From Marsupella aquatica (taxonomy: Eukaryota; Plantae; Marchantiophyta): a stretch of DNA of 64,000 nt. Positions within the stretch are counted from its first letter, which is position 1. Each line of letters starts with the position of its first letter. The notes beneath the pieces are model-generated. The model was not told the origin of the DNA. It searched no databases and saw nothing but the letters and a program-made list of their open reading frames with translations. The position numbers and the translations under genes were made by a program. Shown here one piece after another: positions 1-64,000 of the stretch. The stretch lies in contig OZ316893.1 of assembly GCA_973895155.1 (NCBI GenBank), positions 12,664,359-12,728,358 of the forward strand, in the 5' to 3' direction.

Positions 1-71
1 CATAGTTTAGAATAGTGTTTGGCATTATGTATGATAATCTTATGGTTTATAATCTGTGTAACCTAATTGTA

Positions 72-300
72 GTGACCCTAATTTTATGGTTGGGTTTAGG
101 GTATTATATTAGATAAGTTATATATGTGTGCCCTAAATATAGGTTATAAGGTGTACCCTAATTTCATGATTTAGTTTAGGGTATTATATTAGATAAGTTA
201 TATATGTGTGCCCTAAATATAGGTTATAAGGTGTACCCTAATTTCATGGTTTGGTTTAGGGTATTATATTAGATAAGTTATATAAGTTAGATAAGTTATA
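72..300. repeat. 80-bp tandem repeat, about 3 copies
   Basis: GTATTATATTAGATAAGTTATATA recurs at 101, 181 and 261. Confidence 0.85.
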
Positions 301-367
301 TATATGTCAAAACTATGAGTACATGGAACTAATAACTATAAATGAGTAATTGAGAGAGTGTCCGCAC

Positions 368-733
368 CTGATATGGTCGTGAAGGCTGACCTGGATCCTG
401 CTGAGCGGTGGGCGATGGTACTGCCTCAGGCGGAATTTGAGCTGCCTCCGCTTCTCGCCATGCCCGAAGCTCTTGAACCACGGGTCGCACTCGATCGAGC
501 AGCCATGTCACAACGGTAGAGTGTGTTGTGTCTGGTCCAAGCAAGCCTCGGAGGTCCTCCCACTCATCCCACCGTTCAAGTGGGACCCGGATTTCTGGCT
601 TGGCATCCGGTCTCCGTCTCTTCTTGTAATCTATATCATCACTCGGATAACGCTGTCTAGGTGGACCCCCTCCCCTTGGGCGACGTTTCCGCCTCCCATC
701 TGGGAGATCCGGGGGCTGACCCCCGGTGTTCAT
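368..733 (-). CDS. Probable first exon of an unknown, possibly transposon-encoded protein; gene runs off the window
   Basis: ATG-started ORF with basic NLS-like tracts (RRKRR, KKRRR) and a helical segment RWDEWEDLRGLLG..HSTVVTWLLDR. A plausible donor CAG|GTGCG near 368 leads into the AT-rich repeat. Confidence 0.4.
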
Positions 734-1097
734 AGAACCCTACCCTAACCCTAACCCTAACCTCTAAGAAAATACCCCTAACCTCTACAACAGAGACCGA
801 ATGCCAAGCCAAACCCGGTAAAACAAAAAATAAATTGACAAAAATAAATGAATGGGCAAATCCAAAGGGAAAGAGAAGAGAAGAGAAAAGAAAAAGTACC
901 TTGAGAAGTCAATTTGCAAATGAGGCATTGTGTACCCACATTGCCCCTTTTGCCCTCATGCCCCTCCTCCCCACTGCCTGGTACGTACACCTACTGAAAC
1001 CCTAGGAAGACCTTCAGGTGGCGGCTGTTTTATCTGTTTTGGCTCTATTTTGGCACCCCCATAGGGAGAGCAATCACGGATGCAAAACATGCACGGT

Positions 1098-1170
1098 TTC
1101 CACAGCAGGATTTGAACCTCGAACCTGCTGCTTGGGAGGCAGAAGCACTAACCAGTGAACCAAGAGGACT
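1098..1170 (-). pseudogene. tRNA-derived sequence (Gly-CCC-like pseudo-tRNA or SINE head)
   Basis: On the minus strand: A-box TGGTTCACTGG, anticodon arm CTGC-CTCCCAA-GCAG, B-box GGTTCAAATCC. The acceptor stem does not pair. Confidence 0.5.
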
Positions 1171-4100
1171 CTTCAGAGCATAGCTACTATCAACTATAAA
1201 TAAAGTCATCCGAAAGATAGCAATCCTAACCGGCCCAGGCGAGGCTCTTGTTGGACCTGCTATGGGCGGATGCCCGCACAGGTTTCTTCACCCGGTCGCC
1301 CGATAGTACTCCGGGCCACCTGTCCCTGCCCGACCTGCCCGAAAATTCAAATTTCAAATTTTTGGGCTTCCACCAATCACATTGCTTGGATAGTTTTTTT
1401 CATTTTTTTCACTCATTTTTCACTATTTCAAGATCTGGTTTTTCCTGAGACGTAGATCTAGGAGAGACCTCCATTTTGAGTCATAGATTGGCTCATTTGA
1501 CGAACGGACGAAAATGATCAGGCTCCTGATCGGAGGGCTGCGGAAGGGCGCTCGTCCGCGGACACCACAATCGCATTTTGGGAGTGACTACTCCGGGTCA
1601 CCCGGAGTATTTTATACAGTGAAAGGGTCAAAACAATGAGGTACACGAGGTTCATACAGTGGCATTATACCAGTATACGACAATGACGTAAAAGGAAAAG
1701 GCCAATTAAACTGAGGCAAAGTGACCTGAATCTGTTTAATTATCATTTATCCATTCGCCTCCCAACTTGTCTGCCACGCGCGGCTACCCCCTTCCCCATG
1801 AAACTTAATCCGCCTCTCCCCAGGATTTGTAGCTTAAGTTGTAGCAGTCTGCTCTTATCCGCCCCCACAACAGATTAGGTCCTTTCAGCGCTTCGAGAAC
1901 GCGGGGGAAGTGGGCGGAGGCTATAGCAAAAAAATCACTTTTTTCCTCTCACTCAAGCGTGCTTTTTGTTGAAAGGTCCGAGAAAGCGCAAAGGGACGGA
2001 AACATGGCTGTAGGATCGAACGTGTAACAGAAGGCAACCACAGTGTGTACAGTGTCTTCTTTGTATCCCTGCATTAGGGGTGGAAACTGCAGTGAACTCG
2101 ATATAATAAAGCTAATTGCTGGGGTAATGTACCAATTAAGGATGAGGGTTCTCTGCGCGCTGTCGATTTAGTAGCAGGAGTTTTACTGTATGGGCACATC
2201 ACTAACGCTCGGACCGGACGACAAGCTTTAGTTTGTTCTTCAATGCAGCCAACACTTCAGGACTTTGGATGGTTCTAGATATTCCATATTGCTAAACCAT
2301 GCATAAAAGTAAAAGTACAACGTACGTAAGCACGTATCCACCAAGCCGCCAGGAAAGACAACACTCGATGTCAGTTTGCATATGTGCGTGGAGAACTGCA
2401 GGATCAGTCTTGCTGCGCGAATAAAGTTTTTTGTGGTCCTTCGGAAGTTTCTCTTCAATCATTGCAACAATCCTTTTCAGTATGTACTATATGGAAAATG
2501 GAATCGATCGTTCATGCAGTCTCTGTAATTCTTCCACTTGGCTCAGTAAGATCTCTTCCGATCCCAACGACGTAGCTTTTGCTATATCTATTTATGCTTG
2601 CAGTGGATATTGTTTCAGTACCCCCGTCCAGGACATTCTTCCATCTAATATCCTGCAGCCTGATTACGTCCCTAACCAGAAACCTCCAGGTTACCGCATA
2701 CTGAACTTAAGAAAAGTGATATCCATACTTTAATTGCAGCTCATCGGATTTGAGACTGTTCGAGCTCAAGATCAGTGTCTTTCACCTGGATTCTGCTACT
2801 CGTGTAATGAACTTCCTGTTCTTCTTCGTGACCTGGAATTGAGTTAAAAAGAAATTCACCTATTTCAAGTAAATCAAATGAAATCTCAATATGGAATGAA
2901 TTGAAACATCGACAGGCTCTTCTGTTGTTATACGTTCACTTGAGGCTCTTTCCCTGACTATATGTAACTGTGAGTCGGCCCCTTTTGGAAAAAAAGCTAA
3001 TTCGTAAATTAACTCAGCCCAGAGTTCAGAATACATCGAAATTCTTCAAATGATTATTTATTGTTATTGGTCTATATTTATCTTCCACTAGGTTTCTTTG
3101 ATTGGATCGAGCTAAATAATGAACAATGTCACATTACATGGCTTCAGCAGTACGTTAGTCAAGTCCATCAGGTAGTTCGCAAATGCGCAAAATGCAGTGA
3201 TTTCAATTCACTGGACACGGGCTCATCTCTTTAGGCGCATGCCTGGTACTTTTCACACTTGTGCCTTTTTGTGCAGAAATTTTCTTAAGCATTCACATGC
3301 CCAAATTAAGTTATTGACATTGCCTGCGGTAGGAGTTCAAACAGGATATGCATTCACATAGTTACAGTAGGTCAAGTACACAGCTTACAAGTCAACTCGA
3401 AAAGTTGGTGTTGAGAGGAGGGCATCTCAAACCTTAGGGTCAGCGAAAACTAACCTGTCCCGTCTCCAGTAGGAGGGTTCGGCGGGGTGTTAGCACTGTC
3501 ACTCTCCTTTGTTCCTGGGAGCCCATGGCCACAACCAGAGGCAAAATTAAGACCATTGAGCCTAGAACCCCAAGGTCCCGGTTCAATCCTCGCTACACAC
3601 CCAACGGGTGTATATTGTATATGTGTAGGGGTGGGTACGGAATACCAAATGTTGCACATTGTTTTTCTTAGTAGAACACTCATATTTTACAAAATATATA
3701 AGATAAAGGGTATTGTATTTTATTTAAATTGTGAAATCATACAAGTTCCAACAAAAAAAATCACTCTCCTTTGTTAAAAAAGGGGAGATATTTAGGGACT
3801 ATGAATAATAGGTTGGACAAAACAATTTCATAGGGTTCAATGGTGGGTAAATAAAAGTTTGTTTTTTTAGATTTAGGCTTGAAAATTTTGTAAAAATGTT
3901 GGACATATTATGTTCTGGAAGTGCGGATCACTTTTATGGAAGAAGTGAAGATGGCAAGGAAACATCAAGGAGAATATTTATAGGGTGACTTTTAATTCAA
4001 AACAAAAGGTTTAAAAGAGTGACATCAAAAACAAATTAACAATATACAATGATGTATGAATATTTTACTTTCCAACAAAAAATTTTCACAAAAAAATATT

Positions 4101-6861
4101 TATGCAAAAGAAACCTCAAAAATAAGAGTATGTGACCGCAGAACCACAAATAAATTAAAGTTTTGACCAGTGCACCAAACAAAAAATTGCACCGCCTACA
4201 AAAAAAAGTTTGCACACAAAACTCGCACTAAAAAAAACCCGCCCCATCAAAAAATATGTGCATGTGAACCTATAAATTTTGGGATGATAATTTTACTCGC
4301 AAAAAAAAACAAACCACCCACCCTGACATTCAGGGACCAATGGGGACATAGCCAATGATTACATTTAACTATGGTTACATGACATGGATTTCACTAGACA
4401 TTGTATTGTATAGTATTGTATACATTGTACCTCTTTGCTATAATGGAATCAATGCATTCTTTCTCCAACATGTTGTGGTTATTTGGTGAAAGAATACCAA
4501 GCCTACTTACTTGCTTGGCCAATTATTTGTGTTACTTTGGCTTATTGGCATGAATATTGCATATTACCAGTGAAGAAATAAGTGATAGAGGTTACAATTG
4601 CTTAGTGACATGAGAGGGACGAATTGGATGTAGAGACTACCAATGGAGAGACTTCACCAAAATGAACCAATGATGAAGTATCTCAAGATTTTGCTAGGAA
4701 GTAGACTCTGTAGTTGCGAATTTGAGAGGTCAGAGCCCATTTGGGGAGTTGCTTAATGTGAAGTCCCCCACAAATACGTGAGAATAAACAATTATTCTAC
4801 ATACACAATGTATCAATTAAATTCAAAACCATTTGCATCTTTTTTATACAAATTTGAAAAAAAATGAGTACCTTAATAATTCATAATTTTGTCAAAATTA
4901 GATTATTAAATATCTTTGGTACAGTCAAGTCTTTGGTTATAATTAGTAGCCCAACTATATTTAAAAGATTAGCTTTCTCTTTTTGCATCACATTCTAATA
5001 TTCTAACTTGCCAATGATTCCCTAGGGTAGAGTCCAAAACATCTTTGAATCTACTCTTACTTGGCCTAGCTACTAATGTTCATATATAGGAGACGAGGAA
5101 CAATGTGAGTGAAGGTGATATTAATTGGCAGATGAAAGTAGTAGTGGATTTCATTCATCTGCACCTAGTACTCAGAGGTGCCCCCCCCCCCCCCCCACTG
5201 GGTTTCCCCAATCCTACTATGGTACCAATTAAGAGAGGATAAACTTGAAACTGAAAGACATGAAGAACGTATTATTAACTTTTAGCTGCCAGTACTACAG
5301 CCATGCTGTCCAATATATGCAGAAAAACAAGGGCTATATAGGACACAATTTTAATTTACAACATGAATGGTTTATGAAAGTGAAAGGAAGGAGCTGCCCC
5401 TCAAAAAAGTGGAGCAACCTAGAAATTTTTGAAAAGGCTGTGAACCAAACACTAAGAAGGTAAATCATAATAAAATGGCTCACATTTTTGTTACAAGGTA
5501 TGTGTATGATTCGTACGATGGGAGTTCTTAACAATATGCCCACAGTCATGCAATAAGCTAGGTGAGATGATGAGGCAACCATAGTAGATTAAGCCTTTAA
5601 TTTGTACAACTTTATTTACAATGTCTACCAAATTGTAGCACACTGCAATGGAAGATAGAAACAATTGCTCTTCTGAAAATGGTTTGACTAGGTTTGCGGT
5701 CCCCCCCCTAACCTCCATTATTTCCTCTTGTATCTTTGTCGTAATCCTATTTGCATCTTTCTTCTTAGAAGACACATCTAACAAAGGAATACGAACTAGA
5801 GTTATAGCTTGCACTGAGGAAAGTAAATTAGTCTACGTTCCAACAGCAGCATCCAAATCAAGTAGGAGATTTCATACTCAGGTTAGGCCTTGATTGCTTC
5901 TGAACTTTGTCATTTTATAGATCATAGGTGCAACAAATAATAATTCATCATCAATTATAGCAAAAGACCCTCTAAGTATGGGTTCTTGTGTCAATGAAAG
6001 TAGGGTTAAAGGGTAGTGATGTTGTTATGGCTCAAGAGCTATGATAGTTGCAAAAATGGCTTTGAGATCCTCCAAAGCGAGAAGTAATGCCCTCAAGTGC
6101 ATAATGTAAGAAATTATGGTTAATCAATCTACAACATGCTCACCATAGTTTATTGGTTATTCTTGTGAGCCAATTAAGAACTCGTCCCCTTCTGGATACT
6201 TAAGAGCTCCAAGGACATATGAGCGGGTATGAGTTGAATCTTCTCATCTTCATTTCCTTATTGCAATAGTAGATTGTAGAACGGGTTTGATCAACACTTA
6301 AGGTCTGGAATTTCATGCAACGGTGCTCCATATGGAAAACTTGGGGTCCAACAACTTAGCACGTATGGATGAATAGTTTAATTTGCAAAATAACCTCAAA
6401 TAATCGATGTTTACACTAGGTCTTTTTGATGCACAAATTAAAAGAGCCCATTGTCCACCCTCCTCTGCTCTACTCTACTTTTAATTTTTCGGCCAAATTC
6501 AAAGCCTTGTTGCTCGGATGATTCTCTTGCGACTACTGTATGTTGAAGGTGAGCCCCAACAAGCTCTTCTTGATAATATCCTCTTGTCCAACTGAGATCA
6601 TCAGTACATTGTCAAATAACAAAATAATTGCAATAGTCCTGATCACTATATAGAGAACTAACTTTTAACGTCTGATAGCAAGTTGGTCCACCTCCATGCC
6701 AAGGTGCTAACTAAGCCATGCAGAGGTGGCACTCCACAACTATTGCTCACAAAAAGGCCTCTACTTAGACAAATTTAGTGACTCTTGCATTCGGAGGGTT
6801 AAGATATGCATACTCAATGATTTGAGAAATAGCGTTACCAAAATGCAGATTCAGGGAAACA

Positions 6862-7530
6862 TTGGATTTGAGGGACGGGAGGATTAATTTCATGAAAATT
6901 TAAGACAAACAAATGAGGCACAATGTATGGTCTAAAATAATATTTTGGCAGTTGGGGGCAGTATGAACTATTAGGGGGCGCGCAGGCGGTGTGTGATAAA
7001 GTGATTATTCCTAGAAGGGGTTTAAGTATGAAATTGAGAAATTTCCAAACTTTTCAAACCTTACATAGTGCATTATGGGGACGGAAAGATCTTTGAGTAA
7101 CGTCAAGATGGCAAAGACATTGTGGCCGACCCAAATATTAGTGACGTCCCTTGAGTAGGGAGGTCCAGCCTATGACCAAAGAATGGCTTTTGCTTAAAGC
7201 AATATTGGATTTGAGGGACAAGAGTATTTCATGCAAATTTAAGACAAACAAACGAGGCAGAGTGTATGGTCTAAAATAATATTTTGGCAGTTTGGGGCAT
7301 TGTGAACTATCAACTATTGCTAGGGGCAGGAGGTGTGTGATATAGTGGTTATTCCTAGAAGGGGTATAAAGTATTAAATTGAGAAATTTTTTAACTTTTC
7401 AAACCTTACATGGTGTTTAATGAGGACGGCAATATCTTTGGGTAAAGTTAAGATGACAAAGACATTGTGGTCGGCCCAAATATTAGTTATGTTCCTTGAG
7501 TAGGGAGGTCCAGCCTATGACCAAAGAACG
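6862..7530. repeat. Diverged tandem duplication, about 340-bp unit, 2 copies
   Basis: ATTGGATTTGAGGGAC...GAGTAGGGAGGTCCAGCCTATGACCAAAGAA starts at 6862 and at 7204. Confidence 0.85.
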
Positions 7531-7847
7531 GACTTAATTCGCTTAACCCAAGGCGGTCAGGACGGCAAGAAGGTGAAGTCCCCTTTGTAAAGACATCTGA
7601 GTGGGACGCCCACCATTTCTCAGCATAAACGGCCAAGAGAGACCGGGAGGAGCCAAAAGAGGCTTGGATTTTACCTTGCACATATGTAAGCTTCCACAAT
7701 CCTAGTGGATCAATTGTTTGAGTTTTTCTTGTCTACATTGTATTAAGGCCAAAGTAACCTTGGAAGATTACATGAATAGATACAAAAGACTTTTGTTATA
7801 GTTTCATTTATCATAGTGAATTGTTGTCCATGATCCACAAAGAAGGT

Positions 7848-10800
7848 TGTCGCGCCCCTAACCTGGGCCTTAAATCCAGTTTAGTGCCATGGTGCGACCT
7901 CGACCACCAGGAGGGGTGAGGGTTCGGGCAAGGAGGTGTGTAGTGACCTCTATTAGCCCTAAGTCGGGCTAAGTCGATATACTTATTGGTATAACACCTG
8001 CGTAATTCGTACTAGTCATAGGTATATTTGTTTTCCACCGCTGGAATATTCCCTCAGTTAGTGACTCAGACTAACTCCCGGCTTGGGGCCTTTCAAGCCA
8101 TCGACACGACAGGACCTTGCGACACACAATGAGTGGCAATCCCTACCATTACTCCGCACCCGGTACGTCCCTTAAAATGGCGCCTTTGCCCAGACAAAGC
8201 ATACACACAACACCAGTTACTTGCGGAAACATTAGGGGGAAAAGACTACATTTACTCAGCGAAACATCAGTTTACATGGTTGACTCGACTTCAAAGGGGG
8301 TCAGCAGGCCCAATGGCAGTCGATGCCCAGTCTCTACGAGGCCCTGCCTCGCACTTGCCCAGCAAGCTCGACTCTGGCTCTCACTCCTTGGTGCGCCCTG
8401 ACCTTGCTCAGGCCGGGACTCCCCGTGCCTCACCTTTCTTTTGCTGAGATAACTAAGCCCTTTTCCCCCCTTCCATAGCGGAAGGGGAAGCCTAAATACT
8501 ACAACTGCGGAAGGGAACCGGAGGATGCTACCTTTCGGGATACTACCTACTAACTAACTACCTTTTGACTAACGGGCCGTGCCGCACTGACAGATTGACC
8601 ATCGACGACAAGGGTGTCGACCGGAATGGCAGCGGCCAAGCCTACTGACAAATTCTAGTCCGTTGATGGACTCCATCCTACGTTGGCTGATCTTAACTGA
8701 TCCGGCCCTAATTCTTCCTACTGCCGCTAATCGGCGCCTAATGACAGCTATTCTGTCGTTACACCTAACCAAAAGATGCCGCTGTCTTAACCGCCTCGCG
8801 CGGCGCCTGCTTCCACCCTTCGCTAACCACCCCTTATGTGTGTGCTGTGGTTGGACCAGGGCTGGTCCCCTTGTCGGGGCGAGGCCTCGAGCCACCTTGA
8901 TCAGAAGTGGGCCCAGGTTTTCCCCGTTGGAGGACGAGCAGGGTAACGTGGTCCTGCAAAGCCTTGTTGTCCCGTACTGCCTCCTCCACCTCATTTGCAG
9001 CTTCATCGGCCTCGGTCTGGAGCCGCGCTACCTCCAGATTGAGCTGGTTGATGGAGTCGTGATGGATCTGGTCCTGCGCTAGCAATTTATCTCGTTCGAC
9101 GGAGAGACTAGCCACCTGCTGTGCTGCCCGCAAGAATTGTTTGTTGAGGTCGGTCAGGCTGGTAACCCAAGCCGAAGATTCTGAGCGTAATTGAAGCACA
9201 GTGTCATCCAGCTTCTTGAGTTCGGCCTGCGCTCCGCTTAACTCCTGGGTTAGTCCGTCCCTCTATTCGACGGTGCGGACTAACTCTTCGCGGCGGTTAG
9301 TTGCCTCCTCCTTGAGGTGCTCTACCAGCATCTGGAGGCGCCCGATCTCATTCCCCTTCGCCATGAGTTCTTCTTCCAAGCGGCTTACGATCCGTGGTTG
9401 GTGCTCTAACATGAAGAAGGCTGGTTGAAAGTACGTCGAGACCTGTTGTCCGATGTATGTCGCCAGCTCCCTAGACATAGTCTGGCTAAACTTCTGGACC
9501 AGGTCGTAGGCCGTGGTCCCCGGGGCTACTTGGTAGTCCTCCATCCTCTCGGGTACTGGTGGCTCCTCGGGTGGAGCAACGATCTCCTCCGTAGTCAGCG
9601 CTGGGGAGGGGAAGGTATCTTCAGGTGGTGGAGGGATTGGGGGTGGTTGTACTGCGGGTAGTGGAGGCTCAACGGAAGGGGGCGGCAGAATTTCCACGGG
9701 AGGAGGTGGTGGAGTATTAGTCGGGGTTTTCGGCTCGGGGTTTGCCCGAGGGACGGTAGTCCGCGTGCTCGGGGTTGCCTCCTCGGGGGTGGGGGTGACA
9801 TTAGTCGGGGTTGAGGTGGCCATATTCTTTCCTCTGGCCTCCCGCCGTGCCTTGTACCAGGCGAGGATAATGGCGATATGACTTCCCAAGTAAGTCTTCC
9901 CCCCAATAGCCATACCACCCTGAGCCCGCTTCAGCTCCCCCGAGAATCTTCGGTAGAAGAATTGGGCCCAGTTTCGCCGTTTGTACTGTTCCACTTGTAC
10001 GATCGTGCAGAGGGAAATCTCGGATTGCGGCTCAATCATGTGTAGGGTAGTCCGTATGAAGTTAAGTCGCTCCATGCAGGTTAAGTTGGTACACGCTCCC
10101 TGCTTGTATCCATTGTCCGTCTTACCCTCGGGTTTGAAGTGCCGCGGTGTATACTCCTTATCCCAAATTCGGATTTCAATCGGCACCGGCCCGGTTGGTA
10201 GGCAAAAGATTTGCGTTAACCGATGCTCCGTGAGTGATAAGGCCTGCCCCGAAACCTTGGTGGTCGACGCATCAGTGTCAAAATTGGAGATGAACTCACA
10301 AATCTCCTTCGGCGGGGCGGCGCACGGTCTCCATAGCAAGTGAGCGAACTGCTCCAACTGATGCTCCTTAAGATAGTCCGCATGTTCAAGTTTCTTGATC
10401 GCGATCCAGACTACTTCGGGGACGCGGATTACCTGTAACAAGTTGGACTTCGGGTTATCTGGGGGCCGTCGGGTCTGGTTGGTCGGGGGGTTTGCCGGGG
10501 TAGGTGCAGGCGCGGCGTTGGTTCGCGTTGTTGATTCAGGGGCCGTCGTAGTCCTTGGCCGCTTACGAGGACGCTGTTCGAGTTGTGGACTAACTCATTC
10601 GGAACCCGAAGAACAATCTGTGTTGATTACTGGACGGACCTGGGACCGACTCGGCGGTACGCTGGTGGTCATCGGCTGAGGCACTGGTGGTGTCGGGGTA
10701 GCCATATCCCAGTTGAAGGCATTGGAGCTTTCCCCGAGGAACGTAAGATTACGCGTCGCTTCCCGTTGTCTGCTGATGTCTTCTTGGCGCTTTTTGGCTG

Positions 10801-11720
10801 CGATCTGCCGGTCTAGGTACCCTGGAATCTTGTCGAACTCCGCTTGAGTAAGCCGCTGGCTGCCCTTCAGCTTAAAGAACTTTGCTGGGACCTCAAGAAT
10901 CGCTTCTGCTACCGATCTAAGCCCTTCCTCGCTGAGATATAGTTCGGTGATGTAGTCTCACAGCTTGTTGTAGCTGGAATCCCTGGTGATGGCTGTCCTT
11001 TCGCAATTAACCAGTGCTACCTTGGTCACCAGTAAGTCTCGGAGAACTTAGCACCTACCTCGCCAAACAAGGTCCAAAACCCCAAGGCTATGAGGGTCAT
11101 ACTAACCTCGTAGTCCGGTTCATTGAGTCCACGGTCCCACCCGGCTGGTCTTTTTTCCTCGTGGAGGCCTCGATCATCCTGACTAAATCTCACCACATTC
11201 CGCTCTTCTCCCTCGATAGTCTCCTTGTAAAGATTGACTTGATTCGATCAGAAAGGCGAGTGGATGGCAACGTCCGCGAATTCCAAAAAGGTAGATATGA
11301 GCAAATGGCCCGCAGCGCCATCGGCTCCTCTCTTATGGAGGTGCCAGGATGAGCCCAAGCATGAGAAGGCCAGGCCGTTTGGTTATTGATAATGAGCTGA
11401 AGTCGGCGCCTCGGTCCAAGCGTGATTCCTCTAACTGATTTTTACTCCGCTGCCGCCACCGTACCTCGGTCGTGCGTAATAATCCTCTTCCTGAACTCAT
11501 AATTATTCGGTCATCTTAACCTACTCCTAATCTATTCATAATGGCAATAGACGGCTATACGTGCTATTCTACGCTATGGCTACGGTCCTAATGCCCGTAT
11601 AAGACCTAATCTACGATCTGGGTTCGGTTAAGTGACACGTTACCCGTATCACAAAGGTTGTTAGTTTGTCACCTTGATCAGCTCGCCCAACCAAAGGGCC
11701 CAATGTGTAGGCACAACCAC
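7848..11720. mobile_element. GC-rich retroelement-derived fragment with a long accessory ORF (Tat/Ogre-like by architecture)
   Basis: Sharp GC shift and a TGTCGC LTR-like start at 7848. No gag/pol seen and the boundaries are approximate. Confidence 0.4.
8834..10441 (-). pseudogene. Retroelement accessory ORF: N-terminal domain, Pro-rich linker, C-terminal coiled coil, with an internal stop
   Basis: ORFs 9263..10441 and 8834..9199 lie in the same frame, separated by a TAG. A related fragment is at about 24860-25560. Confidence 0.5.
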
Positions 11721-12394
11721 ATCAGCTAACAACTATCATGGCTAGTAGAAGCCACAACTCAAGAGGTCCACATTACTGATTAACAAAAATAAATGAAGAA
11801 TGAATTTGAGTAGTGCAGATCTATCAAACGAGGATCGTCTTGGTAGTAAGCATGTGTGTTTATGAGTGGCAAACTAAATGTGGACTTGGTTGTATTCTAA
11901 CTGTTTCAATACTAACTTGTGCTTGTCTTTGAAACCCACTTTGTTTACCCACTTCGGAATGCATTTATATGCATGCCCATTGCATTATTTACCTTGTGTT
12001 AATATTTCAAAACATATAGCTTAGGTGGCCCCAATTCATGCACATTTTTCCCTGAAAAGTGCCTATCTATGGCAAATTAATAGTAAGATGTGCCCCGGTC
12101 AGTCAGAACTGAATCAACTGCACAACTATTTGGGAGATATATAATATAATAAATGAAGTAGCTGACCGAGTTACAAAATTTACAAATGACTAAACATAGT
12201 CTAACTTCAAGTTCATGTCAATTATATAGGTCAGATTCATTTCTTCTATGGCTATGGAAAATTCAAAGACATTCTGATTAATGAACTAATTTAGTAACCT
12301 AGGTGTCCCTTGTTCATGACGATGTCCGGGTGACCGTGTTTTCTGGCAAGAGCATGTTGGTTCTTTTGAAGTTAACCTTGCATGCTCATAAGTT

Positions 12395-12809
12395 CTACAC
12401 TAAAATCAAAATTATAATTCTAGTAACAAGGGTAGTGGGTATTAAGAAAGGTTCAAGTGAAACTAAAATACTGTTAAACCCTACTTCACCATACTTGCGG
12501 ACCAACACATCACGAAAATTAGTTTTCATACGACATATGATCATAATATCTCCAAGAGAAAATGAAACAGGAATATCATCCAGACTCCTATTCAGATCCA
12601 TGACTTCAATAAAGGACAAAGATGATGCACTCCCACTCCTCTCGGTACGACACCACTGGGTATATTATTGGCTCGTTAGAAACCATAATAGCAGTTGCAA
12701 ACTGAGCTCCAAAATGATAGGTTAGATGTTGCCTCATAGATGGTTTGTCTAAAAGATGGACTCTAATCAAAAACGGATTACGAAGGGGAAGATCAGGGAG
12801 AACAAACAA
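12395..12809 (-). CDS. Tandem pair of small paralogous ORFs (A 12809-12606, B 12601-12395), function unknown
   Basis: Homologous at protein level to the ORF pair in the gypsy LTRs: LPLRNPFLIRVH vs LPLSNPFLIRIH, and PVSFSLGDI is identical. ORF A has no obvious ATG. Confidence 0.6.
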
Positions 12810-12990
12810 TTTAAGAGTTCAATCAAAGGCAAGACAAACAAAGAGTCTAATCCATAGCGAATTAACAGACACATGCAATATACATTAAACCCAAACTAAT
12901 AAAGATAATATAACTAGCAATTATATCTACTTTAAGATTAAAATAAAATGTAATACGTCATATTTTATAAGTTCCCTATAAAAACTTACT

Positions 12991-14838
12991 TCATGTGTGA
13001 CTAGTTCTATTTCTGATAGTCTGGAGTGTTTGGTCCAAGGTATTCAAAGCCCATGACCTTTCTTCTGGCAAATCATTGAAATTTAGTTGTTGATGTACAT
13101 AGGCTGTCAACCCCATAGTTGCACGAGAACTACTTTCACATTCAAGAGAAAGCAGCAAATGCATTCTGAACTTGTCCTCCTTCGATAAGACTCCAATCTG
13201 ATTAGTTTCATATGCAAAATCACGGATATCACGAAGACTCTGCACCAAAAAAAAAGAATTTGGTGAATTGGAAATTAATGAAAAGAATATGCAACCAAAT
13301 AAAATACATTTTTCTTCACTTACCTCATCGTCTAAATCTTTAACACCATGTTCAAAGTTTCCATGATCATCATTATGATTCCAATAATCAGTGCCAATAG
13401 TCTCGATAATATCATCTGCATCTTGAATATCAACTTGACCTTCTTCAGGATATGGTGGAGGTAAAACTATTTTAGATTCTCTCTCTCTTGCTTGAAAAGC
13501 AAGTTGAGGAATGTGTGATGGCCTGTTCACACCTCGTTCTCGCACCGCTCTCACTGTATGGGCATTCCATGTTAGAATGATATCATTTACAGCATTCTGA
13601 ATGAATGGAAGAAGTACAGTAACAATGGAGTATCTATGCAAGGGATTATCCATTTGCAAAAATCCTTCCTCGTATGATAGAGTACGAAATAAGTCCTTAT
13701 AATGACCCAATCCTTGTTTTTTCAAGAATCCCCAAAATGCTTCGATCCTCTGTAAAAATCACAATGATTGTAAAAAATTAGTATGTTCCTTGAAATTCTT
13801 TTTCCTTTTATAAGTTAAAGCCACAAAAACCCTGTGGCAGAGGGGAAACAACCAGGCCATCAAAAAGCCAGCTAAACAACATGACCCCTGGGAGGGCTGG
13901 CATAAAGCATTAACAAGGTACACAGACAACAAATCAGCATCGCGGCCAATGCAACATTGGGCCCCCATAAGTCCCATAGGCAAAAACTTAGTATGTTAAT
14001 AAACATATCAAGCAAATAATTTTGATAACATATAGTTGAGTTTAAGTACTACCTGATTATGAACTGAAGACCCTTTGCAAAAACAATGAGTATTTGGTCT
14101 TGCCCTTTCAAGATTATTTTGGACCATAATATGCTCAGTTGCATAATCAGAACGAATTAATAAAGGATGACCAAATCTTTGAACCGCATTTTTATACCCT
14201 TCATAAATAGTCCGGGCTTTCTTATTTAATGCAACATGCATATACATAACATAATGTGTAGCTCCATCGATAGCTCCATGAATTCTAATTCCATAATTTG
14301 CTAATTTGTCATATGCTGCACAAGAAATTAAACAAAATTAGTACATAATTTCATGATCATGAACAAACTATCTGAATCATATATAGTCAAAAAATGATTG
14401 ATTCAATCTAAATAAAAGGATATAAATACTTGAATTTTACTCACAATCCATATGCCAAATATGCATTGCTTTGGTGACATCGTAAACATGATGTATTAGA
14501 CATCCGCGTGCTCTTGATGCAAGTAATCCTGGAACTAAAACATCCAAGGCATCACGTACAAGCATTCTTGGAACTTTGTATCCAACTCTTTGTAATCCAT
14601 ATATGGGAATAAACTCTAGAATCAATTGCCGAACCTCCTCAAGCGTATATGTTGGATACATTTTCTCTCCATTATTAAATACTTTCAACCATCGCCATAA
14701 AGTAATTCGATCTATTCCAAGTGCTAATGCACATTCCTTCATAGTGTAACCCATGTGAAGTGCTGCCATCACATCTTCACACATTGAATTGATGTTTGTT
14801 GCATCCATATATTTCCCAAATATTCTCCAAAACTCCAA
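12991..14838 (-). CDS. Spliced DDE transposase / integrase-core protein (IS3EU-like rve family) with N-terminal HTH
   Basis: Joining exons at GT-AG introns 14444-14316 and 14052-13750 gives WHMDSYDKLANYGIRIHGAIDGATHY...FGHPLLIRSDYATEH...GSSVHNQRIEAFW...WNAH, the D-D-E motifs of this family. HTH-like ECALALGIDRITLWRWL upstream. A third intron is likely at about 13240-13323. Confidence 0.8.
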
Positions 14839-15183
14839 TGAACTAATACTTTATTTTGCCAGTGTATAATTCCACCTTTTTTAGAACAATTAGAGAACTC
14901 TGTCAGAAAAACAAAGGTCACAAGACAAAAAACCAAGGCTAGTTAGAAAATGTACACTAAGTTGCCATTGCACATACAATAAAATAGGAATATTTTTAGC
15001 AAAAGATACCCTGGATTTACAAAGGATTTGAAAACTATGGAGGGCTCTTTGGTATATTCAATGCCACAATTTAAGCTCTTGAGAGCATCTATTACAAAAA
15101 TAAGCAAAGATACAAATGGGCAAACAAAATCAGTATATAATATTAAAAAAAATTCTGCTCATTATCATGACTATGAATCATGT

Positions 15184-16535
15184 TTATGCATTTTCATTTG
15201 AAAATGTGTAGGCACCACCTAGCTTCTCATTAATTGCAATCCCAACTACGTATACCGGTTCTATAGGGAAACATCTGTATGAGGTGGCGTGCATATCTTT
15301 TCCACGAAGAAAGAAAATATCCCCATCTAATATTGGAATCTTTATTCCATACTCAATAACAACTAGATGTCCACCTCGTTCCTCCATTGAGGGATTTGAT
15401 GCCATGAACATAGTGTATTTACTACAATCATGATCATTATGAACTATATTACAATAGTTCTTTGTAAGAAATAGAGGATATGCTGGTACAGCATGTTTCA
15501 CAACGTTGGGCTTGGAAAAGTGTTGAAGTAATTCTTTGCTTAGATCCATGAAAGGATCTTTGCAATCCAAAAATTCCCTCACTACCGGCCAAAAATAATC
15601 ACAAAATAGTAGGAAAATAATTTCAAATAAGATTCGATGGGAGCATTGCTCATGAATTAACTCCAATTGCAATGCGCTAATTGGAGTTGTATCAGCAATC
15701 TTTAACTTACCCCTGTAGTAACTCACAAAATGTGCTTTTTTTTCTTCTCTCCAATTCACAAGTGGCCCCACAGCTCGCATTGTTTCAATCAATGTTGATC
15801 TCTAATCAGCTCTACGAACAGTCCATTTATGATTGTAGGCATCAATTATTGAATGCCTTAGAAATGGTCGATCGCCCTCTGGAACAACTCCTTTCATTCG
15901 TCCCCCTATTATTTCATTGGTAGACCTATCTTTCCAAATTTCAATAGATGACAAGGGATCCATAACATAAAAGTTACTTGGTATCACCTTCCATACAATA
16001 TGTCGTTATGTTTTCGGTGGGCTAAATCCTCTCTCAATCAAGAAAGCATTTTTATGTTTCACAAGAAACTTAGGGCTTCTCTTCGCAAATGTCTTTACTG
16101 GGATTTTATATTCTTCAAATTTTTCAAAATGATCTGCCTTCCAATTTATATATAAAATTGGATCTTTACGAAACTTTCGGACCCTGGTGGCAATCTCATT
16201 CCCAAGCGAAGATAGATTGTACCGGAAAGTGATCAAGTGGACTATTGTTTTCCACTGATTGGCAATAAAATACTCAGACCAACAACCGGTTTCCCCAAGA
16301 AGTGAAAACCAGAATAAAATTTTGATAACTCTCCCTTCATTTTCCCATCGAAAAAGATGTGCACACCATATTCAAAGAGTAACCAATCACCGAGCAACCA
16401 TTTCAGTAAAAACTGAATATGCAATTTTCCCAACTAAGATGTAAGAGTGATGAGCTCACAGAAATAAATAGCAGCCTTAGGAAGAGGTTGGCTTTTGGTG
16501 ATGTCTGTTGGATTTTGATGATCATTAAATTGAAT
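15184..16535 (-). pseudogene. TET/JBP-like 2OG-Fe(II) dioxygenase, long exon with in-frame stops
   Basis: C-terminal DSBH signature VHND...GGHLVVIEYGIKIPILDGDIFFLRGKDMHAT (HxD...H). A single frame runs from an acceptor near 16535 to 15184 with 5 stops and no frameshift. A basic upstream exon is likely at about 16845-16939. Confidence 0.6.
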
Positions 16536-18096
16536 CTGCACAATAAGATTATTGATCAACATAAAGTGATAAGGAACTTTTACTAATTTAGTATAGTTTA
16601 CTAGTTAATCAATATTTTGCTTGACATCTTGGACCATAGTGATTTCAAATCGAATTCGAAGCATATCAACGCCAGGCACTGAGGATTCCAACAGAAATAA
16701 TCTGAAAGTTTCACCCCCCCCGGAATATCAATTCCTCTTGATTTTACTCACAAAACTATGGTCTCCAAAATATAGCAATATACTGATGATAATGAATATC
16801 TTATAATAGATTGTATACTATTGGCAACAAGGTAAGATTCTTACCATTTCATCAGATTTGGGAGAAGTTTGCCTTTTCTTTCCTCTTCTTTTATTTACTT
16901 TTGCATCATTGTTACTCAATTTTAAGCCTTTCATCGAATCTGCAATGAATGACAATCTATCCTGAATATCAAGTTTTTCATATAATTATTCAAACAAAAA
17001 ATAATACTAACCATTCGCATATCAATCACAGGTACTTATTTGACACATATAATTACTTTATATAGCCTAATCTTTAGGTATGTCTATTTGTTTGTATTAA
17101 CGTATTCCAAACTCCATCAACAAATACAAAATTGAAGTATGCAAATTGCATGCATGCAACAATAGATGAGGCAAAAAGAGAAATGGTCACCTCGTCACCA
17201 CAAATTAGCCAGTTTTCCAAATCCAAAGTTGTCTTCAAAATTGATATCTCTGCACATTCCAAAAAATATATCAAGCTTAAGGTCCCATTGGCCATAATAC
17301 AAAATCTAGTGGATCCAAGTTACTATGAGTCCTCCAAAATATTCTCAATAAAATTTAGAATTTTTCACTCATTTGTCCTTTCCTAATTTGATGGCCTATG
17401 GTTTTAGTCAAAGAGTCTATTGGATAAACTTTAGAGCCAAGAAATATGATCACGAACAGGGGTCAGCAAAGTGGGATCAATGGGATGGAGATGACAATAG
17501 AAGAACCATCTGTCAACTTCATGGGCACTATGATCATATATCTTTCGATCGCAAGCATATCCTTCTGCCTGACATTCCTTCAAACAGTAAAAATGCCACA
17601 TTGTGGGGCATCGAATGCAATGGACAATATCTGTCCAATTCAGGTCATCATGTTCACCACATGCCTTGCATGTATGTAACGGGCAGATAGGGGTGTGTGA
17701 TGGCAGACACACACCGCAAAAAAACCTTACACAAAATCTATCTGAACATTTTTGAACATATTGTGGAGAGTCAAGAGAACCCTCCAAATTCCCCAACTTT
17801 CCACATTGGGCACACTTTGCATGTTTATGTATGCAGTCTTTGCACTTCCACTTCCCATGTTGGCCAGAAGGTGGGGGAAGGCCGACTCCTGGACAATTAT
17901 TCTCTGCTGCATGCAGAGATTGTGCATTGAGATGAAAGTGCCTCAAGCATGGTCCATCACAAATGACTAACTCTCCACCATCGTCACAAATGGCACAACA
18001 ATGGGCTGTTTTTTGGTAGATTTGTTCGCGTGAAAACTTCAAAACATGTGGTCCAAACACAGCTGAATGTCTCACCTCGCCCTTATCTTTTCTACA

Positions 18097-19957
18097 ACAC
18101 AATTTTGGACCGAACGAGAACTATTTCCTCTAAACGAGAAGTGTATTTTCATTTTCTGCCGAATCTCGCGAAATCGGCAGTTTTTTTCATCAAAAACACA
18201 TTTTTGGGGAAATAATGTAATTCGTATCAGAGTTCGGATTGAAACAGCAAATTTAATAATGATCAAAACCAATGAAATTCATACTAACAAACATTCATAT
18301 TATCAAGGAACAATTAGATCCGAAAAAATTTCTCCTCAACCTCATATTCACGCTCTCCGAAGATATATGAAAAGTCTTATCTATAAATCCATATCCACGT
18401 TTCGAGCCAAGTGCGATAACTGTATCGGACTCCGGATTTGAGCCATGAAAGCTCTGACCCAATCTCAGTTTTCTCAGTTTTTGGATATTTACCAAAAATA
18501 TTTTACATCACAGTCGATAAGAATTACTGCACGGTTTGTCAAACTTACCTTGCAGTTACCTCCGCAATTGACCAGTTACCTCCGCAAGTGACCATAGTCA
18601 ACATGCCATTCTTTCAACATCAATGCGCAGTCCAATAAAATTATCGCGAAAACTACGGGCGACAAAAATACTAGTCGACAATACTAAGATCCTTCAGTTC
18701 ATTGGTTAAATTTCAAAATTCCTATCCATATGAAGAAAACTCTTCGCAATACCAACATCAGATAAATTTATCGCTTCAATTTCAAAATTGCAACTTCCAT
18801 ATGAAGGAACCACTTTTGCAATACCAACATCAGATAAATTTATCGCTTCAATTTCAAAATTGCAACTTCCATATGAAGGAACCACTTTTGCAATACTAAC
18901 ATCAGATAAATTTATCGCTTCAATTTCAAATTGCAACTTCCATATGAAGGAACCACTTTTGCAATACCAACATCAGATAAATTTATCGCTTCAATTTCAA
19001 AACTATATAATTTTGCCACGATGCACGTGTGAGAATGAAATTGGAAATCCAAGAAATATACCATTTTCTGTTATTTTGTCGTTTAGGGTGACAGCCAATC
19101 AAAAGTGGACACGTGGGCCAACCCCTCAACAGACACTATAAAAGGGCCACCGCCGATAAGTTTTTTGCACAGGAGGATGCGATAAGTTTATCGCACTCCG
19201 CATTCGAATTGAAAATATGACTTCCTAAGACACATAAGCCCTGAATTCAATCTTTCACAAAAATAACAACTCCGATAAATTTATCAGATTCTCAATTACT
19301 CCTCTTTCCATGAAAGGAATGAAGACTCCGATAAATTTATCGGAATGAAGGCAACACCTCTCTAAACACTGGATCAAATGATTGCAACAGAGGAATGCAG
19401 AATGCGATAAATTTATCGTAGTCCGCTCGAATCTGGACATTTTACACTAAATGACTAGTTAGTCTTACATGGAGAACTTGAACAGGAATGGTTGTTCCGA
19501 TAAATTTATCGGGTTTTCGGTAGAAAGAGTCGAATCGCTTGGGAGGAATGTAAGACTCGATGGGAGTTTGGTATTCGCTCTCAGTCAGGAGATATTTGCT
19601 CTGGCGAAAGCAAACGTTTTATGGGCAGCCCGCTCCTCTTTATATAGGAGACGCTCTAAACCATGGTTAATTTCCTCTTAACCATGGTTAAGTTTCCCCT
19701 TTACCTGGGTTAGTGCATGGTCGTTCCTGGATTACGCGGTTCGGACCAAGTTACTTGCAGTTCGGACTTTTTCACTAACGGAATGTAAAACCCGATGCAC
19801 GTATCGCTCCCTGCATTCCCGCGGCGATGCAATGGAGGAAAGTGGCATTTCGGAGAGTTTTTGCCAATTTTATCGGTCATTGCATTGCCTTAGAAAAAAA
19901 ACAGGATCGGGCTAAATGAGAACTCCGACACACTTCTCGGTCGGTCCAAAATCGTGT
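18097..19957. mobile_element. Non-autonomous TIR DNA transposon, 1.86 kb, superfamily unclear
   Basis: TIR ACAC(A/G)ATTTTGGACCGA(A/C)CGAGAA at both ends. TCTACA is duplicated at 18091-18096 and 19958-19963. Confidence 0.85.
18720..19002. repeat. About 72-bp tandem repeat, about 4 copies, each with the palindrome GATAAATTTATC
   Basis: CAATACCAACATCAGATAAATTTATCGCTTCAATTTCAAA at about 18747, 18819, 18891 and 18962. Confidence 0.9.
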
Positions 19958-20139
19958 TCTACATGGTTGTTTAGGACGAGCCATGCTTACACATTCATAA
20001 ACAAAATTAATTGTAAGAAATCATAAAAAATTAGGATAAACTCAGAACTAACAAATCATCAAAAATACACAATAATACTACTATTCAATGAGCTATTCAA
20101 GATTCATGTACAAATTAGTTGCATACTTCAATCTATATA

Positions 20140-20937
20140 ACAAGTCCAAGTACATGTTGTTCTCTTAGCCATGCAGGTCTCACACAAGATGCTGGTATGA
20201 TAAGAGTCGTGGCTGCCAAATGTCCCTTATTTGAACTACTCATAAACAAAATTAATATTCACTAAGGAAAGCAGGGTTTGAGAGATGGAACGCAAAATTT
20301 CTAGAGCCACATTCCCTTACCAGAATGGGACCAAACTTTGCTTGCACATACCCCAGGTAGTAGACAACGTGTTGGTGAAGTAAGAGCACCAACAAAGCTT
20401 TGGTTGAGAAATGAAAAATCGGAGCCTTTGTGGGGTACTCTTGCCTCCTAAGCAACCTCTGACTTCTCTCCCTTGCCACTATTCAAACCAGCTCTGACTT
20501 GCTAGATCTGCAACCAAGTCCAAGTGCATGTTTTCCTCTTAGCCAGGTCCCTAACAAGATGGTGGTTCATAAGAGTCGTAGCTGTCAAATGTCCCTACTT
20601 TGAAGTACTCAAAAACCTATCGTTCGTTAAGGGAAGGAACATTTAAGAGATGGAAGCAGAGGGCGTGGAATTTTTGGAGCCACATTCCCTGGGCTGAATG
20701 GCACCAAACTTGGCCAGCACGTACCTCAAGAAGTAGACAATGTCCTGGCAAAGTAACAGCATGAACGGAGATTTCAGTGAGAAAATGAAAAATTGGATGC
20801 TCCGAGGCGGTCCTCCTGCCTCCCAAGCCACCTTCGAATCCTCTCCCTTGCCACTACTTCGATCAGCTCGTACTTGCTAGACCTGCAAACAAGTCCAACT
20901 ACATTGTGTTCTATCAGCCACGTCCCTAACAAGATGA
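20140..20937 (-). repeat. About 375-bp satellite, left part (about 2 diverged copies)
   Basis: Reverse complement of the units at 36020-37404; truncated at the inversion breakpoint. Confidence 0.8.
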
Positions 20938-22946
20938 TCTACAGAATATGGATACCACATTTTGCTCACATTGCAGAACCTCTCTATGATCTTCTAAGGA
21001 AGAATGTGAGGTTTGTATGGAGTGCAGGCCATACAAAGGCTATGCAACAATTGAAAGAAGCTTTGACTAGCTCACCGGTGTTACGACCTCTGAAGTACAA
21101 TGGTATTGACCCAATAATTGTGACCATTGACTCAAGTCCTCATGCATCTGGATGGGCAGTTGGGCAAGATGAGGAAGGACAAAGGTTTGCCGCACGGTTT
21201 GGGGCAAAAATATTTACAGAAAGACAGAGGCATTATCCTCAAGTAAAACGAGAGTTGTGGGGTGCGAAGGTAGCACTTCGCCAAGAAAGAGACTATTTGA
21301 TAGGAGCAAATGTAATACTGGAGATAAATTGCCTACCCTTGTTGGGAATGATAGCCAATTGTGATACTCCAGATATTGCAATGCTTCGATGGATAGCATT
21401 CATCAGAATGTTTAACCCTGAGTTAAAGCACATTGCTGGGAGAGATAATCCAGTAGCGGATATGCTTTCCCGAGCTCGCTATAGGGACAAGGAGGACCAA
21501 GGAATGTGCCTTCATAGTACATATGGAGAAGATGAAGGGGAATTGTGGTTTGAAGAGGAAGCTTACTCTGGGGAATTGTTGCAGATAGGACGTTACCTTG
21601 CCACGTTGCAGAAAGATTCAACATGGAGTAAGCAAGATTTCAACAAAATTCGGAAGAAGTCTTACCAATTCATGGTAAGAGATGGATCCCTTTGGAAGCA
21701 TCCAAAGAAGAAGGGGCACATACTTCTAAGGGTCATTGGTAGAGATGAAGAGAAACACAAAATTTTACATGACTTACATGATTCCGACGTGGCAGGACAT
21801 AAGGGGCGAGAAGCTACTTATGAAAGGATTCGAAGACTATATTGGTGGCCAGGAATGTATGTAGATGTAAGCAAGTATGTGGAAACTTGCAAAGTGTGTC
21901 AACTCTACTCAAAGGTGAAGCATTGCGATGGACTAAAACCCACGTACTCTCTTTCCCTACACTACTAATGGGCTGTAGATGTGGTACACATGCCGAGAGG
22001 AGTAAGAGGAGCCAAGTACCTTGTCTTGGCTATTGAGGACCTCTCCTCTTACATTGAAGGAAGAGCCTTGACAACAAATAAGACCGAGGCAATATGCAGA
22101 TTTGTATTGTAGGACATCATTGCAAGGTATGGATGCTTTGATCGCATGAGGGCAGACAGAGGGGAGCTCAATGCAAAGGAAGCGGTTGCATTTTTCAGGA
22201 AGTTTAGGGTGAATCTCAAATTGACAACTGCTTACAATCCTGAAGGTAATGGCAAGAGTGAGAGGGGACACCAACCAATTGTGAATGCCTTGATTAAGGC
22301 ATGCAAGGGAAGAATCTCACTTTGGCCAAATTTCCTTCCCCTAGCACTCATGGCACACAGAACAACTTGCACATCGGTAACAGGATATGCACCTTCAGAG
22401 TTGATCAATGGTCAACTTCCACCCATGCCAATAGAAGAAGACATTAATAGTTGGAGGGCAATAGAGTGGGAGGATGGTGTATCTCAAGAGGATTTGATTC
22501 TTCGTCGCATAGAGCAGTTTGATCACACTCCTACAAAGATCCAAGGCGCCATTAAACAATTGAAGCAAAAGAGAATGGCTAACAAATCTCGCTTTGACAA
22601 GACCCATCGGTTGAGACCCAAGATAATCCAAGAAGAGGATTGGGTCTTAGTTTCTGAAGGCGGTCTCGGACAAAATCACTCCTCGATCAACAAATTTGCA
22701 CAACGTTGGAGAGGCCCATTTGTAGTAGTTACTATTCACCCAAATTCCACTTACACTCTCAGTGAATTGGATGGAGCAATTCATCGTGTGCCTTATGCAG
22801 GAAAAAGAGTGAAAATATTCAAAAGGCGAACACGTTTTTTAGAGGAAGATCCCATCGATTCAGACCAAGAAGAGGAAGAAGAGGAAGAAGAAGAAGAAGA
22901 AGATGAAGAACCTGAAAAGCAAGAGGAAGAAATATTCATTGAGTAA
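20938..22946 (+). pseudogene. Ty3/gypsy pol, 3' half (end of RT, RNase H, integrase)
   Basis: YRIWIPHFA; RNase H IDSS...KRELWG...NPVADMLSR; integrase zinc finger LHD..GHKG..CKVC; core RADRGEL..YNPEGNGKSER; RWRGPF. Internal stops at about 21966 and 22110. Confidence 0.92.
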
Positions 22947-22954
22947 AGTAAGAG

Positions 22955-23070
22955 ATTAGTAGGGGTGACGATTAAGTGTGGTACAGACTACAAGATGCAC
23001 AAAAATTAGTAGGGATGACTATTAAAGTGTGGTGCAGGCCGGAGGCTGCACAGGTTTAGTAGGGGTGATA
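22955..23070 (+). promoter_or_regulatory. Polypurine tract, three similar copies
   Basis: TTAGTAGGG(G/A)TGA at about 22956, 23006 and 23056; the last copy abuts the LTR-start TG. Confidence 0.7.
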
Positions 23071-23154
23071 TGTCGTGAGGATTCTTTGTTTAGTAAGTTC
23101 CTCCTAAGTATAGCTTAGTAGTATAGGATAGTAGTTTAAATTCTCGCGTATGCA

Positions 23155-23600
23155 GTCTATAGTGTGCATGCTACAGTGCACAACCTACAGTGTGCATGCT
23201 ATAGTACACGGTCTACAGTAGGCATGCTATATTGATTCGATCTACAGTGTGCATGCTACAGTGCAAGACCTACAGTGTGCATGCTATAGTGTACGATATA
23301 CAGTGTGCATGCTACAATGTACGATCTACAGTGTGCATGTTACAGTGTACGATCTACAGTATGCATGCTACAATGTACAATCTACAGTGTGCATGCTACA
23401 GTGTACGGTCTACAGTGTGCATGTTACAGTGTACGATCTACAGTATGCATGCTACAGTGTACGATCTACAGTGTGCATGCTACAGTGTACGATCTACAGT
23501 GTACGGTCTATAGTGTGCATATTACAGTGTACGATCTACAGTATACATGCTACAATGTACGATCTACAGTGTGTAAGCTACAGTGTACTGTCTACAGTTG
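23155..23600 (+). repeat. 28-bp (2x14) minisatellite inside the LTR
   Basis: TACAGTGTGCATGC / TACAGTGTACGATC units; mirrored at about 42385-42775. Confidence 0.95.
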
Positions 23601-24253
23601 CTCCACTCACATAACTACAGTACTAGCACACTTACTTGCCTTAGATGTGTGACACATGGCTTCCATCCGTGTGCCATGCTTGATCCGTGTGCTTGAGGTG
23701 TGAGCACTATAAATAAAGAGGAGAGGGGCTCTCTCCCCTCACTCCCCATTTTTCATCAACTAAGTTGTGAAGTCTTAAAAATCTATTGGACTTGATGATC
23801 TCTTCTATGGATATAACCCTTATGAAGTAGACCCACTCATGCACTCTTGCTTAGAGCTTCGGCTCGGCCAAGGATATTTTGTATGAGTCGGACCTTCAGA
23901 AAGTGTTGTCATTTGATAGGAGATGGTTATTAAGTTCTAAAGAGTTGGAAAGTGCTCAACAATGCCTTGACATCATATGCTCCCTTTTGGGTGAAATCCT
24001 TATGAAGTAGACCCACTCATGCACTCTTGCTTAGAGCTTCGGCTCGGCCAGAGATATTTTGTATGAGTTGGACCTTCAGATAGTATTTCATTCAAAAGAA
24101 GATCAACCTATTAAGACAAACATCTGCATGTATATACTTAGAGTTAACTCAATGCATGGTATTTGTTTGAAATGAATGATCTTTTCATTGAATGATTCTA
24201 TATCTTGTCATTAGAATGAAAATTAGTTGGATGGAATATTTGATAGTACGATA

Positions 24254-24671
24254 ATGCCCAGACCAGTACCTATTCTTCCTCTCTCTAATCCTTTCCTTAT
24301 TAGAATTCATGTACTCCAAAAAGAGATAATGCGTCAGCATATGACTTTTCACTTTGGAGAAGCATTTGCAACTGCGGTGTTAAATTCAATAGAGCCAATT
24401 GTATACCCTTATGTAGTTTACGGGTAGGATTGGGTTTGCACAATTTTTATCTTGTATTGAGATGGATCTCAACAAACCTCCATCCGATGAGCCTCCCGTT
24501 TCTTTCTCGTTGGGAGATATTTGTTTTGTAACTTGACCCAAGGTAGCTGCCAAGGAGGCAATAGTCCGTAGGTATGGAGAAAAGGGTTATGATGTTGTGC
24601 TTTCATCCACGGAACCGTTCCTTGTGGTGTCTGCTACCCAGTCTAGAATAGTAATCATGATCTTAACTTAA
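24254..24671 (+). pseudogene. Small ORF pair A and B inside the 3' LTR
   Basis: MPRPVPILPLSNPFLIRIH...ILY* followed by MDLNKPPSDEPPVSFSLGDI...IMILT*, each with one premature stop. Confidence 0.6.
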
Positions 24672-24858
24672 GTTCTCTCTTGACACTAGCAGCCATAGGC
24701 CCGGTGCTTCCTCAAGAACCACATTTTCCCCCCAGACACCGCTGTCTCCTCAAACAATCTACGTCATGCTTGAGTAGCTGGACTGGATCCAAGATAGACT
24801 TGTTCTCTCTTTTTGTCATGCCCATCTCCTCCGCGGCATCCTGGCATGCCTCTTCCAA

Positions 24859-25560
24859 CTATTGGGTGTTGCTCGTCAGTTGTACCACCAGTTGGTCTTG
24901 TTTTGTGGCTTCTTGTAGAAGCTGTGCCACCTCCACCTTCAGGACGTCAACCTCTGATGTATCTCTTTGGACTGGAGTGTCGGCTTTCTTTGCGTCCTTC
25001 TTCCAGATGATAGCTTGTCCCTTCAAGCTATCAATTTGTGTCTGTAGCCGCGCGATCTTTGCATCCTTTCCAGCTCCAGCTTGTGTGGCTAGGGCTGTCT
25101 TGGCTTTAGCTTTGGTGATCTGGGCCAAGGCGGTCGCAAGTTAGGGCTATAGCAGTTGTAGCTTGGCCTCTTGGGCTGAGGCTTCATTTAACAATTGGGT
25201 TGCCCTGATACTGCTCTATCCTCCTTGCGGCTTTAGACTGGGCATGCCCTGCCTTTACTAGCTGCAACCAATTCTTGGTTGAAGAAGTAAGCCACCTTGC
25301 AGGCCATAAACACCCCCATATCTTGACCAGCTTCCACGGAGAAGTTGTCGAGCAACCCATTCAAATATGTCCCCGGACCAAAGTTTCTTGGGTTCACCGG
25401 GTCATGCCTACTAGGGTTTGGGCAAGGGTCTCCCTCTATATGGGTGGGGGTGGGGGCAGATAGATCCAGTTCTGGGGTGACAAGAACAGGGATAGATGGA
25501 TCTGCTGAGGAGGAGGGCTCTATAGGAGCTAGCGTGGGGGATGTTGTCTTAGGGTCAAAG
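24859..25560 (-). pseudogene. Degraded retroelement accessory coiled-coil ORF, related to 8834-10441
   Basis: FSVEAGQDMGVFMACKVAYFFNQ resembles FSQTMSRELATYIGQQVSTYFQP and is followed by a coiled coil. Confidence 0.4.
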
Positions 25561-26399
25561 GCTGGACGTCGTTAAAAGGGATGTCACTTGTATTTGGGTT
25601 GGCCACCTTGTAACTGTCATCTTTATGTCTAAGGTTGTCATGGAAGAGACGCCATTGATGTGACCCTCATAAAAGGACGTCCAGGCTGTCACTTGTTTGC
25701 CCCCTTTTTCTTCTAAGCCATCTTTGAAACTCCATTCAATCTTGGGGATAGCTTGATACCACTTAAGAGGGCCTTATAAATTCTAAATTTAAATTATAGT
25801 ATTTCATACTTTAACTCACTTTAGGAATAATCACCAAATTTTAGTATTCATTGTGGTGATCATGAGACTATAGTTAAGAACGTTTGTCTAACACAAAAAT
25901 TGAGAGCGTGCAACTCACCATCGCAATGAGAATAGTAGCAAAATGGCTACCTTAAATACTCTCTTTTGGTCACATATATAGTGGGCACAATTGCCAGAGG
26001 AGCAGCAGGAGCAGGAGTAGGAGCGCCGACGGCCATCACGCACCCGTCACCAACAGGATCCCCGGAAGGATAAGGGCAAGAAGCCAGCCAAGAAGCCAAC
26101 CAAGAGGAGCCGCAAGAGCCCATTCTAGTTATTTTGTAGAGATACATGCATGAGAGTGACTTGTCATGCCGGAGCTTAGGGTAGGAGAGGCAGCATAGGT
26201 TTAGAAGGGCGGACCTAGCATCAGATATTTCCCCCCTCTTGTCCATGTATAGGGTTCTTTGAAGCCCTATCATTTTGTTCATGCTTTTCCATTTTATAAA
26301 ACAACAATTTTGCCTTCCACATTGGGTTCCAAGGAAAACCCCTTGCAAATAATGTATTGAATCCTGTGTGATCATAATTTTGTGAACCCTTTAAGAACT

Positions 26400-26912
26400 C
26401 ATTCCCATCGCACAATATTAACCCCAAGGCGTCGCACTTTTTGAGTCAATTAACTTCAGAACTTCAGATCCAAATATGTCGGGTTTTTGTGATACTTCTA
26501 GGATCGCACTTTCCTAATCGCAACCGTTCACAAACTTCTGAAATCACCGGTATTGCTCTTTGTCATACAATCCCCATCAAAACAATTGAACCAGTATCAA
26601 TCGCAAATATGATGCGATGGTAAATCCGTCTCAAATATTGACGCCCGCGCGGGACGTGTGCGTGTATGTTTGCGAACCTTATGCGACGTATAATGGATCG
26701 CAGAAGTATTGAATATTGCGAACCTCTCAGCTTCTCAGTTTGCCATGATGTTCCGATGCCGTTGCGATGGTCCGCGTGCGAAGTTATTAGGTTCGCAAAG
26801 TGCGAAGGGGGTGCGATGCGCGTATGTTCGCAATAGCCAGAATTATGAAAATCAGGGGCTTGTTAGTTGCGATGAGATTGTCTTCGCAAAACCGGCCGAT
26901 AGTGTTGTAGTG
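26400..26912. mobile_element. Probable orphan CACTA end
   Basis: Ends in GTGTTGTAGTG (reverse complement CACTACAACAC) after dense TCGCA/TGCGA subterminal motifs. No partner end found. Confidence 0.45.
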
Positions 26913-28179
26913 ATGATAAGTAGAGTTTTTGGCAACTTCTTTCATGCAACCTGACACGTCAAACCACACATTAATCATATATATTCTAGACACAAAGTAC
27001 TAATAATACAAAAAATGACTACTGAAAATTGTGGAGAGTAATACCATCAAATCTCCTTTGGCTGAAATTGTTACTTAGACATGGTGGGTAATTTTCCTAC
27101 CATCTCTGCAATCAAACAACTGTGAGCACCGGGTACCCCCCCAACCCAATGATCAAGGGAGTACACCACCCCACACACAAACATACCTGGCCTCATACCT
27201 GGCCATTTGATTCGAGGGAATTCAAAAGTAATCTTGTTTGTCTATGTGGGATTGATTCATGGGTCCCCATCAATCCCAGAATCCCAAACGAGTTGGGCCC
27301 CAAAATCCTGGTCCAACATTTACTTAACTCCCAACTTAACACATGCAGGTAAACAAGTCTACCATGCAAGCCCATGAAACCAAACTTGCCTTAAGAGGAT
27401 AAATAATTAAATGTCTGATTTACTATATGGACATGTGTGCCAATGAAGTGATGACATGTGTGCCAACCATATAGTGACACGTGTCCTTGGCATTTTAGGT
27501 ACCCTTGCATAAGATTAATGTGACATGTATTTGATAAGAGCCTTATTACTAATATTGTGATAAATGTATATACATGGATGTTGCCTACTTTAAAAAATAT
27601 TATAAAAATTAGTTTGCATTACATTAAAAATACCCTTGCGTTGTTTGCACGTCCTCCCTGCATTAGTAACGCTGAGGGCCCAGGGATTTAATCAGTCTCT
27701 CAAAAAGGAATAGGAAGCTCAAAAAACCCATCAATCATTTATTGACACATGGCAAGCAATGAATCATGTGATGACAAGTGGCACTTTTTGAATTGTTACC
27801 CCCTTACTTACTTCCTCGCTACTTCTAAGTACTTCCCTAAAATGAATAAAACGCCCCTTACTTCGTTCGCACATGATGTCAACATTTGTGGAAGTGACCC
27901 CCCCGAGATATCGCTTCACCGTCATGCGTCACATAGGTCAGTTTTGCTGAGAAGTCAGCAAATCTTTGTTGTTTCTTCATGGCATTTTGACACATCTTTC
28001 GAATTGCAGACAATTCATCTCCATTGTAGAACTACACATACCATGACAAAAGTGTACAATTACTTTACCTCAATCCATCATTACTTTGTGAAAACCATAT
28101 CACTGTCAACAAAACCAACAAAAGTAAATCTATATAGGTCTATCCATTTATAATATGAAAACATATCTAAACTGTGACT

Positions 28180-30290
28180 TACCTGGATCTGAATATGTGG
28201 TACTTGCCGTTGGAATCGTCGAAATTGGAACAGTCCATTGTTAGAGATCTGATGGACTCTCAACAAGTGCTTTGTAATTTCTGTCTCTTTTTTGGCCTTT
28301 ATGTACAAATCATCACGGTTTATTTGCAGTGGTGATAAAGGGCATTTTCCAATCCAGTCAATATATTCTTCTCGGAGTGAGATGATCTGGGCTTCTGAAA
28401 ATTTGCCCTTGGCAAATGAGTTTGGGCAATCCCTGTCATAAGCAATCCAACTCTGAATCCTTACATATCAACAAATCCCTGAATGGACCCTGCTTAAGTT
28501 GAATGATTTCATTTCAGAAGTAAACTTTCAAATTGGTAGCCTGATTGATAGCAAGAGAATCCAATGGAGATGAGATGAAGCTTTTGATAATTAATAAAAT
28601 ATACTTAGGAGGAAAAGCATTCAGAATGAGTAGCAAGTTACATATATAATAAGTTGATGAGGAAATCAAAAGTTCAACATTAAAGAGAATCCCCGTGAAC
28701 AACTTTAAAAAATGCATACCACAAAAATAAAACTTTCAAAAGCAATAGCAGACAAACATGGGAATAAGTCGATGGATAGACAGAAACCAAAAGGTCACGA
28801 AAATACACTACAAAAATTAAGCTTTATATCAAAAGCAATAGCAAGCAAACATTTGAATAAGCTGATATCGAAACCAAAAGGTCACAAAAATCCATTAAAA
28901 ATATTTAAAAGCTTGCAAAACCAATGACAAAGAAGCATTTGAATAAGCTGATGAAGGCAGGGAAACAGAAAGGCCAAAAAATCCACCACTAATGCCAGAA
29001 AATCATAATTTCAGAAAACCTACTTTTATGATCATAAATTTAGGATCCAAGAAAATTTAACAGTTGATAGAATTAAGACATGATGAATGCAAGAAAATCA
29101 AAGTTAATTATAGAAATTGAAATTAAGTTCATGAACCAACACCCCAATGATCGATGATGAAGACAGACAAAAGTACTAGATCAGACAGGCCAGCCAAATG
29201 ATCATAAGTATGGACATAAAAGCAATTGAACATCTGGAAGATCAATAATAGAGAAGGTAGTCTGTACCTGAAAATCTGCAATGATATCTCCAAATTAACC
29301 CGAACAAATTCGGGATCAAGCTCTTTTGTGAGTTTTTGTAGTTGTTCCCAAGCTTGCCATCTTGGAATTGCTCCTCCACCAAAATACTTCTCAAAATCAA
29401 ACTTGGTATATGTACTCAAGCTTTCTAACGTATCCAACATAGGTGCAACTTCATCCTCAAGCATTGCCTGTGTTAGTCCAAGTTTAGCATCTCTTCGATG
29501 TTGGAGGAATTCAATGTGGTGGCCAGCATTCCCACCTGTTTTACTGCGTTCCTCTTGTAAGACAGCATCAAAGTTTTGCCAAAACATCTCCTCAGCAGCT
29601 TCATCCATTGACAAATCCACAGTCAAAATTATGCCTCTATCAAATTCCGAGAGTCGTTCTCTTGCTGTACAATAAGCTTCCAACAAGGCGGTTGTTTCAT
29701 TCCCCCAATCTATGGCAGTGTCTTCCAATTCAGCAATTGGTTCAACGACAAAATGTTGTGGTCCCCCACCCGGGGTGTACCGTGGACCTGTTCAAAGTTA
29801 TACCCCAAATACAAGTGTGAGTATGTTTACATTAGGCAGTGGCCTAGATGACATTTGCCATGAAGAATTGCAACAAGTTGTGAAAAGATTTTTTGGGTAC
29901 CACCAAATTTGGAGGTTTGACGAGAAAGGCCAAACACGTTGGTTGCCAAAATCAGAAGTCTCTCTAGGCAGCTTAGTTTTGGCATGCAGCCATGAATGTC
30001 CTTTACATTTGGCTAAGTGTATCAAGCGGCACTTTGCAGGGTCACAGGATTGCGCATTGCCAATTTGCAAAGAGTAAATTCCTCACAGCCTCAATCCCCT
30101 ACATAATTCCTTGTATACTATACAACAGGTAACGACAGAGCAGGGACACGGGTTCCTTGGTGCTTTCAACACATATTAGAGGGTACGATTGAGTTGTTAT
30201 AGCAAATCTCAATCTTTGCAAAAGTCTCACATTCTGAAGGGCCACATTACAAAGGGAAGATGCACATACAAGACAGCCCGATAGGCGCAT
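28180..30290 (-). pseudogene. Degraded spliced gene of unknown function
   Basis: 199-aa ORF 29129..29728 is in frame with 29798..30070 across stops. AG|GT donor near 29267 and a downstream exon ending CAG|GTAAG near 28183. Confidence 0.4.
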
Positions 30291-32583
30291 ATTTAGGCAC
30301 GGTCATTGATCAAGGCTAATTAATAATACCTCTGTGTGATGCCTCCGGCCTTGGACTCAGATTTTTGGGTTCCAATACAAAGGGATGTTGTACAGAGTCA
30401 CCATCGCGCACTTCATTTTGGCGCCTTGAAGATTCTTGGACCAGCAGAAAAGGTTGTCCATTTCTAGCTTGCCCCACCTCGCGGCCAACTAGTGGTGGTT
30501 GTTGTAAATGGATTTGTAATGGTAAAGTCGATGGTGTACCTATGGATCTCATGATCACCAAAACTTAGCTCAAACAATACAAAAGGAGACAGTCTCTTAC
30601 AGTCTACAGCATGGGCCCTTTCTAGTAGACAAGGCCGCCCTCATAGTATTCTCTGTGAAGTCTCAAATCAAGATCAACTATGATTTATCAGTGAGGGCAA
30701 CTAACAAGTGTTGGGCATCTTAAGAACTCACTTGAAATACTGGAAGGTGACGAGAAGTTGCAAGTGTGTTGGAGTTGAAGAACCCGATTGGAACGGTTTC
30801 CCACATTTGTTGGTAGTGCAGTTGAATCCAACCATCTTCTTGGTGAGTGAGGCCACTCTATTGATCGATCAAACAATGGCATAAGTACTGTTTAGTTTGA
30901 GACTTCTTGGCCGGGCTTGACAAAATGATAATATATAGAGTATGTTACATTGTATACTAGATACAGAGTGAGCAATATACCTGTTAGTAATTCTGTTGAG
31001 TCTGCCAAGTTGGACCTCCCATCCAACCAGTTTGAGGTGCCATCCAACGTTTCCAATTGAGATCTTGAAATACAGCAGTTTGAGCTCTCTGCTCGTGTAT
31101 CAGAGTTCCAAGATTGTGATGGACTTTCCAGAGGTTCTGACTCACGTTGAATTGGCTCATGCTCTGTTTCCAAAGCATCATCTGAACGACAAGATGCACC
31201 TTACATTGTCAAATTTCAATCAATCTACTATATACCGGGCTGTACTCAAACAATACATGAGAGGTTTGCAACTTTCTTACCTTTTGCAACAGTACGTTGA
31301 TTTGTTTGCCCATTTGCTTGTCGAGTAGATCTGCGGCCTCCTTGTGAAGGCACAATCTTAGTTGCCCCTGTATTAGCCGCTGCTTCCACATGGTAGTGGC
31401 TAATTTGTTGTGGGGTCATCTGGTGAGTAGGATCCTGGATGTAGACCACTCGTGCATTTCGTGGGAAGTCCCTCCATTCTGTAGTTGCAGATTGGAAAAA
31501 TGGATCTAATGATGCACAACCGAGCGTGTCCATTGTATCTTTGTGTTGCCCTGCATGTGTCTTTGTAAGAAAACAACCAGGTACATTTGTGAAATGTCTG
31601 TCTGACCATTCTTGGGATGCCACCACTTTTGCAATGTGTAATTGCGCTGATCCCTCTGGAAATGGACGTCCATCATAGGCCCCGCCCCAAGGTGTAGATC
31701 CAGGTAGTCAAATGCGAATTGGATCTGGCCTCAATTTTTCCACTTTCTTCATGCAACAACTTTGATGGCCAGTACGTGTCAACTTGTTCTGCCTCGTAGA
31801 TCAAGAGAGGGACATGTATAGCACGCTCCACCTCTTTGTCATGACGTGATCTATTCCTGATCACCGGCGCAGGTCTTGCAACCATTGGTGGTCGTCTTCG
31901 TGAATTCAACCCACCTCTAGATTCTCCATCAAACCGGTATCCAGACTGATGATATGAGAATGGAAATGGAAGGATTGGAGGTGATAACGAATCATTGGCT
32001 TGCAAATGAAATGCTCTGCACCCGATACTTGAGATGCAGGGGTCCTCAGAGTTCTACCATATCCTGGCACGAGGTTCCTTTGCTGTAAATAGCTAGACTC
32101 TGCGGGCTCATCCATATTTTGCATAGAATTATAGCTTGTGTTCACTTGCTAAATCCAATAGACAGAGTGAATTCAAAGATTGCTCGAAAGATGTTGACAA
32201 ACTTGATCGACAAGTAGTTCCGCAAGCGGGCCCGCAAGTAGTTCAAGAGAAGCAAAGAAGCAAAGAAGATAAAGTATGCACAAAAGTGATACTGTTTGGA
32301 TTGGAAAGGTAGTCCCTGGCAAGTACTGTGGACTGTGCTCTCTCGATCTATATAGGCTTTACCTATTGTGTGTAAGTTGTGAAAGTCCAGCTAAGGGCAA
32401 CCCTCAATTTGACAAAGGAAGCCCCTCTTTTGCAAAGTCTTCCCTTAATCTTCCCCACAAGCAATCATGATAGCCCCCTTGTGCATAATGGGCACCCTAA
32501 ATTTTGGTGAGGGAGCATGTCGTACACAAAGGTGCCGCTCGATTTGGTGTGGAAGTCCCTCCTTAATTTGCGAGTAAAGTTAC

Positions 32584-32750
32584 ATCATCAGTTATCAGTG
32601 TTTTCCACCAGTCGCCACATCATACCCGATACTTGAGATGCAGGGGCCCTATCTCAGCTGCTCAGCTGAGATTCAGAAATTTCAAGGCAACCAAGCTGAT
32701 AACTGATATCAGTGACTGATATCAGTTATCAGCCACTGATAACTGATGAT
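32584..32750. repeat. Small foldback or MITE-like element
   Basis: 17-bp terminal inverted repeat ATCATCAGTTATCAGTG and an internal perfect 19-bp hairpin at 32695-32733. Confidence 0.65.
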
Positions 32751-35700
32751 CCTTGCTACCCCTTAATTTGCAAAGTGTGGAGTTTGTGAAAGGATTCTTA
32801 GTGACCAATTTTGAGTCTCTAGTTTTGTGAGTGTCCATTCTTTAGACGTTAGGTAAACAATGTTTCTACCCGGGCGATTTGGAAATTTGCTAAAAAATTC
32901 ATGAATTATTATCTTTGTAGACTATGTGGCCATTACATTCAAGTACGTAGCTATACAACCTTTTAATGGTAAAAAAAGTATCCATTTTGAAATAATCTCA
33001 TACTGTTCACTGTACAGCCGCCACCATAACAATTAATACATCTAAAGAGAAAGTTGGTTTTAATGAATCTAGTTGTGATTTATAAAATGGAGTTATGTAC
33101 ATGGGCACGGCAACCTTGAGGTTCATTATGAGCGTGTAACTTGTACCTTGTTGTTGGTGCCACTGTCCATTGCTCACTTTGTGCGCCCCACTCTTGTCAA
33201 TTATTTTATTCAGGGAGACGAGTCCCTGTTTTGTCATTAAATGCATCTTGGTTTTCCCCCACACCTCACCGGAAGACTCTCCTTGTTTTTGTGTCCCACT
33301 TTTTTCAGGCCAGCTTTTTTGGGTCCCCTGGCTGCCCCTGCCCATCCCATGCTTGGGCAGCCCTTAAAACCTTGCCCTTTTTGGTAACCCCTTTATTTCT
33401 ATTTTAAATAATAGGTTCTCTGGCCCGCTCTCTGGTCATTAGTCAGATTTTTCTGACTGTATTTTTTGAAAGTTTGAAACATGGAAATAAAACCCAAGAC
33501 CAAAGAGCCAAATAAGACGAGAGTAGTCACCAATTGCAAGAAGAACTAAACCCTCCCTACAATTTTTTTTTCAGGCAGGAATTCCTCTCAGCATTGAGTG
33601 TGGTTGCATTGAGGCCTCTTTTGTAGGAACAAAATTATCTCAGATTCCAGAAATTAAAGAACTATCTGGTTGAAGGAGAATGTATATGTGACATTTCCAA
33701 AGAACAAAAAATGTCAAACCAGGAAACAGGATACCAAAGGCAAGTGACTCAATAATGGGGTGAAAACATTAGCCTAACCTCTGTAAGATTAAAGAGCCAA
33801 AATAAGCCTGAGTCCAAACAACTGCAAAAATGACTAAAATAACTACAACCCTACAGACAAAATTTTATGGCATGAATCAAAGGATGTCAAAAAGTCTGGT
33901 TTGGTTGAGAAATGGAGTTGAGAAAAGACAAAGAAAGGAATTTCACGGCAGAAACTAAACGATCACAAAAAGTGCCAGCGTGCAAAATACTTGATGGGTC
34001 CCCTCTAGGTAAAGATAATCGTGACTAGCCCCTCACTTTTCAAATGTACTTAATGGGGCCCCTTGTCCCTGCAACCCTTTCTCGTGACCTGTGTGAGTCT
34101 TTTCTGCATTTTTTAATTGTAACATAATCCTACAATTATCTACATCAGTCCACCAAATGTACTCTCTAGAAGCAATTTTAAGTGTACACTTGCTTAAAAT
34201 AAATAGATAACATATGTACAAAGTATTTAGCCCTTGTCACTACCATATTCATTTTTTTCATGTTTTGAAATACTTGTGCAAGGTAAGTACTACTTTAAGG
34301 TACCTAATATGTGCTCTCTTTAGTTATTCCATCTCAAAGTTTTTGGCAGTACTCACACCTGAAAGTATTTCTCCAAAGCATAGTCTTACCTGAACTTTAG
34401 TAAGGCGAGTCAATGGTTTTGGGTACTATTTTTAAAAATTTGTTTTCTGCAAATAAATCACGTGTGATTTAAACAATTCTTTGATGCTATTTTGCCAAAA
34501 AAAAAGGAGTCCAACGTTAGTATTTCCTAAACACACCAAGTTCTTTTTGTGAAAGTTTCTTTTGTGTCACTTTGAGTAAACATAGAGACGTGAATTGTGA
34601 TATGATTTTGATAGCTAATTTTGTGGTTGTTTCACCAACATTGAGCTCAAATTTTAAGGTCATATAACTGCTTTTACATTTGTTACTATGTGCATCCTAA
34701 TGCTCATTTTTATGAATTCAATTGATGCCTTGTGAATTCAACCCTAAACTATTTCCCTAGTAGCGACAAGTTTCTTTTAATTCCCTGGAAAATTTTCAGA
34801 AGGACGAGAACTTTTTTTATGTGATTGAACCTTTTCATTAAAGTAGTTAAACTATTTTATTCAGATTTGATTCTAGATATTAAATTATGTTCTAAAAATG
34901 ATTTCCTTGAGATATCAAGAAAGTTCAGAATATAATCAATCAAATGTGCCCCAATGTTAGTTAAATACTTTCAAAAACTTAAATTTGAGAAAAACTTTGC
35001 CCACCCGTGCTTCCTCAACAAGTCAATCATATTTGTTCCCTTTCTAATCTGAAAATAACACTGCAAGCATATTGTGCCAACCATATGCATCTTTAGTTCC
35101 CTACTCACCCTACAACTCAATTAAAACCAGAGGATAAAGATTGGGTACAAGTGGAAATTTCTATCCCGGTGGGAAATTATTGTAGTCATCATTGGTGAAT
35201 GGAATTTGGACCTCTTCCACCATAGGATTGACGTGACCCAGGATTGTTGATCATCCACCAAGAACATACTGGGTTCTTACTTCCATATTGGACTTCCCAG
35301 TTACTTTTCCTCTAAGGGCCAGTCACAAAGGACACATCACTTTCACATAGAAGAAAAGTGTAATCAAACAAAAGCATAACCACTCTCATTATTAAATAAA
35401 ATTAAATCAAAGTTGCACCTGCTTTCTATATAAAATATATTCTGGTAGTCCTTACTCTCACCAATAACCAATACGTGGGTCCAGGTATTCAGGACCAGTT
35501 TAATTTGGTTTCATATGAACTTAATTAACTAACAAAATTCTTGCAACGTCCTCCGGGTTATGACATTGATATCCACTAATGTCGGGTGGTTGGGTTTGGG
35601 TTTGATGGTGATGTTCTTTAATTAACATAAGGTAACCAAAACTAAGGAACCTTGTAAACTAAGCCTTTCATGGTTATGTTCCTTATGGTTATCTTACAAA

Positions 35701-36019
35701 ATAATTTAAAACAAAAACACAGACACAAAATCTCAATAGGACAAATTAAGTAACTTCAGTAGGCTCCCAAACAAGGTAGCCATACCCATTGAGATTTCTT
35801 ATATGTGTTTTTATTTCTAGGCTTTCAAGTGTACGTATCAGGAGTGCAATTCATTTCAACCCAACCTGAGGAGGGAGATGAGCCGCCAACAAAATCAGCG
35901 GCCAACATTTGTCACACACTAAAGTTATTGAACCTGATGATACACCCTCAAACTTGGTCGAACACTCCTTTGAATCCTTGCAAGAGAGAAGTCGAAATAG
36001 ACTTGGCAAGCAGCAGAAG

Positions 36020-37404
36020 TCGAAGCTGGTAAGGAGGCAGGAGGACCACCTCGGAGCATCCGATTTTTCATTTCTCACTGAAATCTCCGTTCATGCTGTA
36101 ACTTTACCAGGACATTGTCTACTACTTGAGGTACGTGCTGGCCGAGTTTGGTCCCATTCCGCTTAGGGAATGTGGCTCCAAAAATTCCACGCTCCCTGCT
36201 TCCATCTCTTCAACATTGCTTCCCTTATTGAACGATTGATTTCTGAGTACTTCAAAGCAGTGATGTTCAACAGCTACGACTCCTGTGATATTGTCATCTT
36301 GTTAGGGACATGGCTGAGAGAACACAATGTAGCTAGACTCGTTTGTAGGTCTAGCAAGTACGAGCTAATCAAAGTAGTGGCAAAGGAGAGGATTCGAAGG
36401 TGGCTTGGGAGGCAGGAGGACCACCTGGGAGCATCCGATTTTTCATTTCTCACTGAAATCTCCGTTCATGCTGTTATTTTGCCAGGACATTGTCTACTAC
36501 TTGAGGTACGTGCTGGCCGAGTTTGGTCCCATTCCGCCCAGGGAATGTGGCTCCAGAAATTCCACGCTCCCGACTTCCATCTCTTCAACATTGCTTCCCT
36601 TATTGAACGATTGATTTATGAGTACTTCAAAGTAGTAATGTTCAACAGCTACGACTCCTGTGATACTGTCATCTTGTTAGGGACATGGCTGAGAGAACAC
36701 AATGTAGCTAGACTCGTTTGCAGGTCTAGCAAGTACGAGATGATCGAAGTAGTGGCAAAGGAGAGGATTCGAAGGTGGCCTGGGAGGCAGGAGGACCGCC
36801 TCTGAGCATCCAATTTTTCATTTCTCACTAAAATCTCCATTCATGCTGTAACTTTACCAGGACATTGTCTACTACTTGAGGTACATGCTGGCCGAGTTTG
36901 GTCCCATTCCGCCTAGGGAATGTGGCTCCAGAAATTCCACACTCCCTGCTTCCATCTCTTAAATGTTACTTCCCTTACAGAACGATTGATTTCTGAGTAC
37001 TTCAAAGCAGTGACGTTCAACAGTTGCGACTCTTGTGACACCACCATCTTGTTAGGGAAGTAGCTAAGAGAACACAATGTAGTTGGACTTGTTTGCAGAG
37101 TACAAGCTGATTGAGATAGTGGCAAAGGAGAGGAGTCGAAGGTAGCTTGGGAGGCAGGAGGACCTCCTCGGAGCATCTGATTTTTCATTTCTCACTGAAA
37201 TCTCCGTTCATGCTGTAACTTTGGCAGGACATTGTCTACTACTTGAGGTACGTGCTGGCCGAGTTTGGTCCCATGCCGCCTAGGATTATGGCTCCAGAAA
37301 TTCCACGCTCCCTGTCTATCTCTTCAACATTGCTTCCCTTACTGAACAATTGATTTCTAAGTACTTCAAAGTAGTGATGTTCAATAGCTACGACTCCTGT
37401 GATA
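36020..37404 (+). repeat. About 375-bp satellite, right part (about 3.7 copies)
   Basis: GGAGGCAGGAGGACC at about 36033, 36408, 36783 and 37149. Confidence 0.92.
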
Positions 37405-38766
37405 GATGCAGGCCCCAAGAAATCTCCTTACCTCTGAGGTAGTTCTGCAGTTCTCCATATCCTTGATGGCATCCACTTTTGCTTCACATGGTCTTCTTCC
37501 ATAAGGGCCACAAACTTGCCCTACTACCATGATCTCTTGTAACCCGAAAGCTGACTTATCCCCAGATAGAGTTACTCCTACTTCCTTGAGTCTTTGTAGA
37601 ATAGCTCCCACATCTTGTAAGTGCTCCCACACAAACTGTCTTAGACCATCTCCTCTAAGTGTTTGATCCCTCTCCTTGTACAAACACCCTTTTATGGGGA
37701 TGTCATCAAGAAAAGGTCTAGTCTTCTCTGGAACAAATGGTTGCAAAATCCTATTCATGGCATTTTGCATATGGGCCACTGAGTTAGTTTCACCTTGAGG
37801 AAGGGTGCACATTCTTAACAACCCTAGTGGCGTTCTCATAGTAGTAATGTCCCTGCTATCTTGGGCAAGCTGAAACTGATCATACCCTGAGTATAAGTCG
37901 CTAATGGAGTAGATTGCTCTCCCAGCAAACTCCTCAGCAAACTCATCCACCACAGGTCCTGTGCCCACATTCCTTATGGTGACCTTGTTTGGTGGCTGCA
38001 TGTCTTGAATGAACCTTAGCTTCCCATTCTTCTTTCTCACCGTGAACCACTGATTTGAGTACGGAGCGTTTGATCTCTCAAGGATTTTGGTATCTAACTT
38101 CTCCTTGAGTAACTCCACCAACTTAGGCATCAGTGCTCGTGGTACAGGAATTGGCTTAAGGTCCCAAGGAACGTGTGGAACAGTGAAGATTACCATTGGT
38201 GTGATCTCCCTTGGATCAACACATCCAATCTCTCCAATGGAAAAGGAAAAGGCCTTTTCATGTTTGATGATCATCTCATTGAAGGCTCTTCTCTCTTCCT
38301 CTAGTAAACCCTTATCACCAATCTTTAATTTGAGCAACGTCTCCTCAGTGAATTTATGCCCAATCTTAGTACGATCTCTAAGACTTGGCTCCTCCTTTGC
38401 TTGCTTCAATATTTCCTTAGCCTCAGATGGCAAGGGAACTGCTGCAGGTCGCACCTTCTTGTCCACTGTTTTGTACTTTGTGTGTACTTCTGCAAAGCGC
38501 TCAATGTAACCATACACATCCCTTTCCACCTCCACTTCTCCATTTTCTTCCTCAATGTCTCCAATAATCTCTCGAAGAGAGGGTGGTAATCCCCTTTCCT
38601 CTAGTACTCCTTCTATTCTCTCTTCAACCTTCAACACTCCTAATGTGAACAAATCTTTTTCTTTCTTTTCCAACATCTTCTGAGCTCGCCTCTTCACACC
38701 ACCTTTATGAAAATAGCTCACTTCACTAGTCCTACTCACACCAACAAAAGAGGAATGAACCTCCAT
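37405..38766 (-). pseudogene. Ty3/gypsy reverse transcriptase, truncated at the inversion breakpoint
   Basis: KKNGKLRFIQD, DLYSGYDQF, LPQG, FLDDI, ending VRRFLGACI. Confidence 0.93.
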
Positions 38767-38819
38767 AGACGAGACTAAAGGCTTGGCGTCCTGCCTGCTC
38801 GCTTCTCTTAGCGGGATGC

Positions 38820-39704
38820 CTAGTCGAAACCCTTCATACTCTGATCGGACCTGTACTCCTCCACTGTTCTTAATTCCCGACGATCTCTTGTACTACCTGG
38901 CCGAAGTGTGGGAAATTGAATTTTCTTCAAGTCATCCTTGCTCTTCACTTTTGCCATGTGAGTACCATCGTCAAGTACCATGGTCTCTACTCGTAATTCC
39001 GTGATGAAAGGAACACCAAGAATAAGAGGATATGGAAGTTTTTCAAATACAAAGACATTGATAGCTTCTACCACATTCCCAAGTTTGATCATGATCTCGG
39101 GACATGCTCCCCACAAGGGATTTGCCCTTGTGCCCACTGAATTGACATTCCATTTGATGTCACAATCAATCTTCCAATGCCCTTTTTGGTATGTCTCTTT
39201 AGACATTAGATTCAACTCAGATCCTGAGTCTAGGAGTGCCCGAATTCCTCCTTCAGCACCAAGCAATTGCACCTCAATCTCCGGGCAAGCTCTTGCCCAA
39301 TACGGTCGGATTGTTTCCCGCAAGTCCACCTCATGTAGGGCTACATTGCCATGAATACCTGAAGTTGCTTCATGGTGACTCATGGTAGCACAAAATACAT
39401 TTCCCTCCAATTCTTCTTCTTCTTCTTCATCTTCTAGATCATCTTCATAGTCATAGCTAAGAATCTTGGCAGTTAGTGCATGAGGTCCCTCCTTGTAAAC
39501 CCTTTTTCTTCTTGCCCTATCCAAGATCTTGCCTTGTAAGTCTAAACGAAGACTTCCAAAAAGTTCTCCATTAGTGAACCCCCTAGCCTCTTGCTGCCAA
39601 AATTTCTTGGCAATCACTTCTGGATCAACAGTTTGCTCCACCTCTCTAGTAAGCAAATAGCCTGGGCTCTTCTTAGCACTTTTCTTTGGGGTGTCAGTAT
39701 CCAT
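38820..39704 (-). pseudogene. Gypsy aspartic protease region
   Basis: ALLDSGSELNLM and LILGVPF motifs. Confidence 0.88.
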
Positions 39705-39944
39705 TGAGCTTCCATGGGAGATTTCTTCTTGACTCTTGCTTGTGGACGCTTTAGGCTCCTCAAATCAAACTCCTTTCTCTTTGGCTTGACGTGTGAAGCG
39801 AGGTCCTGCTTCGGGTCTCTGTTGTTTTTCTCTCCTTTGGGTTTCTTCCATAGAAGTGCCTTCATACCTCCTCTTATCTTCCACAGCGGCATTCCATGCT
39901 GCTCCTACTTCCGCAGTGATAGAGTTGATCAACACAGGCACATC

Positions 39945-41030
39945 TTAACCGGATTTTCTCCGGATACTTTCCGCAAGTCTCTTCCTCTCAATAATATCAA
40001 GATGTTCTATGGAAGGCAGATCCTTCTTAACTTGAAGACTGAAGACAGAAGGATCACCATACATCGCTGCAGCACTAGAAACTTTCTCTCTCATTCTCTG
40101 TTCCACAATCTGCTTCATTCCTCCTCGGTTCACATTCATTGGTATTGGCTCTCCAGAATCAACAAATGCAATCTTTCCTTCCACAAACTTGACATGTCGA
40201 AGTCGCAATGCTTCTGTCAGTTCCCCACAATCCCTTCTGTGATGCTCCTTGCTATCACACCACAAACAATTCCAGTTTTTATTCAAGGTTGCTAGTGATG
40301 TTCCACCAGGGTTTTTGTTCTCCAAGGCTTGAATTGAAAGAGCAAGATTTGCTATCATGTCTGTCAATGATGCTATGTCGCCCCCTTCTGTGATGCTGCT
40401 TTTGACTTCTTTTTCTCCTCCATCAGTAGTGCTTTCTTCTCTGACTTTTCTCAAGTCTAGAATGGGAGCTTCCGCCTCTTGATCGACCTCCCTTCTCCTC
40501 CATTGCTTTGTCACCTTGTGGATTGCAGCTTCTGCTTGTTCCCAAGTGACTTCATCCGCATCTGGAGCAATAACATCTAGAGCATTGTCCAACTCTACCC
40601 TCAAAGATATATCAGCTGCACGGATCAAAAGACCCCCTCTTCTGAGACTGATTATTGTCAGATCCTTTGAAGATAGCTGATGGTAGCGCCTATTGAATTC
40701 CCTCAATAATTCTTGAGGTCCCAACTTCTTGTTTTTCTCTTGTACCCAACCAAGGAACGTGGCTACAGTAACTCGATCTGGATCTTCAAATCGAAACTCC
40801 TCTCTCACCCTCATTTCAAATGTTTTCCAATCCTCTTTGGCTCCTTTAGCAATCTTGGTGATGATGTCTTTCAATTCTGATTCCACCAATGATGCAAATT
40901 CATGAATGGCAACCTTCTCACTGATCTTGTGGATGGCTACCTCTATCCAATACTCTTTTAAGTACCGGGTTGCTCTTCTCCCGTCGAACTGCCCAAACTT
41001 TGCTAACAAAGCTTGTAAGCACTTGGTCAT
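39945..41030 (-). pseudogene. Gypsy gag with CCHC zinc knuckle
   Basis: GQFDGRRATRYL, CLWCDSKEHHRRDC; premature stops on both sides. Confidence 0.85.
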
Positions 41031-41224
41031 ACGACTTGCTTCCTCCTTCTTCTGGTTCTCAGGTGCCTCTCTTCATGCTTTGGCCTCCATCAAACTCATA
41101 AACATCTCAGTCATCTCTTTCATAGTTCCTCCTACCATTGTGAACAACTTCTCCTTTGCTTCTATTTTCTATCAAGCTTCTTCTCTCGTCAATATCCTTT
41201 TATCTTTGACACTAGCCTCAAGTT

Positions 41225-41242
41225 TCCCCAGTATGGTCGCCA
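41225..41242 (-). promoter_or_regulatory. Primer-binding site
   Basis: TGGCGACCATACTGGGGA, 3 nt after the 5' LTR end. Confidence 0.7.
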
Positions 41243-41245
41243 ACA

Positions 41246-42857
41246 TGTCTGGGGGGAAAATGTGGTTCTTGAGGAAGCACCGGGCCTATGGCTGCTAGTG
41301 TCAAGAGAGAACTTAAGTTAAGATCATGATTACTATTCTAGACTGGGTAGCAGACACCACAAGGAACGGTTTCGTGGATGAAAGCACAACATCATAACCC
41401 TTTTCTCCATACCTACGGACTATTGCCTCCTTGGTAGCTACCTTGGGTCAAGTTACAAAACAAATATCTCCCAACGAGAAAGAAACGGGAGGCTCATCGG
41501 ATGGAGGTTTGTTGAGATCCATCTCAATACAAGATAAAAATTGTGCAAACCCAATCCTACCCGTAAACTACATAAGGGTATACAATTGGCTCTATTGAAT
41601 TTAACACCGCAGTTGCAAATGCTTCTCCAAAGTGAAAAGTCATATGCTGACGCATTATCTCTTTTTGGAGTACATGAATTCTAATAAGGAAAGGATTAGA
41701 GAGAGGAAGAATAGGTACTGGTCTGGGCATTATCGTACTATCAAATATTCCATCCAACTAATTTTCATTCTAATGACAAGATATAGAATCATTCAATGAA
41801 AAGATCATTCATTTCAAACAAATACCATGCATTGAGTTAACTCTAAGTATATACATGCAGATGTTTGTCTTAATAGGTTGATCTTCTTTTGAATGAAATA
41901 CTATCTGAAGGTCCAACTCATACAAAATATCTCTGGCCGAGCCGAAGCTCTAAGCAAGAGTGCATGAGTGGGTCTACTTCATAAGGATTTCACCCAAAAG
42001 GGAGCATATGATGTCAAGGCATTGTTGAGCACTTTCCAACTCTTTAGAACTTAATAACCATCTCCTATCAAATGACAACACTTTCTGAAGGTCCGACTCA
42101 TACAAAATATCCCTGGCCGAGCCGAAGCTCTAAGCAAGAGTGCATGAGTGGGTCTACTTCATAAGGGTTATATCCATAGAAGAGATCATCAAGTCCAATA
42201 GATTTTTAAGACTTCACAACTTAGTTGATGAAAAAAGGGGGGTGAGGGGAGAGAGCCCCTCTCCTCTTTATTTATAGTGCTCACACCTCAAGCACACGGA
42301 TCAAGCATGGCACACGGATGGAAGCCATGTATCACACATCCAAGGCAAGTAAGTGTGCTAGTACTGTAGTTACGTGAGTGGAGCAACTGTAGACAGTACA
42401 CTGTAATATGCACACTATAGACCGTACACTGTAGATCGTACACTGTAGCATGCACACTGTAGATCGTACACTGTAGCATGCATACTGTAGATGATACACT
42501 GTAACATGCACACTGTAGACCGTACACTGTAGCATGCATACTGTAGATTGTACACTATAGCATGCATATTGTAGATCGTACACTGTAACATGCACACTGT
42601 AGATCGTACACTGTAGCATGCACACTGTATATCGTACACTATAGCATGCACACTATAGGTCTTGCACTGTAGCATGCACACTGTAGATCGAATCAATATA
42701 GCATGCCTACTGTAGACCGTGTACTATAGCATGCACACTGTAGGTTGTGCACTGTAGCATGCACACTATAGATTGCATATGCGAGAATTTAAACTACTAT
42801 CCTATACTACTAAGCTATACTTAGGAGGAACTTACTAAACAAAGAATCCCCACGACA
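41246..42857 (-). mobile_element. 5' LTR of the gypsy element; contains ORF pair 41730-41313
   Basis: TG...CA ends, preceded by CCGC in element orientation, followed by the PBS and gag. Confidence 0.95.
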
Positions 42858-44291
42858 GCGGGATGACCATTCCAGGTCCAATAACTAAGGTGGGTCTAGC
42901 AAGTGTGCAACACATTAGCAACGGGGAAGGTTTAGAGTATAGACATGATTAGACAGAGAGGTCATCCGTTGAAGACAAATGCCAAATATAGTTATCGGCA
43001 TTATCTTATCGGATCGACCCCACTTAGCGTATATAGAATCTTAGGATAGGACACGCCATTTTGTGATCTGACAATTAGAGAAACCTAGGATAGGTTAGAC
43101 TTGGCGTTGTGACCGTTCATGGCCATAGCCCTTAGAAAATATTTAGTGCACCCCCTCGTAGAGGCAATGGGATTTTAGGTTTAGAATCGGGTATCCACAG
43201 AATGTGCGAGAGTCCCGGCCAGTCGCGGAACTCGACTACCTTAACACTTAGCTCCGGCGTCGCTGACTCCGACGCCGAGCTCCCTTATGGTCCAGGCCCA
43301 AATAGGCCATCCCAGGAGGACTCAGCATGGGGAGACTTGTGAGCGACGAGACGTGTCGCTAGCGAAGGCAAGGAGCCAAGCTGGTGACACCACTAGTAGA
43401 AACCGGGGGGTATTTAGACCCCATTAAACGACTATTCAATACCGTATAGGACTTGGAAACGACTGGGAAGGACTCTAGTCCTTTATAGGACTGCGAGTCG
43501 TATGTTTTGTTACTATAATCAACTGAGTCCTTTATAGAACTGGTTTATAAGTCGTTTAATAGACTGGATTTTCAGTCTATTTTAGTCTTTGTGTGGGTAG
43601 CTTTGGTGAGTCTTTTTCAGTCTTTTATGGGCTGCGATGGTGAGTCGTTGGGAACAACTCAAAAGGTTATGGAGGGTAGTCTTTAAATATACTTTGTGGG
43701 TTTATAAAATGACTAAAGTAGACACTTTGTGGGGGTTTATAAAACGACTCAAGTAGACACTTTGTGGGGTATGTACAAGTCTTTCATGTCAACTGGAAAT
43801 GAGTGATGAAGACCCCACTATACTACTTGGAATGAACTCACTCTTGTGCACAAATAACACATTTCATTCATGTTTTATTGTGTACTTGGAATGAACTCAC
43901 TCTATAAGGTCACCATTCACCATGTTAACATTAGAACCTCACACAAATTTTCAGAAAGCCATCTTCTATACCATGTACACTAATATGAATTCACAGATTC
44001 AAACATCATAGACTACAAAGAAGGTCACAAAGCATTCGTCTATACCATACACACTAATACTGAATTGATACAAAACAGATTCAAGTATCATAGACAATCA
44101 CCATAGAGCCATAGTTTGACATCAATCACTTGTTTCATACATACAAAATTCAGAAATATCAATGTCACACACAACGGCTCCTTCATCCTCTTTACCAAAT
44201 GGAAAAATTGGTACAGATATTTCTTGGATTTTTCCAAGGCAATGTCAAAATGTAACACAATTCACATGATTCTATCTACACTTGTATTCAG

Positions 44292-47200
44292 TCACTGCAG
44301 ACTAACACACTCTGATGGCCAGAGCACAAGAGATCCTACTGCATCTGCAATTATTTCTTGAGGTGGATCATCGTCTCTATTCGGAAATGGCAAATTACAA
44401 TCAGATACAATCACTGTAGTCAACAACACTACTACATGGTCATCCGGGACCACTTTGCCATGGAATTTAGCATGATCCGGTCGCAAAATGCCTGTACCCA
44501 CACATACCTGCGAGTCATTCTCCCATGATAGAAGATTATGGACTGGCTCTGCTGTGGCTATCACCTCCACCTTACCCTGGCTGTTTTTCTTGGCTTTCCT
44601 GGGTGGCTTATACATGACATTATTCATACCTTGGTTGCGAGTCATGACTTTGGCACGAGTGTTTTGTGCTGGTGATCGAGAATTGGCTACACTCTTCTTC
44701 AAAGAATCTGCATCCATATTTGACACTTCCGATTGTGTAGCAGGATTTCCCTGCGACATCATCTCAGTATCTGCTAACATTGTACTTGCTTCAATTGAAG
44801 CATCTACAATCTTACTTGCATCCAATGTTGCTCCCAAGTTTCGACGTCGCTTCACCCTGCTCCCACTTGGTTGAGAGTCTGTCAACTCTGCATCAACTAC
44901 AATTCAATGCATTGTCCAACATAAGTGAATCACTCATCACATGTGCGCCATGTACATGTCACCATCCACAAAGTTGTCACTATCTCCTTACCATTATGAA
45001 CAGCCTTCTTCCCCTTCTTTGCCATTGCCATATCCTCCATGTCTGCTTCTGCTGATCAATAAACAGACCACAAGATTCAGGTTCAATCTATTAACCACTG
45101 AATTGTTTCTCAACAATGGTAGGAGAGGAATTTAAAGCATCAGCTTACCTGATACCTCCTTGGCTATGGTCACTGAGGCACTGGGCACATCTTTTTCATT
45201 GCTCTTTGAATCACCTGATACATCAATCATGATGTCACTTCAATTCCCAGTTTATCCAACCAATTCTTACAGAAAAGATTACCTCCAACCGGCTTAAGCT
45301 TCACAAAACTCCATGCACTTTTCAAATGTAATGTACTGGATCATAGCAGGTTACCTGTCTCAGCAACCTTTTTGCCATTCTGCTTACCGATTACAGGGTC
45401 CAGGTTCTCTGCCTCCACTCTTCCTGCATTCAAACCATTCACTCAATTCATGAAAACTTACTTCTAACATTTGAACATAGGACACAATGAACAATGGGCC
45501 TCTCTTGTTTCAAAATCCTCATTGCATACCTGTGTCAGATTTGCCAATTCCCTTTTTTGTTAACAAGGGCACACTTTGTACAATGTTGCCCTCATTGTTT
45601 GGTTGGGAACCACCCAATTTTTCAATCACAAGCTTGAAATTAGATTCCACTGATGCAAGAAGGTTCGCTACAGATGCCTCCACAATATCCAAACGATCAG
45701 CCAATTTACTTTCCACTCGAGGGAGTCCACACTCTAATGACTTCAACCGTTCAGACATCTTTGTGAGAGTTGTAACAGTTCCCTGTCATAACACAGTTTA
45801 CATATCTCAGATAATTGTCCCCAAGAACTGGTTGCTTACTTCCTACTACAATTCTTTCTGATGCTCAAGGCCAAATAGTCACAGAACATATAGAATTACA
45901 ACATAATCACCTGTTTGGAAGTCACACTTGTCACCTCACTCCTTTGTTTCATGAACTCCTCTCTCACTTCTTGTGCTGATGGTTCTTCACCTGTCAATTT
46001 CTTCTGCAGTCCACATCAACATACATATGAATGAAACCAAGTGTTGATTGTCAATGAAAATGTAATAATGGTAGCAAGATGATAAGTTTGAGGCTTACTA
46101 TTAGGCATGTCACTGCCTTACCAATTGTTCTTTCACTGGAGCATAACTTCCTCTCCCAGCCTGTGAAAGGTGTTTCACTTTGCCTCGAGCATTTGACATC
46201 AGTTCACTCTTGCTCTGTCCAGCCTCCGACATGAACCCTTTGATTAACCGTGTCCATTGATCCAGTTCCAATGATGGGGGTGGTGGCATTCTCCTGTTAG
46301 AACCATTGTCTATCCACATCCTTTTCAACCTATGCCTCTCTTGTTTCAAAATCCTCATTGCATAATCTGATATGCAATCTTCAACTGGGCCCTTACCATC
46401 ATTACCAACATAGTCCCACCGTTCAAGAATGTCCTTGCAGATAGCAGCCCAATCAGCTTTGTTCTGACTCCTAAACTCTGTAATGCTCAAATCTAACCAA
46501 CGCAATACTTCTCCTCTTAGGTCAGAATGCCAACGGTTCTTACCATCACATGTGGGAGTTATCCAACCTTCGGAATTCACTTCTACTTTACCAAATTTGT
46601 TACTGTCTCCTGCCTTGGTACTCCCTGAAGCGCTACTAGGTGTCCCTCCACGGCCTGGTGTCCCCCCACGGCCTGGGGTCCCTCCACGGCCTGATCTCCC
46701 CCCACGGCCTGGATTGCATTGTCCAAACCTCCCTGGAGTCCCTGCACATTTACAGGATCCATTTACAGTCACTTACATTAGGTAAGTATGAATCATAAAT
46801 CCTGCTGCCAAATATACACTGGACTTCAGAGCAATTCTGCAATGACCAAGTTACCTCTCCCTTGGCGCATAGATGGTTCTGGACCACCTGTCCTATTGCT
46901 TTGTCTTGATGAATTAGGGCCGTTTCTCCCGCCTGTGAATGATTGCCGCCTATCTGAACGTGGATGGCCTTTGTTGTTTTCGTGATTGTCCCAATCAGAG
47001 TCTGCATACCAACAGGTACATGCCACACTCATGGACCTGTAAGATAAACTCTTTGCCCTAGCTACACATCAGATAAGTCCATATTGAGCTAAATCTCTAC
47101 TACCATCACAAAATCACTAGCATAAGGCACTTACTTGTCCAATCATCCTCCTCACCTGTCCATTGCCCTCTGTACCCGTCTCTACCACGCTCTGGGTGTT

Positions 47201-47477
47201 CATATTCATCCCATCCATCTTCTGCTCCATCATAGTCATCATCATAATTATCAGGCGTCCCTTGCCAATAACTCTGGCTCCTTCTAGGGTATGGATTATG
47301 TGATTTCTCTCTAGCTGCCCACCTACCTGGGACTTGATGAGGGCCCTGTGCATCCTGCACAGGTGCATTTTTCTGTGAGCCCCCTGCATCTGGGTCTCCA
47401 TCCATATCCAATCTTTCCTCTTCACCCCACTCTCCAAGCCCCATGTCTGTCTCCATGTCATCACCCTCTTCCCCCAT
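44292..47477 (-). CDS. Multi-exon TnpA-like (Ptta/En-Spm) protein
   Basis: Lies downstream of TnpD. Exon ORFs 47477-47130, 46772-46120 (QWTRLIKGFMSEAGQSKSELMSNARGKVKHLSQAGRGSY), 45758-45519 and 44885-44292 (FHGKVVPDDHVVV...GSLVLWP). Exon structure is approximate. Confidence 0.65.
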
Positions 47478-47654
47478 AGCTTCTGCACAGCACCCACAAC
47501 CAAACAGGGAGAATCAGCACACTAAATTCAAAGTATCAATCAATTTCATGCATATCCAACTATCCTAAACATCATTCCAGGCAGCAATTCCCGTTCTGTG
47601 ACTCTGTGCAGGTAGTCATCCTCAACCTCATACTTGCCAATCGCCAGCTGTTGC

Positions 47655-50600
47655 CTATTGCAAATCATTAACCTCATCATATTCCATTTGCCCAGGTTCA
47701 TCATATGTCTCTCTCAATGTTAAGGGGATGTAGTCAGTCCCTGCCCGAGTTGGAAGTACAGTCTCATGACTAGGATGCTCGAATGCAGCATGGTCATCCA
47801 AACTGAACTCTACTTTACTTCCATCCATCCGCCTGTTCCGTGCTTGGCTATGGCATACCACCCTCCAGCCATGTGACTCCTCCACATCTGCAAAGAAAGC
47901 CTGTTCAACTTGGCTAGGGAAAACAAAAGGCTCAGACCATTATGGTACTCTGGACCTAAAATTGGCCAACAAGAACCCATCATGATCACGCTTCATGGTG
48001 GCCCTTGGTCTCTGCCACTCTGATTTCACCCATGATCCCTTCATCAATATCACTGGGACACTTGTGTTACCATAATTCAACACCCAAATGTCGGTCAACT
48101 CCCCCACGTAACCCATCTTCATCCACCCCCTCTGTTCTTCAGAGGTTCTCTGCTCAAACACAGAAATCAAACCACAATCATATGATACACAATGGTCACC
48201 CTGCTCATCCCTCACTCGATAATGATTTCCATAAGCTCTCATCCGTTTGTAGGTCAGAATAGACAATCGTGGTGGCACAGATAGAAGATACAAATCCTTC
48301 TCCATATCTGGGTGATGTCTACTATGCTCTCGAATTGTCACCCGAATCCACTGCTCGAACTGTGGGAAGGGATCCTGCTGCCCAGAGTGTGCAGCTTTTT
48401 GCATATCATATTCCCTGCAATATGAGGTACAGGCATAGTTAGGTCTAAACAACACATGACAACCTAAGATCACCCTTGGAACAGACAAGAAGCATCACAA
48501 CAAAGGCAAGTCAATTCAATCACTCACCTCCACCATGGTTGCATAGGCTCTGTGTTTGCCAGCACATATGAATGAGCCTTGTCTCGAATCGCAACAGGCA
48601 GCTGAACAGCACGTCCCACACCTTCAACAACCTCGCCACTCACTCCATCATCTTCACCAGATTTCCAAACTCTTGTCATAGCTTCACCAGACCCAGCCAT
48701 GTACTCTGTTAGGAATCCCAACGTCTCATCCTTAATGTACCCCAATGCCATGGAAGCCTCTGGCCTGTAGTATGTTCTCACATGACCTTTCAACAACTTC
48801 ATGTATCGCTCCATAGGGTACATCCATCTGGTACTGACTGGCCCATACTGCCCTAGCTCTTCTACCACATGGATTAGGAGATGAGTCATAACATCAAAGA
48901 AAGCAGGGGGGAAGTATATCTCCAAGTCACAGAGGACATAAGCAGCATCCTGCTTCAACTGCTCCAATCCTTGGGGATCCCACACTTTCACACATATACG
49001 GCGAAATACATTGCACAGTCGAAGAATGACATTACGGACTGGTTTCTGCATGAGACCTCTGAGGCATAGGGGCAGAATGTGCTGCATCAACACATGGTAG
49101 TCATGTGTTTTCATACTGCCAAGTTTATTCTTTGTAATATGCTTCTTGAAGGCACCAGCATAGCCAGAGGGCACTTTCAGACAGCTCAATCTATACAAGA
49201 ATGTCTTCCATTCATCCTGTGTGCACACATAGGGAGCTTGGAACTTGAGAAGTACATTGGGATTGCTTGCATGGGGCTTCAACCAAAGGTGAGGGCGAAT
49301 CCCCTTCTGTTGCATATCAGCTCGAACTGCTCCTGTATCTTTCTCACCCGACAAGAACTTCAGCAAGCTCTCACAAATATTTTTCTCAATGTGCATGACG
49401 TCCACATTGTGTTTGCTGGGCTCGAATTCCTGCACTCCACAAAGCAAAGAATTCAACAACAGAAACACTAATTAACCACATAGGAGGATTGTAACCAACA
49501 TCAATCCACCATTGCTCCAATCTAAAATTGCAATCATACAGGGGCTGGAGGCTAAGTACATTACCCTCTAGTACTCCAACTCCAAGTCCATCAAGGTCTG
49601 TCTTTTCACACCGTGTTTCACCACTGGATCCTCAGGTTCTCGATCAGTGGCACTTCTCTTGTCCCAATCAGCCTTCCTGGCTGCCCACCTCAGGACTTGC
49701 TCTCTGGTGACCCTCTGTGGTGGGCCACGAAGCTTTGTTTTGTTGTTGAAGTGTGCAATTTGAGACCGTGTGTGCCTGTAAGGATGATCAACAGGCAGAT
49801 ACCTTCTATGCCCCTGAAATTTCATACTGTGCAGGGCATGCGACCACTCACTTGTCACATTTTTCCCACATGGTGTGCACCCCACATAGCCCTTTGTCAC
49901 TCGTCCAGATATGATGCCATGGCCTGGGTAATCTGCTATATCCAGCAAACAAATTGCATGCAGTCTAAAGGGGCTGGGTCGAAGAAGCCCCTTCAGAACA
50001 TCATGGGTTAACACCCCTTCTATCCACAAAGTCTTCCACTCTTCCACTGCTGGAGCCAACATGATATCTATGAATTGCTCGGTCACAGAAGCTGGTCCAG
50101 GGATTAACAGCACCATCATGACAAAAAACCTCTTTGTAGTCATCCATGGGGGAAGGTTGTAATTTAGCAGCGTAACCGGCCAACATGAATAACGGTTGTT
50201 TTTGTCTCCAAATGGGTTTACTCCATCCAGTGATAGACCAAATCGAAAGTTCCGCTTCTCTGCAGCAAACTGTGGCCACCTCTCATCAACAAATTTCCAA
50301 TGGTTGGAATCTCCAATGTGACGCTGCAGGCCATCACTGCTCTTGTTATCAGGAGTCCATGTCATCAGCTTGGAAATGGCAGGGCATCTAAACAGACGTT
50401 GTAGTCTAGGAATGAGAGGAAAATGACGAAGAACCTTGGCAGGGTGTGTACATTTCCCTACATTCTTGTACCTGTGCTTACCACAATGAGGGCATGTCAA
50501 TTTATCTGCATGCTCTTTGCGAAAGAGAACACACCCATCAGGGCATGCGTCAATAGACACATAGTTCAGCCCAAGGTTAGACATCAATTTCCTAGCCTCG

Positions 50601-51355
50601 TACATATTTTTTGGAATTGAATTACCATCTGGTAACACATTTCGGCGCAGGAAGGTCAACAACTCTGTCACAAATATATTGGGAACATTGTGATTGCCAC
50701 AGATGTTCAACAACAACACGACAAAACCCAGCTTGGAGCAGTTCGACCCCTCGTAGATAGGAATGCAAGCTTCTTTGATGTGTTTTGGGCCCCCAAACAC
50801 CCACTCCCTCTCTGCTGCACCTTCCCCAATGTCAAAGTCAGGTTCAGCTTGGCCGTCGCCAATGTGTGGCTGCGGTTCATTGTCCTCTTCTGATTCCACT
50901 GTGTCGTAAAAAGCATCAAGGTCTTCAAAAATCTCTTGAACCATTCTTGGGACATCCATCCCACCGTCCTCAGTGACTGCCTCTGCATCTCCATCTTGGT
51001 CATCCACGTTCTCATGTTGGACCCCAGGACCATCCTCTGCACAGTCTATGTCCTGCTCTACGTAGTCTCTACGCCTAGCTGTATTAGAATCCACAAAGTC
51101 AGCTCTCCACTCTTCATCAGAGGAGTCTTCTTCTGCTGGTACATTCCAAACCCTCCACCGAGGGTGCCTTTCATGCCGCAGCAGGTGAAGGTGCACAGTG
51201 TTCAAACTCAATGACTTGAATCCTTGGCACTGTGTGCATGGGCATCTCATCCTCCTACTCCTACCTTGGGCGGCCCGGGCTTGTTCACGCATCCACAATT
51301 TAGAATCATGATGCCTAATCCTAAATGGGTTGTGAAGAGGCAACCTTGGAGCCAT
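47655..51355 (-). pseudogene. tnpD: CACTA TnpD transposase (Transposase_21 / DUF4218 / DUF4216 type)
   Basis: IDACPDGCVLF, LRHFPLIPRLQRLF, LSLDGVNPF, YNLPPW, DVMHIEKNICE, MKTHDYH, RWMYPMERYM. Introns at about 49564-49431 and 48527-48416. Premature stops at 49568 (W to TAG) and 47940. Confidence 0.93.
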
Positions 51356-51681
51356 CACTATACACACGCACTCAGCACCCTGTCATTTTATTATGCAAGT
51401 GAAAAATACACTTCCTGTTAAGGATTTCACCCCCGACTGTACTTGCCAAAATACGTAACGTTCCAAAAAAACAAAAAAACAAAAAATATAGGTGCCTGAG
51501 TCATGTACCTATTCTCAAGTGAATGAGACAAAATTCCTAAATGTTTGAGGATGTCAACTCCTCCGCTGTCCTCACATGTACTGCCTCTGCACGTACATCC
51601 ATGACCATATCAGAGTCCAATCATGTATAGTCATAGACACAGGTGCCAGGTGCGAGACCGGTGTGAGATGTCCTCATCTTA

Positions 51682-52251
51682 CTACCACATCAAATACGGA
51701 TACCAATCTTGTTGTCGATGCCACTCAGCCCTGAGGTACTCAGGCATGTACATTAAGTCATCAAGGTCTAAACCCTGCTCATGCCATGGTGGTCTTCGAT
51801 CCATGCCTACAAGCAGTGGCAGCAGTGCCCTCCATGGTGCACATGTTGCTACCAAGTCCCTCCACTGGGTACTAATTAGTCTATATTTGCAGATATCTTG
51901 TGCGCCAGACACCACAAGAACCCTCGGCCAGACATGTGTAAGAACTATATCATCTGCCAAATCAGACAACAAGGAACCACCTACAGCATCGTGCTTGTCT
52001 AACTCATCTGCTGAAAAGTAAATGTCCTCTTCCGACTGTGCATCCTCATTCACCACAGCATTCACAACACATCCAAGGTCTGCAGGCATTATCTCGGATG
52101 GAGCTACACTCTGTCTGGTTACCAATCCACACAAGTAAGCCCAAGCAGTAGCCATGCACGATGCAACCCGTAGGAGGACCCTACACAGGGCCTGACGGTC
52201 TGGAAGAGGCAGCATACCCACCAAAGTCTTCAGCCAAACAGAGCCCAGCAA
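51682..52251 (-). CDS. F-box-like small protein (CACTA cargo)
   Basis: LLSDLADDIVLTHVWPRV...ICKYRLISTQWRDLV...PW follows the F-box spacing. Confidence 0.55.
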   Translation of the reverse strand: MLGSVWLKTLVGMLPLPDRQALCRVLLRVASCMATAWAYLCGLVTRQSVAPSEIMPADLGCVVNAVVNEDAQSEEDIYFSADELDKHDAVGGSLLSDLADDIVLTHVWPRVLVVSGAQDICKYRLISTQWRDLVATCAPWRALLPLLVGMDRRPPWHEQGLDLDDLMYMPEYLRAEWHRQQDWYPYLMW

Positions 52252-52391
52252 GTAGATTCACAGTCACACCCCACGCAGCAGGAAACAACAATCACTTCAA
52301 CTGCGACCAACCATGACAAGATGAGTTAGTTCAAGGATCACATTTATTACAAAATTGTGATTTATACAAAAATATGAGGGACTCCTACTCC

Positions 52392-53255
52392 TCACTCTCT
52401 CCCACCTTTGCTAAGCATACATCTCCGCTGAATCTTGGAGGGCCAGGCCTCAAAAATATCAAAGTCCCAAGCATTCTGTCGCTTCCCTCTAGCTGCTGAT
52501 TCCAGAAGCCAATCAGGGGAAAGCACCCAAAGATTGTTGTTCATGACAAAATCACGCACTGTTGTCTTAAAGAATTTTCTGCATATTTTCATGTATGACA
52601 GACCTACAACATGAGTGGAGGTTTCTGTTAGACTCTCCTCCACTGTCCCACCTAGCTCAACAACTATAGACTTGTACAGTCTGCACTTAGTCTCCCCAAT
52701 TCCTTCTTCTGCAAATACCACACTGAACCCCTTCATAATGGTATTTCTCTCCTTGCCATGCTCATTCAATATAGCATCTGCACGCATAGGATGGTGTCCT
52801 ATGTTGACAACAGGTCCATATTGGACAGAAGCAAAGTTGGGTTTCTCTGCCGCTGCTTCATAGGCTTCCTTTTCAGCCAAAGCCTCTGCAGTGGCCTCCT
52901 CACTCTCCCACAACTCATATTGCTCAGTACTCTGTACACACCTATGTTTAACAGAATCGGTCAGCCAAGAGACTTCAACTACTTTTAGACCTTGGTTGGT
53001 AATGGCAGAATCAATGAAGGACCATGACCACTTGTTCATCACATCCAGCCATGTCCCCGCAACAACATGTGTAGTCTGTGGAGTGATGTCCTTGACTTCA
53101 GTCCCATGGAACTCTGAGAATCGTTTTTGTACGATTGGCCAACTCACTTGGGTGAACCCATAGTGGCCAGGAATCAAAATGGCTTTGATTCCAGCCAACA
53201 GAGGCGGGTGGTCAACATTTGTACGTTTCCTAGAGGCCATGTACACACGGGCCAC
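52392..53255 (-). CDS. Tandem BRCT-domain protein (CACTA cargo)
   Basis: Two repeats: ITPQTTHVVAG...VVEVSWLTDSV and LGGTVEESLTETSTHVVG...VLSPDWLLESA. Intact and intronless. Confidence 0.8.
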   Translation of the reverse strand: MARVYMASRKRTNVDHPPLLAGIKAILIPGHYGFTQVSWPIVQKRFSEFHGTEVKDITPQTTHVVAGTWLDVMNKWSWSFIDSAITNQGLKVVEVSWLTDSVKHRCVQSTEQYELWESEEATAEALAEKEAYEAAAEKPNFASVQYGPVVNIGHHPMRADAILNEHGKERNTIMKGFSVVFAEEGIGETKCRLYKSIVVELGGTVEESLTETSTHVVGLSYMKICRKFFKTTVRDFVMNNNLWVLSPDWLLESAARGKRQNAWDFDIFEAWPSKIQRRCMLSKGGRE

Positions 53256-53840
53256 CTAATCACTGCAGACCGGAAGATAATGCGTTCACCTGATAATCGG
53301 AGGGCCCTTAAAATGCTGCGTTTATAACTTGGTCCAGTCCAGTCGTCTGGTGAGTCTCTGCTCCGATTCCAAACGGGAGAAATATTGGGACAAACGTACT
53401 AGACACCTGCAAGCATGCACTTCATAGTTTGAATATGTGCCTTCACAATATTGAAGGTGACAAGTGCAATTGTTTTGTGATGCCACATACAGATGTTTCG
53501 TATGGGGGCAGACATTCAATGAGAATACAAAATGTTGGTACACTTTAAGGGAATTCTCGCAAATTAAATAGCCTTGTAACTTATATGCTCATAATGAGAA
53601 GTCCTGATTTAATTTAAGCAGTGTCATGTAAGTCGTGATCAAAATGATTGCAGAGTTAAAAAAGTTCCTAGAAGGCTTAAGGGGAGATTTTGAAGGCATG
53701 TACCCAGGAACAAGTAATGAACTTAGGGTACTTGTTGCCTAAGCATCCTCTCCTACAGAGGTCCTTCTTCTCAAAATTGGAATGTCTGCAATCTCCAAGG
53801 TATCCACATCAGGTGCACTATGCATGTACATTATTCAGGT

Positions 53841-54521
53841 TCAAAGCCAAGAAATGTGATCTCTCATGGGAGTGTGCAAAGTAGGATCTATGGCATGGCG
53901 ATGACAATAGAAGATCCATCGATCAACACCATGTGCAGAGTGATCATAGATGTGTCTGTCACAAGCATAGCCTTCTGCTTGACGCTCCTTCAAACAATGA
54001 AAGTGCCACATGGTGGGACACCTAACACAGTGGACTATGTCCACCCAGAAATCTTCATCGTGCTGACCACATGCCTTGCACTTATGAAGTGGGCAAGCTG
54101 TGGCAAGATCGGGCAAACATGAAAAACAAAAGAACCTCACACAATATCTGTCAGGGCATTTCCTAACAAGTGGTGGAGCATCAATAGAGCCCTCATAAGA
54201 CCCCAACTTCCCACACTGTGCACACTTAGCCTGCTTCTCCAAACAATCAGTGCACATCCAGCCTCCTTGGTGTGCTGACGGGAGGCCCACCCCTGGACAG
54301 TTGTTTTCTGCAGCAAGGTCAGACTCCGGGTTGAGGTGGAAATGCCTCATGCAAGGGCCCTCACATATGGCTAAGTCACCACCATCGTCACAAATGGCAC
54401 AACAATGAGCCGCCTTCTGGAAAATCTGACTTGCGGAGAAGTTACTACCATCTGGCCCAACTACACCTGTGTTGCTCACCTCTGTCCCCCGCTTCTTGGC
54501 TCGGATTTTAGGGCGTGCCAT
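53841..54521 (-). CDS. Stand-alone EDM2-like PHD-finger cassette (CACTA cargo), intact
   Basis: CAICDDGGDLAICEGPCMRHFH...CPLHKC...CVRCPTMWH...YCHRHAIDPTLHTPMRDH with an N-terminal basic NLS-like tract. Confidence 0.88.
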   Translation of the reverse strand: MARPKIRAKKRGTEVSNTGVVGPDGSNFSASQIFQKAAHCCAICDDGGDLAICEGPCMRHFHLNPESDLAAENNCPGVGLPSAHQGGWMCTDCLEKQAKCAQCGKLGSYEGSIDAPPLVRKCPDRYCVRFFCFSCLPDLATACPLHKCKACGQHDEDFWVDIVHCVRCPTMWHFHCLKERQAEGYACDRHIYDHSAHGVDRWIFYCHRHAIDPTLHTPMRDHISWL

Positions 54522-55190
54522 GCCTACGCATGAGACAGATAGTACAATTTAGCAGAGTGCACAGACAATACAATTTAGTGCAGTGTACAAAAAGTACAGT
54601 GTAGCATATAGACTAGAGTGGCAATTGCTACTGCAATGAAATGTTCACACACATGTGCAGAGTAGACATACTTTTTGGTTTGTTGAGCCCACACTAAAAA
54701 CTGATCCCCTCGTACAATAGCTCCACCTACACCTCAATTTTGTGGCTATGATTCACCAAAGGAGATCTGCAACAAGATTTAATGCATTTGAATCACATAT
54801 AACAGTCGTGACATGTAAAACAGGCATTTTTTGAACAGGATTGGTATCAAGCAGTGTGATCAGGGTTGTAATTTATACATCCTAAATAGGCTATGATAGT
54901 GAATGAGACAAATAAGTTAGGCATAAATCACTTTTTCCAAGTTATCACATGGCCCATTAATTCCAGTCTTTGAAAGGAGACTTTTAAGTGAGCTTGCTAG
55001 CCTCTTAAATTAGGATATTGTACTTAGTGCAGCCATAATAGGATAAGTTATGTACTGTTGACCCTAAACCCTGGACCCAAAATTGGTCATAATTCAAAAT
55101 CTTAAGTAAATATCCTCTCTGTTCAAGTCAAAGTGTTAAGTTATAGGTCAATGGTCTCTGGTTTGTGCATGCGGTGTGACAAGTGGTCCT

Positions 55191-55640
55191 CTAGAGCGTG
55201 TGATCCAAACATGTGTAGACACCAAAGTGACCGGTGGTGGGGTCTGGGAGGGCAGGACAAGTGACATTGCCAGGCACACTGCAGGATGGCGAGTGGTTCC
55301 AGATGATACATTGTGCTCTGTGAAAAAACCGACATCCAAGAGAACGGTCATCCAACTCTAGGCCAGAAGCCCTACAGGCAGGACAGTCATATTGGCAACT
55401 GTGCACACACCCTTGGGCCCTAATTTGTGGCGGGTCATGTACAAGAGACAGAAATACCAAGGATGTTGGGAAGGGTGGAGAAGCAGGTACAGGCCGACTG
55501 TAGTTGTTCCTGGCAACAACTGGGTACTCAAAGTACCATGCAGACTGGGCTGGAAGGATCCCAAGTCTGACATACTCAAGGCGCAACATCTCTGCCTTGC
55601 GTGCAAGCCGCACATGTTCAGCGTTGCGGGTCCTCACCAT
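55191..55640 (-). CDS. Hypothetical CACTA cargo ORF
   Basis: ATG-started 149-aa ORF on the same strand as the other cargo genes; no recognised motif. Confidence 0.3.
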   Translation of the reverse strand: MVRTRNAEHVRLARKAEMLRLEYVRLGILPAQSAWYFEYPVVARNNYSRPVPASPPFPTSLVFLSLVHDPPQIRAQGCVHSCQYDCPACRASGLELDDRSLGCRFFHRAQCIIWNHSPSCSVPGNVTCPALPDPTTGHFGVYTCLDHTL

Positions 55641-58600
55641 AAGTGTTGCTTTTGTGGAGATGTCATGTGTTCACGTCCTCTGATAAGCACCTTCGATCAG
55701 CAAGGTGAGCAGGAGCTGTACTTGCCTCACCAACAGCAACCAACCTTAAATTATCAGTTCCCACTCACTGTGTCATTCCATTGGTTCCAGCTAGGGGTCA
55801 CAGTGTAAACATAGCATGAAACACTCCTAATCAACTTGCTTACAAACTACAATATCCAGAAAGAGTGAAAGTCTCACCCTCCAGTGAGCAGCAGAGAGGT
55901 AGTTCACTAGATGTGTTGATGTGCAGTTAAACCTCCACTATTGCTTACTTCTGGTGTATGCTGCTCAGAAGAAGACATATTAGTAGCAGCAAATTGCAAA
56001 TAATGGCCATAAGCAAACCGTGAGAGTTTGCAGAATGCTACGACAAATCCATCACAGCAGTGCTCCACAGGAATGAAACCAAGCAAAATTTGGTGACCTC
56101 GGCCAATGACAAGGCCAATGTAGTGAACAATCCTTGACCGATCAGGATATGGATTGGAATTACAATTAGTCAGCTCTTCTTCTTTGTTTTCTAACTCTGG
56201 GGGAAATGAGCATGACCAGGGAATTCTCTGAGAAATAGAAGTGCACAGGGAAAATGAAATTGGCTCATTCAGCTCTGCAAGATGGACCATTGCAGCATAC
56301 TTGGACAGTTGTTCCGCAATACATAAAATACCCTGACTTACATGCAATTGATACAATCTGCTTCTGTTGGCTGTCCTACAGCTCATGGCAGTGCCGTTGG
56401 GACAGGGTAAGTGAATATTGCCATAGCTGAAGCACATTGAGCTTGCAGCAACAAGTGAAGGAGCATGGCCAAAAGCAGAAAAGACAGACAGGTTTTACAA
56501 GAAGAAACTAACAACCGCCAATCTGCTCAAATCCGCTGCATAGATCAAACCCTCCGAACTACACAGCCCTCCTTTGAAAACAATCCAATGTGCTTTGGCT
56601 GGTGGATGACAAGGACTGGGAGAAGAGGAAACGTCTGCACAATCAATCCAAATGACGGTACACAGAGACCAGGCACAGAGAGGATTTGTGCTTAGACAAA
56701 AACCACAAATTGTAGCATGGGCGCCATAGCATTCTAGACAAAGCACAAAACATAGAATCTATGAATCTATGACTCATGGACTAACAAAATGATTGGGTAG
56801 CATGGCAAAAGGAAAGACAAATTTCAAAATGACAACATGGCCCGTTTCCACCATTCATTTGACGTTGCTAGGTGTCCGTAAGATGACTGACCCACAAACA
56901 ATCCCGACAACCTCATCCGACAGACTGCTTTTCTAGTGTGAAGAAATACATGATTACAAGCAACACCACGCCTCATCCAAGCAGGGAATTGAAAACATAA
57001 CCATGTCATTCCTATATTGGACAGTGTCCTCTGCCATTGCACTGCATAGTTGTTATTCCATGTTGGTTGTCAACAGTTTGTTGGCTTGCCACAACCTAGA
57101 TAGAACAATAAAATATTGTACATGAATACAACAAGAAAAATCTGCATACAGCGATGGCCCGGTCACTTGAGGAAAAAACAAAACTAAGAAGGCAGGCACA
57201 CGGGCAACCGAGAAAAAAAGCTAGTGGCGCCTCGCGGAGAATCCAGAATGGTAATGCCCTCGCCCAGAAGCTTGGGAAACAAAAGAGAAAAAAGCAAAAA
57301 CGAGCTACCGACCACCGTCTTGACCAGGCCTGCCACAAGGTATGGCTGGAGGCTGTGGTCCCCCCCTCAGTAAAGAAAAGGATGCAGGTTGGAGCACGGG
57401 GCACAAGGCATGTTTGGATCCAGGAGGAGCAAAACAGTAATGTCAAGCAGGAAGTGTGGAGAGACCAATCAGTAAACAAAAATAGGGGAGAACAAACATA
57501 CATCAGCAGCAACAGGAAACGAGAAAGTTGATTTAGGAGGGATTGTAGGGAGAGAGCTTTTGGTGGGCTCGGCTGTGCGTGAAATATCGGGAGATAGATG
57601 CGCGAGAGAGTGAGGAGGGTGGCAAGCGGAAGACGGGTTGGGACTGGACCCTTGGTGCCGGTGGGTAATATATGGGGTTTCAGCAGACTTGGGGCCAGTT
57701 TGAGGAGGATTGAGAAGCGCGCACCCCACGTTCTTGGGTGGTGGTTGGGTGGGGTTTTGTTTGATTGAAGAAGAAATCACCATTCTCTTCTAGAAGAAAG
57801 AAAATCACAGGAAATAGTGGACGGGAGAACAAGGCATGTAATAGAGAACAACAAGGCATGTAATAGAGACAGTGCGCAGCTCAGCTCCGAGGTCACACTT
57901 TACGATGCACAGGGGGTCCTTGGTTGCACGTAGGAGAAGGACTGAATCACTGTGGCTGCTCTTCTCTACTATCGAAGCACCCGGCTGGCAGCTCCGCAAA
58001 CACTGATCGTAGCTACAATCTCTACACCGTTGATTGAAGAGCAGCTGCAGCACAGTAAGGAGCTCCCACAGCCTCCCTCTTCAAAGCTCGGTTGACCTAG
58101 CTCTACGATCGACGGAGCATGGGCGCCAGACAAAGCACAAACTGTACCATGGAGCTGGAGAAAAACACAGAGTAATTGAAGCCTAACAATACCCTTCTCA
58201 GCTCCTGATTGAATGAGGAAAAACACATTACAAGACACATTGCAGGCAATAGGATTTTAACAATGAAGTCTCGCCTGTGCTGACAGAATACCTGCTTACA
58301 GCCACGCGTTGCTCATCCTCCCACAGTTCGGTGGCACACTATCCAGATGGCATGACGCATGCCTTAACTTATGACGATTTGCGCAGCTCAAATCAAGTAG
58401 GTTGTCCCCACAAAAAGACAGAGGACAACAAAGAAAAGCAATGTAGCCGTGATGTCTTACCAGCCCTGACAATGGGAGCTTCAAAGGCGGTGCACTATGG
58501 CTGAAATGGCAGCACGCTGCTCGAACACTAAAGCAACACAAAACTTGGACTCTCACCTTATGCAACTCCTGGCTTGTATTCAGCTGGCGTTGGCCCACTC

Positions 58601-61600
58601 TAAGCTCCTGCGCCGCTCCGACTGCCAGTCGTTCTGTAGACGGTCTGTATCCTCCCTGACTGCAGCTCCTCCCCGCCCCCAGCTCGTCACCCGCGTCTTC
58701 TCCCCAATTTGTGGTGAGCTCCTCCTCGACCACAGCACCCTAAACTGCTTTGCCCAGCCTCTGATGGCCTTCACGTTGTTACCGATTGTCGCTCCCCACA
58801 AAGTCCACAATCCATAAACCAGGCAGATAGTGCGCCCGTAGAACAGATGCAACCCGCATGCAGCTTCACCAGCTCAATGGCAGCTCAACAGCTTAAGGGT
58901 GCAGCAAAAGGGCGTTGAATAGGTTGTCTCACCTCACCCTTCGAGAGCCGGTCATTGCAGCATCCCTAAACTCCCGATCCCTCTTCTCGGATTCCACAGA
59001 GCCGACCACAAGAAAATGGGAACACTAAACCTCACTGTAGAGACGTTCCCACCAAGATTACACGGAAAACCTTGCTCCGATCCCTAAGCTCCCAATCCCA
59101 TCGAGAGAACACGATAAAACCTTGCTCCAATCCCTAAACTCCCGATCCCACCAAGAGAACACAATAAACCTTGCTCCGCAAGTTGGGAATGTGGCGGGAT
59201 CCCTAAACACATCAACAACCTGCTAAGTGTAAGCAAAGTTGCATAACCGGCTTGTTCCCTTCCAACGGTCGCGCGACTCGGGTGTCCAAACGGTACTGCA
59301 AGCGGTACAGGCCCCTAGCTTGGGATACCCTTACCAAAGTCACTGGTGTTGCCGACATGGTAACGGCAAGATTATCCTGACCCTCCATAAACCCCCTCCA
59401 TTCACTCAAGTGTTGTGAGTGACAACTTAGTGTAGTGTCGCTAAACAAATACTTTGGCCTTAGCAAATATCTGTGGTGATCGAACTTCATTAAACCAAAC
59501 CTCTTTTGGTCACAAATAAGGCCATTTAATGAGTGATGCCCCTTGTCATCACCCTCTTAATTTATGCAATTACCCCTCCTGAACACAATTGAACATTGTC
59601 CAAATTGCCTACCCTCATGAATAATTTGTCAATTATCTTTCCCGACATATATGATGTCAATGGACATGATGGGGAACATGATGTCAATGGACATGATGCC
59701 AACGATCCAATGGTTCCTAAACCCCCATCCCCTTAACATGCAACCCCCGACCCTTGACATCAAACCCCCCTAAACCCCCTTTAGTGAAAACCCAGCCACC
59801 CCCTAGCCTTGACATATAAACCCCCTAAACGTCTTCACAACTCGACTGTGGCCAGACTATCTTTGCAATGCCAAGGGCCATTTTTAGAGTGCATGCCGCT
59901 TGCAAGCTCAGGCTCTCAAGATCCTCCCAAGGCAGCAAACAAGTTAGGGTCCCTAAACATGTTCCTTTACCCTAAACCATTGCGTCACTATTTCAATCGA
60001 GTGTTCTTTGCCTGGACAACCCCCTAACCCTAAACCCACACCCCCTTGAGACCGGTACAAATCTACCTTTGTGCATCTTGGCCTTTTATTGATGGAGTTA
60101 GTAATCGATCCCTCCGTAGTCCACCCTCCATGAACCTCACTCCAAAACCTTTTTTGTCACAAATAAGGCCATTTATTGAGTTATGCCCCTTGCTATCTCC
60201 CTCTTTACAGAATTACCCCTCCTCAACATAAGTGAACATTACCCATGATGTGCTAGACTATTCACCGTTCACAAAGTAGCAAGGTTACTTCTCATAGTCT
60301 TTTAGTGAACCATAAAACACTAATAGTCTTTTGTAGTCTTCAACAAAACTGGTGCAATGGGTGCGAGTCGTTTCAAGTATGGAAAAAGGACTTAGTGGGC
60401 TTAGTCCTATAAGGTATGGTCTAAATTGCCCCGGTTTCTACTAGTGCACACACTAAGGACTTGGGCTAGCTGAGAGCTGGTTGGGTCAAGTGGATATGGG
60501 CCGGGCTCAAGGACGACCATCCGGACCTCTAGATGGACCTTGAGTTATGAGGGCTTGAGGGTGAGCTCCTCTTGGGCCCAAGGCCCATGGAGTTGACGCC
60601 ATGGGCAACGGACGCTTGGGGCGCAAGTTACGGCCCGATCCGGGTTGGGCCGATCGGGGGCCCCGAGCGGCGATGAGACCTGAGGGCCTAGGCATGATCA
60701 CTGGTTTGGCCCGATCACAACGGGCTAAGGCACTCCGCTTGCAGATGCCTAACGAGAAAGTTATGGGCGTTGCTAGTTGGTGGCGCGCCCATTATGCGCG
60801 ATACAATCCGGGTTGGGGGCCAAATGTTTAGGGACCAAAGCTGGTCCAGGGGTGACAGGTCTCCAGAAGCATATATGAGGGGAGTGGTGTCTCCCTAGGG
60901 GCTAAGGGCGAGCCAAAGTCGTGAGCCGCGACGGTTGCGACACTAAGGGAAACTGTCAAACGGAAATGACGATATCTTCCCAACGGGAAATCCGTTGGAG
61001 GACTTATTGGGTGTGTTAGAAAGCTCTTGAGAAGGCCTACGCCCTCCTGAGCTCAGATAGGTCTGGGGGCACCTTGGGTTCTTGGGGTTTGCGGGTGTTA
61101 ACTCGTTCGCTTGCCAAATCCTGCCGAACAGCAGCCAAGTCGCATTCAGTCTCCCAAGGGAGCTTGCGTAGGGGAGGCAAGGCCAAGTAGGTATGGAGGT
61201 TGAGTTCCAAAAGTACTCGGTCCCTAGACCATCAGTGGGGCGAACCGGGAGTTGGTCGTTTGTGTCGGGACCATTCTGGTTCGGGCATGTTGGGACAAGC
61301 TTGGGACAAGCTTTAGGACAAGCTACGCTATTTGGGCCATGAGCATGTCCTGAGGTCAGGGTGGTCAGTTGGTGATGGATAGGTACGAGGGGGAACCCGG
61401 GCCACACCCAAGGAAGGAGTTGTTCTAGACGGACAGTGGACGTGGGTTTTGGTTCCAGCTTATGGCATCGGGAGGATCTATCTAGATCCCGAAGGGTTAC
61501 TTACCGAGGTGCTTGGTTGCTTGTGCAGACAGTGAGGCCGTTGAGTAGCGGTCGTGTAGGTGAGCAAGTGCGGCTTCGTATGGGAGTGGCCGCTGGTGAT

Positions 61601-62719
61601 GCAAGGGGCACTAGGGGGCTTGCTCGAGGTATTCCATGGAGGCGTTTGGGCACCAGGGGCACTTAGGCGTGAGTGCTGGGATTGGTGAGGGCGCTGGGTG
61701 GCTAGGTCCACCACTCGGCCTTTGTGGATAAAGAGCACCAAGGGGTGAATGTACAACTAATCTTGTCCGGCGAGTGCAAAGCCGGGCTCCGTTGTAGTGT
61801 ACAGCTTGCTGCCATTGGGCCTGCTAGTTTAGGAGAAGTTGAGTCAACCGTGTTTATGTGTATGACGGATTTTGAAGTAAAGTTTTTCCCACTGTTTCCT
61901 TTGTGTAAATTGGGATTGTATGTTGTGAAGTCAAGTGGCAGTTTTCAATCTCGTATACGGGTAGAAAATGCTTGGCTGAATCAATGCATTATGCAAGCTG
62001 CGCATGGGAAGTCAATTTCGGATAGTGGTTCATTGCAAGCCCGGGTTGGACACTTGTATAATTGGATCCGGATTGGAGGCAGACAACACAAAGGCTTAGA
62101 AGTCCTTAAGCTGGGGTCGATCCAACTATCAACAAGATACATTTTGGCAGAAAAACACAAAGTATGCCTGTGGTAAGTGTGTATGTATAGTTGGGTGCTC
62201 TTAGCGCTAGTTTATGGGAATAAGTACAAATTGTGCATCCCTCCTTGCCTGAACCCTCAATACTAACAAAGCTTATGCCAACCTAAGCCAAAATCCATGT
62301 AAGGATTGACCTTTTGGTGTGACGTATTGAATTAGAGAAGCTTTCTTTTTACTGAAATTGGAGAAGCTACGGAAATCCCAGCTTTGCCTACTTAGTTAGT
62401 GTCGCTTCATTCAGGAAGCAAGATTGAGGGGTACTAAATTCTCTCCTTTAATTTCTCCATTCCCAAGAATTGAGCCCCACTAAAAGACAAGAGGTCCAAA
62501 GTGTCACATAAAATATATGGATATGATATCTTAATCTTGAGTTAATCACATAAGGGACGCCCCAATCATCTAGGAAGTGTGCACGCCATTCTTGGAAGTG
62601 TGTCCAACAATTTTGGAAGTGTATTCAACCAACTCTGAATGACATTTCTGAATGACAGGGCCTCATTTTAAGGAGAGGAAATTTTGGGACCCTACTGATC
62701 TTCTCCTTCAATCTCTCCC

Positions 62720-63720
62720 CTAGCTTGAAGGTTGTGTGTGCAGCTACCCTGAACTGTCTACTTAGGGGATGGGAGCTCTCCCATTGTCATCTCCACTTTA
62801 TCACAGCTGCTCGGAAAATTCCTTGTTCCCTCTCAATTGCACAATTTCTCCTCCTTATGGAGCAGCACCTAACTGTCACAGACACTGAGATGCGTGAAGG
62901 TATGAGTTTTCTTGCAACCAGCAAGGTTTTCACTGTGGAAGATCTCTCCACACCTGGTCTTGGCTGGAAAACTCTAGAACGGGTCCAAGGTTTGCTACGA
63001 TTGACCCGACATAGTGCTACCCGACTTCTTCCACAAATTCTTGGTCTTTTGAACTCCTCCAAAGGGTCAACAACGGGGAGACTCTCACATCTGAAGGGTG
63101 GGTTTGGAAATGGCCCAATGGTGTGAAAAGAGGATGGCACCTTCCTACCAAGACGTGGGCAGCAATGGTGCAACCCCAACTTACCCCACGGCCCAACTCA
63201 ACCATAGGTGGTTCTCTCTTGACACACAAGACCCGGGACAAGACCTCTGGAGGAGCGATGGACGCATCTATGGAAAGGTTGGACCTCAACTAGTGTTAAA
63301 CTTGTCTTTTGGAAGGTGCTTCATCAGGGTTCTAATTTGCACGCTTTGAAATGGAAAGTTAGTGATGGCCATTGCACCGCCTGCCAAGGACACATGGAGA
63401 CCCCATTGAGCACATGTTCTATGACTGTCCTAGGCTGTGGTCCCAGTGGACCCATCTTTAAATCATTGCTATTGCCACCAGTCTGAACAAGGCTGTTGGA
63501 TGCTCCTTGTTTGGCAAGATTGACATTGCTATTAGGTCCCATGCAAAAGCGCAACCCTGGCTTCCTTCTCCTCATCCATGAGATGCTACCTCTACCAGGT
63601 TTCCATTGCACATCATCCTCAAAGATGTTGCTGTTCAAGTTCATGCTAGCCTTCAGCGGACTCACAGTGTGTAGAAGGCCAGACGGCTACATCAAACCAT
63701 TCTTAAACTCATTGAACTGA
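62720..63720 (+). mobile_element. Degraded L1-type LINE ORF2 3' fragment (zf-RVT region)
   Basis: RWTHLWKGW...KLVFWKVLHQG...CTACQGHMET..HMFYDC (CCHC) read across frameshifts at 63259-63430. Confidence 0.7.
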
Positions 63721-64000
63721 CTGCTAGGACTTCTACTGGCACTAGTCCCGCATAGCTGAGGTCTTTGCTGTTGGAACCCTGCTCATTCTAGTGTGGAGGC
63801 CCCCCTTTGCCTGCGGGTGGTGCGTTGTTTGTCTGTTGTTAGTGTAACTTAGTTTCTTTGCTTTCGCCCCCCTTGGCGCTTCTTTAGGAGGTGACCTTGT
63901 GTTCTGTTGGGGTGGTTTTTGGCATTTAGCTAGTGGTCGTTTGGGGTGTGTGTGGCCCTTTGTGTGGTTTGTCATCTCCCTTGCTGGTTTTCGTCACGGT

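Follow-up and report, generated by a model that had tools for sequence, protein, structure and literature searches.

The locus described here is probably what remains of a DNA transposon from a bryophyte-type, liverwort-like plant, the host type being judged from homologues. Our preferred reading, which we hold to be rather probable, is that it is a low-copy, cut-and-paste IS3EU/GingerRoot transposon that has since decayed, with genes for a predicted TET/JBP-fold Fe(II) dioxygenase and a predicted NSD-type PHD histone reader carried as passengers upstream of the transposase gene. These three main genes are real. A preliminary description of the 64,000 nt stretch analysed (the window) had reported four co-oriented minus-strand units, and all four were found at the same place.

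The transposase gene

The transposase is encoded by four exons:

14445..14808, minus strand: exon 1, with the HTH region and the first catalytic Asp
14053..14315, minus strand: exon 2, with the second catalytic Asp; PF24764, E value 1e-16
13324..13749, minus strand: exon 3, with the catalytic Glu; PF24764, E value 3e-8
12991..13239, minus strand: exon 4 and stop; the intron position corresponds to a gap in the alignment with Calypogeia P0040

The three introns all run from GT to AG, and the joined frame is open and 433 aa long. The two exons that match Pfam rva_4 (PF24764) do so above the cut-off, and exon 1 has weak Pfam HTH matches. In the 433 aa splice model, which shares 59% identity across 317 aa with two proteins of the liverwort Calypogeia fissa, the catalytic residues are D121, D178 and E212. 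When counted by eye, 50 of 96 residues (approximately 52%) are shared with the GingerRoot DDE core printed in PMC6839031. An integrase-like DDE domain (rva_4) preceded by an N-terminal HTH identifies the predicted product as an IS3EU/GingerRoot DDE protein, in agreement with the earlier description of a spliced, rve-type, IS3EU-like transposase. A stretch of approximately 36-39 nt is missing in frame from exon 1 at 14597, and is present in contigs of runs X1, X3 and X6.

The GC content of the gene stretch is 0.33-0.39, lower than the 0.43 of the whole window, and CpG is depleted in the genes (observed/expected 0.34-0.51). As the depletion persists in them, the genes have spent time methylated, a point against the preferred reading.

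The TET-like dioxygenase gene

Upstream of the transposase gene are the parts of the dioxygenase gene:

16845..16934, minus strand: predicted exon A, read from sequence alone; 30 codons with a basic, NLS-like stretch and a GT donor
15184..16535, minus strand: main exon of the TET/JBP-fold dioxygenase, here a pseudogene with three stops and one frameshift

The stops are at 16436-16434, 16008-16006 and 15804-15802, and the frameshift is near 16290-16340. The window copy is 55% identical over 384 aa to an intact relative, P0001 (479 aa). Pfam searches with the window's own dioxygenase pieces returned no matches, and among 22 family members PF20515 was matched by five and PF12851 by two, all weakly. 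The family is divergent, with 27 or more clusters at the 50% identity level, and relatives down to 26% identity are whole and open at 427-479 aa.

The HxD...H triad is invariant in the aligned sequences that cover each position (His395 and Asp397 in 20/20, His445 in 16/16) and is retained in the window copy. Asp399, an acidic residue just past the HxD, is also invariant (20/20 covering sequences), and Arg271 and Arg275 are conserved. By alignment, rather than residue-level superposition, this Asp mostly lies four residues past the first His, compared with five for the base-reading Asp/Asn of TET/JBP enzymes (CMD1 Asp350). No Arg was found at positions 455-465, the strand past the distal His by motif spacing only, in any of the 16-17 covering sequences, and 12 of 17 have an Arg five residues past the distal His. 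The canonical Arg that binds the C5 carboxylate of 2-oxoglutarate (TET2 Arg1896, NgTET1 Arg289 type) thus appears to be absent from the family.

With a structure model of P0001 (mean pLDDT 64), CcTet, CMD1 and NgTET1 alone were among the Foldseek matches listed to rank 20 (E values 1e-7 to 4e-5). When the model was compared with 48,161 chains using VIA-align, CMD1 came first (Z 14.3, 257 aligned, rmsd 4.4), followed by TET2 (Z 14.2, 246 aligned, rmsd 4.7) and NgTET1 (Z 13.6, 211 aligned, rmsd 3.8). In both searches TET-family structures rank first with the longest alignments; with VIA-align they lead prolyl hydroxylase and AlkB by only approximately 1.5-2 Z units. CMD1 is also the best PDB sequence match to the family (E value 0.021, profile alignment, 61 columns). 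On the basis of the model, the family is predicted to have a TET/JBP DSBH fold with a TET-type N-terminal extension, and the TET/JBP-like dioxygenase with an HxD...H motif that had been proposed is supported by both the triad and the folds nearest to the model. The substrate is probably 5mC-type DNA.

The PHD genes

The PHD gene is split by an insertion, and a second PHD ORF lies elsewhere in the window:

19958..19984, minus strand: first nine codons of the PHD gene, with the ATG at 19984; spans one of the two target-site copies
18097..19957, no strand assigned: MITE-like, non-autonomous, high-copy TIR element of 1861 bp, which interrupts the PHD gene
17431..18090, minus strand: remainder of the PHD gene, coding for a PHD cassette of the NSD type (228 aa once the insertion is removed)
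53841..54521, minus strand: second PHD ORF, intact-looking, upstream of BRCT and CACTA (Tnp2) genes

Once the 1861 bp element that follows the ninth codon and one target copy are taken out, the 228 aa frame is open. Its product has an N-terminus similar to that encoded by the second PHD ORF, and the joint of the empty site (18089>19957) occurs in 4/4 public runs. The inserted element has TIRs of at least 25 bp at 92% and an internal 72 bp tandem repeat at 18709-19002. The simplest reading of its TSD is 6 bp (18091-18096 and 19958-19963); 4 bp and 2 bp also fit. Its depth in run X3 is 3,700-5,800, compared with approximately 130-390 in the core.

Pfam matches of the cassette to PF23011, PF23004 and PF22908 were all below the cut-off. 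A profile made from the PHD alignment detected the NSD2/NSD3 PHD region with E values of 1e-10 to 1e-8, NSD2 at 1e-10. The structure model has a mean pLDDT of 51, and the fold search returned only weak rows for the NSD3 PHD5-C5HCH region (E value 0.015 or worse). The cassette is assigned from these profiles to the NSD/EDM2 type, with approximately 2.5 predicted atypical NSD-like fingers. Neither PGR nor ELP (methyltransferase-like) domains were found downstream of the fingers, and both PHD ORFs in the window end right after the cassette; upstream coding exons are possible. Of the EDM2-like PHD cassette previously proposed, the finger type and the implied ATG at 19984 stand; the gene proved to be interrupted and to have no PGR or ELP downstream of the fingers. 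Profile and structure searches had been recommended for each protein, and between them they yielded PF24764 for the transposase, TET-family folds for the dioxygenase and the NSD PHD profile.

Relatives of 116-370 aa were searched for, and seven standalone PHD proteins of 213-278 aa were found. The PHD alignment returned no related loci from viral contigs and a single match of 25 residues (L001) from metagenome contigs. The second PHD copy, 36 kb from the first in a CACTA cluster, shares 74% amino acid identity with it over 191 codons, with dN of 0.18, dS of approximately 2.0 and dN/dS of approximately 0.09. The two paralogues have been under purifying selection. The PHD gene looks like cargo common to transposon superfamilies (GingerRoot and CACTA). 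As CACTA sequence in the window carries one too, a role as passenger of transposons in general is likelier for it than one as dedicated partner, and the cassette, described earlier as the element's own heterochromatin reader, is not specific to this element.

Evidence on a probable single mobile unit

There is a good probability that the three genes form one mobile unit. They are co-oriented on the minus strand, the spacers between them are short (approximately 375 and 500 bp), and contigs from three runs (X1, X3, X6) extend from spacer into coding sequence. Of the eight X3 pieces listed, six match the window with 98-99% identity, have a depth of 126-144, and cover the 3' flank, the transposase gene, the end of the dioxygenase gene, a spacer and the PHD gene. 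The other two are 10-12% diverged at a depth of 27-28, and a dioxygenase copy diverged to this extent exists in X3. Contigs of X6, 4-6% diverged, cover all three genes at a depth of 4-7. The even depth at which near-identical X3 contigs cover genes and spacers suggests that the genes were co-amplified, with approximately five close copies plus diverged ones inferred for X3, bearing in mind that contig depth does not equal copy number. No contig among those listed holds two of the coding regions. Two further X3 observations count against a single unit: the 5' half of the PHD gene has a depth of approximately 1,580, several times that of the core, and a diverged contig (1,385 nt, depth 27.9) fits 17262-17615 only, so this PHD copy lacks this dioxygenase within approximately 1 kb downstream.

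The sequences that adjoin the genes are as follows:

20139..20937, plus strand: Gypsy-derived 375 bp repeat units at the left inversion breakpoint; X3 depth 207 at 20129-20400
12303..12803 (approximate), minus strand: Gypsy-LTR-related high-copy repeat with the small ORF pair (12395-12664 and ~12609-12725)
11705..12302 (approximate), no strand assigned: downstream sequence; depth of X3 contigs 128-162, same as the three genes
7848..11653, minus strand: high-copy TG..CA element with a 5 bp TSD, which may lie inside or just past the 3' end of the unit

The small ORFs had been counted as a unit of the element. They have no Pfam match, and are 46-47% identical at the amino acid level (E values 1e-17 to 1e-18) to a frame within both LTRs of a neighbouring Gypsy element. 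The repeat that contains them shares 66% nucleotide identity over 198 bp with the LTR arms and has a depth of 5,700-9,500 in X3. They come from an LTR-derived repeat and were rejected as a gene of the element. The sequence beyond them (11705..12302) is likely inside the copied unit, because its X3 depth equals that of the three genes. Contigs of X6 leave 11701-12302 and 12905-13205 uncovered, gaps that are uninformative at a depth of approximately 5.

The window is dense with nested insertions. The inversion proposed earlier is supported by two opposed LTRs, 23071-24738 (plus strand) and 41246-42857 (minus strand), whose outer flanks share a 4 bp target duplication. It cuts the 5' side of the unit, an LTR-type insertion abuts the 3' side, and any 5' end would have shifted to the far side of the inversion, towards 35991. 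An inverted match between 7001-7177 and 25553-25834 was considered as a TIR pair and rejected, as the Gypsy TSD places the right copy inside the inverted segment and the two were thus originally in direct orientation.

IS3EU/GingerRoot elements are expected to have TA..TA (rarely TG..CA) termini, TIRs of approximately 30-150 bp and a 6 bp TSD. No termini above chance were found in the window with a repeat finder, sensitive blastn or TA/TG-anchored TIR and TSD scans, and no TIR pair or 6 bp TSD was seen, whether the sequence was read as it stands or with the inversion corrected. Among pairs flanked by a TSD, the best match at only 13-14 of 20 bases (two observed, compared with 0-1 in 10 shuffles). 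The end motif of the rust IS3EU elements has 19 matches where 6.3 are expected, three of them in the internal repeat of the insertion, and none forms a TIR pair. For the one large element proposed earlier, depth and spacers favour joint copying of the three genes; neither termini with a TSD nor a listed contig spanning two coding regions were found.

Possible function and alternative explanations

By analogy with the TET-carrying transposons of fungi, for which such a function has itself yet to be validated, the dioxygenase of an intact copy would most likely act on 5-methylcytosine in the element's DNA, flipping the base out and oxidising it. Neither the methylation maintenance nor the methyl readers of the host would then work, and the transposase gene would stay transcribable. 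The PHD protein would serve as a recruiter or decoy by binding H3 tails in heterochromatin. We put an anti-silencing role for the passengers, argued from this analogy, at a little short of an even chance, and functional coupling of the PHD protein and the dioxygenase is doubtful. In bryophyte DNA transposons, a PHD reader shared by GingerRoot and CACTA might find H3K9-methylated chromatin while a TET-fold enzyme that lacks the 2-oxoglutarate Arg makes a non-canonical base from 5mC (either 5gmC-like or new, and perhaps via ascorbate), a scheme of two-part counter-defence that we regard as rather improbable.

The even X3 depth could instead reflect one orthologous locus or a segmental duplication, readings favoured by its continuation into Gypsy-derived sequence on both sides. 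The three genes would then have arrived apart in a repeat-rich region by chance, to be co-copied later by segmental duplication or inherited as one locus; other transposons might be where the dioxygenase and PHD genes came from. We consider this unlikely, though far from negligible. Termini were not found in the window, which is filled with nested insertions, the stretch of even depth takes in the LTR-derived repeat and the Gypsy-derived units, and the PHD family occurs in a CACTA cluster, with at least one diverged PHD copy having a different downstream neighbour. A chance assembly fits poorly with the shared strand, short spacers (approximately 375 and 500 bp) and similarly low GC content of the genes, with spacers conserved in contigs that are 4-6% diverged, with a dioxygenase copy that is 10-12% diverged, and with the published layout of TET upstream of the transposase in rust IS3EU elements.

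Both passengers are broken in the window copy, and 28.6% of Selaginella GingerRoots hold host gene fragments, as would be expected if they were functionless fragments acquired by passive, Pack-type capture. We regard such capture as very improbable indeed, since the PHD paralogues have a dN/dS of only approximately 0.09, standalone ORFs of 213-278 aa occur repeatedly in the PHD family, the dioxygenase relatives are whole and open at 427-479 aa down to 26% identity, and the captured fragments described in the available part of PMC6839031 are never whole genes. A single transposon could also carry these genes for other ends, the dioxygenase acting on RNA, thymine, 6mA or protein, or being a non-catalytic DNA binder, and the PHD protein directing the element to insert in heterochromatin, much as chromodomains guide Gypsy integrases. 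The missing Arg at the expected strand, the activity of CcTet on 6mA too, the occurrence of the PHD cassette in CACTA sequence, and the preference of GingerRoots, which have no chromodomain, for gene-poor regions are all consistent with this. It is nonetheless quite improbable: the invariant Fe triad and Asp399 (20/20) argue for catalysis, every one of the nearest folds belongs to a 5mC enzyme, CMD1 acts on 5mC with no use of that Arg, and several rust PU-type TETs, by eye, also lack it.

Significance

A dioxygenase family with one member beside a bryophyte-type GingerRoot transposase would bring TET-armed transposons to land plants, where 5mC removal is attributed to ROS1/DME glycosylases (PMC11065753, in the part available). 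Intact relatives, if the anti-silencing role is true, may erase or disguise host silencing marks. Open reading frames of the family such as P0001 offer direct assay material. A standalone PHD reader beside two DNA transposon superfamilies is a second lead, on heterochromatin reading by plant transposons. Were the non-canonical base scheme true, land plants would hold an undescribed, transposon-written DNA modification.

Iyer 2009 and Iyer 2014 may mention TET/JBP genes in a moss. In the literature searched, which was limited to our library, we found no report of a TET-carrying IS3EU element in land plants or of an anti-silencing combination with a transposon-encoded PHD protein. TET genes arranged with transposons are in print there for fungi and green algae only, and the plant case seems new. 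The preliminary description knew of no such combination with an IS3EU-like transposase in plants. The pairing is new only for plants: plant IS3EU elements are the known GingerRoots, and fungi have IS3EU elements, already described, that carry TET.

Comparison with known systems

TET-carrying IS3EU transposons are described in rust fungi, with PU-type TETs, and in Tuber indicum (Kojima 2025, PMC12730594). Like the locus described here, they combine an IS3EU transposase with a TET/JBP passenger, and in three rust families TET is upstream of the transposase gene and co-oriented with it (PMC12730594). Motifs of the rust PU-type TETs near the HxD and in the last strand resemble by eye those of the window family, members of which match PF20515 weakly. 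The hosts differ, being fungi, as does the third gene, an alpha-kinase gene in the opposite orientation, and PHD genes are unmentioned in the available part of that report (PMC12730594). Termini are defined for the fungal elements (TAYGG..CCRTA with a 6 bp TSD), whereas none were found in the window.

GingerRoot, from the same lineage as IS3EU (PMC10045372), was described by Cerbin et al. (2019, PMC6839031) from Selaginella and from bryophytes, and is thus already published for bryophytes and lycophytes (PMC6839031, PMC10045372). The elements are 3.9-12.9 kb, with gene fragments (of host genes in 28.6% of those in Selaginella), and prefer gene-poor regions; as far as PMC6839031 was available, they have no chromodomain. 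They resemble the window element in their integrase-like DDE, non-seed-plant hosts, size range and extra genic sequence. The cargo described in the accessible portion of PMC6839031 is host gene fragments, in contrast to the TET-like and PHD genes in the window.

CMD1 in DNA-1_cRei, together with the TET-carrying Helitrons of Chlamydomonas, provides a green-lineage precedent for a transposon whose TET-fold enzyme makes no use of the canonical 2-oxoglutarate Arg (PMC7854593; bioRxiv 10.1101/2022.06.16.496473). CMD1 is the best sequence match and tied best fold match to the dioxygenase family, with an identity of only 13%. Unlike the window element, DNA-1_cRei has no recognisable transposase in the available accounts and has 8 bp TSDs (PMC7854593; bioRxiv 10.1101/2022.06.16.496473). 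EDM2 and NSD1-3 contain NSD-type atypical PHD fingers like those of the cassette, and the EDM2 fingers are reported to be NSD1-like (PMC7529245, PMC3776765, as available). The window PHD protein differs in being standalone, approximately 228 aa, without ELP, PGR or SET, and transposon-associated.

VANC of the VANDAL MULEs belongs to another superfamily, and its proteins are unrelated to those found here. It is a sequence-specific DNA binder and not an oxidase. As a plant transposon gene that counters silencing, it would be a functional analogue of the passengers if their anti-silencing role is true (PMC6446971, PMC12730594, in the parts available).

The transposase gene

The minus-strand transposase gene (12991–14808) has four exons and three GT..AG introns, and the spliced frame is open and encodes 433 aa, with D121, D178 and E212 in this splice model. 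Exons 2 and 3 match Pfam rva_4 above cut-off and exon 1 gave weak HTH matches. The preliminary description of a spliced rve-type, IS3EU-like transposase is upheld by the four-exon frame and the rva_4 match. Two Calypogeia proteins share 59% identity with the transposase over 317 aa, and the position of intron 3 shows up as a gap in the alignment with one of these proteins. The liverwort Calypogeia fissa is the source of the only named relative for any cluster gene; together with the bryophyte and lycophyte range reported for plant GingerRoot, this suggests a bryophyte-type host. By eye, 50 of 96 residues are common to the window transposase and the GingerRoot core printed in PMC6839031, and IS3EU and GingerRoot have been reported as one lineage with 99% bootstrap (PMC10045372).

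A dioxygenase family with a TET/JBP fold

The dioxygenase (15184–16535) in the window is broken by three stops and one frameshift, and its pieces matched no relevant Pfam family. A search with an intact relative, P0001 (479 aa), returned 27 clusters with E no higher than 0.001, and 21 of these were aligned with the window's frame. His395, Asp397 and Asp399 are invariant in all covering sequences (20/20), as is His445 (16/16). PF20515 and PF12851 matched five and two of the 22 family members, respectively, all below cut-off, and the best PDB match of the profile was CMD1 (E 0.021).

The structure model of P0001 has a mean pLDDT of 64, with the catalytic part mostly at 70–90. Foldseek ranked CcTet, CMD1 and NgTET1 first. 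VIA-align placed CMD1 (Z 14.3), TET2 (14.2) and NgTET1 (13.6) at the top, with a prolyl hydroxylase at 12.9 and AlkB at 12.4 scoring lower, and gave longer alignments to the TET family. As TET-family structures lead both searches, a TET/JBP fold is well supported for the modelled family, and the iron triad and fold searches bear out the proposed TET/JBP-like HxD...H dioxygenase, albeit in a broken copy. No arginine was found on the strand after the distal His in the covering sequences. In TET2 and NgTET1 the 2OG-binding arginine is described on that strand; CMD1 is described as working without it and as using vitamin C. Several rust PU-type TET proteins, compared by eye, likewise lack it.

Contigs from three sequencing runs include an extra in-frame stretch of approximately 36–39 nt at 14597. 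As the window copy is without it, its transposase may also be impaired. Both passengers in the window copy, the dioxygenase and the PHD gene, are dead.

The PHD gene and a second copy

The minus-strand PHD ORF starts at 19984, and an 1861 bp TIR element interrupts it after the ninth codon. The empty site was present in all four runs compared, and there the gene is an open frame of 228 aa. Its profile matches the PHD region of NSD2/NSD3 (E 1e-10), and 7/20 candidate relatives are of similar length. EDM2 PHD fingers are reported to resemble those of NSD1 (PMC7529245, PMC3776765), so the label 'EDM2-like' fits the fingers, but not the whole protein, which is without the remaining domains of EDM2. 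The structure model of the PHD protein was of poor quality. The TIR insertion (18097–19957) is high-copy and non-autonomous. A palindromic motif recurs many times in it, it has a 72 bp tandem repeat, and its CpG is not depleted (observed/expected 1.15).

A second copy of the PHD gene precedes a twin-BRCT gene and the CACTA transposase genes:

46110–55670, minus strand, CACTA cluster: Transposase_21, DUF4218 and weak Transposase_24, preceded by co-oriented passengers
51682–52257, minus strand, passenger ORF, no Pfam match
52392–53255, minus strand, twin-BRCT ORF (BRCT)
53841–54521, minus strand, second PHD ORF, same family as the cluster PHD gene
55191–55670, minus strand, Cys-rich 159 aa ORF

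The ends of the CACTA cluster were not found in the window, and it looks like a CACTA element whose passengers include two types of reader, for chromatin or for DNA damage. Over 191 codons, the two PHD copies have a dN of 0.18 against a dS of ~2.0, which is near saturation; at the codon level, this indicates purifying selection.

Surrounding repeats

Repeats, among them Gypsy, CACTA and LTR-type sequence, are abundant in the window. The 5′ side of the cluster is cut by an inversion of ~16 kb that split a single Gypsy element (20139–24738 and 35992–42857). This inversion had already been mentioned and is supported by the LTRs, which are 93–96% identical and retain a common 4 bp TSD. Both breakpoints are in 375 bp repeats that stem from the RT/RNase H region. 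Both LTRs contain 28 bp tandem arrays with a 14 bp subunit (23156–23598 and 42426–42773).

The small ORF pair (12395–12725), previously counted as part of the transposon, matches a frame inside both LTRs of this Gypsy element and sits in a repeat of very high contig depth. It is no dedicated DNA-transposon gene. The LTR frames (24329–24665 and 41319–41655) are 46–47% conserved at the protein level with a diverged repeat at 12395–12737.

The 3′ side of the cluster abuts a 3.8 kb high-copy TG..CA element (7848–11653) with a 5 bp TSD, possibly a solo LTR or non-autonomous element. It has a long minus-strand frame with stops and a coiled-coil end, and no informative Pfam match. A 345 bp tandem duplication (6861–7528) has a diverged relative on the opposite strand 18 kb away (25553–25834); this pair was rejected as the TIRs of the element proposed here.

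One element or several?

That the three genes form one element is favoured by their co-orientation, close spacing and similar low GC, and by even depth in X3, one of the public runs. There, six of the eight listed pieces are 98–99% identical at depth 126–144 and together reach from 11838 up to the 5′ end of the PHD gene; the other two are diverged, at depth 27–28. Variant joints at depth 30–50 suggest a single-copy depth of ~28, and, as contig depth is not a copy number, we infer rather than count approximately five copies in X3 of a unit with all three genes and without the TIR insertion. Individual contigs also link coding sequence to the spacers. In run X1, one with the dioxygenase 3′ end stops no more than 55 nt short of where the transposase starts; in run X6, one with transposase exon 1 comes within 77 nt of the stop of the dioxygenase; and in X3, one with the PHD 3′ end comes within 118 nt of the start predicted for the dioxygenase. 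Against a single element, none of the contigs listed spans a pair of coding regions, the search of the window for termini gave none, the even X3 depth runs on into Gypsy-derived sequence and one diverged PHD copy has a different downstream neighbour.

Proposed mechanism and known systems

Most likely, intact elements would move by cut-and-paste transposition and express the putative dioxygenase, which, with 5mC as its inferred substrate, would oxidize 5mC on the element's own DNA and so weaken methylation silencing. The same mechanism was proposed for fungal TET+ elements by Kojima, who noted it as not experimentally validated (PMC12730594). The putative PHD reader would likely bind H3 tails, with enzyme recruitment, chromatin shielding and insertion guidance as candidate roles. 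CpG is depleted in the cluster genes, a compositional footprint which shows that they have been methylated at some time.

In the literature searched, which had the key Aravind-group papers outside it, we found no report of a land-plant transposon with a TET gene, or of TET-plus-PHD transposon cargo. Within that scope, the earlier statement that no such combination with an IS3EU-like transposase was known in plants stands, but its parts have precedents. IS3EU elements with a TET gene have been described in rusts and Tuber (PMC12730594), TET-carrying transposons in Chlamydomonas (PMC7854593; bioRxiv 10.1101/2022.06.16.496473) and GingerRoot in non-seed plants (PMC6839031), the plant reports there being limited to bryophytes and lycophytes. 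TET+ IS3EU in fungi and GingerRoot in non-seed plants are known; measured against the literature searched, the novelty of the pairing is confined to plants.

Follow-up and report, generated by a model that had tools for sequence, protein, structure and literature searches.

Genes and insertions at the locus

The window analyzed here, a stretch of 64,000 nucleotides, carries three neighboring genes on its minus strand, in the order triple-PHD gene, TET-like gene, and DDE transposase. The features we assigned to this region, with the evidence for each, are as follows:

11653-20138, minus: probable span of the element, with a retrotransposon-like insertion on either side
17431-19984, minus: stand-alone NSD/EDM2-type triple-PHD gene, ~228 aa (Pfam, Atlas, paralog collinearity)
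18097-19957, no strand: high-copy non-autonomous insertion of ~1.86 kb (end sequences and a contig joint)
16845-16939, minus: predicted short basic upstream exon of the TET-like gene, Met at 16934 (splice consensus)
16844-16536, minus: predicted phase-0 GT-AG intron of the TET-like gene (splice consensus)
15184-16535, minus: main exon of the TET/JBP-like gene, a pseudogene in the window copy (tblastn to its intact relative P0023; fold and profile matches)
12991-14808, minus: HTH plus integrase-like DDE transposase, IS3EU/GingerRoot-like (Pfam rva_4, weak HTH)

The main exon of the TET-like gene encodes a helical N-terminal part followed by a double-stranded beta-helix oxygenase domain. A first-pass annotation of this DNA had described one frame with five stops; compared with P0023, an intact 479-aa relative with 65% identity to the window over the domain, the gene instead shows three in-frame stops (16436-16434, 16008-16006, and 15804-15802), one frameshift near 16289, and the predicted intron. 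By tblastn, the window and P0023 share 55% identity across 384 aa, and a second frame adds 80 aa at 40%. The predicted upstream exon had no significant match to P0023, with 1970 of 2000 shuffles scoring as high. A 205-aa open frame occupies 15801-15187 (minus), and 1.84 billion representatives contain 21 relatives of it at E ≤ 1e-3; because of these relatives, together with the intact P0023, we do not consider it a chance frame. In two studies, the dominant contigs carry neither the frameshift nor the stops at 16436 and 16008, three of the four lesions; the position of the fourth (15804-15802) falls 7-9 nt from a contig end. A second contig set, ~88-90% alike, also exists over this gene.

C>T changes specific to the window copy occurred at 5/83 CHG and 3/66 CG sites versus 9/671 CHH sites (CHG versus CHH, p = 0.015), a CHG signal made up of five changes in the complete list. 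C>T changes numbered 17 versus 10 in the reverse direction, an excess that is not significant (p = 0.25). From this CHG-biased decay and the Atlas cluster nearest the PHD gene, we infer a streptophyte host. Among plants, GingerRoot elements have been reported from bryophytes and lycophytes only (PMC6839031), and they are reported absent from charophytes. A host outside the land plants, whether a streptophyte alga or a fungus or another eukaryote with large repeat-rich DNA, seems to us unlikely. The occurrence of TET+ IS3EU elements in rusts, the few records behind the Atlas taxa, and the small number of CHG changes would favor such a host. Against it stand the CHG-biased decay itself, the Atlas neighbors of the PHD gene, four CACTA-type Pfam domains detected in the window, the reported absence of GingerRoot from charophytes, and the lack of a match, among the 42 of 95 ORFs scanned, to the alpha-kinase that all fungal TET+ IS3EU elements carry.

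The predicted exons of the transposase (14808-14445, 14315-14053, and 13749-12991, minus) splice into an open frame of 461 aa with D121, D178, and E212 and without HHCC. Pfam rva_4 matched this protein above its cut-off (E 1.1e-16 and 2.9e-8), with weak HTH matches. Its motifs resemble those of IS3EU, and we class it tentatively as IS3EU/GingerRoot-like.

The PHD gene is split by the 1.86-kb insertion, its first nine codons lying at 19984-19958 and the rest at 18090-17431. The insertion is bounded by inverted ends of ~22 bp and a target duplication of 6-8 bp; in four runs (X1-X4) the dominant contigs lack it, joining 18089 to 19957 and skipping 1867 nt. PHDvar_NSD (E 3.8e-5) and PHD-1st_NSD (E 2.6e-4) both matched the gene below cut-off, and Atlas placed it at 0.92 with a cluster in which Streptophyta is the commonest taxon, the taxa there resting on few records. 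A collinear paralog with 69% identity lies at 54548-53841. Both paralogs end at the same stop, which led us to reject a PHD-TET fusion; because they stop right after the PHD fingers, both also lack the methyltransferase-like ELP domain of EDM2.

A Gypsy-type repeat starts at 20139, one nucleotide beyond the inferred element. We searched for a TIR, a TSD (6 bp in IS3EU/GingerRoot), and TA..TA termini of the element and found none, both sides running into retrotransposon-like DNA; a 73-78-bp inverted match (7100-7177/25553-25628) was rejected as a TIR, one side being part of a tandem repeat. The negative TIR/TSD searches would fit an arrangement in which the three genes do not form a single element, nested insertion having brought the PHD and TET-like genes beside the transposase, or these two genes belonging to another element family or to the host. 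So would the PHD paralog, which lies next to a CACTA transposase in another part of the window, as well as the lack of a single contig spanning the whole cassette among the contigs compared. We nonetheless consider such an arrangement unlikely. The genes share a strand and are closely spaced, and in each run dominant contigs of similar depth cover 11838 to 18089 in pieces, over all three genes. Moreover, a 571-nt contig links the 3′ end of the TET-like gene to a point 55 nt away from where the transposase starts, and fungal IS3EU elements carry a TET beside the transposase, in the same orientation in three families. Adjacency to a DDE transposase supports the original suggestion of a TE-encoded enzyme; the flanking triple-PHD gene and IS3EU-like transposase, both missed at that stage, change what the unit is.

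Fold and homology of the oxygenase

We compared a structural model of P0023, of modest quality (mean pLDDT 58), with solved structures. Among the Foldseek matches listed, all those to rank 21 were PDB entries for CcTet, CMD1, or NgTET1, with E values for TET entries from 6e-8 (CcTet) to 9e-6; the first other enzyme followed at E 7e-5. The best named viral match was a JBP1/TET protein. The VIA structural aligner superimposed the model on NgTET1 with Z 12.9 and an rmsd of 4.0 over 196 aligned residues, in a near tie with a prolyl hydroxylase (12.8), CMD1 (12.8), AlkB (12.7), and TET2 (12.7), and its aligned lengths were longest for the TET entries (196-232 residues). A model of the window's own 205-aa fragment was poor and gave no fold match at E ≤ 1e-3.

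Profile comparisons pointed to TET/JBP proteins. The family aligned by hhalign to nine phage TET/JBP proteins with a probability of 91.7% (E 7.7e-7), and Atlas returned a score of 0.97 with Tet_JBP clusters accounting for 25 of 30 matches. Oxygenase matches in Pfam were all weak, to Tet_JBP in 2/21 members and to the Tet-like family 2OG-FeII_Oxy_6 (PF20515) in 5/21, with no other oxygenase family appearing; no member reached the cut-off for PF12851 or PF20515 (best 20.6 bits versus 34.9). Direct Pfam, PDB-sequence, and PHROG searches with the window frame returned nothing significant. A profile search for further relatives found only two proteins, both already known, and two metagenome scans for family loci yielded 39 and 104 pattern matches, none of them confirmed. 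A tree of 16 family and nine phage cores, from which five short fragments were excluded, parted the family from the phage TETs at 99/99, across long branches; given these branches and the absence of fungal and algal TETs from the tree, it gives no origin.

Together, the modeled fold and the sequence comparisons support assignment of the window gene to the TET/JBP type, and by sequence profile its affinity lies with TET/JBP rather than with AlkB or prolyl hydroxylases. The first-pass annotation had proposed a TET/JBP-like dioxygenase, a proposal that Foldseek, hhalign, and Atlas all favor. It had also named findings that would speak against this: best structural matches to AlkB or prolyl hydroxylases, a non-DSBH fold, or loss of HxD/H from intact copies. 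None came true, although VIA ties AlkB and prolyl hydroxylases with the TETs.

Active-site residues across the family

Residues of the predicted active site map to the window as follows:

15811-15813, minus: N-terminal Arg, putative equivalent of TET2 R1261/CMD1 R244 (spacing)
15427-15441, minus: H-x-D iron ligands (HND, 15441-15433) and a second Asp (15429-15427) (alignment A1)
15274-15291, minus: distal His (15291-15289) and, at position His+5, an Arg (15276-15274) (alignment)
15229-15261, minus: last core strand, without the 2OG C5-carboxylate Arg and without the base-stacking aromatic (alignment)

The motifs first read by eye lie where they had been placed: HND at 15441-15433 exactly as claimed, the GGHL...GDIFF strands and the distal His also on the minus strand, and a last strand reading PVYVVGIA without R-x-S at 15258-15235 (minus). 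The expectation that intact copies would conserve HxD/H was borne out by alignment A1, in which the His, the Asp, and the second Asp are each kept in 21/21 family members; the distal His is kept in 17/17 members that reach the C-terminus, and HxD/H conservation spans members down to 21% identity. By its spacing, we infer that the second Asp occupies the cytosine-N4-binding position, held by Asp or Asn in CMD1, NgTET1, and TET2 (PMC7854593). Spacing likewise suggests that the N-terminal Arg, read by eye in 8/9 relative clusters covering the column well, is the equivalent of TET2 R1261/CMD1 R244 (NgTET1 R224). In the window copy, the stop at 15804-15802 severs this Arg from the core.

The 2OG-binding Arg, noted earlier as missing from the window copy, proved to be missing family-wide. 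The C5-carboxylate site is Arg in 0/17 members reaching the C-terminus in both alignment registers (V/A/T in register 1, V/M/I in the hhalign register), and the Arg is invariant in the phage TET controls (9/9). The base-stacking site (Y1902/F295) is A/V/T in register 1 and Asn in 15/17 in register 2, so that the aromatic of all solved TETs is missing in either register. Family-wide loss of both residues is what might be expected of a catalytically silent protein that binds metal and 5mC and shields the element from methylation readers. Against this, none of the three iron ligands varies across the four subclades (21-38% identity). Such invariance is unusual in dead enzymes, and we regard a silent protein as highly improbable.

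The missing aromatic could also indicate a TET-derived oxygenase that still serves the transposon but acts on another substrate, such as thymine, RNA, a pre-modified base, or a methylated histone peptide. VIA does not part TETs from AlkB and prolyl hydroxylases, and Kojima leaves other activities possible for divergent TE-borne TETs. The Asp at the cytosine-N4 site, however, is invariant (21/21), and DNA-acting TETs come first in Foldseek and align longest in VIA; another substrate seems to us improbable.

A further alternative is ordinary TET chemistry in a rebuilt pocket, with 2OG held by the Arg at His+5 and by conserved Tyr/Ser/Thr residues to yield 5hmC/5fC/5caC. The His+5 residue is Arg in 12/17 members and Lys in 1/17 (13/17 basic) and hydrophobic in the nine phage TETs, making it a candidate stand-in for the lost Arg as judged from the alignment. 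The third core strand carries Ser in 19/21 and Tyr in 12/21 members, and 2OG-binding residues are known to be subfamily-specific (PMC7854593). By eye, the HxDxD surroundings resemble rust PU-type TETs, most of which have the Arg, and the weak PF20515 matches point the same way. Yet the His+5 Arg is not invariant, being Glu in one intact subclade (P0022, P0019) and Cys or Met in two members. We consider a rebuilt pocket possible, if on the doubtful side; it would leave the biological role unchanged and make the chemistry less new.

The site of CMD1 Trp358 is Tyr in 12, Phe in one, Met in three, and another residue in five of the 21 members. The window copy has Met, and its own subclade mostly Met, Phe, or Val rather than Tyr. 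In the part of the rust TET set compared by eye, proteins that keep the Arg can carry Met at this site.

A proposed anti-silencing element and its known counterparts

Gene order, fold, iron ligands, and loss of the Arg are the established parts of our reading of the cassette. Beyond these, we give roughly even chances to the proposal that the locus is a decayed three-gene cassette that probably forms a single DNA transposon, in a host that is likely a non-seed land plant, and that its oxygenase, as we predict, modifies 5mC and would thereby let the element escape silencing. Like EDM2, the PHD protein would recognize histone marks of heterochromatin, for instance H3K9me2. In the oxygenase, 5mC would be flipped out and gripped by the N-terminal Arg together with the second, invariant Asp, and O2 would be activated at the HxD...H iron. 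Binding of the co-substrate would differ from that in TET2, the C5 carboxylate of 2OG having no basic partner and a bulky residue (Tyr in 12/21) standing at the Trp358 site; we slightly favor a co-substrate other than 2OG, ascorbate for example, over 2OG anchored in a new way. The modified base would then block CG/CHG maintenance methylation, allowing the transposase to be expressed.

In a bolder form, which we hold to be doubtful, non-seed land plants would harbor an ancient, diversified family of transposon-borne TETs that use a non-2OG co-substrate and convert 5mC to a derivative, either 5gmC or a base not yet known, in heterochromatin to which the co-encoded PHD reader leads them. If true, the pair would be a mobile reader-plus-eraser module directed against silencing, and oxidized or glycerylated 5mC would for the first time have an enzymatic origin in land plants.

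Whether land plants have a TET equivalent is an open and disputed question (PMC6949463). Transposon-borne TETs are already known in fungi and Chlamydomonas; we found none reported from land plants in the literature, where Iyer 2013 and 2014 may mention plant TET genes, and 5mC editing by such enzymes is not yet shown there. The window family thus offers a concrete candidate TET family for land plants, with intact members, that Pfam misses. Its family-wide loss of the 2OG Arg alongside intact iron ligands may hint at new chemistry, as CMD1 did, and a compact pair of PHD reader and oxygenase could serve as an epigenome-editing tool.

TET+ IS3EU elements, known from rusts, provide a precedent for a TET beside a transposase (PMC12730594). 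As in the window, a TET/JBP gene adjoins an IS3EU-type transposase, and there too an anti-silencing role is a proposal. In the portion of the fungal set compared by eye, HxDxD-type spacing and the motif ahead of the first His are also similar. In the fungal elements, however, an alpha-kinase lies opposite the transposase with the TET between, whereas the window has the same-strand triple-PHD gene in that place and no alpha-kinase match among the 42 of 95 ORFs scanned. The host here is likely a plant, and no member of the window family reaches the Pfam cut-off. Among 26 fungal rows examined from that set, the Arg site holds R in 17, K in one, H in five, and another residue in three (9/26 without Arg), but it is hydrophobic in every window-family member.

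CMD1 of Chlamydomonas reinhardtii lies in the DNA transposon DNA-1_cRei (bioRxiv 2022.06.16.496473). It shares with the window family a TET fold, HxD...H, the N-terminal Arg, the cytosine-binding Asp, and, probably, a transposon-borne setting in the green lineage; an aromatic at the Trp358 site is often but not always found in the family, the window copy having Met. Structural identity is only ~14%, the transposon differs, and Phe416 is kept in CMD1, whereas the window family has no aromatic there. The non-canonical co-substrate use suggested initially remains a prediction, and the CMD1 pocket is matched in part: the last strand of both offers the 2OG C5 carboxylate no basic partner, but CMD1 retains Arg410 at the aligned site, pointing away (PMC7854593), so the analogy concerns the pocket rather than a missing residue. 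Several vitamin-C contacts are also unmatched, the Ser335 site being Phe/Tyr in 20/20 and the Val342 site mostly Asn/Ser; the Thr337 and Thr399 sites are matched, but these are common to other TETs too.

With TET2, NgTET1, CcTet, and phage gp2-type TET/JBP proteins, the family shares the fold, the iron triad, the second Asp/Asn, and the core strand profile. It differs from canonical TETs in lacking equivalents of Arg1896/Arg289 and Tyr1902/Phe295 and in adding a helical N-terminal region of ~200 residues.

GingerRoot elements of lycophytes and mosses (PMC6839031), which form one lineage with IS3EU (PMC10045372), resemble the cassette in their integrase-like DDE transposase, 4-13 kb size class, and cargo capture. 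Their reported cargo consists of host gene fragments, unlike the whole genes with intact relatives found here, and the words "dioxygenase" and "PHD" are absent from the main text of PMC6839031. Arabidopsis EDM2 has NSD-type PHD fingers and binds H3K9me2 chromatin (PMC7529245, PMC3776765); the window protein has a similar NSD-type PHD cluster but is PHD-only, without the methyltransferase-like domain.

The VANC proteins of VANDAL elements are anti-silencing proteins (cited in PMC12730594). They share with our proposal the logic of counter-silencing encoded by a transposon. To our knowledge, VANC is not an oxygenase. A histone-reader gene carried alongside the oxygenase would give a plant transposon a possible means of directing demethylation to itself, by a route distinct from that of VANC.

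Decay and copies of the TET/JBP-like gene

Six-frame translation placed on the minus strand every motif reported in the first-pass annotation: HND, the GGHL...GDIFF strands, the distal His and a last strand free of R-x-S.

Features of the TET/JBP-like gene (all minus strand)
16844-16536: predicted GT-AG intron
15801-15187: last open stretch, 205 aa (ORF call)
15441-15433: HND motif (six-frame translation)
15291-15289: distal His (six-frame translation)

The 205-aa frame gave no useful match in Pfam or PDB sequence searches, and a further sequence search returned 21 representatives at E≤1e-3. An intact relative, P0023 (479 aa), matches at 65% across the domain. Searching with P0023 (tblastn) showed the gene to lie in two frames, interrupted by three stops and, near 16289, a frameshift, which bears out its decay but not the earlier count of five stops. 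Ten relative proteins that we looked up derive from Logan, ENA or NCBI. Residues 1-220 of P0023 are helical, modeled at low confidence and without a Pfam match; this N-terminal region is loosely common to the full-length members.

Six sequencing runs from four studies match part of the window. In two runs from separate studies (X1 and X3), dominant contigs that are ~98% alike have neither the frameshift nor the stops at 16008 and 16436; for the remaining stop, a contig end lies too close to allow comparison across copies. Minor contigs, ~88-90% alike, also cover the gene, which therefore exists in at least two variants; contig depth is not readable as copy number. The window is depleted in CpG (0.49 of expected), and C>T changes in the window copy affect 5/83 CHG, 3/66 CG and 9/671 CHH sites (CHG versus CHH, p=0.015, all 35 window-contig differences; p=0.003 for a larger, hand-picked list of 51). 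CHG methylation is linked to streptophytes in passages of PMC12344493.

Fold and co-substrate pocket

Three comparisons uphold the TET/JBP assignment of the first-pass annotation. The ESM Atlas places the protein at 0.97 to Tet_JBP clusters, with 25 of 30 matches Tet_JBP. The AlphaFold2 model of P0023, built from 28 sequences, has a mean pLDDT of 58, with core blocks mostly at 74-92; in Foldseek it retrieved CcTet, CMD1 or NgTET1 in every listed row to rank 21 (E 6e-8 to 9e-6). A weak phage match (E 2) turned out to be a gp2-type Tet_JBP protein, and a control profile of nine such phage proteins, which recovers TET2 with its Arg in register, matches the family with an hhalign probability of 91.7%. 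Three actinophage gp2 proteins (L001, L007, L010) are labelled "queuine tRNA-ribosyltransferase" or "oxidoreductase", yet belong to Tet_JBP and have the canonical Arg.

The structural comparison with NgTET1, CcTET, CMD1 and AlkB proposed earlier was one-sided in Foldseek only. VIA-align, run on the same predicted model, is less decisive, giving near-equal Z scores to NgTET1 (12.9), a prolyl hydroxylase (12.8), CMD1 (12.8), AlkB (12.7) and TET2 (12.7), although its longest alignments were TET rows. A poor-quality model of the window's own fragment gave no fold match at E≤1e-3. Pfam matches across the 21 aligned family members are weak (PF20515 in 5, PF12851 in 2) and none reaches cut-off; among oxygenases they are TET-type only. 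The family is TET/JBP-like in the broad sense, neither a canonical 2OG TET nor demonstrably CMD1-type.

The HxD/H set, on whose conservation in intact copies the annotation had staked its reading, is kept: His, Asp and a second Asp are each present in 21/21 members and the distal His in 17/17, the remaining four fragments stopping before that position. TET2 and NgTET1 grip 2OG via two Arg; in CMD1, which uses vitamin C, the aligned Arg410 is kept but faces away, and Trp358 occupies the space (PMC7854593). Read by eye, the N-terminal Arg occurs in 8/9 relative clusters. The arginine contacting 2OG C5 is missing, as first proposed: the site holds V/A/T in one register and V/M/I in the hhalign register, and alignment positions 181-191 carry R/K in 1/17 members only, at an unrelated site. 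With all these equivalences to CMD1, TET2 and NgTET1 assigned by spacing, the Trp358 site is Tyr in 12/21 and Met in the window copy, whereas CMD1 Ser335 and Val342 have no counterpart; the family has no base-stacking aromatic. Arg or Lys at distal His+5 (13/17; Glu in one intact subclade) could, judging from the alignment, replace the lost Arg.

Neighboring genes and repeats

Around this oxygenase, whose fold and iron ligands are established, the gene order is equally plain. Downstream, the same strand carries a DDE transposase with HTH and rva_4 (Pfam), in keeping with the transposon link drawn earlier; three predicted exons yield an open 461-aa frame with D121, D178 and E212. From its motifs, we take it to resemble IS3EU. 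IS3EU and GingerRoot form a single lineage (PMC10045372), and in plants GingerRoot is reported from bryophytes and lycophytes alone (PMC6839031). Contigs of three runs have 36 extra bases at 14595-14597, in the N-terminal part of the transposase; the window copy seems to carry an in-frame deletion there. A second high-depth stretch at ~12300-12800, in the element's 3' region, is probably another inserted repeat. Searches within the window found no TIR or TSD for the cassette, which has retrotransposon-like DNA on both sides. One contig links the 3' end of the TET gene to a point 55 nt away from where the transposase starts; none among the matching runs spans the cassette.

The upstream neighbor is a stand-alone triple-PHD gene of NSD type. 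A 1.86-kb insertion interrupts it; in each of the four runs (X1-X4), the dominant contigs bypass this insertion. In the Atlas cluster nearest to the PHD protein (0.92), Streptophyta is the commonest taxon. The host is probably a land plant outside the seed plants. EDM2, among plant proteins with NSD-like PHD fingers, binds H3K9me2 chromatin (parts of PMC3776765, PMC7529245); the likeness is one of domain type. A 69% identical PHD paralog (54548-53841) lies next to a transposase of CACTA type, with a BRCT frame also adjacent.

Repeats in the window
18097-19957: insertion in the triple-PHD gene; high-copy, non-autonomous, short inverted ends, 6-8 bp target duplication
20139-24738, plus strand: Gypsy-type retrotransposon copy
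36000-42857, minus strand: Gypsy-type retrotransposon copy
46110-54548, minus strand: CACTA/EnSpm-type element (Transposase_21, DUF4218, Transpos_assoc, weak Transposase_24) together with the genes preceding it

Inside the insertion are tandem repeats of 72 bp and a palindromic motif that recurs; CpG in the insertion (1.15 of expected) is not depleted, in contrast to flanking DNA. Ahead of the CACTA/EnSpm-type element come the second triple-PHD gene, a frame with tandem BRCT (53255-52392) and a stretch weakly resembling an F-box; PHD reader cargo thus sits beside two transposon superfamilies in the window. Common to both Gypsy-type copies are a 1.4-kb repeat (96%), tandem arrays of 14/28 bp and tandem repeats of 375 bp. 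GC-rich, weakly CpG-depleted DNA at ~8000-11652 holds long minus-strand frames, one coiled-coil and another (443 aa) without a Pfam match, and an LTR-like end.

Proposed role and known systems

Most likely, an element-encoded reader and oxygenase would jointly lift methylation from the element's own copies; we infer substrate, co-substrate, targeting and co-mobility.

Kojima (2025) reports TET from 11 lineages of fungal DNA transposons, among them IS3EU, and an alpha-kinase accompanies it in every case; the sections consulted of that paper (PMC12730594) mention neither PHD, fern nor moss. Arg loss is not unique to our family: in 26 of the ~163 rows of its Table S1, scored by eye, the site is R in 17, K in 1, H in 5 and another residue in 3. 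CMD1 and other Chlamydomonas TETs are carried by transposons (excerpt of bioRxiv 2022.06.16.496473), and a 2019 review treats TET equivalents in plants as an open question (excerpt of PMC6949463). Within a literature search that stopped short of Iyer 2013 and 2014, no land-plant transposon TET was evident; PMC13519894 and PMC10288648 yielded just a reference line, and the sections seen of PMC4738411 make no statement on one. What is new in this case is the PHD partner gene, the hydrophobic residue replacing the 2OG Arg across the whole family on alignment, and the host, likely a land plant.

Follow-up and report, generated by a model that had tools for sequence, protein, structure and literature searches.

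The 64,000-nt stretch of Marsupella aquatica DNA analysed here (the window; contig OZ316893.1) contains a gypsy element whose LTRs each hold two short, adjacent reading frames, A and B (Table 1). Its two parts represent one gypsy element that was split within RT and had one half flipped, and the LTRs are therefore mutually inverted. A single 4-bp target duplication flanks the outer ends of both. The gag-frame ATG (41246-41244) overlaps the final LTR base, the integrase stop lies 125 nt from the LTR, and the two halves total 9259 bp. With 8 mismatches in 1139 bp between the LTRs (0.7% divergence), this is a young copy. Inverted arrays of a 375-bp repeat occur at both RT breakpoints (20139-20937 and 35982-37404), and the approximately 16 kb between them appear to be flipped, or else mis-assembled. 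The insertion site of the element is the end of a decayed, itself repetitive coiled-coil ORF (24739-25700, minus strand).

The A/B cassette is located downstream of the TATA-like box, at a distance of about 540 nt; between the box and A there are 19 ATGs, none of which opens a frame longer than 20 codons. The end of B is 67 nt short of the point where the LTR ends and gag starts. The 14-bp array on the promoter side of the LTR includes 11 copies of TGCATG (23151-23600), out of 37 across the window; we take this hexamer to be an RY-like site for B3 factors.

The features of the element fit Phygy, a lineage of plant Ty3/gypsy elements outside the chromoviruses; this likeness is based on such features rather than on an RT tree. 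The 4-bp NCGN duplication, the compact interior and the lack of a chromodomain are common to both (PMC6317226): NCGN was found at both ends of the element as well as at the end of copy 3 (see below), and a Pfam scan of the pol ORFs revealed neither a chromodomain nor a second RNase H. The size of the element falls within the 7656-9968 bp given for Phygy (PMC6317226). The dominant Phygy primer is tRNA-Trp (PMC6317226). The element here has a primer-site-like sequence, and the window contains no host tRNA. No extra ORFs are recorded for Phygy, but only ORFs of at least 250 codons were sought (PMC6317226). Two further sources add that a liverwort likewise contains Phygy elements, and that a moss survey excluded short LTR transcripts (PMC12885004 and PMC7466625).

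Table 1. Positions of the annotated features in the window.
Feature	Position	Strand	Remark
3' LTR of the gypsy element, TG...CA, 1668 bp	23071..24738	+	repeat comparison; contig loose ends at 24738 in 3/4 runs
14-bp tandem array, promoter-side part of 3' LTR	23133..23640	+	ends approximate; repeat families D1 and D4
TATA-like box in 3' LTR	23708..23714	+	putative promoter function
ORF A, 68 codons, 3' LTR	24254..24460	+	in-frame stop at 24425-24427
ORF B, 69 codons, N-terminal DLNxxP, 3' LTR	24462..24671	+	in-frame stop at 24534-24536
4-bp target-site duplication, NCGN type	24739..24742	+	identical 4 bp at 42858-42861
End of RT, RNase H, integrase (flipped half)	20934..22946	+	
gag, protease, most of RT	37381..41246	-	several stops and frame breaks
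Primer-binding-site-like sequence	41226..41242	-	
5' LTR of the same element	41246..42857	-	inverted relative to 3' LTR
ORF B, 5' LTR	41313..41522	-	same in-frame stop as 3' LTR copy
ORF A, 5' LTR	41524..41730	-	same in-frame stop as 3' LTR copy
Copy 3, 5'-truncated 3' end of sister-family gypsy LTR (most likely)	12323..12803	-	
A' of copy 3	12606..12803	-	open frame without start codon, cut at ~12803
B' of copy 3, 68 aa	12395..12601	-	intact; DLN present, EAR-pattern proline absent
NCGN target sequence after terminal CA of copy 3	12319..12322	-	
Transposase (HTH + rva_4 integrase core) of low-depth unit	12991..14808	-	neighbour only; copy 3 inserted on its 3' side

Selection on the A and B reading frames

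The original prediction placed A and B, as ORFs of about 68 aa each, within both LTRs. Their location was confirmed on both strands, and the frames are indeed 68 and 69 codons long, but each LTR copy carries an in-frame stop that had been overlooked. Owing to these stops, the LTR copies of A and B are missing from the list of ORFs of 60 aa. In the contigs of all four sequencing runs, a sense codon stood at the position of the A stop in at least 93% of the contig depth and at that of the B stop in at least 85%. The stops therefore belong to the element and not to the family: they are private to the present element, and the related family copies are mostly open. Because a young element carries both stops in both LTRs, A and B are probably dispensable in cis for it.

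Comparison of the LTR pair with copy 3, a diverged A/B pair at 12.3-12.8 kb, over 128 codons gave pS 0.69, pN 0.34 and an omega of about 0.24, at a dS close to saturation (Fisher p 3e-9). Mismatches were distributed over the three codon positions as 53/35/76, and for A and B alike the coding frame had the lowest omega among the six frames. The proteins of the LTR and of copy 3 are 60% identical for A and 47% for B; outside the ORFs, alignment of the LTR with the DNA around copy 3 was no better than chance (846 and 80 of 1000 shuffles score at least as high). The codon-based test thus revealed purifying selection, and the proposed conservation at the protein level in spite of DNA divergence was upheld. 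Among the indels listed (12 of 16 entries), one of ten lay in the cassette as against nine in the leader (p 0.03), and 7 of 14 other cassette variants were synonymous among the variants listed (40 of 206).

None of the three A copies in the window is intact, only one of the three B copies is, and the family has no match in Pfam, PDB or Atlas, as might be expected if the conserved LTR DNA contained A and B only by chance or as dead frames. However, the codon-level selection next to flanks that cannot be aligned, the 53 related clusters of the same size and the confident predicted folds make this explanation extremely improbable. Judged by their sequence evolution, A and B are real, selected protein-coding genes. 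We have very little doubt about the anatomy itself, that is, an A/B pair in the 3' part of the LTR of two Phygy-like gypsy families, a location seen for these two families in the window.

The third copy and its neighborhood

Copy 3 had been taken as evidence that the cassette moves between class I and class II elements. Its A-then-B order and close spacing stand (1 nt between the A stop and the B start in the LTR copies, 4 nt in copy 3), but A' has no start codon and only B' is intact. Copy 3 begins about 190 nt past the transposase stop on the same strand and its flanks show no significant LTR similarity. Both features would agree with an accessory module common to the gypsy element and the DNA-transposon cluster, and DNA transposons could host some of the database homologues. 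The contigs argue otherwise. For contigs aligned to 11600-20130, depth at 12455-12739 was 3157, 8981, 52544 and 41572 in the four runs, as compared with 68, 148, 689 and 137 at 13025-13309, and over the cassette alone it exceeded that of the transposase body 46- to 300-fold; although depth summed over contigs does not measure copy number, the change at copy 3 is abrupt. In all four runs the contigs diverge from the window sequence at 12799-12803, and intact homologues from the database extend beyond this break point of A' by about six residues at the N-terminus. At the other end, the B' stop is followed at a distance of 72 nt by the terminal CA (67 nt for B in the main LTR), and this in turn by NCGN. 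Beyond 12322, two contigs of one of the four runs, among the loose ends listed (24 of 898), continue into a gypsy primer-binding site, which, compared by eye, has 13 letters in common with that of the main element.

The depth step, the terminal CA, the NCGN sequence and the primer site therefore identify copy 3 as a truncated LTR end, most likely that of a sister gypsy family inserted beside the transposase. With regard to cargo, copy 3 was neither at the depth of the transposase unit nor continuous with this unit in other copies. Together with the break in the contigs and the missing start codon of A', these data leave a module common to the two classes very unlikely, and movement between them is not supported. 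The alternative envisaged in the original prediction, an LTR remnant with flanking LTR homology, proved right as to the LTR end, but the homology of the flanking DNA has decayed to chance. A complete solo LTR with a duplication at both ends was not found at this position, the left end being missing. A 690-letter contig at body depth spans 11919-12321 and then passes into other sequence, not into the cassette; its depth value is found again at 12911, and this recurrence suggests an empty site at the position of copy 3. No joint across this site was present among the joints listed (15 of 52).

We also asked whether the segment 18090-19957 could be the half that the sister LTR lacks, but its inverted ends and an empty site in all four runs ruled this out. 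This high-depth insertion of 1867 bp has inverted ends of 35 bp; it contains 72-bp repeats and a TATA-like box, but no long ORF.

The low-depth unit (11840-18090, minus strand) comprises an NSD/EDM2-like PHD gene and the rva_4 transposase, and may be a DNA transposon carrying chromatin-related cargo. Its frame 15184-15780, which had no Pfam hit, presumably encodes a 2OG-Fe(II) dioxygenase-like protein, judging by motif. The PHD gene occurs twice in the window (17434-18120 and 53844-54548; 68% protein identity), once near the rva_4 transposase and once near a CACTA transposase with BRCT and F-box-like ORFs. Thus, the PHD gene, rather than A/B, may be the cargo common to transposon types. A proline-rich coiled-coil frame without a Pfam hit (9263-10075) lies within 8100-11700 on the minus strand.

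The A/B protein family

A four-sequence profile search returned 54 clusters at E<=0.001. P0015 (1274 aa, with zinc-finger-like repeats) was excluded as a false positive, and the 53 clusters kept comprise 22 of A-type and 31 of B-type, most of them 63-110 residues long. The A and B profiles are homologous, with a profile-profile probability of 98.4%, and the resemblance between A and B noticed in the original prediction is thereby substantiated; for single A-versus-B sequence pairs, 6-230 of 5000 shuffles reach the score. In a tree of 63 rows and 72 columns, the A-type and B-type proteins occupy opposite sides of one branch (support 99/95), a split that is partly circular because the labels were taken from profile scores. 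The A and B of copy 3 cluster with homologues other than those of the main LTR pair. By these sequence comparisons, A and B are ancient paralogues. P0044, P0051, P0061 and part of P0094-P0115 represent a divergent A-side subfamily plus two single-type tandem doubles (P0044 and P0051), suggesting that some elements have homodimers or other arrangements.

The A-then-B order extends well beyond the window. An A-type C-terminus with its stop was found in another frame upstream of B in 14 of 22 N-terminally extended homologues (better than 150 of 150 shuffles), which fall into about nine related groups; in these 14, the A stop precedes the B start by 1-8 nt. The overlap test was negative in the remaining eight, two of which are in-frame fusions. 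In total, three in-frame A-B fusions were found (P0012, P0029 and P0093), and three A/B pairs lie on contigs of equal size (7922, 966 and 921). The coupling, the fusions and the paired contigs indicate that the A-then-B order is old, and the bicistronic, tightly coupled arrangement proposed for the LTR is supported by the testable homologues. From such an old order we infer that A and B likely form a physical dimer, although this complex is putative.

Both proteins are predicted to adopt a strand-helix-helix-strand-strand fold (pLDDT 87 for A and 89 for B), in which the C-terminal hydrophobic part corresponds to two predicted strands. K26 (45/49 family members) and R30 (39/49) are located on one predicted helix, and the net charge of the family proteins is only about +1. 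In a 19-residue hydropathy window, none of 66 sequences exceeded 2.0 and 13 exceeded 1.6. No Pfam family matched more than one of 49 members, the best E value of the A/B profiles against PDB sequences was a non-significant 0.055, Foldseek with the predicted structures of A and B returned nothing at E<=0.001 in the libraries searched, and Atlas contained no match. A likeness to KH and ribbon-helix-helix domains was unsupported by Pfam or Foldseek. With B' as the sole query, a word-indexed search gave no homologue, and two metagenome scans for cassette loci produced 60 and 412 pattern matches, none of them confirmed. The first 14 residues of the CACTA transposase (51308-51355, minus strand) resemble the N-terminus of A (0-1 of 5000 shuffles, picked post hoc), but the family profiles do not recover this match (6 bits), and we regard it as chance or a convergent motif. 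No published description of the family was found in the literature searched, which lay outside subscription journals and Repbase; A and B are apparently an LTR-encoded microprotein pair undescribed so far.

Possible roles of the A/B pair

The B-type proteins are distinguished by a DLN motif, present at the protein start in 26 of 31 clusters and in the form DLNx(x)P in 20 of 31; the only A-type clusters with DLN are the two fusions. Within the variable tail of the B-type proteins, the motif is nearly invariant (D 28/28, L 28/29, N 29/29). It is retained away from the start Met in six proteins, is doubled in P0023 and lies in a predicted coil. This conservation reflects shared descent and not independent gains, and may be structural. 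DLNx(x)P is found in the LTR copies of B and is absent from B' of copy 3 and from 10 other B-type clusters; one B-type subfamily has DLN without any proline nearby. The DLNx(x)P pattern is an EAR motif, a plant repression motif, and EAR motifs normally repress (PMC9956375). Most characterized plant repressors carry DLNx(x)P at the C-terminus; only 5 of 65 cases lie elsewhere (PMC9956375). The fungal effector Jsi1 binds TPL in a DLNxxP-dependent manner and has been proposed to disturb TPL/TPR repression (PMC8126959).

By analogy with Jsi1, A and B could constitute a putative nuclear dimer whose B subunit engages TOPLESS to blunt the silencing of the element, a proposal that we consider quite possible, if short of probable. 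Given the 19 short ATG frames ahead of it, A would be translated from a nearer start site or after splicing, and B would be produced by reinitiation past the A stop across the spacer of 1-8 nt. The beta-alpha-alpha-beta-beta half-folds predicted for A and B would then pair, and the exposed DLN(x)xP tail of B would dock on TPL/TPR and interfere with repression, whereas copies with broken A/B, such as the present element, would be served in trans. Several observations weigh against this proposal: the full EAR pattern is missing from a third of the B-type proteins, including B'; the motif is N-terminal in B and mostly C-terminal in plant repressors; the short ATG frames stand ahead of A; a young element carries both stops in both LTRs; and TPL binding could repress instead of relieve.

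The last point leads to the opposite role, in which the dimer would bind its own LTR or RNA and the EAR tail would recruit TOPLESS together with histone deacetylase, thereby keeping copy number low or confining expression to some cells. Such self-restraint would agree with the usual repressive action of EAR motifs (PMC9956375), with the conserved basic helix, with the repeated sites offered by the LTR tandem array and with the recent insertion of an element in which neither gene is intact. However, no DNA-binding fold was matched among PDB sequences or by Foldseek, and the frames remain open in most family copies, a pattern that a trans-acting brake would explain less readily; we consider this role unlikely.

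The position of the B stop, 67 nt before the gag ATG, the conserved tight stop/start coupling and the conserved K26 and R30 on one helix could also point to factors of the particle, RNA or translation. A and B would then be peptide-coding uORFs tuning gag-pol, or binders of Gag or genomic RNA, with a structural DLN. A folded domain and two deep paralogue clades exceed the needs of a regulatory uORF, the DLN lies in a predicted coil, persists where it is not next to the start codon and occurs twice in one protein, and the net charge is low; this role appears somewhat unlikely.

The nearest known architecture is that of sORF1 and sORF2 in the Drosophila MDG1-group retrotransposons; these too are a pair of short accessory ORFs that lie upstream of gag and are under selection, and sORF1 is nuclear (bioRxiv 10.1101/2025.03.14.642691). 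Compared by description only, the two MDG1 proteins (about 110 and 70 aa) are mutually unlike, whereas A and B are paralogues, and sORF2 has a membrane fusogen-like helix, whereas A and B are predicted to be soluble alpha/beta proteins with an EAR-like tail (bioRxiv 10.1101/2025.03.14.642691). The single TM helix with a polybasic region of sORF2/FAST-like fusogens was not found in A/B by hydropathy of the 66 sequences. The MDG1 schematic places the sORFs apart from the LTRs (bioRxiv 10.1101/2025.03.14.642691), in contrast to the A/B pair. Like B, Jsi1 and other pathogen effectors with DLNxxP are non-host proteins, but Jsi1 is a secreted fungal effector with demonstrated binding, whereas B is a transposon product known by its motif alone (PMC8126959).

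Genes that overlap the LTR are known from animal retroviruses, namely sag of MMTV and nef of HIV, both on the promoter (U3) side. A and B, in contrast, are located downstream of the TATA-like box and next to the primer site. As for anti-silencing factors encoded by transposons, VANC is known to bind tandem motifs. VANC of MuDR/VANDAL has the function proposed here for A/B, but belongs to a class II element and has a MAIN-related fold, to which no similarity was found in A/B (PMC13547354).

In the broadest reading of the pair, an undescribed LTR-encoded heterodimeric microprotein of a plant retrotransposon lineage would hijack TOPLESS through an EAR mimic, and even a solo LTR would be an effector gene complete in itself, with trans effects on the silencing of the element and on TOPLESS targets of the host; this putative scheme is somewhat unlikely. 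Surveys of extra ORFs in plant retrotransposons used a floor of 250 codons (PMC6317226), below which a family of LTR genes of about 70 residues would go unseen. The formation of solo LTRs also multiplies the genes they bear and would thus create a high-copy source of a trans-acting regulator. If B binds TOPLESS, a retrotransposon would be using the trick of a fungal effector against the co-repressor of its host.

What the first reader, a model, noticed from the sequence alone, without database searches (positions are those of the whole stretch)
51682..55640. CACTA with an intact cargo block: PHD, tandem BRCT and F-box-like ORFs
Seen: three open, intronless, co-oriented ORFs upstream of TnpD inside matching TIRs and TSD, while TnpD itself carries stops. 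Known: CACTAs usually capture gene fragments; BRCT pairs bind phosphopeptides in DNA repair; F-box proteins recruit SCF, and the viral silencing suppressor P0 is F-box-like. Inference: a functional toolkit for chromatin reading, repair recruitment and degradation of host factors, analogous in role to VANC anti-silencing proteins.
Basis: partly seen in the sequence, partly recalled or inferred. Interest (0 to 1): 0.72.

Follow-up and report, generated by a model that had tools for sequence, protein, structure and literature searches.

The report
Plant transposon carries stolen chromatin reader
A repetitive jumping gene of a plant, likely a liverwort, carries three extra intact genes; one is a long-conserved, stand-alone copy of the histone-reading part of the plant protein EDM2, which likely helps the element get around the host's silencing, though no function has been tested.

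Summary
A 17,056-bp CACTA element (43391-60446; 18-bp TIRs, CAC target duplication) carries three open, co-oriented ORFs upstream of a TnpD that has two real stops. The "intact cargo, broken transposase" contrast means little: the copy is about 0.2% from its family's main contigs, so P(no cargo stop) is about 0.84. Better evidence exists. The cargo is family-wide (runs of three studies), and each ORF has diverged homologs (38-82% identity). The PHD ORF is a stand-alone EDM2-type triple-PHD module in its own clade (100/100), 29-35% identical to host EDM2s, with a confident fold. A second copy in the window, outside the CACTA, shows purifying selection (omega at most 0.14). Half of the short homologs begin with a histone-H3-like ARxK. 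The BRCT pair lacks the phosphopeptide pocket, and its recent changes look neutral (21 non-synonymous, 6 synonymous). The F-box is sub-threshold and carries an FFAT-like motif, which a frameshifting 43-nt deletion removes in some copies. Best reading: old, selected accessory genes, with the PHD likely reading or decoying H3 marks to counter silencing (about 0.45). This is not VANC and not a coordinated "toolkit" as far as shown. Verdict: new variant of a known kind; interest 0.62.

The parts
43391..60446 (-). Full-length CACTA/EnSpm element, 17,056 bp, inserted in retrotransposon sequence
   Evidence: TIR pair and TSD; covered in 30 of 30 bins in all 4 runs laid; contigs join 43387 to 60447 without it
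43391..43408 (.). Left TIR (CACTA...), preceded by TSD CAC at 43388-43390
60429..60446 (.). Right TIR, followed by TSD CAC at 60447-60449
53841..54521 (-). Stand-alone EDM2-type triple-PHD gene, 226 aa, with an N-terminal ARxK motif
   Evidence: Pfam NSD-type PHDs; EDM2 relatives; own clade; AF2 pLDDT 89; Zn ligands kept; purifying selection
52392..53240 (-). Two-BRCT gene, 282 aa; the two domains are separated by a linker of about 65-70 aa; no phosphopeptide pocket
   Evidence: Pfam; homolog P0001 at 61%; pocket residues; recent variants 21 non-synonymous, 6 synonymous
51682..52215 (-). F-box-like gene, 177 aa: hydrophobic N-terminal helix, acidic FFAT-like motif (residues 62-71), F-box-like core
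   Evidence: homologs at 50-54%; F-box in 3 of 4 members, best E 0.0011; Atlas; motif; 43-nt skip 52006-52050 in runs X3 and X5
55191..55640 (-). Fourth open frame, 149 aa, unidentified; homologs not searched
47658..51355 (-). TnpD transposase, exons 51355-49565, 49429-48528 and from 48414; two premature stops
   Evidence: Transposase_21 E 8e-59, DUF4218 E 2e-27; splice model
44292..46772 (-). TnpA-like region (spliced; boundaries not modelled)
   Evidence: Transposase_24 E 0.014, below cut-off
17431..19984 (-). Second copy of the PHD gene, outside the CACTA; coding pieces 19984-19960 and 18092-17431, split by an insertion
   Evidence: 68% aa identity; without the insert the frame is 228 aa with no stop; no flanking homology to the CACTA copy
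18095..19959 (.). TA-flanked 1.87-kb TIR element that interrupts the second PHD copy
   Evidence: TIR 27 of 34 matches, TA on both sides
12991..14850 (-). HTH plus rva_4 integrase-core transposase gene, downstream of the second PHD copy on the same strand
   Evidence: rva_4 E 1e-16 and 3e-8; HTH; termini not found

Best explanation
This CACTA family carries three intact accessory genes, and its PHD gene is an old, selected, stand-alone EDM2-type histone-reader module that likely binds histone H3 tails on the silenced element and so would help its transcripts escape silencing or premature termination. Shown: the element, the ORFs, their presence across the family, the descent of the PHD from the EDM2 family, its clade, its kept zinc ligands and its purifying selection. 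Inferred from EDM2 biology: binding of H3K9-methylated tails. The module lacks EDM2's RFD and methyltransferase-like domains and has no DNA-binding domain. It would therefore act as a competitor or adaptor, not sequence-specifically like VANC. Its N-terminal ARxK could serve as an H3 mimic or simply as a nuclear signal. The BRCT pair likely is a non-phospho interaction scaffold for end-joining factors at excision breaks (weakly supported). The F-box-like protein would be a minimal SCF adaptor, possibly at ER membranes through its FFAT-like motif (weakly supported, and lost in some copies). Odds: PHD a selected accessory gene about 0.85; BRCT and F-box selected in the past about 0.7; counter-silencing as the PHD's job about 0.45.
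For: Family-wide. The element is covered in 30 of 30 bins in 4 of 4 runs. The F-box/BRCT stretch is covered in 30 of 30 bins in X1, X4 and X5, and in 19 of 30 in X6. These runs come from studies P1-P4; P1 may be the source of the window. Old. Homologs: PHD 5 hits at 38-82%, BRCT 1 hit at 61%, F-box 3 hits at 50-54%, one of them a shorter 126-aa form. Selected. In-window PHD pair: pS 0.77, pN 0.17, mismatches by codon position 40/29/102 of 199, omega bootstrap upper bound 0.14. EDM2 descent. After the short relatives, the best profile hits are EDM2 and EDM2-like proteins, including the cluster of Arabidopsis EDM2. 24 Cys/His columns are identical to AtEDM2 and one is swapped His to Cys. The ten stand-alone rows form one side of a 100/100 branch (96 SH-aLRT with one extra row in the 137-row tree). 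AF2 pLDDT 89, pTM 0.84; fold hits are H3-binding PZP and NSD PHD modules, with low TM-scores. A second copy sits outside any CACTA, with no shared flanks, which fits a host-directed function better than a TnpD partner. Papers: EDM2 binds H3K9me2, changes H3K9me2 at 1,736 TEs and lets transcription pass heterochromatic poly(A) sites (PMC7529245, PMC9910501, PMC10241880; passages). VANC probably arose by capture of a host silencing factor (PMC13547354, passages).
Against: No binding, localisation or silencing assay exists. Recent BRCT differences are 6 synonymous of 27, as neutrality predicts (22%; p 0.56). F-box differences are 5 of 12 (p 0.11). These are the 39 coding rows among the 40 best-supported of 132. 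A 43-nt frameshifting skip removes the FFAT-like tract in two runs and is the main form in X5. The genomic context of the distant homologs is unknown, so that they sit in transposons is inferred. The link of the second copy to the rva_4 element is unproven. EDM2 acts in both directions: it activates COPIA4 but represses Mu1 (PMC3632883). In Marchantia many TEs carry H3K27me3 rather than H3K9 methylation (10.1101/827881). AF2 leaves residues 1-7 disordered, with no self-docking of ARxK. The tree has no outgroup root.
Confidence: 0.45

Rival explanations
1. Transposition helpers rather than counter-silencing. The PHD tethers the transpososome to marked chromatin and steers insertion into heterochromatin, as chromodomains of chromoviruses are thought to do (recalled). 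The BRCT pair recruits end-joining factors to repair the donor site.
For: This copy sits inside retrotransposon sequence in a window packed with mobile-element sequence. Plant Pol lambda binds LIG4 and XRCC4 through its BRCT and has a role in repairing TE excision sites (PMC4444747, passages). The best PDB hit of the BRCT profile is the LIG4 BRCT region (E 0.0059).
Against: One insertion site is no sample. The same PHD gene lies next to an unrelated transposase gene, which a TnpD-specific tether does not explain well. The BRCT-to-Pol-lambda resemblance is recalled and could not be tested.
Confidence: 0.25
2. Relics carried passively. The genes were selected earlier, in other elements or in the host, and now ride along in a recently amplified family without function.
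For: Recent BRCT variants are 21 non-synonymous to 6 synonymous. There is a frameshifting skip in the F-box ORF. The second PHD copy is disrupted. The copy is only about 0.2% from the main contigs, so open frames are expected.
Against: Coexisting BRCT variants at about 12-17% divergence align, and the listed indels inside the BRCT ORF add up to 3 bases (top rows only). None of the 39 listed coding differences is a stop. All three genes keep open, alignable homologs at 50-82%. Post-insertion drift inflates non-synonymous counts even in functional TE genes (general knowledge).
Confidence: 0.22
3. Pack-CACTA-style captured fragments that act, if at all, through small RNAs against the host parent genes, as proposed for Drosophila telomeric TEs.
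For: Capture of silencing-gene fragments, including an F-box gene, is reported for such TEs (PMC13534243, passages).
Against: Those captures are about 90% identical to the host gene. Here the PHD is 29-35% identical in protein to the 7 named host EDM2-family proteins compared and sits on a long separate branch. Selection acts on the protein. The host's own genome was not available.
Confidence: 0.05

Closest known systems
EDM2 (ENHANCED DOWNY MILDEW 2) of the ASI1-AIPP1-EDM2 complex, and liverwort EDM2-like paralogs
   Same: Same triple-PHD module, including the C-terminal extension; 24 shared Cys/His ligands; 29% identity to Arabidopsis EDM2 and 32-35% to liverwort EDM2 and EDM2-like proteins.
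   Different: Stand-alone 226 aa; no RFD or methyltransferase-like domain; about 21 aa deleted and one His to Cys swap in the second finger; N-terminal ARxK; encoded in a transposon; separate clade.
VANC anti-silencing proteins of VANDAL (Mutator-like) elements
   Same: Extra TE-encoded gene probably derived from a host chromatin regulator (PMC13547354); proposed role in counter-silencing.
   Different: VANCs bind specific tandem DNA motifs and demethylate only cognate copies (PMC10398659). No such domain is found here, the carrier is CACTA, and the activity is untested.
CACTA/EnSpm elements with captured genes (Pack-CACTA; Ulp1-protease-bearing CACTAs, recalled)
   Same: Termini, 3-bp TSD, TnpD and TnpA-like layout, extra genes inside the TIRs.
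   Different: The cargo consists of whole, intronless, long-diverged ORFs shared across the family, not recent host fragments.
Tandem BRCT proteins (BRCA1-type phosphopeptide readers; LIG4 and Pol X BRCTs of end joining)
   Same: Two BRCT domains.
   Different: The pocket Ser and Lys align with Tyr and Ser; long linker; closest family unresolved.
Polerovirus P0 and minimal F-box proteins
   Same: Short protein with an F-box-like core and no recognised substrate domain.
   Different: No sequence match to P0 in Pfam, PDB or the Atlas; carries an FFAT-like motif and a hydrophobic helix.

Membership tests
CACTA/EnSpm superfamily | TIRs beginning CACTA | tested here: met
   18-bp match at 43391 and 60446
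CACTA/EnSpm superfamily | 3-bp target-site duplication | tested here: met
   CAC on both sides
CACTA/EnSpm superfamily | TnpD (Transposase_21, DUF4218) | tested here: met
   E 8e-59 and 2e-27; two premature stops in this copy
CACTA/EnSpm superfamily | TnpA (Transposase_24) | tested here: inconclusive
   E 0.014, below cut-off
EDM2 proteins | NSD-type triple PHD module with EDM2 C-terminal extension | tested here: met
EDM2 proteins | N-terminal RFD and C-terminal methyltransferase-like domain | tested here: not met
   the ORF is 226 aa and ends with the module; RFD is seen in host EDM2s but not here. So it is EDM2-derived, not an EDM2
EDM2 proteins | Binding of H3K9me2 peptides | not testable with these tools
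   needs a peptide array or ITC
VANC anti-silencing proteins | VANC/MAIN-related domain in a Mutator-like element | tested here: not met
   no such Pfam match in any cargo ORF; the carrier is CACTA
VANC anti-silencing proteins | Sequence-specific loss of silent marks on cognate copies | not testable with these tools
   needs transgene expression and a methylome
Phosphopeptide-binding tandem BRCT | Two BRCT domains | tested here: met
   E 4e-4 and 1e-9 for the two halves; the halves are 24% identical
Phosphopeptide-binding tandem BRCT | Ser/Thr-Gly and Thr-x-Lys pocket in the first BRCT (signature recalled) | tested here: not met
   BRCA1's Ser aligns with Tyr and its Lys with Ser; weak alignment, E about 0.05
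Phosphopeptide-binding tandem BRCT | Head-to-tail packing of the two domains | tested here: inconclusive
   AF2 failed, pLDDT 33
F-box proteins | F-box motif above the curated threshold | tested here: inconclusive
   3 of 4 members hit, best 19.3 bits against 20.5; Atlas rank 3 is an F-box cluster at 0.91 with only 83 shared features
F-box proteins | Binds SKP1 | not testable with these tools
Pack-type captured fragments | Near-identical pieces of host genes | tested here: inconclusive
   not met against the named plant EDM2s compared (29-35%); the host's own genome was not held

The most novel reading that the evidence does not exclude
Early-diverging land plants harbour an undescribed, ancient family of transposon-borne mini-EDM2 proteins: a bare H3K9-methyl reader with a histone-H3-mimicking ARxK tail, passed between unrelated DNA transposon superfamilies. 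It counters silencing by competing for heterochromatin marks instead of binding DNA. In this CACTA it is joined by an end-joining scaffold and an ER-tethered F-box, a virus-like counter-defence kit in a cut-and-paste transposon.
Probability: 0.22. Interest if true: 0.87.

Novelty: new variant of a known kind. Interest (0 to 1): 0.62.

Why it matters
The plant TE anti-silencing proteins in the papers read (VANC, TnpA, MURA) act on their own element's DNA, and VANC was shown to be sequence-specific. A selected, stand-alone copy of the host's own heterochromatin reader would be a different strategy and a second case of a TE repurposing a host silencing regulator. It is small (226 aa), folds confidently and can be tested directly in Marchantia or Arabidopsis. 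It is also a natural minimal EDM2 PHD module for structural work; no EDM2 chain came up in the PDB search. No paper in the library holds CACTA with PHD finger and BRCT. Searches listed none on TE-encoded EDM2-type modules. Subscription papers and Repbase entries were not searchable.

Tried and rejected
No whole genome is held for this window, so copy number, full-length sister copies and the host's own EDM2 could not be examined. No RNA holder was listed by the run search; this says nothing on expression. AF2 on the BRCT protein with a 2-row alignment failed. The context search with the PHD profile in metagenome contigs gave 9 loci, all host-type EDM2-like transcripts or unrelated PHD proteins at 26-46% identity, none from the stand-alone clade. 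Viral contigs gave nothing for any of the three ORFs. Prokaryote genomes gave one weak chance hit. NCBIfam gave nothing. No termini were found for the element around the second PHD copy. A 2OG-Fe/TET-like look of ORF 15184-15801 (motif recalled) was not confirmed by Pfam, PDB or NCBIfam. The region-wise identity table was dropped for the N-terminus because the alignment there is unreliable. Three key EDM2 papers were not held. Rejected: the intact-versus-broken contrast as evidence; phospho-H2A.X binding; membership in VANC or P0; summed contig depth as copy number.
Full report
1. What is there. The window holds a 17,056-bp CACTA element at 43391-60446, with an 18-bp TIR match and a CAC duplication. 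It is inserted in retrotransposon sequence. All genes are on the minus strand. From the right end they are: an unidentified 149-aa frame (55640-55191), PHD (54521-53841), BRCT (53240-52392), F-box-like (52215-51682), TnpD (from 51355) and a TnpA-like region. A three-exon TnpD model has in-frame stops at codons 596 and 1056, so this copy is non-autonomous. Three such ORFs in 4 kb are beyond chance: 0 of 2000 shuffles gave two or more. GC, GC3 and CpG depletion of the cargo match TnpD (CpG o/e 0.25-0.35 against 0.31-0.36), so the cargo looks long resident in methylated TE sequence.

2. Twelve long contigs of run X1 differ from this copy at about 0.18% of sites. At that divergence the chance of no stop in the three ORFs is 0.84. 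Intactness in this copy is therefore not evidence of selection.

3. The cargo belongs to the family. Eleven of 13 listed runs hold words of the block, four of them half or more. Laid contigs cover all 30 bins of the element in X1, X2, X3 and X5. They cover all 30 bins of the F-box/BRCT stretch in X1, X4 and X5, and 19 of 30 in X6. That is studies P1-P4 and four organism codes, and P1 may be the source. Main X1 contigs have depth near 1,800, against about 16 for the faintest. This suggests a high-copy, recently amplified family but is not a copy number.

4. The PHD gene. Five homologs of 217-245 aa at 38-82% align end to end. A profile search of 1.84 billion representatives gave 580 hits at E up to 0.001, of which 150 were listed. 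The top hits are further short proteins, followed by long ones. Look-ups name the long ones as EDM2 (including the Arabidopsis cluster) and as liverwort, moss, lycophyte and green-algal EDM2-like proteins. Identity to seven named host proteins is 29-35%. In a 44-row subset of the 137 domains, the ten stand-alone rows form one side of a 100/100 branch with a long stem. The 137-row quick tree gave 96, with one extra long-branch row inside. Neither tree has an outgroup. Twenty-four Cys/His positions match AtEDM2, and one His-to-Cys swap and a deletion of about 21 aa mark the stand-alone clade. AF2 gives pLDDT 89. Foldseek finds PZP and NSD PHD modules, 5 at E up to 0.001, with TM-scores of 0.28 or less over the query. 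The nearest named relatives by BLAST are liverwort proteins, so the host is likely a liverwort; that is an inference.

5. A second copy in the same window. A 68%-identical gene lies at 17431-19984, outside the CACTA. A TA-flanked 1.87-kb TIR element interrupts it after about eight codons; without that insert the frame is 228 aa and has no stop. Between the two copies synonymous sites are saturated (pS 0.77) while pN is 0.17. Mismatches by codon position are 40/29/102 of 199, and the omega upper bound is 0.14. The flanks share nothing. Downstream on the same strand is an HTH plus rva_4 transposase gene. No termini were found, so carriage by a second superfamily is likely but not shown.

6. N-terminal motif. 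Both window copies start M-A-R-P-K. Nine of 18 short homologs have M[AST]RxK before the first finger, four have an internal match, and five have none (two of these lack the N-terminus). Only 3 of 136 other rows start this way, and those three belong to a separate clade of short EDM2-like proteins. This matches the A1-R2-x-K4 spacing of the H3 tail (recalled). A basic nuclear signal explains it too, and AF2 leaves residues 1-7 disordered.

7. BRCT and F-box. The BRCT protein has one homolog (61%) and two true BRCT domains. In a weak alignment BRCA1's pocket Ser and Lys fall on Tyr and Ser, so phosphopeptide reading is unlikely. Its best PDB hit is LIG4 (E 0.0059). A resemblance to the plant Pol lambda BRCT is recalled and untested; that BRCT binds LIG4 and XRCC4 (PMC4444747, passages). 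The F-box-like protein has three homologs (50-54%). Three of four members hit F-box below threshold, and the Atlas ranks F-box clusters among its top hits. All four keep an acidic motif with Ser at FFAT position 4, the phospho-FFAT pattern (PMC7705450, passages; core consensus recalled), which would point to ER membranes rather than chromatin. Against constraint: of the 40 best-supported of 132 differences, BRCT has 21 non-synonymous and 6 synonymous (neutral share 22%), F-box has 7 and 5, and none is a stop. A 43-nt skip removes the motif and shifts the frame in X3 and X5; a 115-aa ORF to the same stop would remain.

8. Mechanism. Host EDM2 binds H3K9me2 and lets transcription pass poly(A) sites in heterochromatic TEs. 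It shifts H3K9me2 at 1,736 TEs, mostly lowering it (PMC7529245, PMC9910501, PMC10241880, PMC4980392; passages), but it represses Mu1 (PMC3632883; passages). A bare PHD module cannot supply EDM2's other domains. The likeliest action is to occupy marked H3 tails on the element, or to decoy readers and writers, so that its genes stay expressible (0.45). Steering insertion and repair is the main rival (0.25), then passive relics (0.22) and small-RNA decoys (0.05). In Marchantia many TEs carry H3K27me3 (10.1101/827881; passages), so the mark read is open. Expression, binding and cooperation of the three proteins are untested.

9. Comparison and verdict. The element is a CACTA by every feature tested except a weak TnpA match. 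The PHD is EDM2-derived but not an EDM2. Nothing here is a VANC or P0 member, though the origin parallels VANC's proposed capture from MAIN (PMC13547354, PMC10398659; passages). Paper searches (listings only) showed no report of TE-encoded EDM2-type modules; no supplements were read, and TE catalogues could hold such entries. The scan's own index held no look-alike. Verdict: a new variant of a known kind; interest 0.62.

Noticed in passing
window 15184-16371 (-): About 400 codons in one frame, with two stops, between the second PHD copy and the rva_4 transposase. The last 205 aa show an HxD...H pattern reminiscent of 2OG-Fe/TET-JBP dioxygenases (recalled); Pfam, PDB and NCBIfam gave no match.
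   Followed up: partly
window 12991-14850 (-): Spliced HTH plus rva_4 integrase-core transposase gene (IS3EU-like by recall) in a land plant; termini not found.
   Followed up: partly
window 18095-19959: TA-flanked TIR element with 72-bp tandem repeats and many copies of a 13-bp near-palindromic motif.
   Followed up: partly
window 23071-24738 and 41246-42857: Two 96%-identical LTR-like repeats in inverted orientation, each with a 14/28-bp tandem array; they belong to Gypsy-type sequence on opposite strands.
   Followed up: no
window 35982-37404 and 20141-20937: 375-bp tandem repeats in the Gypsy 3' region; two units read as a 212-aa repeat frame.
   Followed up: no
window 53668-55971: Summed contig depth in X1 is about two to three times that of the TnpD region, hinting that the PHD and the 149-aa frame occur in further subfamilies or elements; depth falls over 55972-60003.
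   Followed up: no
proteins P0037, P0043, P0062; loci L001, L003-L007: A separate clade of short (about 320-390 aa) EDM2-PHD proteins nested among flowering-plant EDM2s; three of them also start MARxK. Stand-alone EDM2 readers may have arisen more than once.
   Followed up: partly
protein P0058: Marchantia polymorpha gene MARPO_0172s0021 is a 280-aa stand-alone EDM2-like PHD from the liverwort paralog clade.
   Followed up: no
window 52954-53248: At least two BRCT sequence types about 12-17% apart coexist in runs X1, X4 and X5, with mostly amino-acid-changing differences among those listed.
   Followed up: partly

Follow-up and report, generated by a model that had tools for sequence, protein, structure and literature searches.

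The window, by which we mean the whole 64,000-nucleotide stretch of Marsupella aquatica DNA analysed here, contains two genes for a small PHD protein, copies A and B, both on the minus strand. Copy A (53841-54521) is an intact, stand-alone ORF of 226 codons in which an NSD/EDM2-type PHD1, a PHD2 and a variant PHD are followed by an EDM2-type tail. The Pfam profiles PHD-1st_NSD, PHD_NSD and PHDvar_NSD match it in this order, each below its curated cut-off, and Pfam returned no methyltransferase-like (ELP) or DNMT1-RFD match in copy A. Alignment of copy A with EDM2-like proteins and with the members of its own family brings 24 zinc-ligand positions into register. After the last finger, both window copies carry the tail motif YC..H ... 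TP..H, and the frame of copy A ends three residues past the tail His. In the AlphaFold model of copy A, the second and third fingers are predicted with confidence (mean pLDDT 75.5). The best solved relatives are the PHD arrays of NSD2 and NSD3 (PDB 29hg, 7crp, 7cro and 9gbf; profile E 1e-12 to 5e-11), although the fold comparison with these arrays is weak (Z 4.8, rmsd 2.6, 75 aligned), and a Foldseek search with the PHD model returned only weak PZP and NSD PHD matches (best E 2e-4, TM about 0.2-0.3).

Transposon surroundings of the two copies

Copy A lies inside a fully bounded CACTA (EnSpm) element of 17,056 bp (43391-60446, minus strand). The ends of this element are perfect 18-bp terminal inverted repeats beginning CACTA (43391-43408 and 60429-60446), bounded by a 3-bp CAC target duplication. 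On the minus strand, copy A is followed in turn by a twin-BRCT ORF, an F-box-like ORF, a Transposase_21 + DUF4218 gene and a Transposase_24 exon. The second passenger, directly downstream of copy A (52392-53240, minus), encodes a 282-aa protein with two BRCT stretches (E 6e-14) and gave no PDB sequence match; the third (51682-52215, minus) is an ORF of 177 aa whose F-box match is weak (E 0.094). The TnpD-type transposase exons (48524-51355, minus; Transposase_21 E 7.8e-59, DUF4218 E 2.2e-27) are interrupted by a single in-frame stop (49568-49570) directly ahead of an intron, and a likely TnpA-type exon (46110-46772, minus) has a weak Transposase_24 match (E 0.014). Unlike the transposase with its stop, copy A and the BRCT ORF are open, as is the F-box-like ORF. 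At the 5' end of the element, positions 55191-56437 hold minus-strand frames of 149 and 176 aa together with a 123-aa plus-strand frame that has a weak FYVE match (E 0.006).

An acceptor-like YAG stands 2 nt before the ATG of copy A, and the start of the CACTA transposase has an acceptor-like site at the same distance, against a background of 14 among the 462 minus-strand ATGs in the element. These sites make a spliced leader likely, so that the term intronless, applied to both copies in the sequence-only reading, holds for the coding part only.

A tblastn search with copy A found copy B as the sole other copy in the window (17434-18108, 68% identity, E 5e-103). Its first nine codons (19958-19984, minus), which end in one copy of a target duplication, are separated from the remaining 219 codons and the stop, themselves an open frame (17431-18090, minus), by a MITE-like non-coding inverted-repeat element of 1,861 bp (18097-19957, strand not assigned) that interrupts the gene at codon 9/10. 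The insert has terminal repeats alike at 22 of 24 positions and internal 72-bp repeats, and is flanked by a 6-bp target duplication (19958-19963 and 18091-18096); an 8-bp duplication with a single mismatch would fit as well. Translation of copy B from its ATG meets a stop after 35 codons; because the insert breaks the frame, the copy in the window is dead. The sequence-only reading had aligned 17431-19984 with copy A from end to end. That span of 2,554 bp is not a contiguous ORF, but the alignment is recovered once the insert is removed, which leaves 228 codons that align over their full length with copy A at 69% identity. A reading of the insert as an intron was rejected, since GT...AG splicing places a stop in frame. 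In all four runs, which come from two studies, one of them possibly the source of the window itself, a contig whose shorter arm is 23-44 letters joins 18089 to 19957 and skips 1,867 bases, indicating that uninterrupted versions of copy B exist. A YAG before the ATG is absent from copy B in the window, and the runs show two changes, at 19987 and 19989, that create one. The insert is further marked by high contig depth and, besides the 72-bp repeats, by many palindromic CGATAAATTTATCG motifs, and it is free of CpG depletion (observed/expected 1.15, compared with 0.25-0.58 in the genes tested).

Copy B, a TET/JBP-like gene and a transposase gene are arranged on one strand within 7 kb. The transposase gene, a spliced HTH + rva_4 integrase-type (DDE) gene (12991-14850, minus), lies downstream of the TET-like gene, with copy B 2.6 kb upstream of it; its rva_4 matches are above the cut-off (E 1e-16 and 3e-8), and D, D and E motifs can be read from its exons. 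We take rva_4 to be a marker of IS3EU elements. The TET/JBP-like dioxygenase gene (15184-16371, minus), directly downstream of copy B and missed by the sequence-only reading, is recognised from its Atlas features and consists of a single 395-codon frame broken by two in-frame stops. An HxD and a distal His are visible in its last 205 aa, which scored 0.97 against the Atlas with 25 of 30 matches in Tet_JBP clusters; the 2-oxoglutarate-binding Arg of the TET/JBP consensus is not evident in the frame. Sequence searches of Pfam, PHROGs and PDB gave no match to the frame, none was found in phages, and its single-sequence fold reached a pLDDT of 34. The name is drawn from one Atlas search and the visible motif. 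That a plant genome should have a broken TET/JBP-like gene next to an rve transposase is notable in its own right.

IS3EU termini are described as TAYGG...CCRTA, with repeats over 30 bp and a 6-bp duplication (PMC12730594, available in part). Searches for TAYGG/CCRTA pairs, short blastn and repeat searches returned nothing above chance as ends of the rve element. Later insertions and an inversion have overwritten both sides of the candidate element; to the left it runs into a high-depth repeat near 11900, and to the right into a 375-bp tandem repeat upstream of copy B (20139-20937), which continues reversed at 36004-37402 across the inversion. Because the ends were not found, we infer the membership of copy B, which likely rides an rve element. 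Of the two unrelated transposon contexts named in the sequence-only reading, that of copy A is delimited at both ends, and no ends were found for that of copy B. A Gypsy element is also split here, with LTRs at 42857-41246 (minus) and 23071-24738 (plus) that have TG...CA ends and share a CCGC flank, and with its pol broken between about 37400 and 20940. This split points to a 16.5-kb inversion or misassembly (window 20934-37400) that also cuts the 375-bp tandem repeat.

Contig depth, which is not a copy number and was used for flatness only, stays level between 13109 and 17118 in each of the four runs (60-100 in one of them), compared with about 1,400-2,000 on the insert in copy B. The TET-like gene, the spacer and the 3' end of the PHD gene are covered by contigs that are 85-90% alike, no one of which links all three; they hint that further elements of the PHD/TET-like/rve kind may exist. 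Downstream of the rve gene, 12307-13108 is a high-depth stretch within an otherwise low-depth region, for which no ends were found. Two minus-strand frames of 94 and 220 aa, separated by one stop, adjoin at 29129-30082 and have no Pfam match.

Age, selection and extent of the PHD family

All 22 Cys of copy A are retained in copy B, as the conservation noted from the sequence alone had indicated, and the suggestion that the gene is kept under selection is borne out by the ratio of nonsynonymous to synonymous change. A counting method gives dN 0.225 and dS 1.9, a ratio of 0.12 with a bootstrap upper bound of 0.21, and a codon model over the 217 uninterrupted codons gives dN/dS 0.084, with a value of 1 rejected (LRT 127.7, p 1e-29). 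The dS between the copies is 1.9-2.4, i.e. about 2; synonymous sites are therefore near saturation, placing the split between A and B long before the present insertions. A recent swap between the two elements is rejected by the same values. The 500-bp flanks on either side of the copies score like shuffles (35 and 16 of 200 shuffles reach the score), and the similarity of A and B is thus limited to the coding part, with the exception of the 150 bp upstream, which are slightly more alike than chance (3 of 200 shuffles reach the score). The case for exchange between transposon superfamilies is weaker than the sequence-only reading had it: it comes from a single window, dS is close to saturation, and the searches gave no ends for the second element.

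Thirty-one short database relatives were assigned to the family, 19 by placement in a tree and the others by profile match or resemblance. Sixteen of them are full length (206-245 aa), and the 18 full-length members, including copies A and B, have pairwise identities of 30-91% (median 42%). Across these 18, zinc ligands are kept in 426 of 432 cells, compared with 1625 majority matches in the 2988 cells of other columns. H39 (16/18), W172 (18/18) and H194 (17/18) are near-invariant and new relative to EDM2, and the proteins start at a similar distance from the first Cys, often with M-A-R. In a careful tree, for which 28 of 79 rows had been dropped as short, long-branched or redundant, the family forms one clade (100/100); all 21 of its rows had also come together in the first tree. 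It holds at least three deep subgroups, and no annotated proteome names any of them, although the host lineage may simply lack such a proteome. Of the 31 relatives, 22 could be traced to a source, 21 of them to Logan or JGI contigs and one to NCBI/ENA, and none of the 22 bears a descriptive name. Among 1,080 longer candidates, Selaginella EDM2 is the sole fused or longer form, evidence that is weak by the tool's own note. A search for the relatives' loci in metagenome contigs yielded 93 pattern matches, none of them confirmed, a second scan of such contigs yielded one locus with only 19 residues matched, which was not used, and none were found in viral contigs. Judged from these comparisons, the family is old and under purifying selection.

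Relation to EDM2 and NSD proteins

In a whole-library search, the best named matches after the family itself are EDM2 and EDM2-like plant proteins. The 20 matches that were looked up are EDM2 or EDM2-like proteins of seed plants, a fern, a lycophyte, liverworts and green algae, many of them with a DNMT1-RFD. Copy A shares with EDM2 both the PHD1-PHD2-variant PHD array and the C-terminal tail motif. This motif is present in 39 of the 53 EDM2-like rows, in none of the five NSD-like rows and in 9 of the 21 family rows, most of the 12 family rows that miss it being cut short or frameshifted. Its distribution upholds the EDM2-like identity given in the sequence-only reading and speaks against an NSD-type module. 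The NSD2/NSD3 arrays, in contrast, occur with SET or PWWP domains, which copy A lacks.

In line with this, the family and the EDM2-like rows are split together from the five NSD-like rows at 100/96 (P0126 and P0133, first labelled NSD-like, fell inside EDM2 in the tree and were counted as EDM2-like). The family lies on the EDM2 side of the NSD-like outgroup, but a position nested in the seed-plant EDM2 clade is rejected (AU p 0.007). The best tree places the family outside the EDM2-like rows (95/77) on a long stem of 1.96; neither a grouping with all streptophyte EDM2-like rows (p 0.19) nor one with a liverwort clade (p 0.43) is rejected. Seven further short EDM2-PHD proteins (P0028, P0042, P0078, P0037, P0061, P0063 and P0064; 270-390 aa) fall inside the EDM2-like group and apart from the family, so EDM2 has given rise to reader-only derivatives on more than one occasion.

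The family also departs from EDM2 in several respects. EDM2 has 700-1800 aa compared with the 226 aa of copy A, which is without the DNMT1-RFD and the methyltransferase-like domain, both found in host EDM2-like proteins. In PHD2, the family has Cys where EDM2 has His, and a loop of 7 residues between ligands where EDM2 has 10-36. An acidic residue precedes the first PHD Cys in all 47 pattern-matched EDM2-like rows (51 examined) but in none of the 18 family members, where the residue two positions ahead of that Cys is His or Gln. As this acidic residue is a predicted H3K4 contact, its loss would weaken reading of the H3 tail through PHD1. For EDM2 itself, binding to chromatin marked with H3K9me2 and suppression of proximal polyadenylation are documented (PMC7529245, PMC4980392 and PMC3632883, each available in part). 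On sequence alone, this H3K9me2 specificity would not be transferable to the family protein; H3K9me2 reading by the family appears doubtful, and the mark or partner that it binds probably differs from that of EDM2.

A possible chromatin adaptor and competing explanations

We give an even chance to the reading in which the family protein is a transposon-encoded chromatin adaptor that favours the expression of its own element. The reading draws on the long conservation of the family as a reader-only protein, on the place of the gene upstream of the transposase in both contexts, and on the TET-like neighbour, since for its counterparts in fungi a role against silencing and movement between superfamilies have been proposed. 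As a plausible course of events, the module would have split long ago from an EDM2-like host gene, losing the DNMT1-RFD and methyltransferase-like parts, and would have been resident on DNA transposons since that split. Well before the insertions seen today, passive transfer at the DNA level would have carried it between a CACTA lineage and an rve (IS3-like) lineage. The protein would be made from a spliced transcript, its gene lying upstream of the transposase, and this small, mostly basic-tailed zinc protein may then bind silenced chromatin or its proteins and displace or recruit host factors, with the TET-like oxidase of the second element acting on the DNA mark. Weighing against the adaptor are the dead state of copy B, the two stops in the TET-like gene, the one stop in the CACTA transposase, the failure to find ends for the rve element and the loss of the acidic residue, and the genomic context of the family is known from this one window.

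An adaptor could instead serve targeting, tethering the transposition complex to a chromatin state and steering insertion to safe heterochromatic sites, with no role in escape from silencing. A reader-only protein without a catalytic part would suit this purpose, both elements lie in a transposon-dense stretch, and there is a precedent in the captured methyl-CpG reader of arthropod Copia elements, which biases insertion (PMC6673714, available in part). However, one adaptor would have to suit two unrelated transposases (Transposase_21 and rva_4), and the putative DNA-base oxidase next to copy B points to mark removal. We regard targeting as rather unlikely.

The dN/dS of two old paralogs (dS about 2) cannot place where selection acted, and it would be compatible with a small gene family under selection in the host that was picked up twice, in the manner of Pack-CACTA elements, and is useless to its carriers; the other host-like modules in the CACTA element (BRCT and F-box-like) fit such passive capture. 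Against it stand the complete single-exon ORFs, where fragments might be looked for, the intact state of copy A beside a transposase with a stop, the deep subgroups (at least three) that no annotated proteome names, and the search of 1,080 candidates, weak by the tool's own note, in which host EDM2 was the only longer or fused form. Capture of this kind seems to us unlikely. A Pack-CACTA gene fragment in the strict sense, fragmentary and neutrally decaying, is rejected by the complete ORF, the dN/dS of 0.08 and the conserved family.

The protein might also act as EDM2 itself does, a specific form of the idea in the sequence-only reading that it promotes transcription through H3K9me2 chromatin: by holding back early polyadenylation there, it would let the whole of the downstream transposase gene be transcribed. 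In both contexts the transposase is encoded downstream of the PHD gene and on its strand, and the acceptor-like sites 2 nt before the ATGs of copy A and the CACTA transposase (background 14/462) suggest alternative splicing from one leader; suppression of proximal poly(A) sites on H3K9me2 chromatin is an established activity of EDM2 (PMC7529245, available in part). The family protein, however, is without the DNMT1-RFD and methyltransferase-like parts, its PHD2 is shortened (7 residues vs 10-36) and the acidic residue is lost, which makes this mimicry quite unlikely in our estimate. Finally, it is very improbable that the ORF, instead of standing alone, forms the terminal exon of a longer transposon protein made by splicing: the acceptor-like site 2 nt before the ATG would let an upstream exon read in frame, and the database relatives are gene calls on short contigs, but throughout the family the start is about equally far from the first Cys and often reads M-A-R, and the 1,080 longer candidates include no fused form.

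That transposons carry and swap epigenetic accessory genes is already known. TET/JBP genes have passed between 11 fungal transposon lineages, including EnSpm and IS3EU, and are proposed to counter silencing there (Kojima 2025, PMC12730594, available in part). As in the fungal elements, an epigenetic accessory gene would here be common to unrelated superfamilies, and here too a TET-like gene lies beside an IS3-like integrase; the hosts differ, however, and the shared gene is an oxidase in fungi and a reader in this plant. The adaptor would likewise resemble other transposon-encoded factors that act on or read host chromatin, namely the VANC anti-silencing proteins of VANDAL/MuDR and the SET genes of oomycete HarbingerS/MuDR (both as cited in the available part of PMC12730594), and the MBD of certain Copia elements, whose carrier, in contrast, is a retrotransposon (PMC6673714, likewise partial). 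In the available portions of this literature, none of them is described as a single PHD gene that stands alone and occurs on two superfamilies of DNA transposon. The word PHD is absent from the main text of PMC12730594, and the parts available of PMC13317346, 10.1101/2024.09.22.614159 and PMC13519894 make no mention of an EDM2-type PHD gene on transposons. More broadly, no transposon-borne gene of this type was found in the literature searched, and Repbase and the supplements of PMC12730594 could hold such elements. To our knowledge, VANC proteins are not PHD-based.

Few transposon-encoded counter-silencing factors are known from plants. A compact and conserved EDM2-type reader on unrelated transposons offers a direct test of whether elements exploit the heterochromatin read-through machinery of the host, and copy A, as a small natural protein, lends itself to finding out the ligands of EDM2/NSD-type PHD arrays. 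Through the pairing of this reader with a TET-like gene, the sharing of epigenetic cargo seen in fungi would be extended to plants. More tentatively, plant DNA transposons of at least two superfamilies might share an ancient, interchangeable anti-silencing kit, in which an EDM2-derived reader-only protein with a rewired histone-binding face is paired in one lineage with a TET-like oxidase (reader and eraser) and, in a different one, with BRCT and F-box modules (reader and degrader). If this were true, it would constitute a second anti-silencing system of plants, independent of VANC, and the first to employ a heterochromatin reader hijacked from the host.
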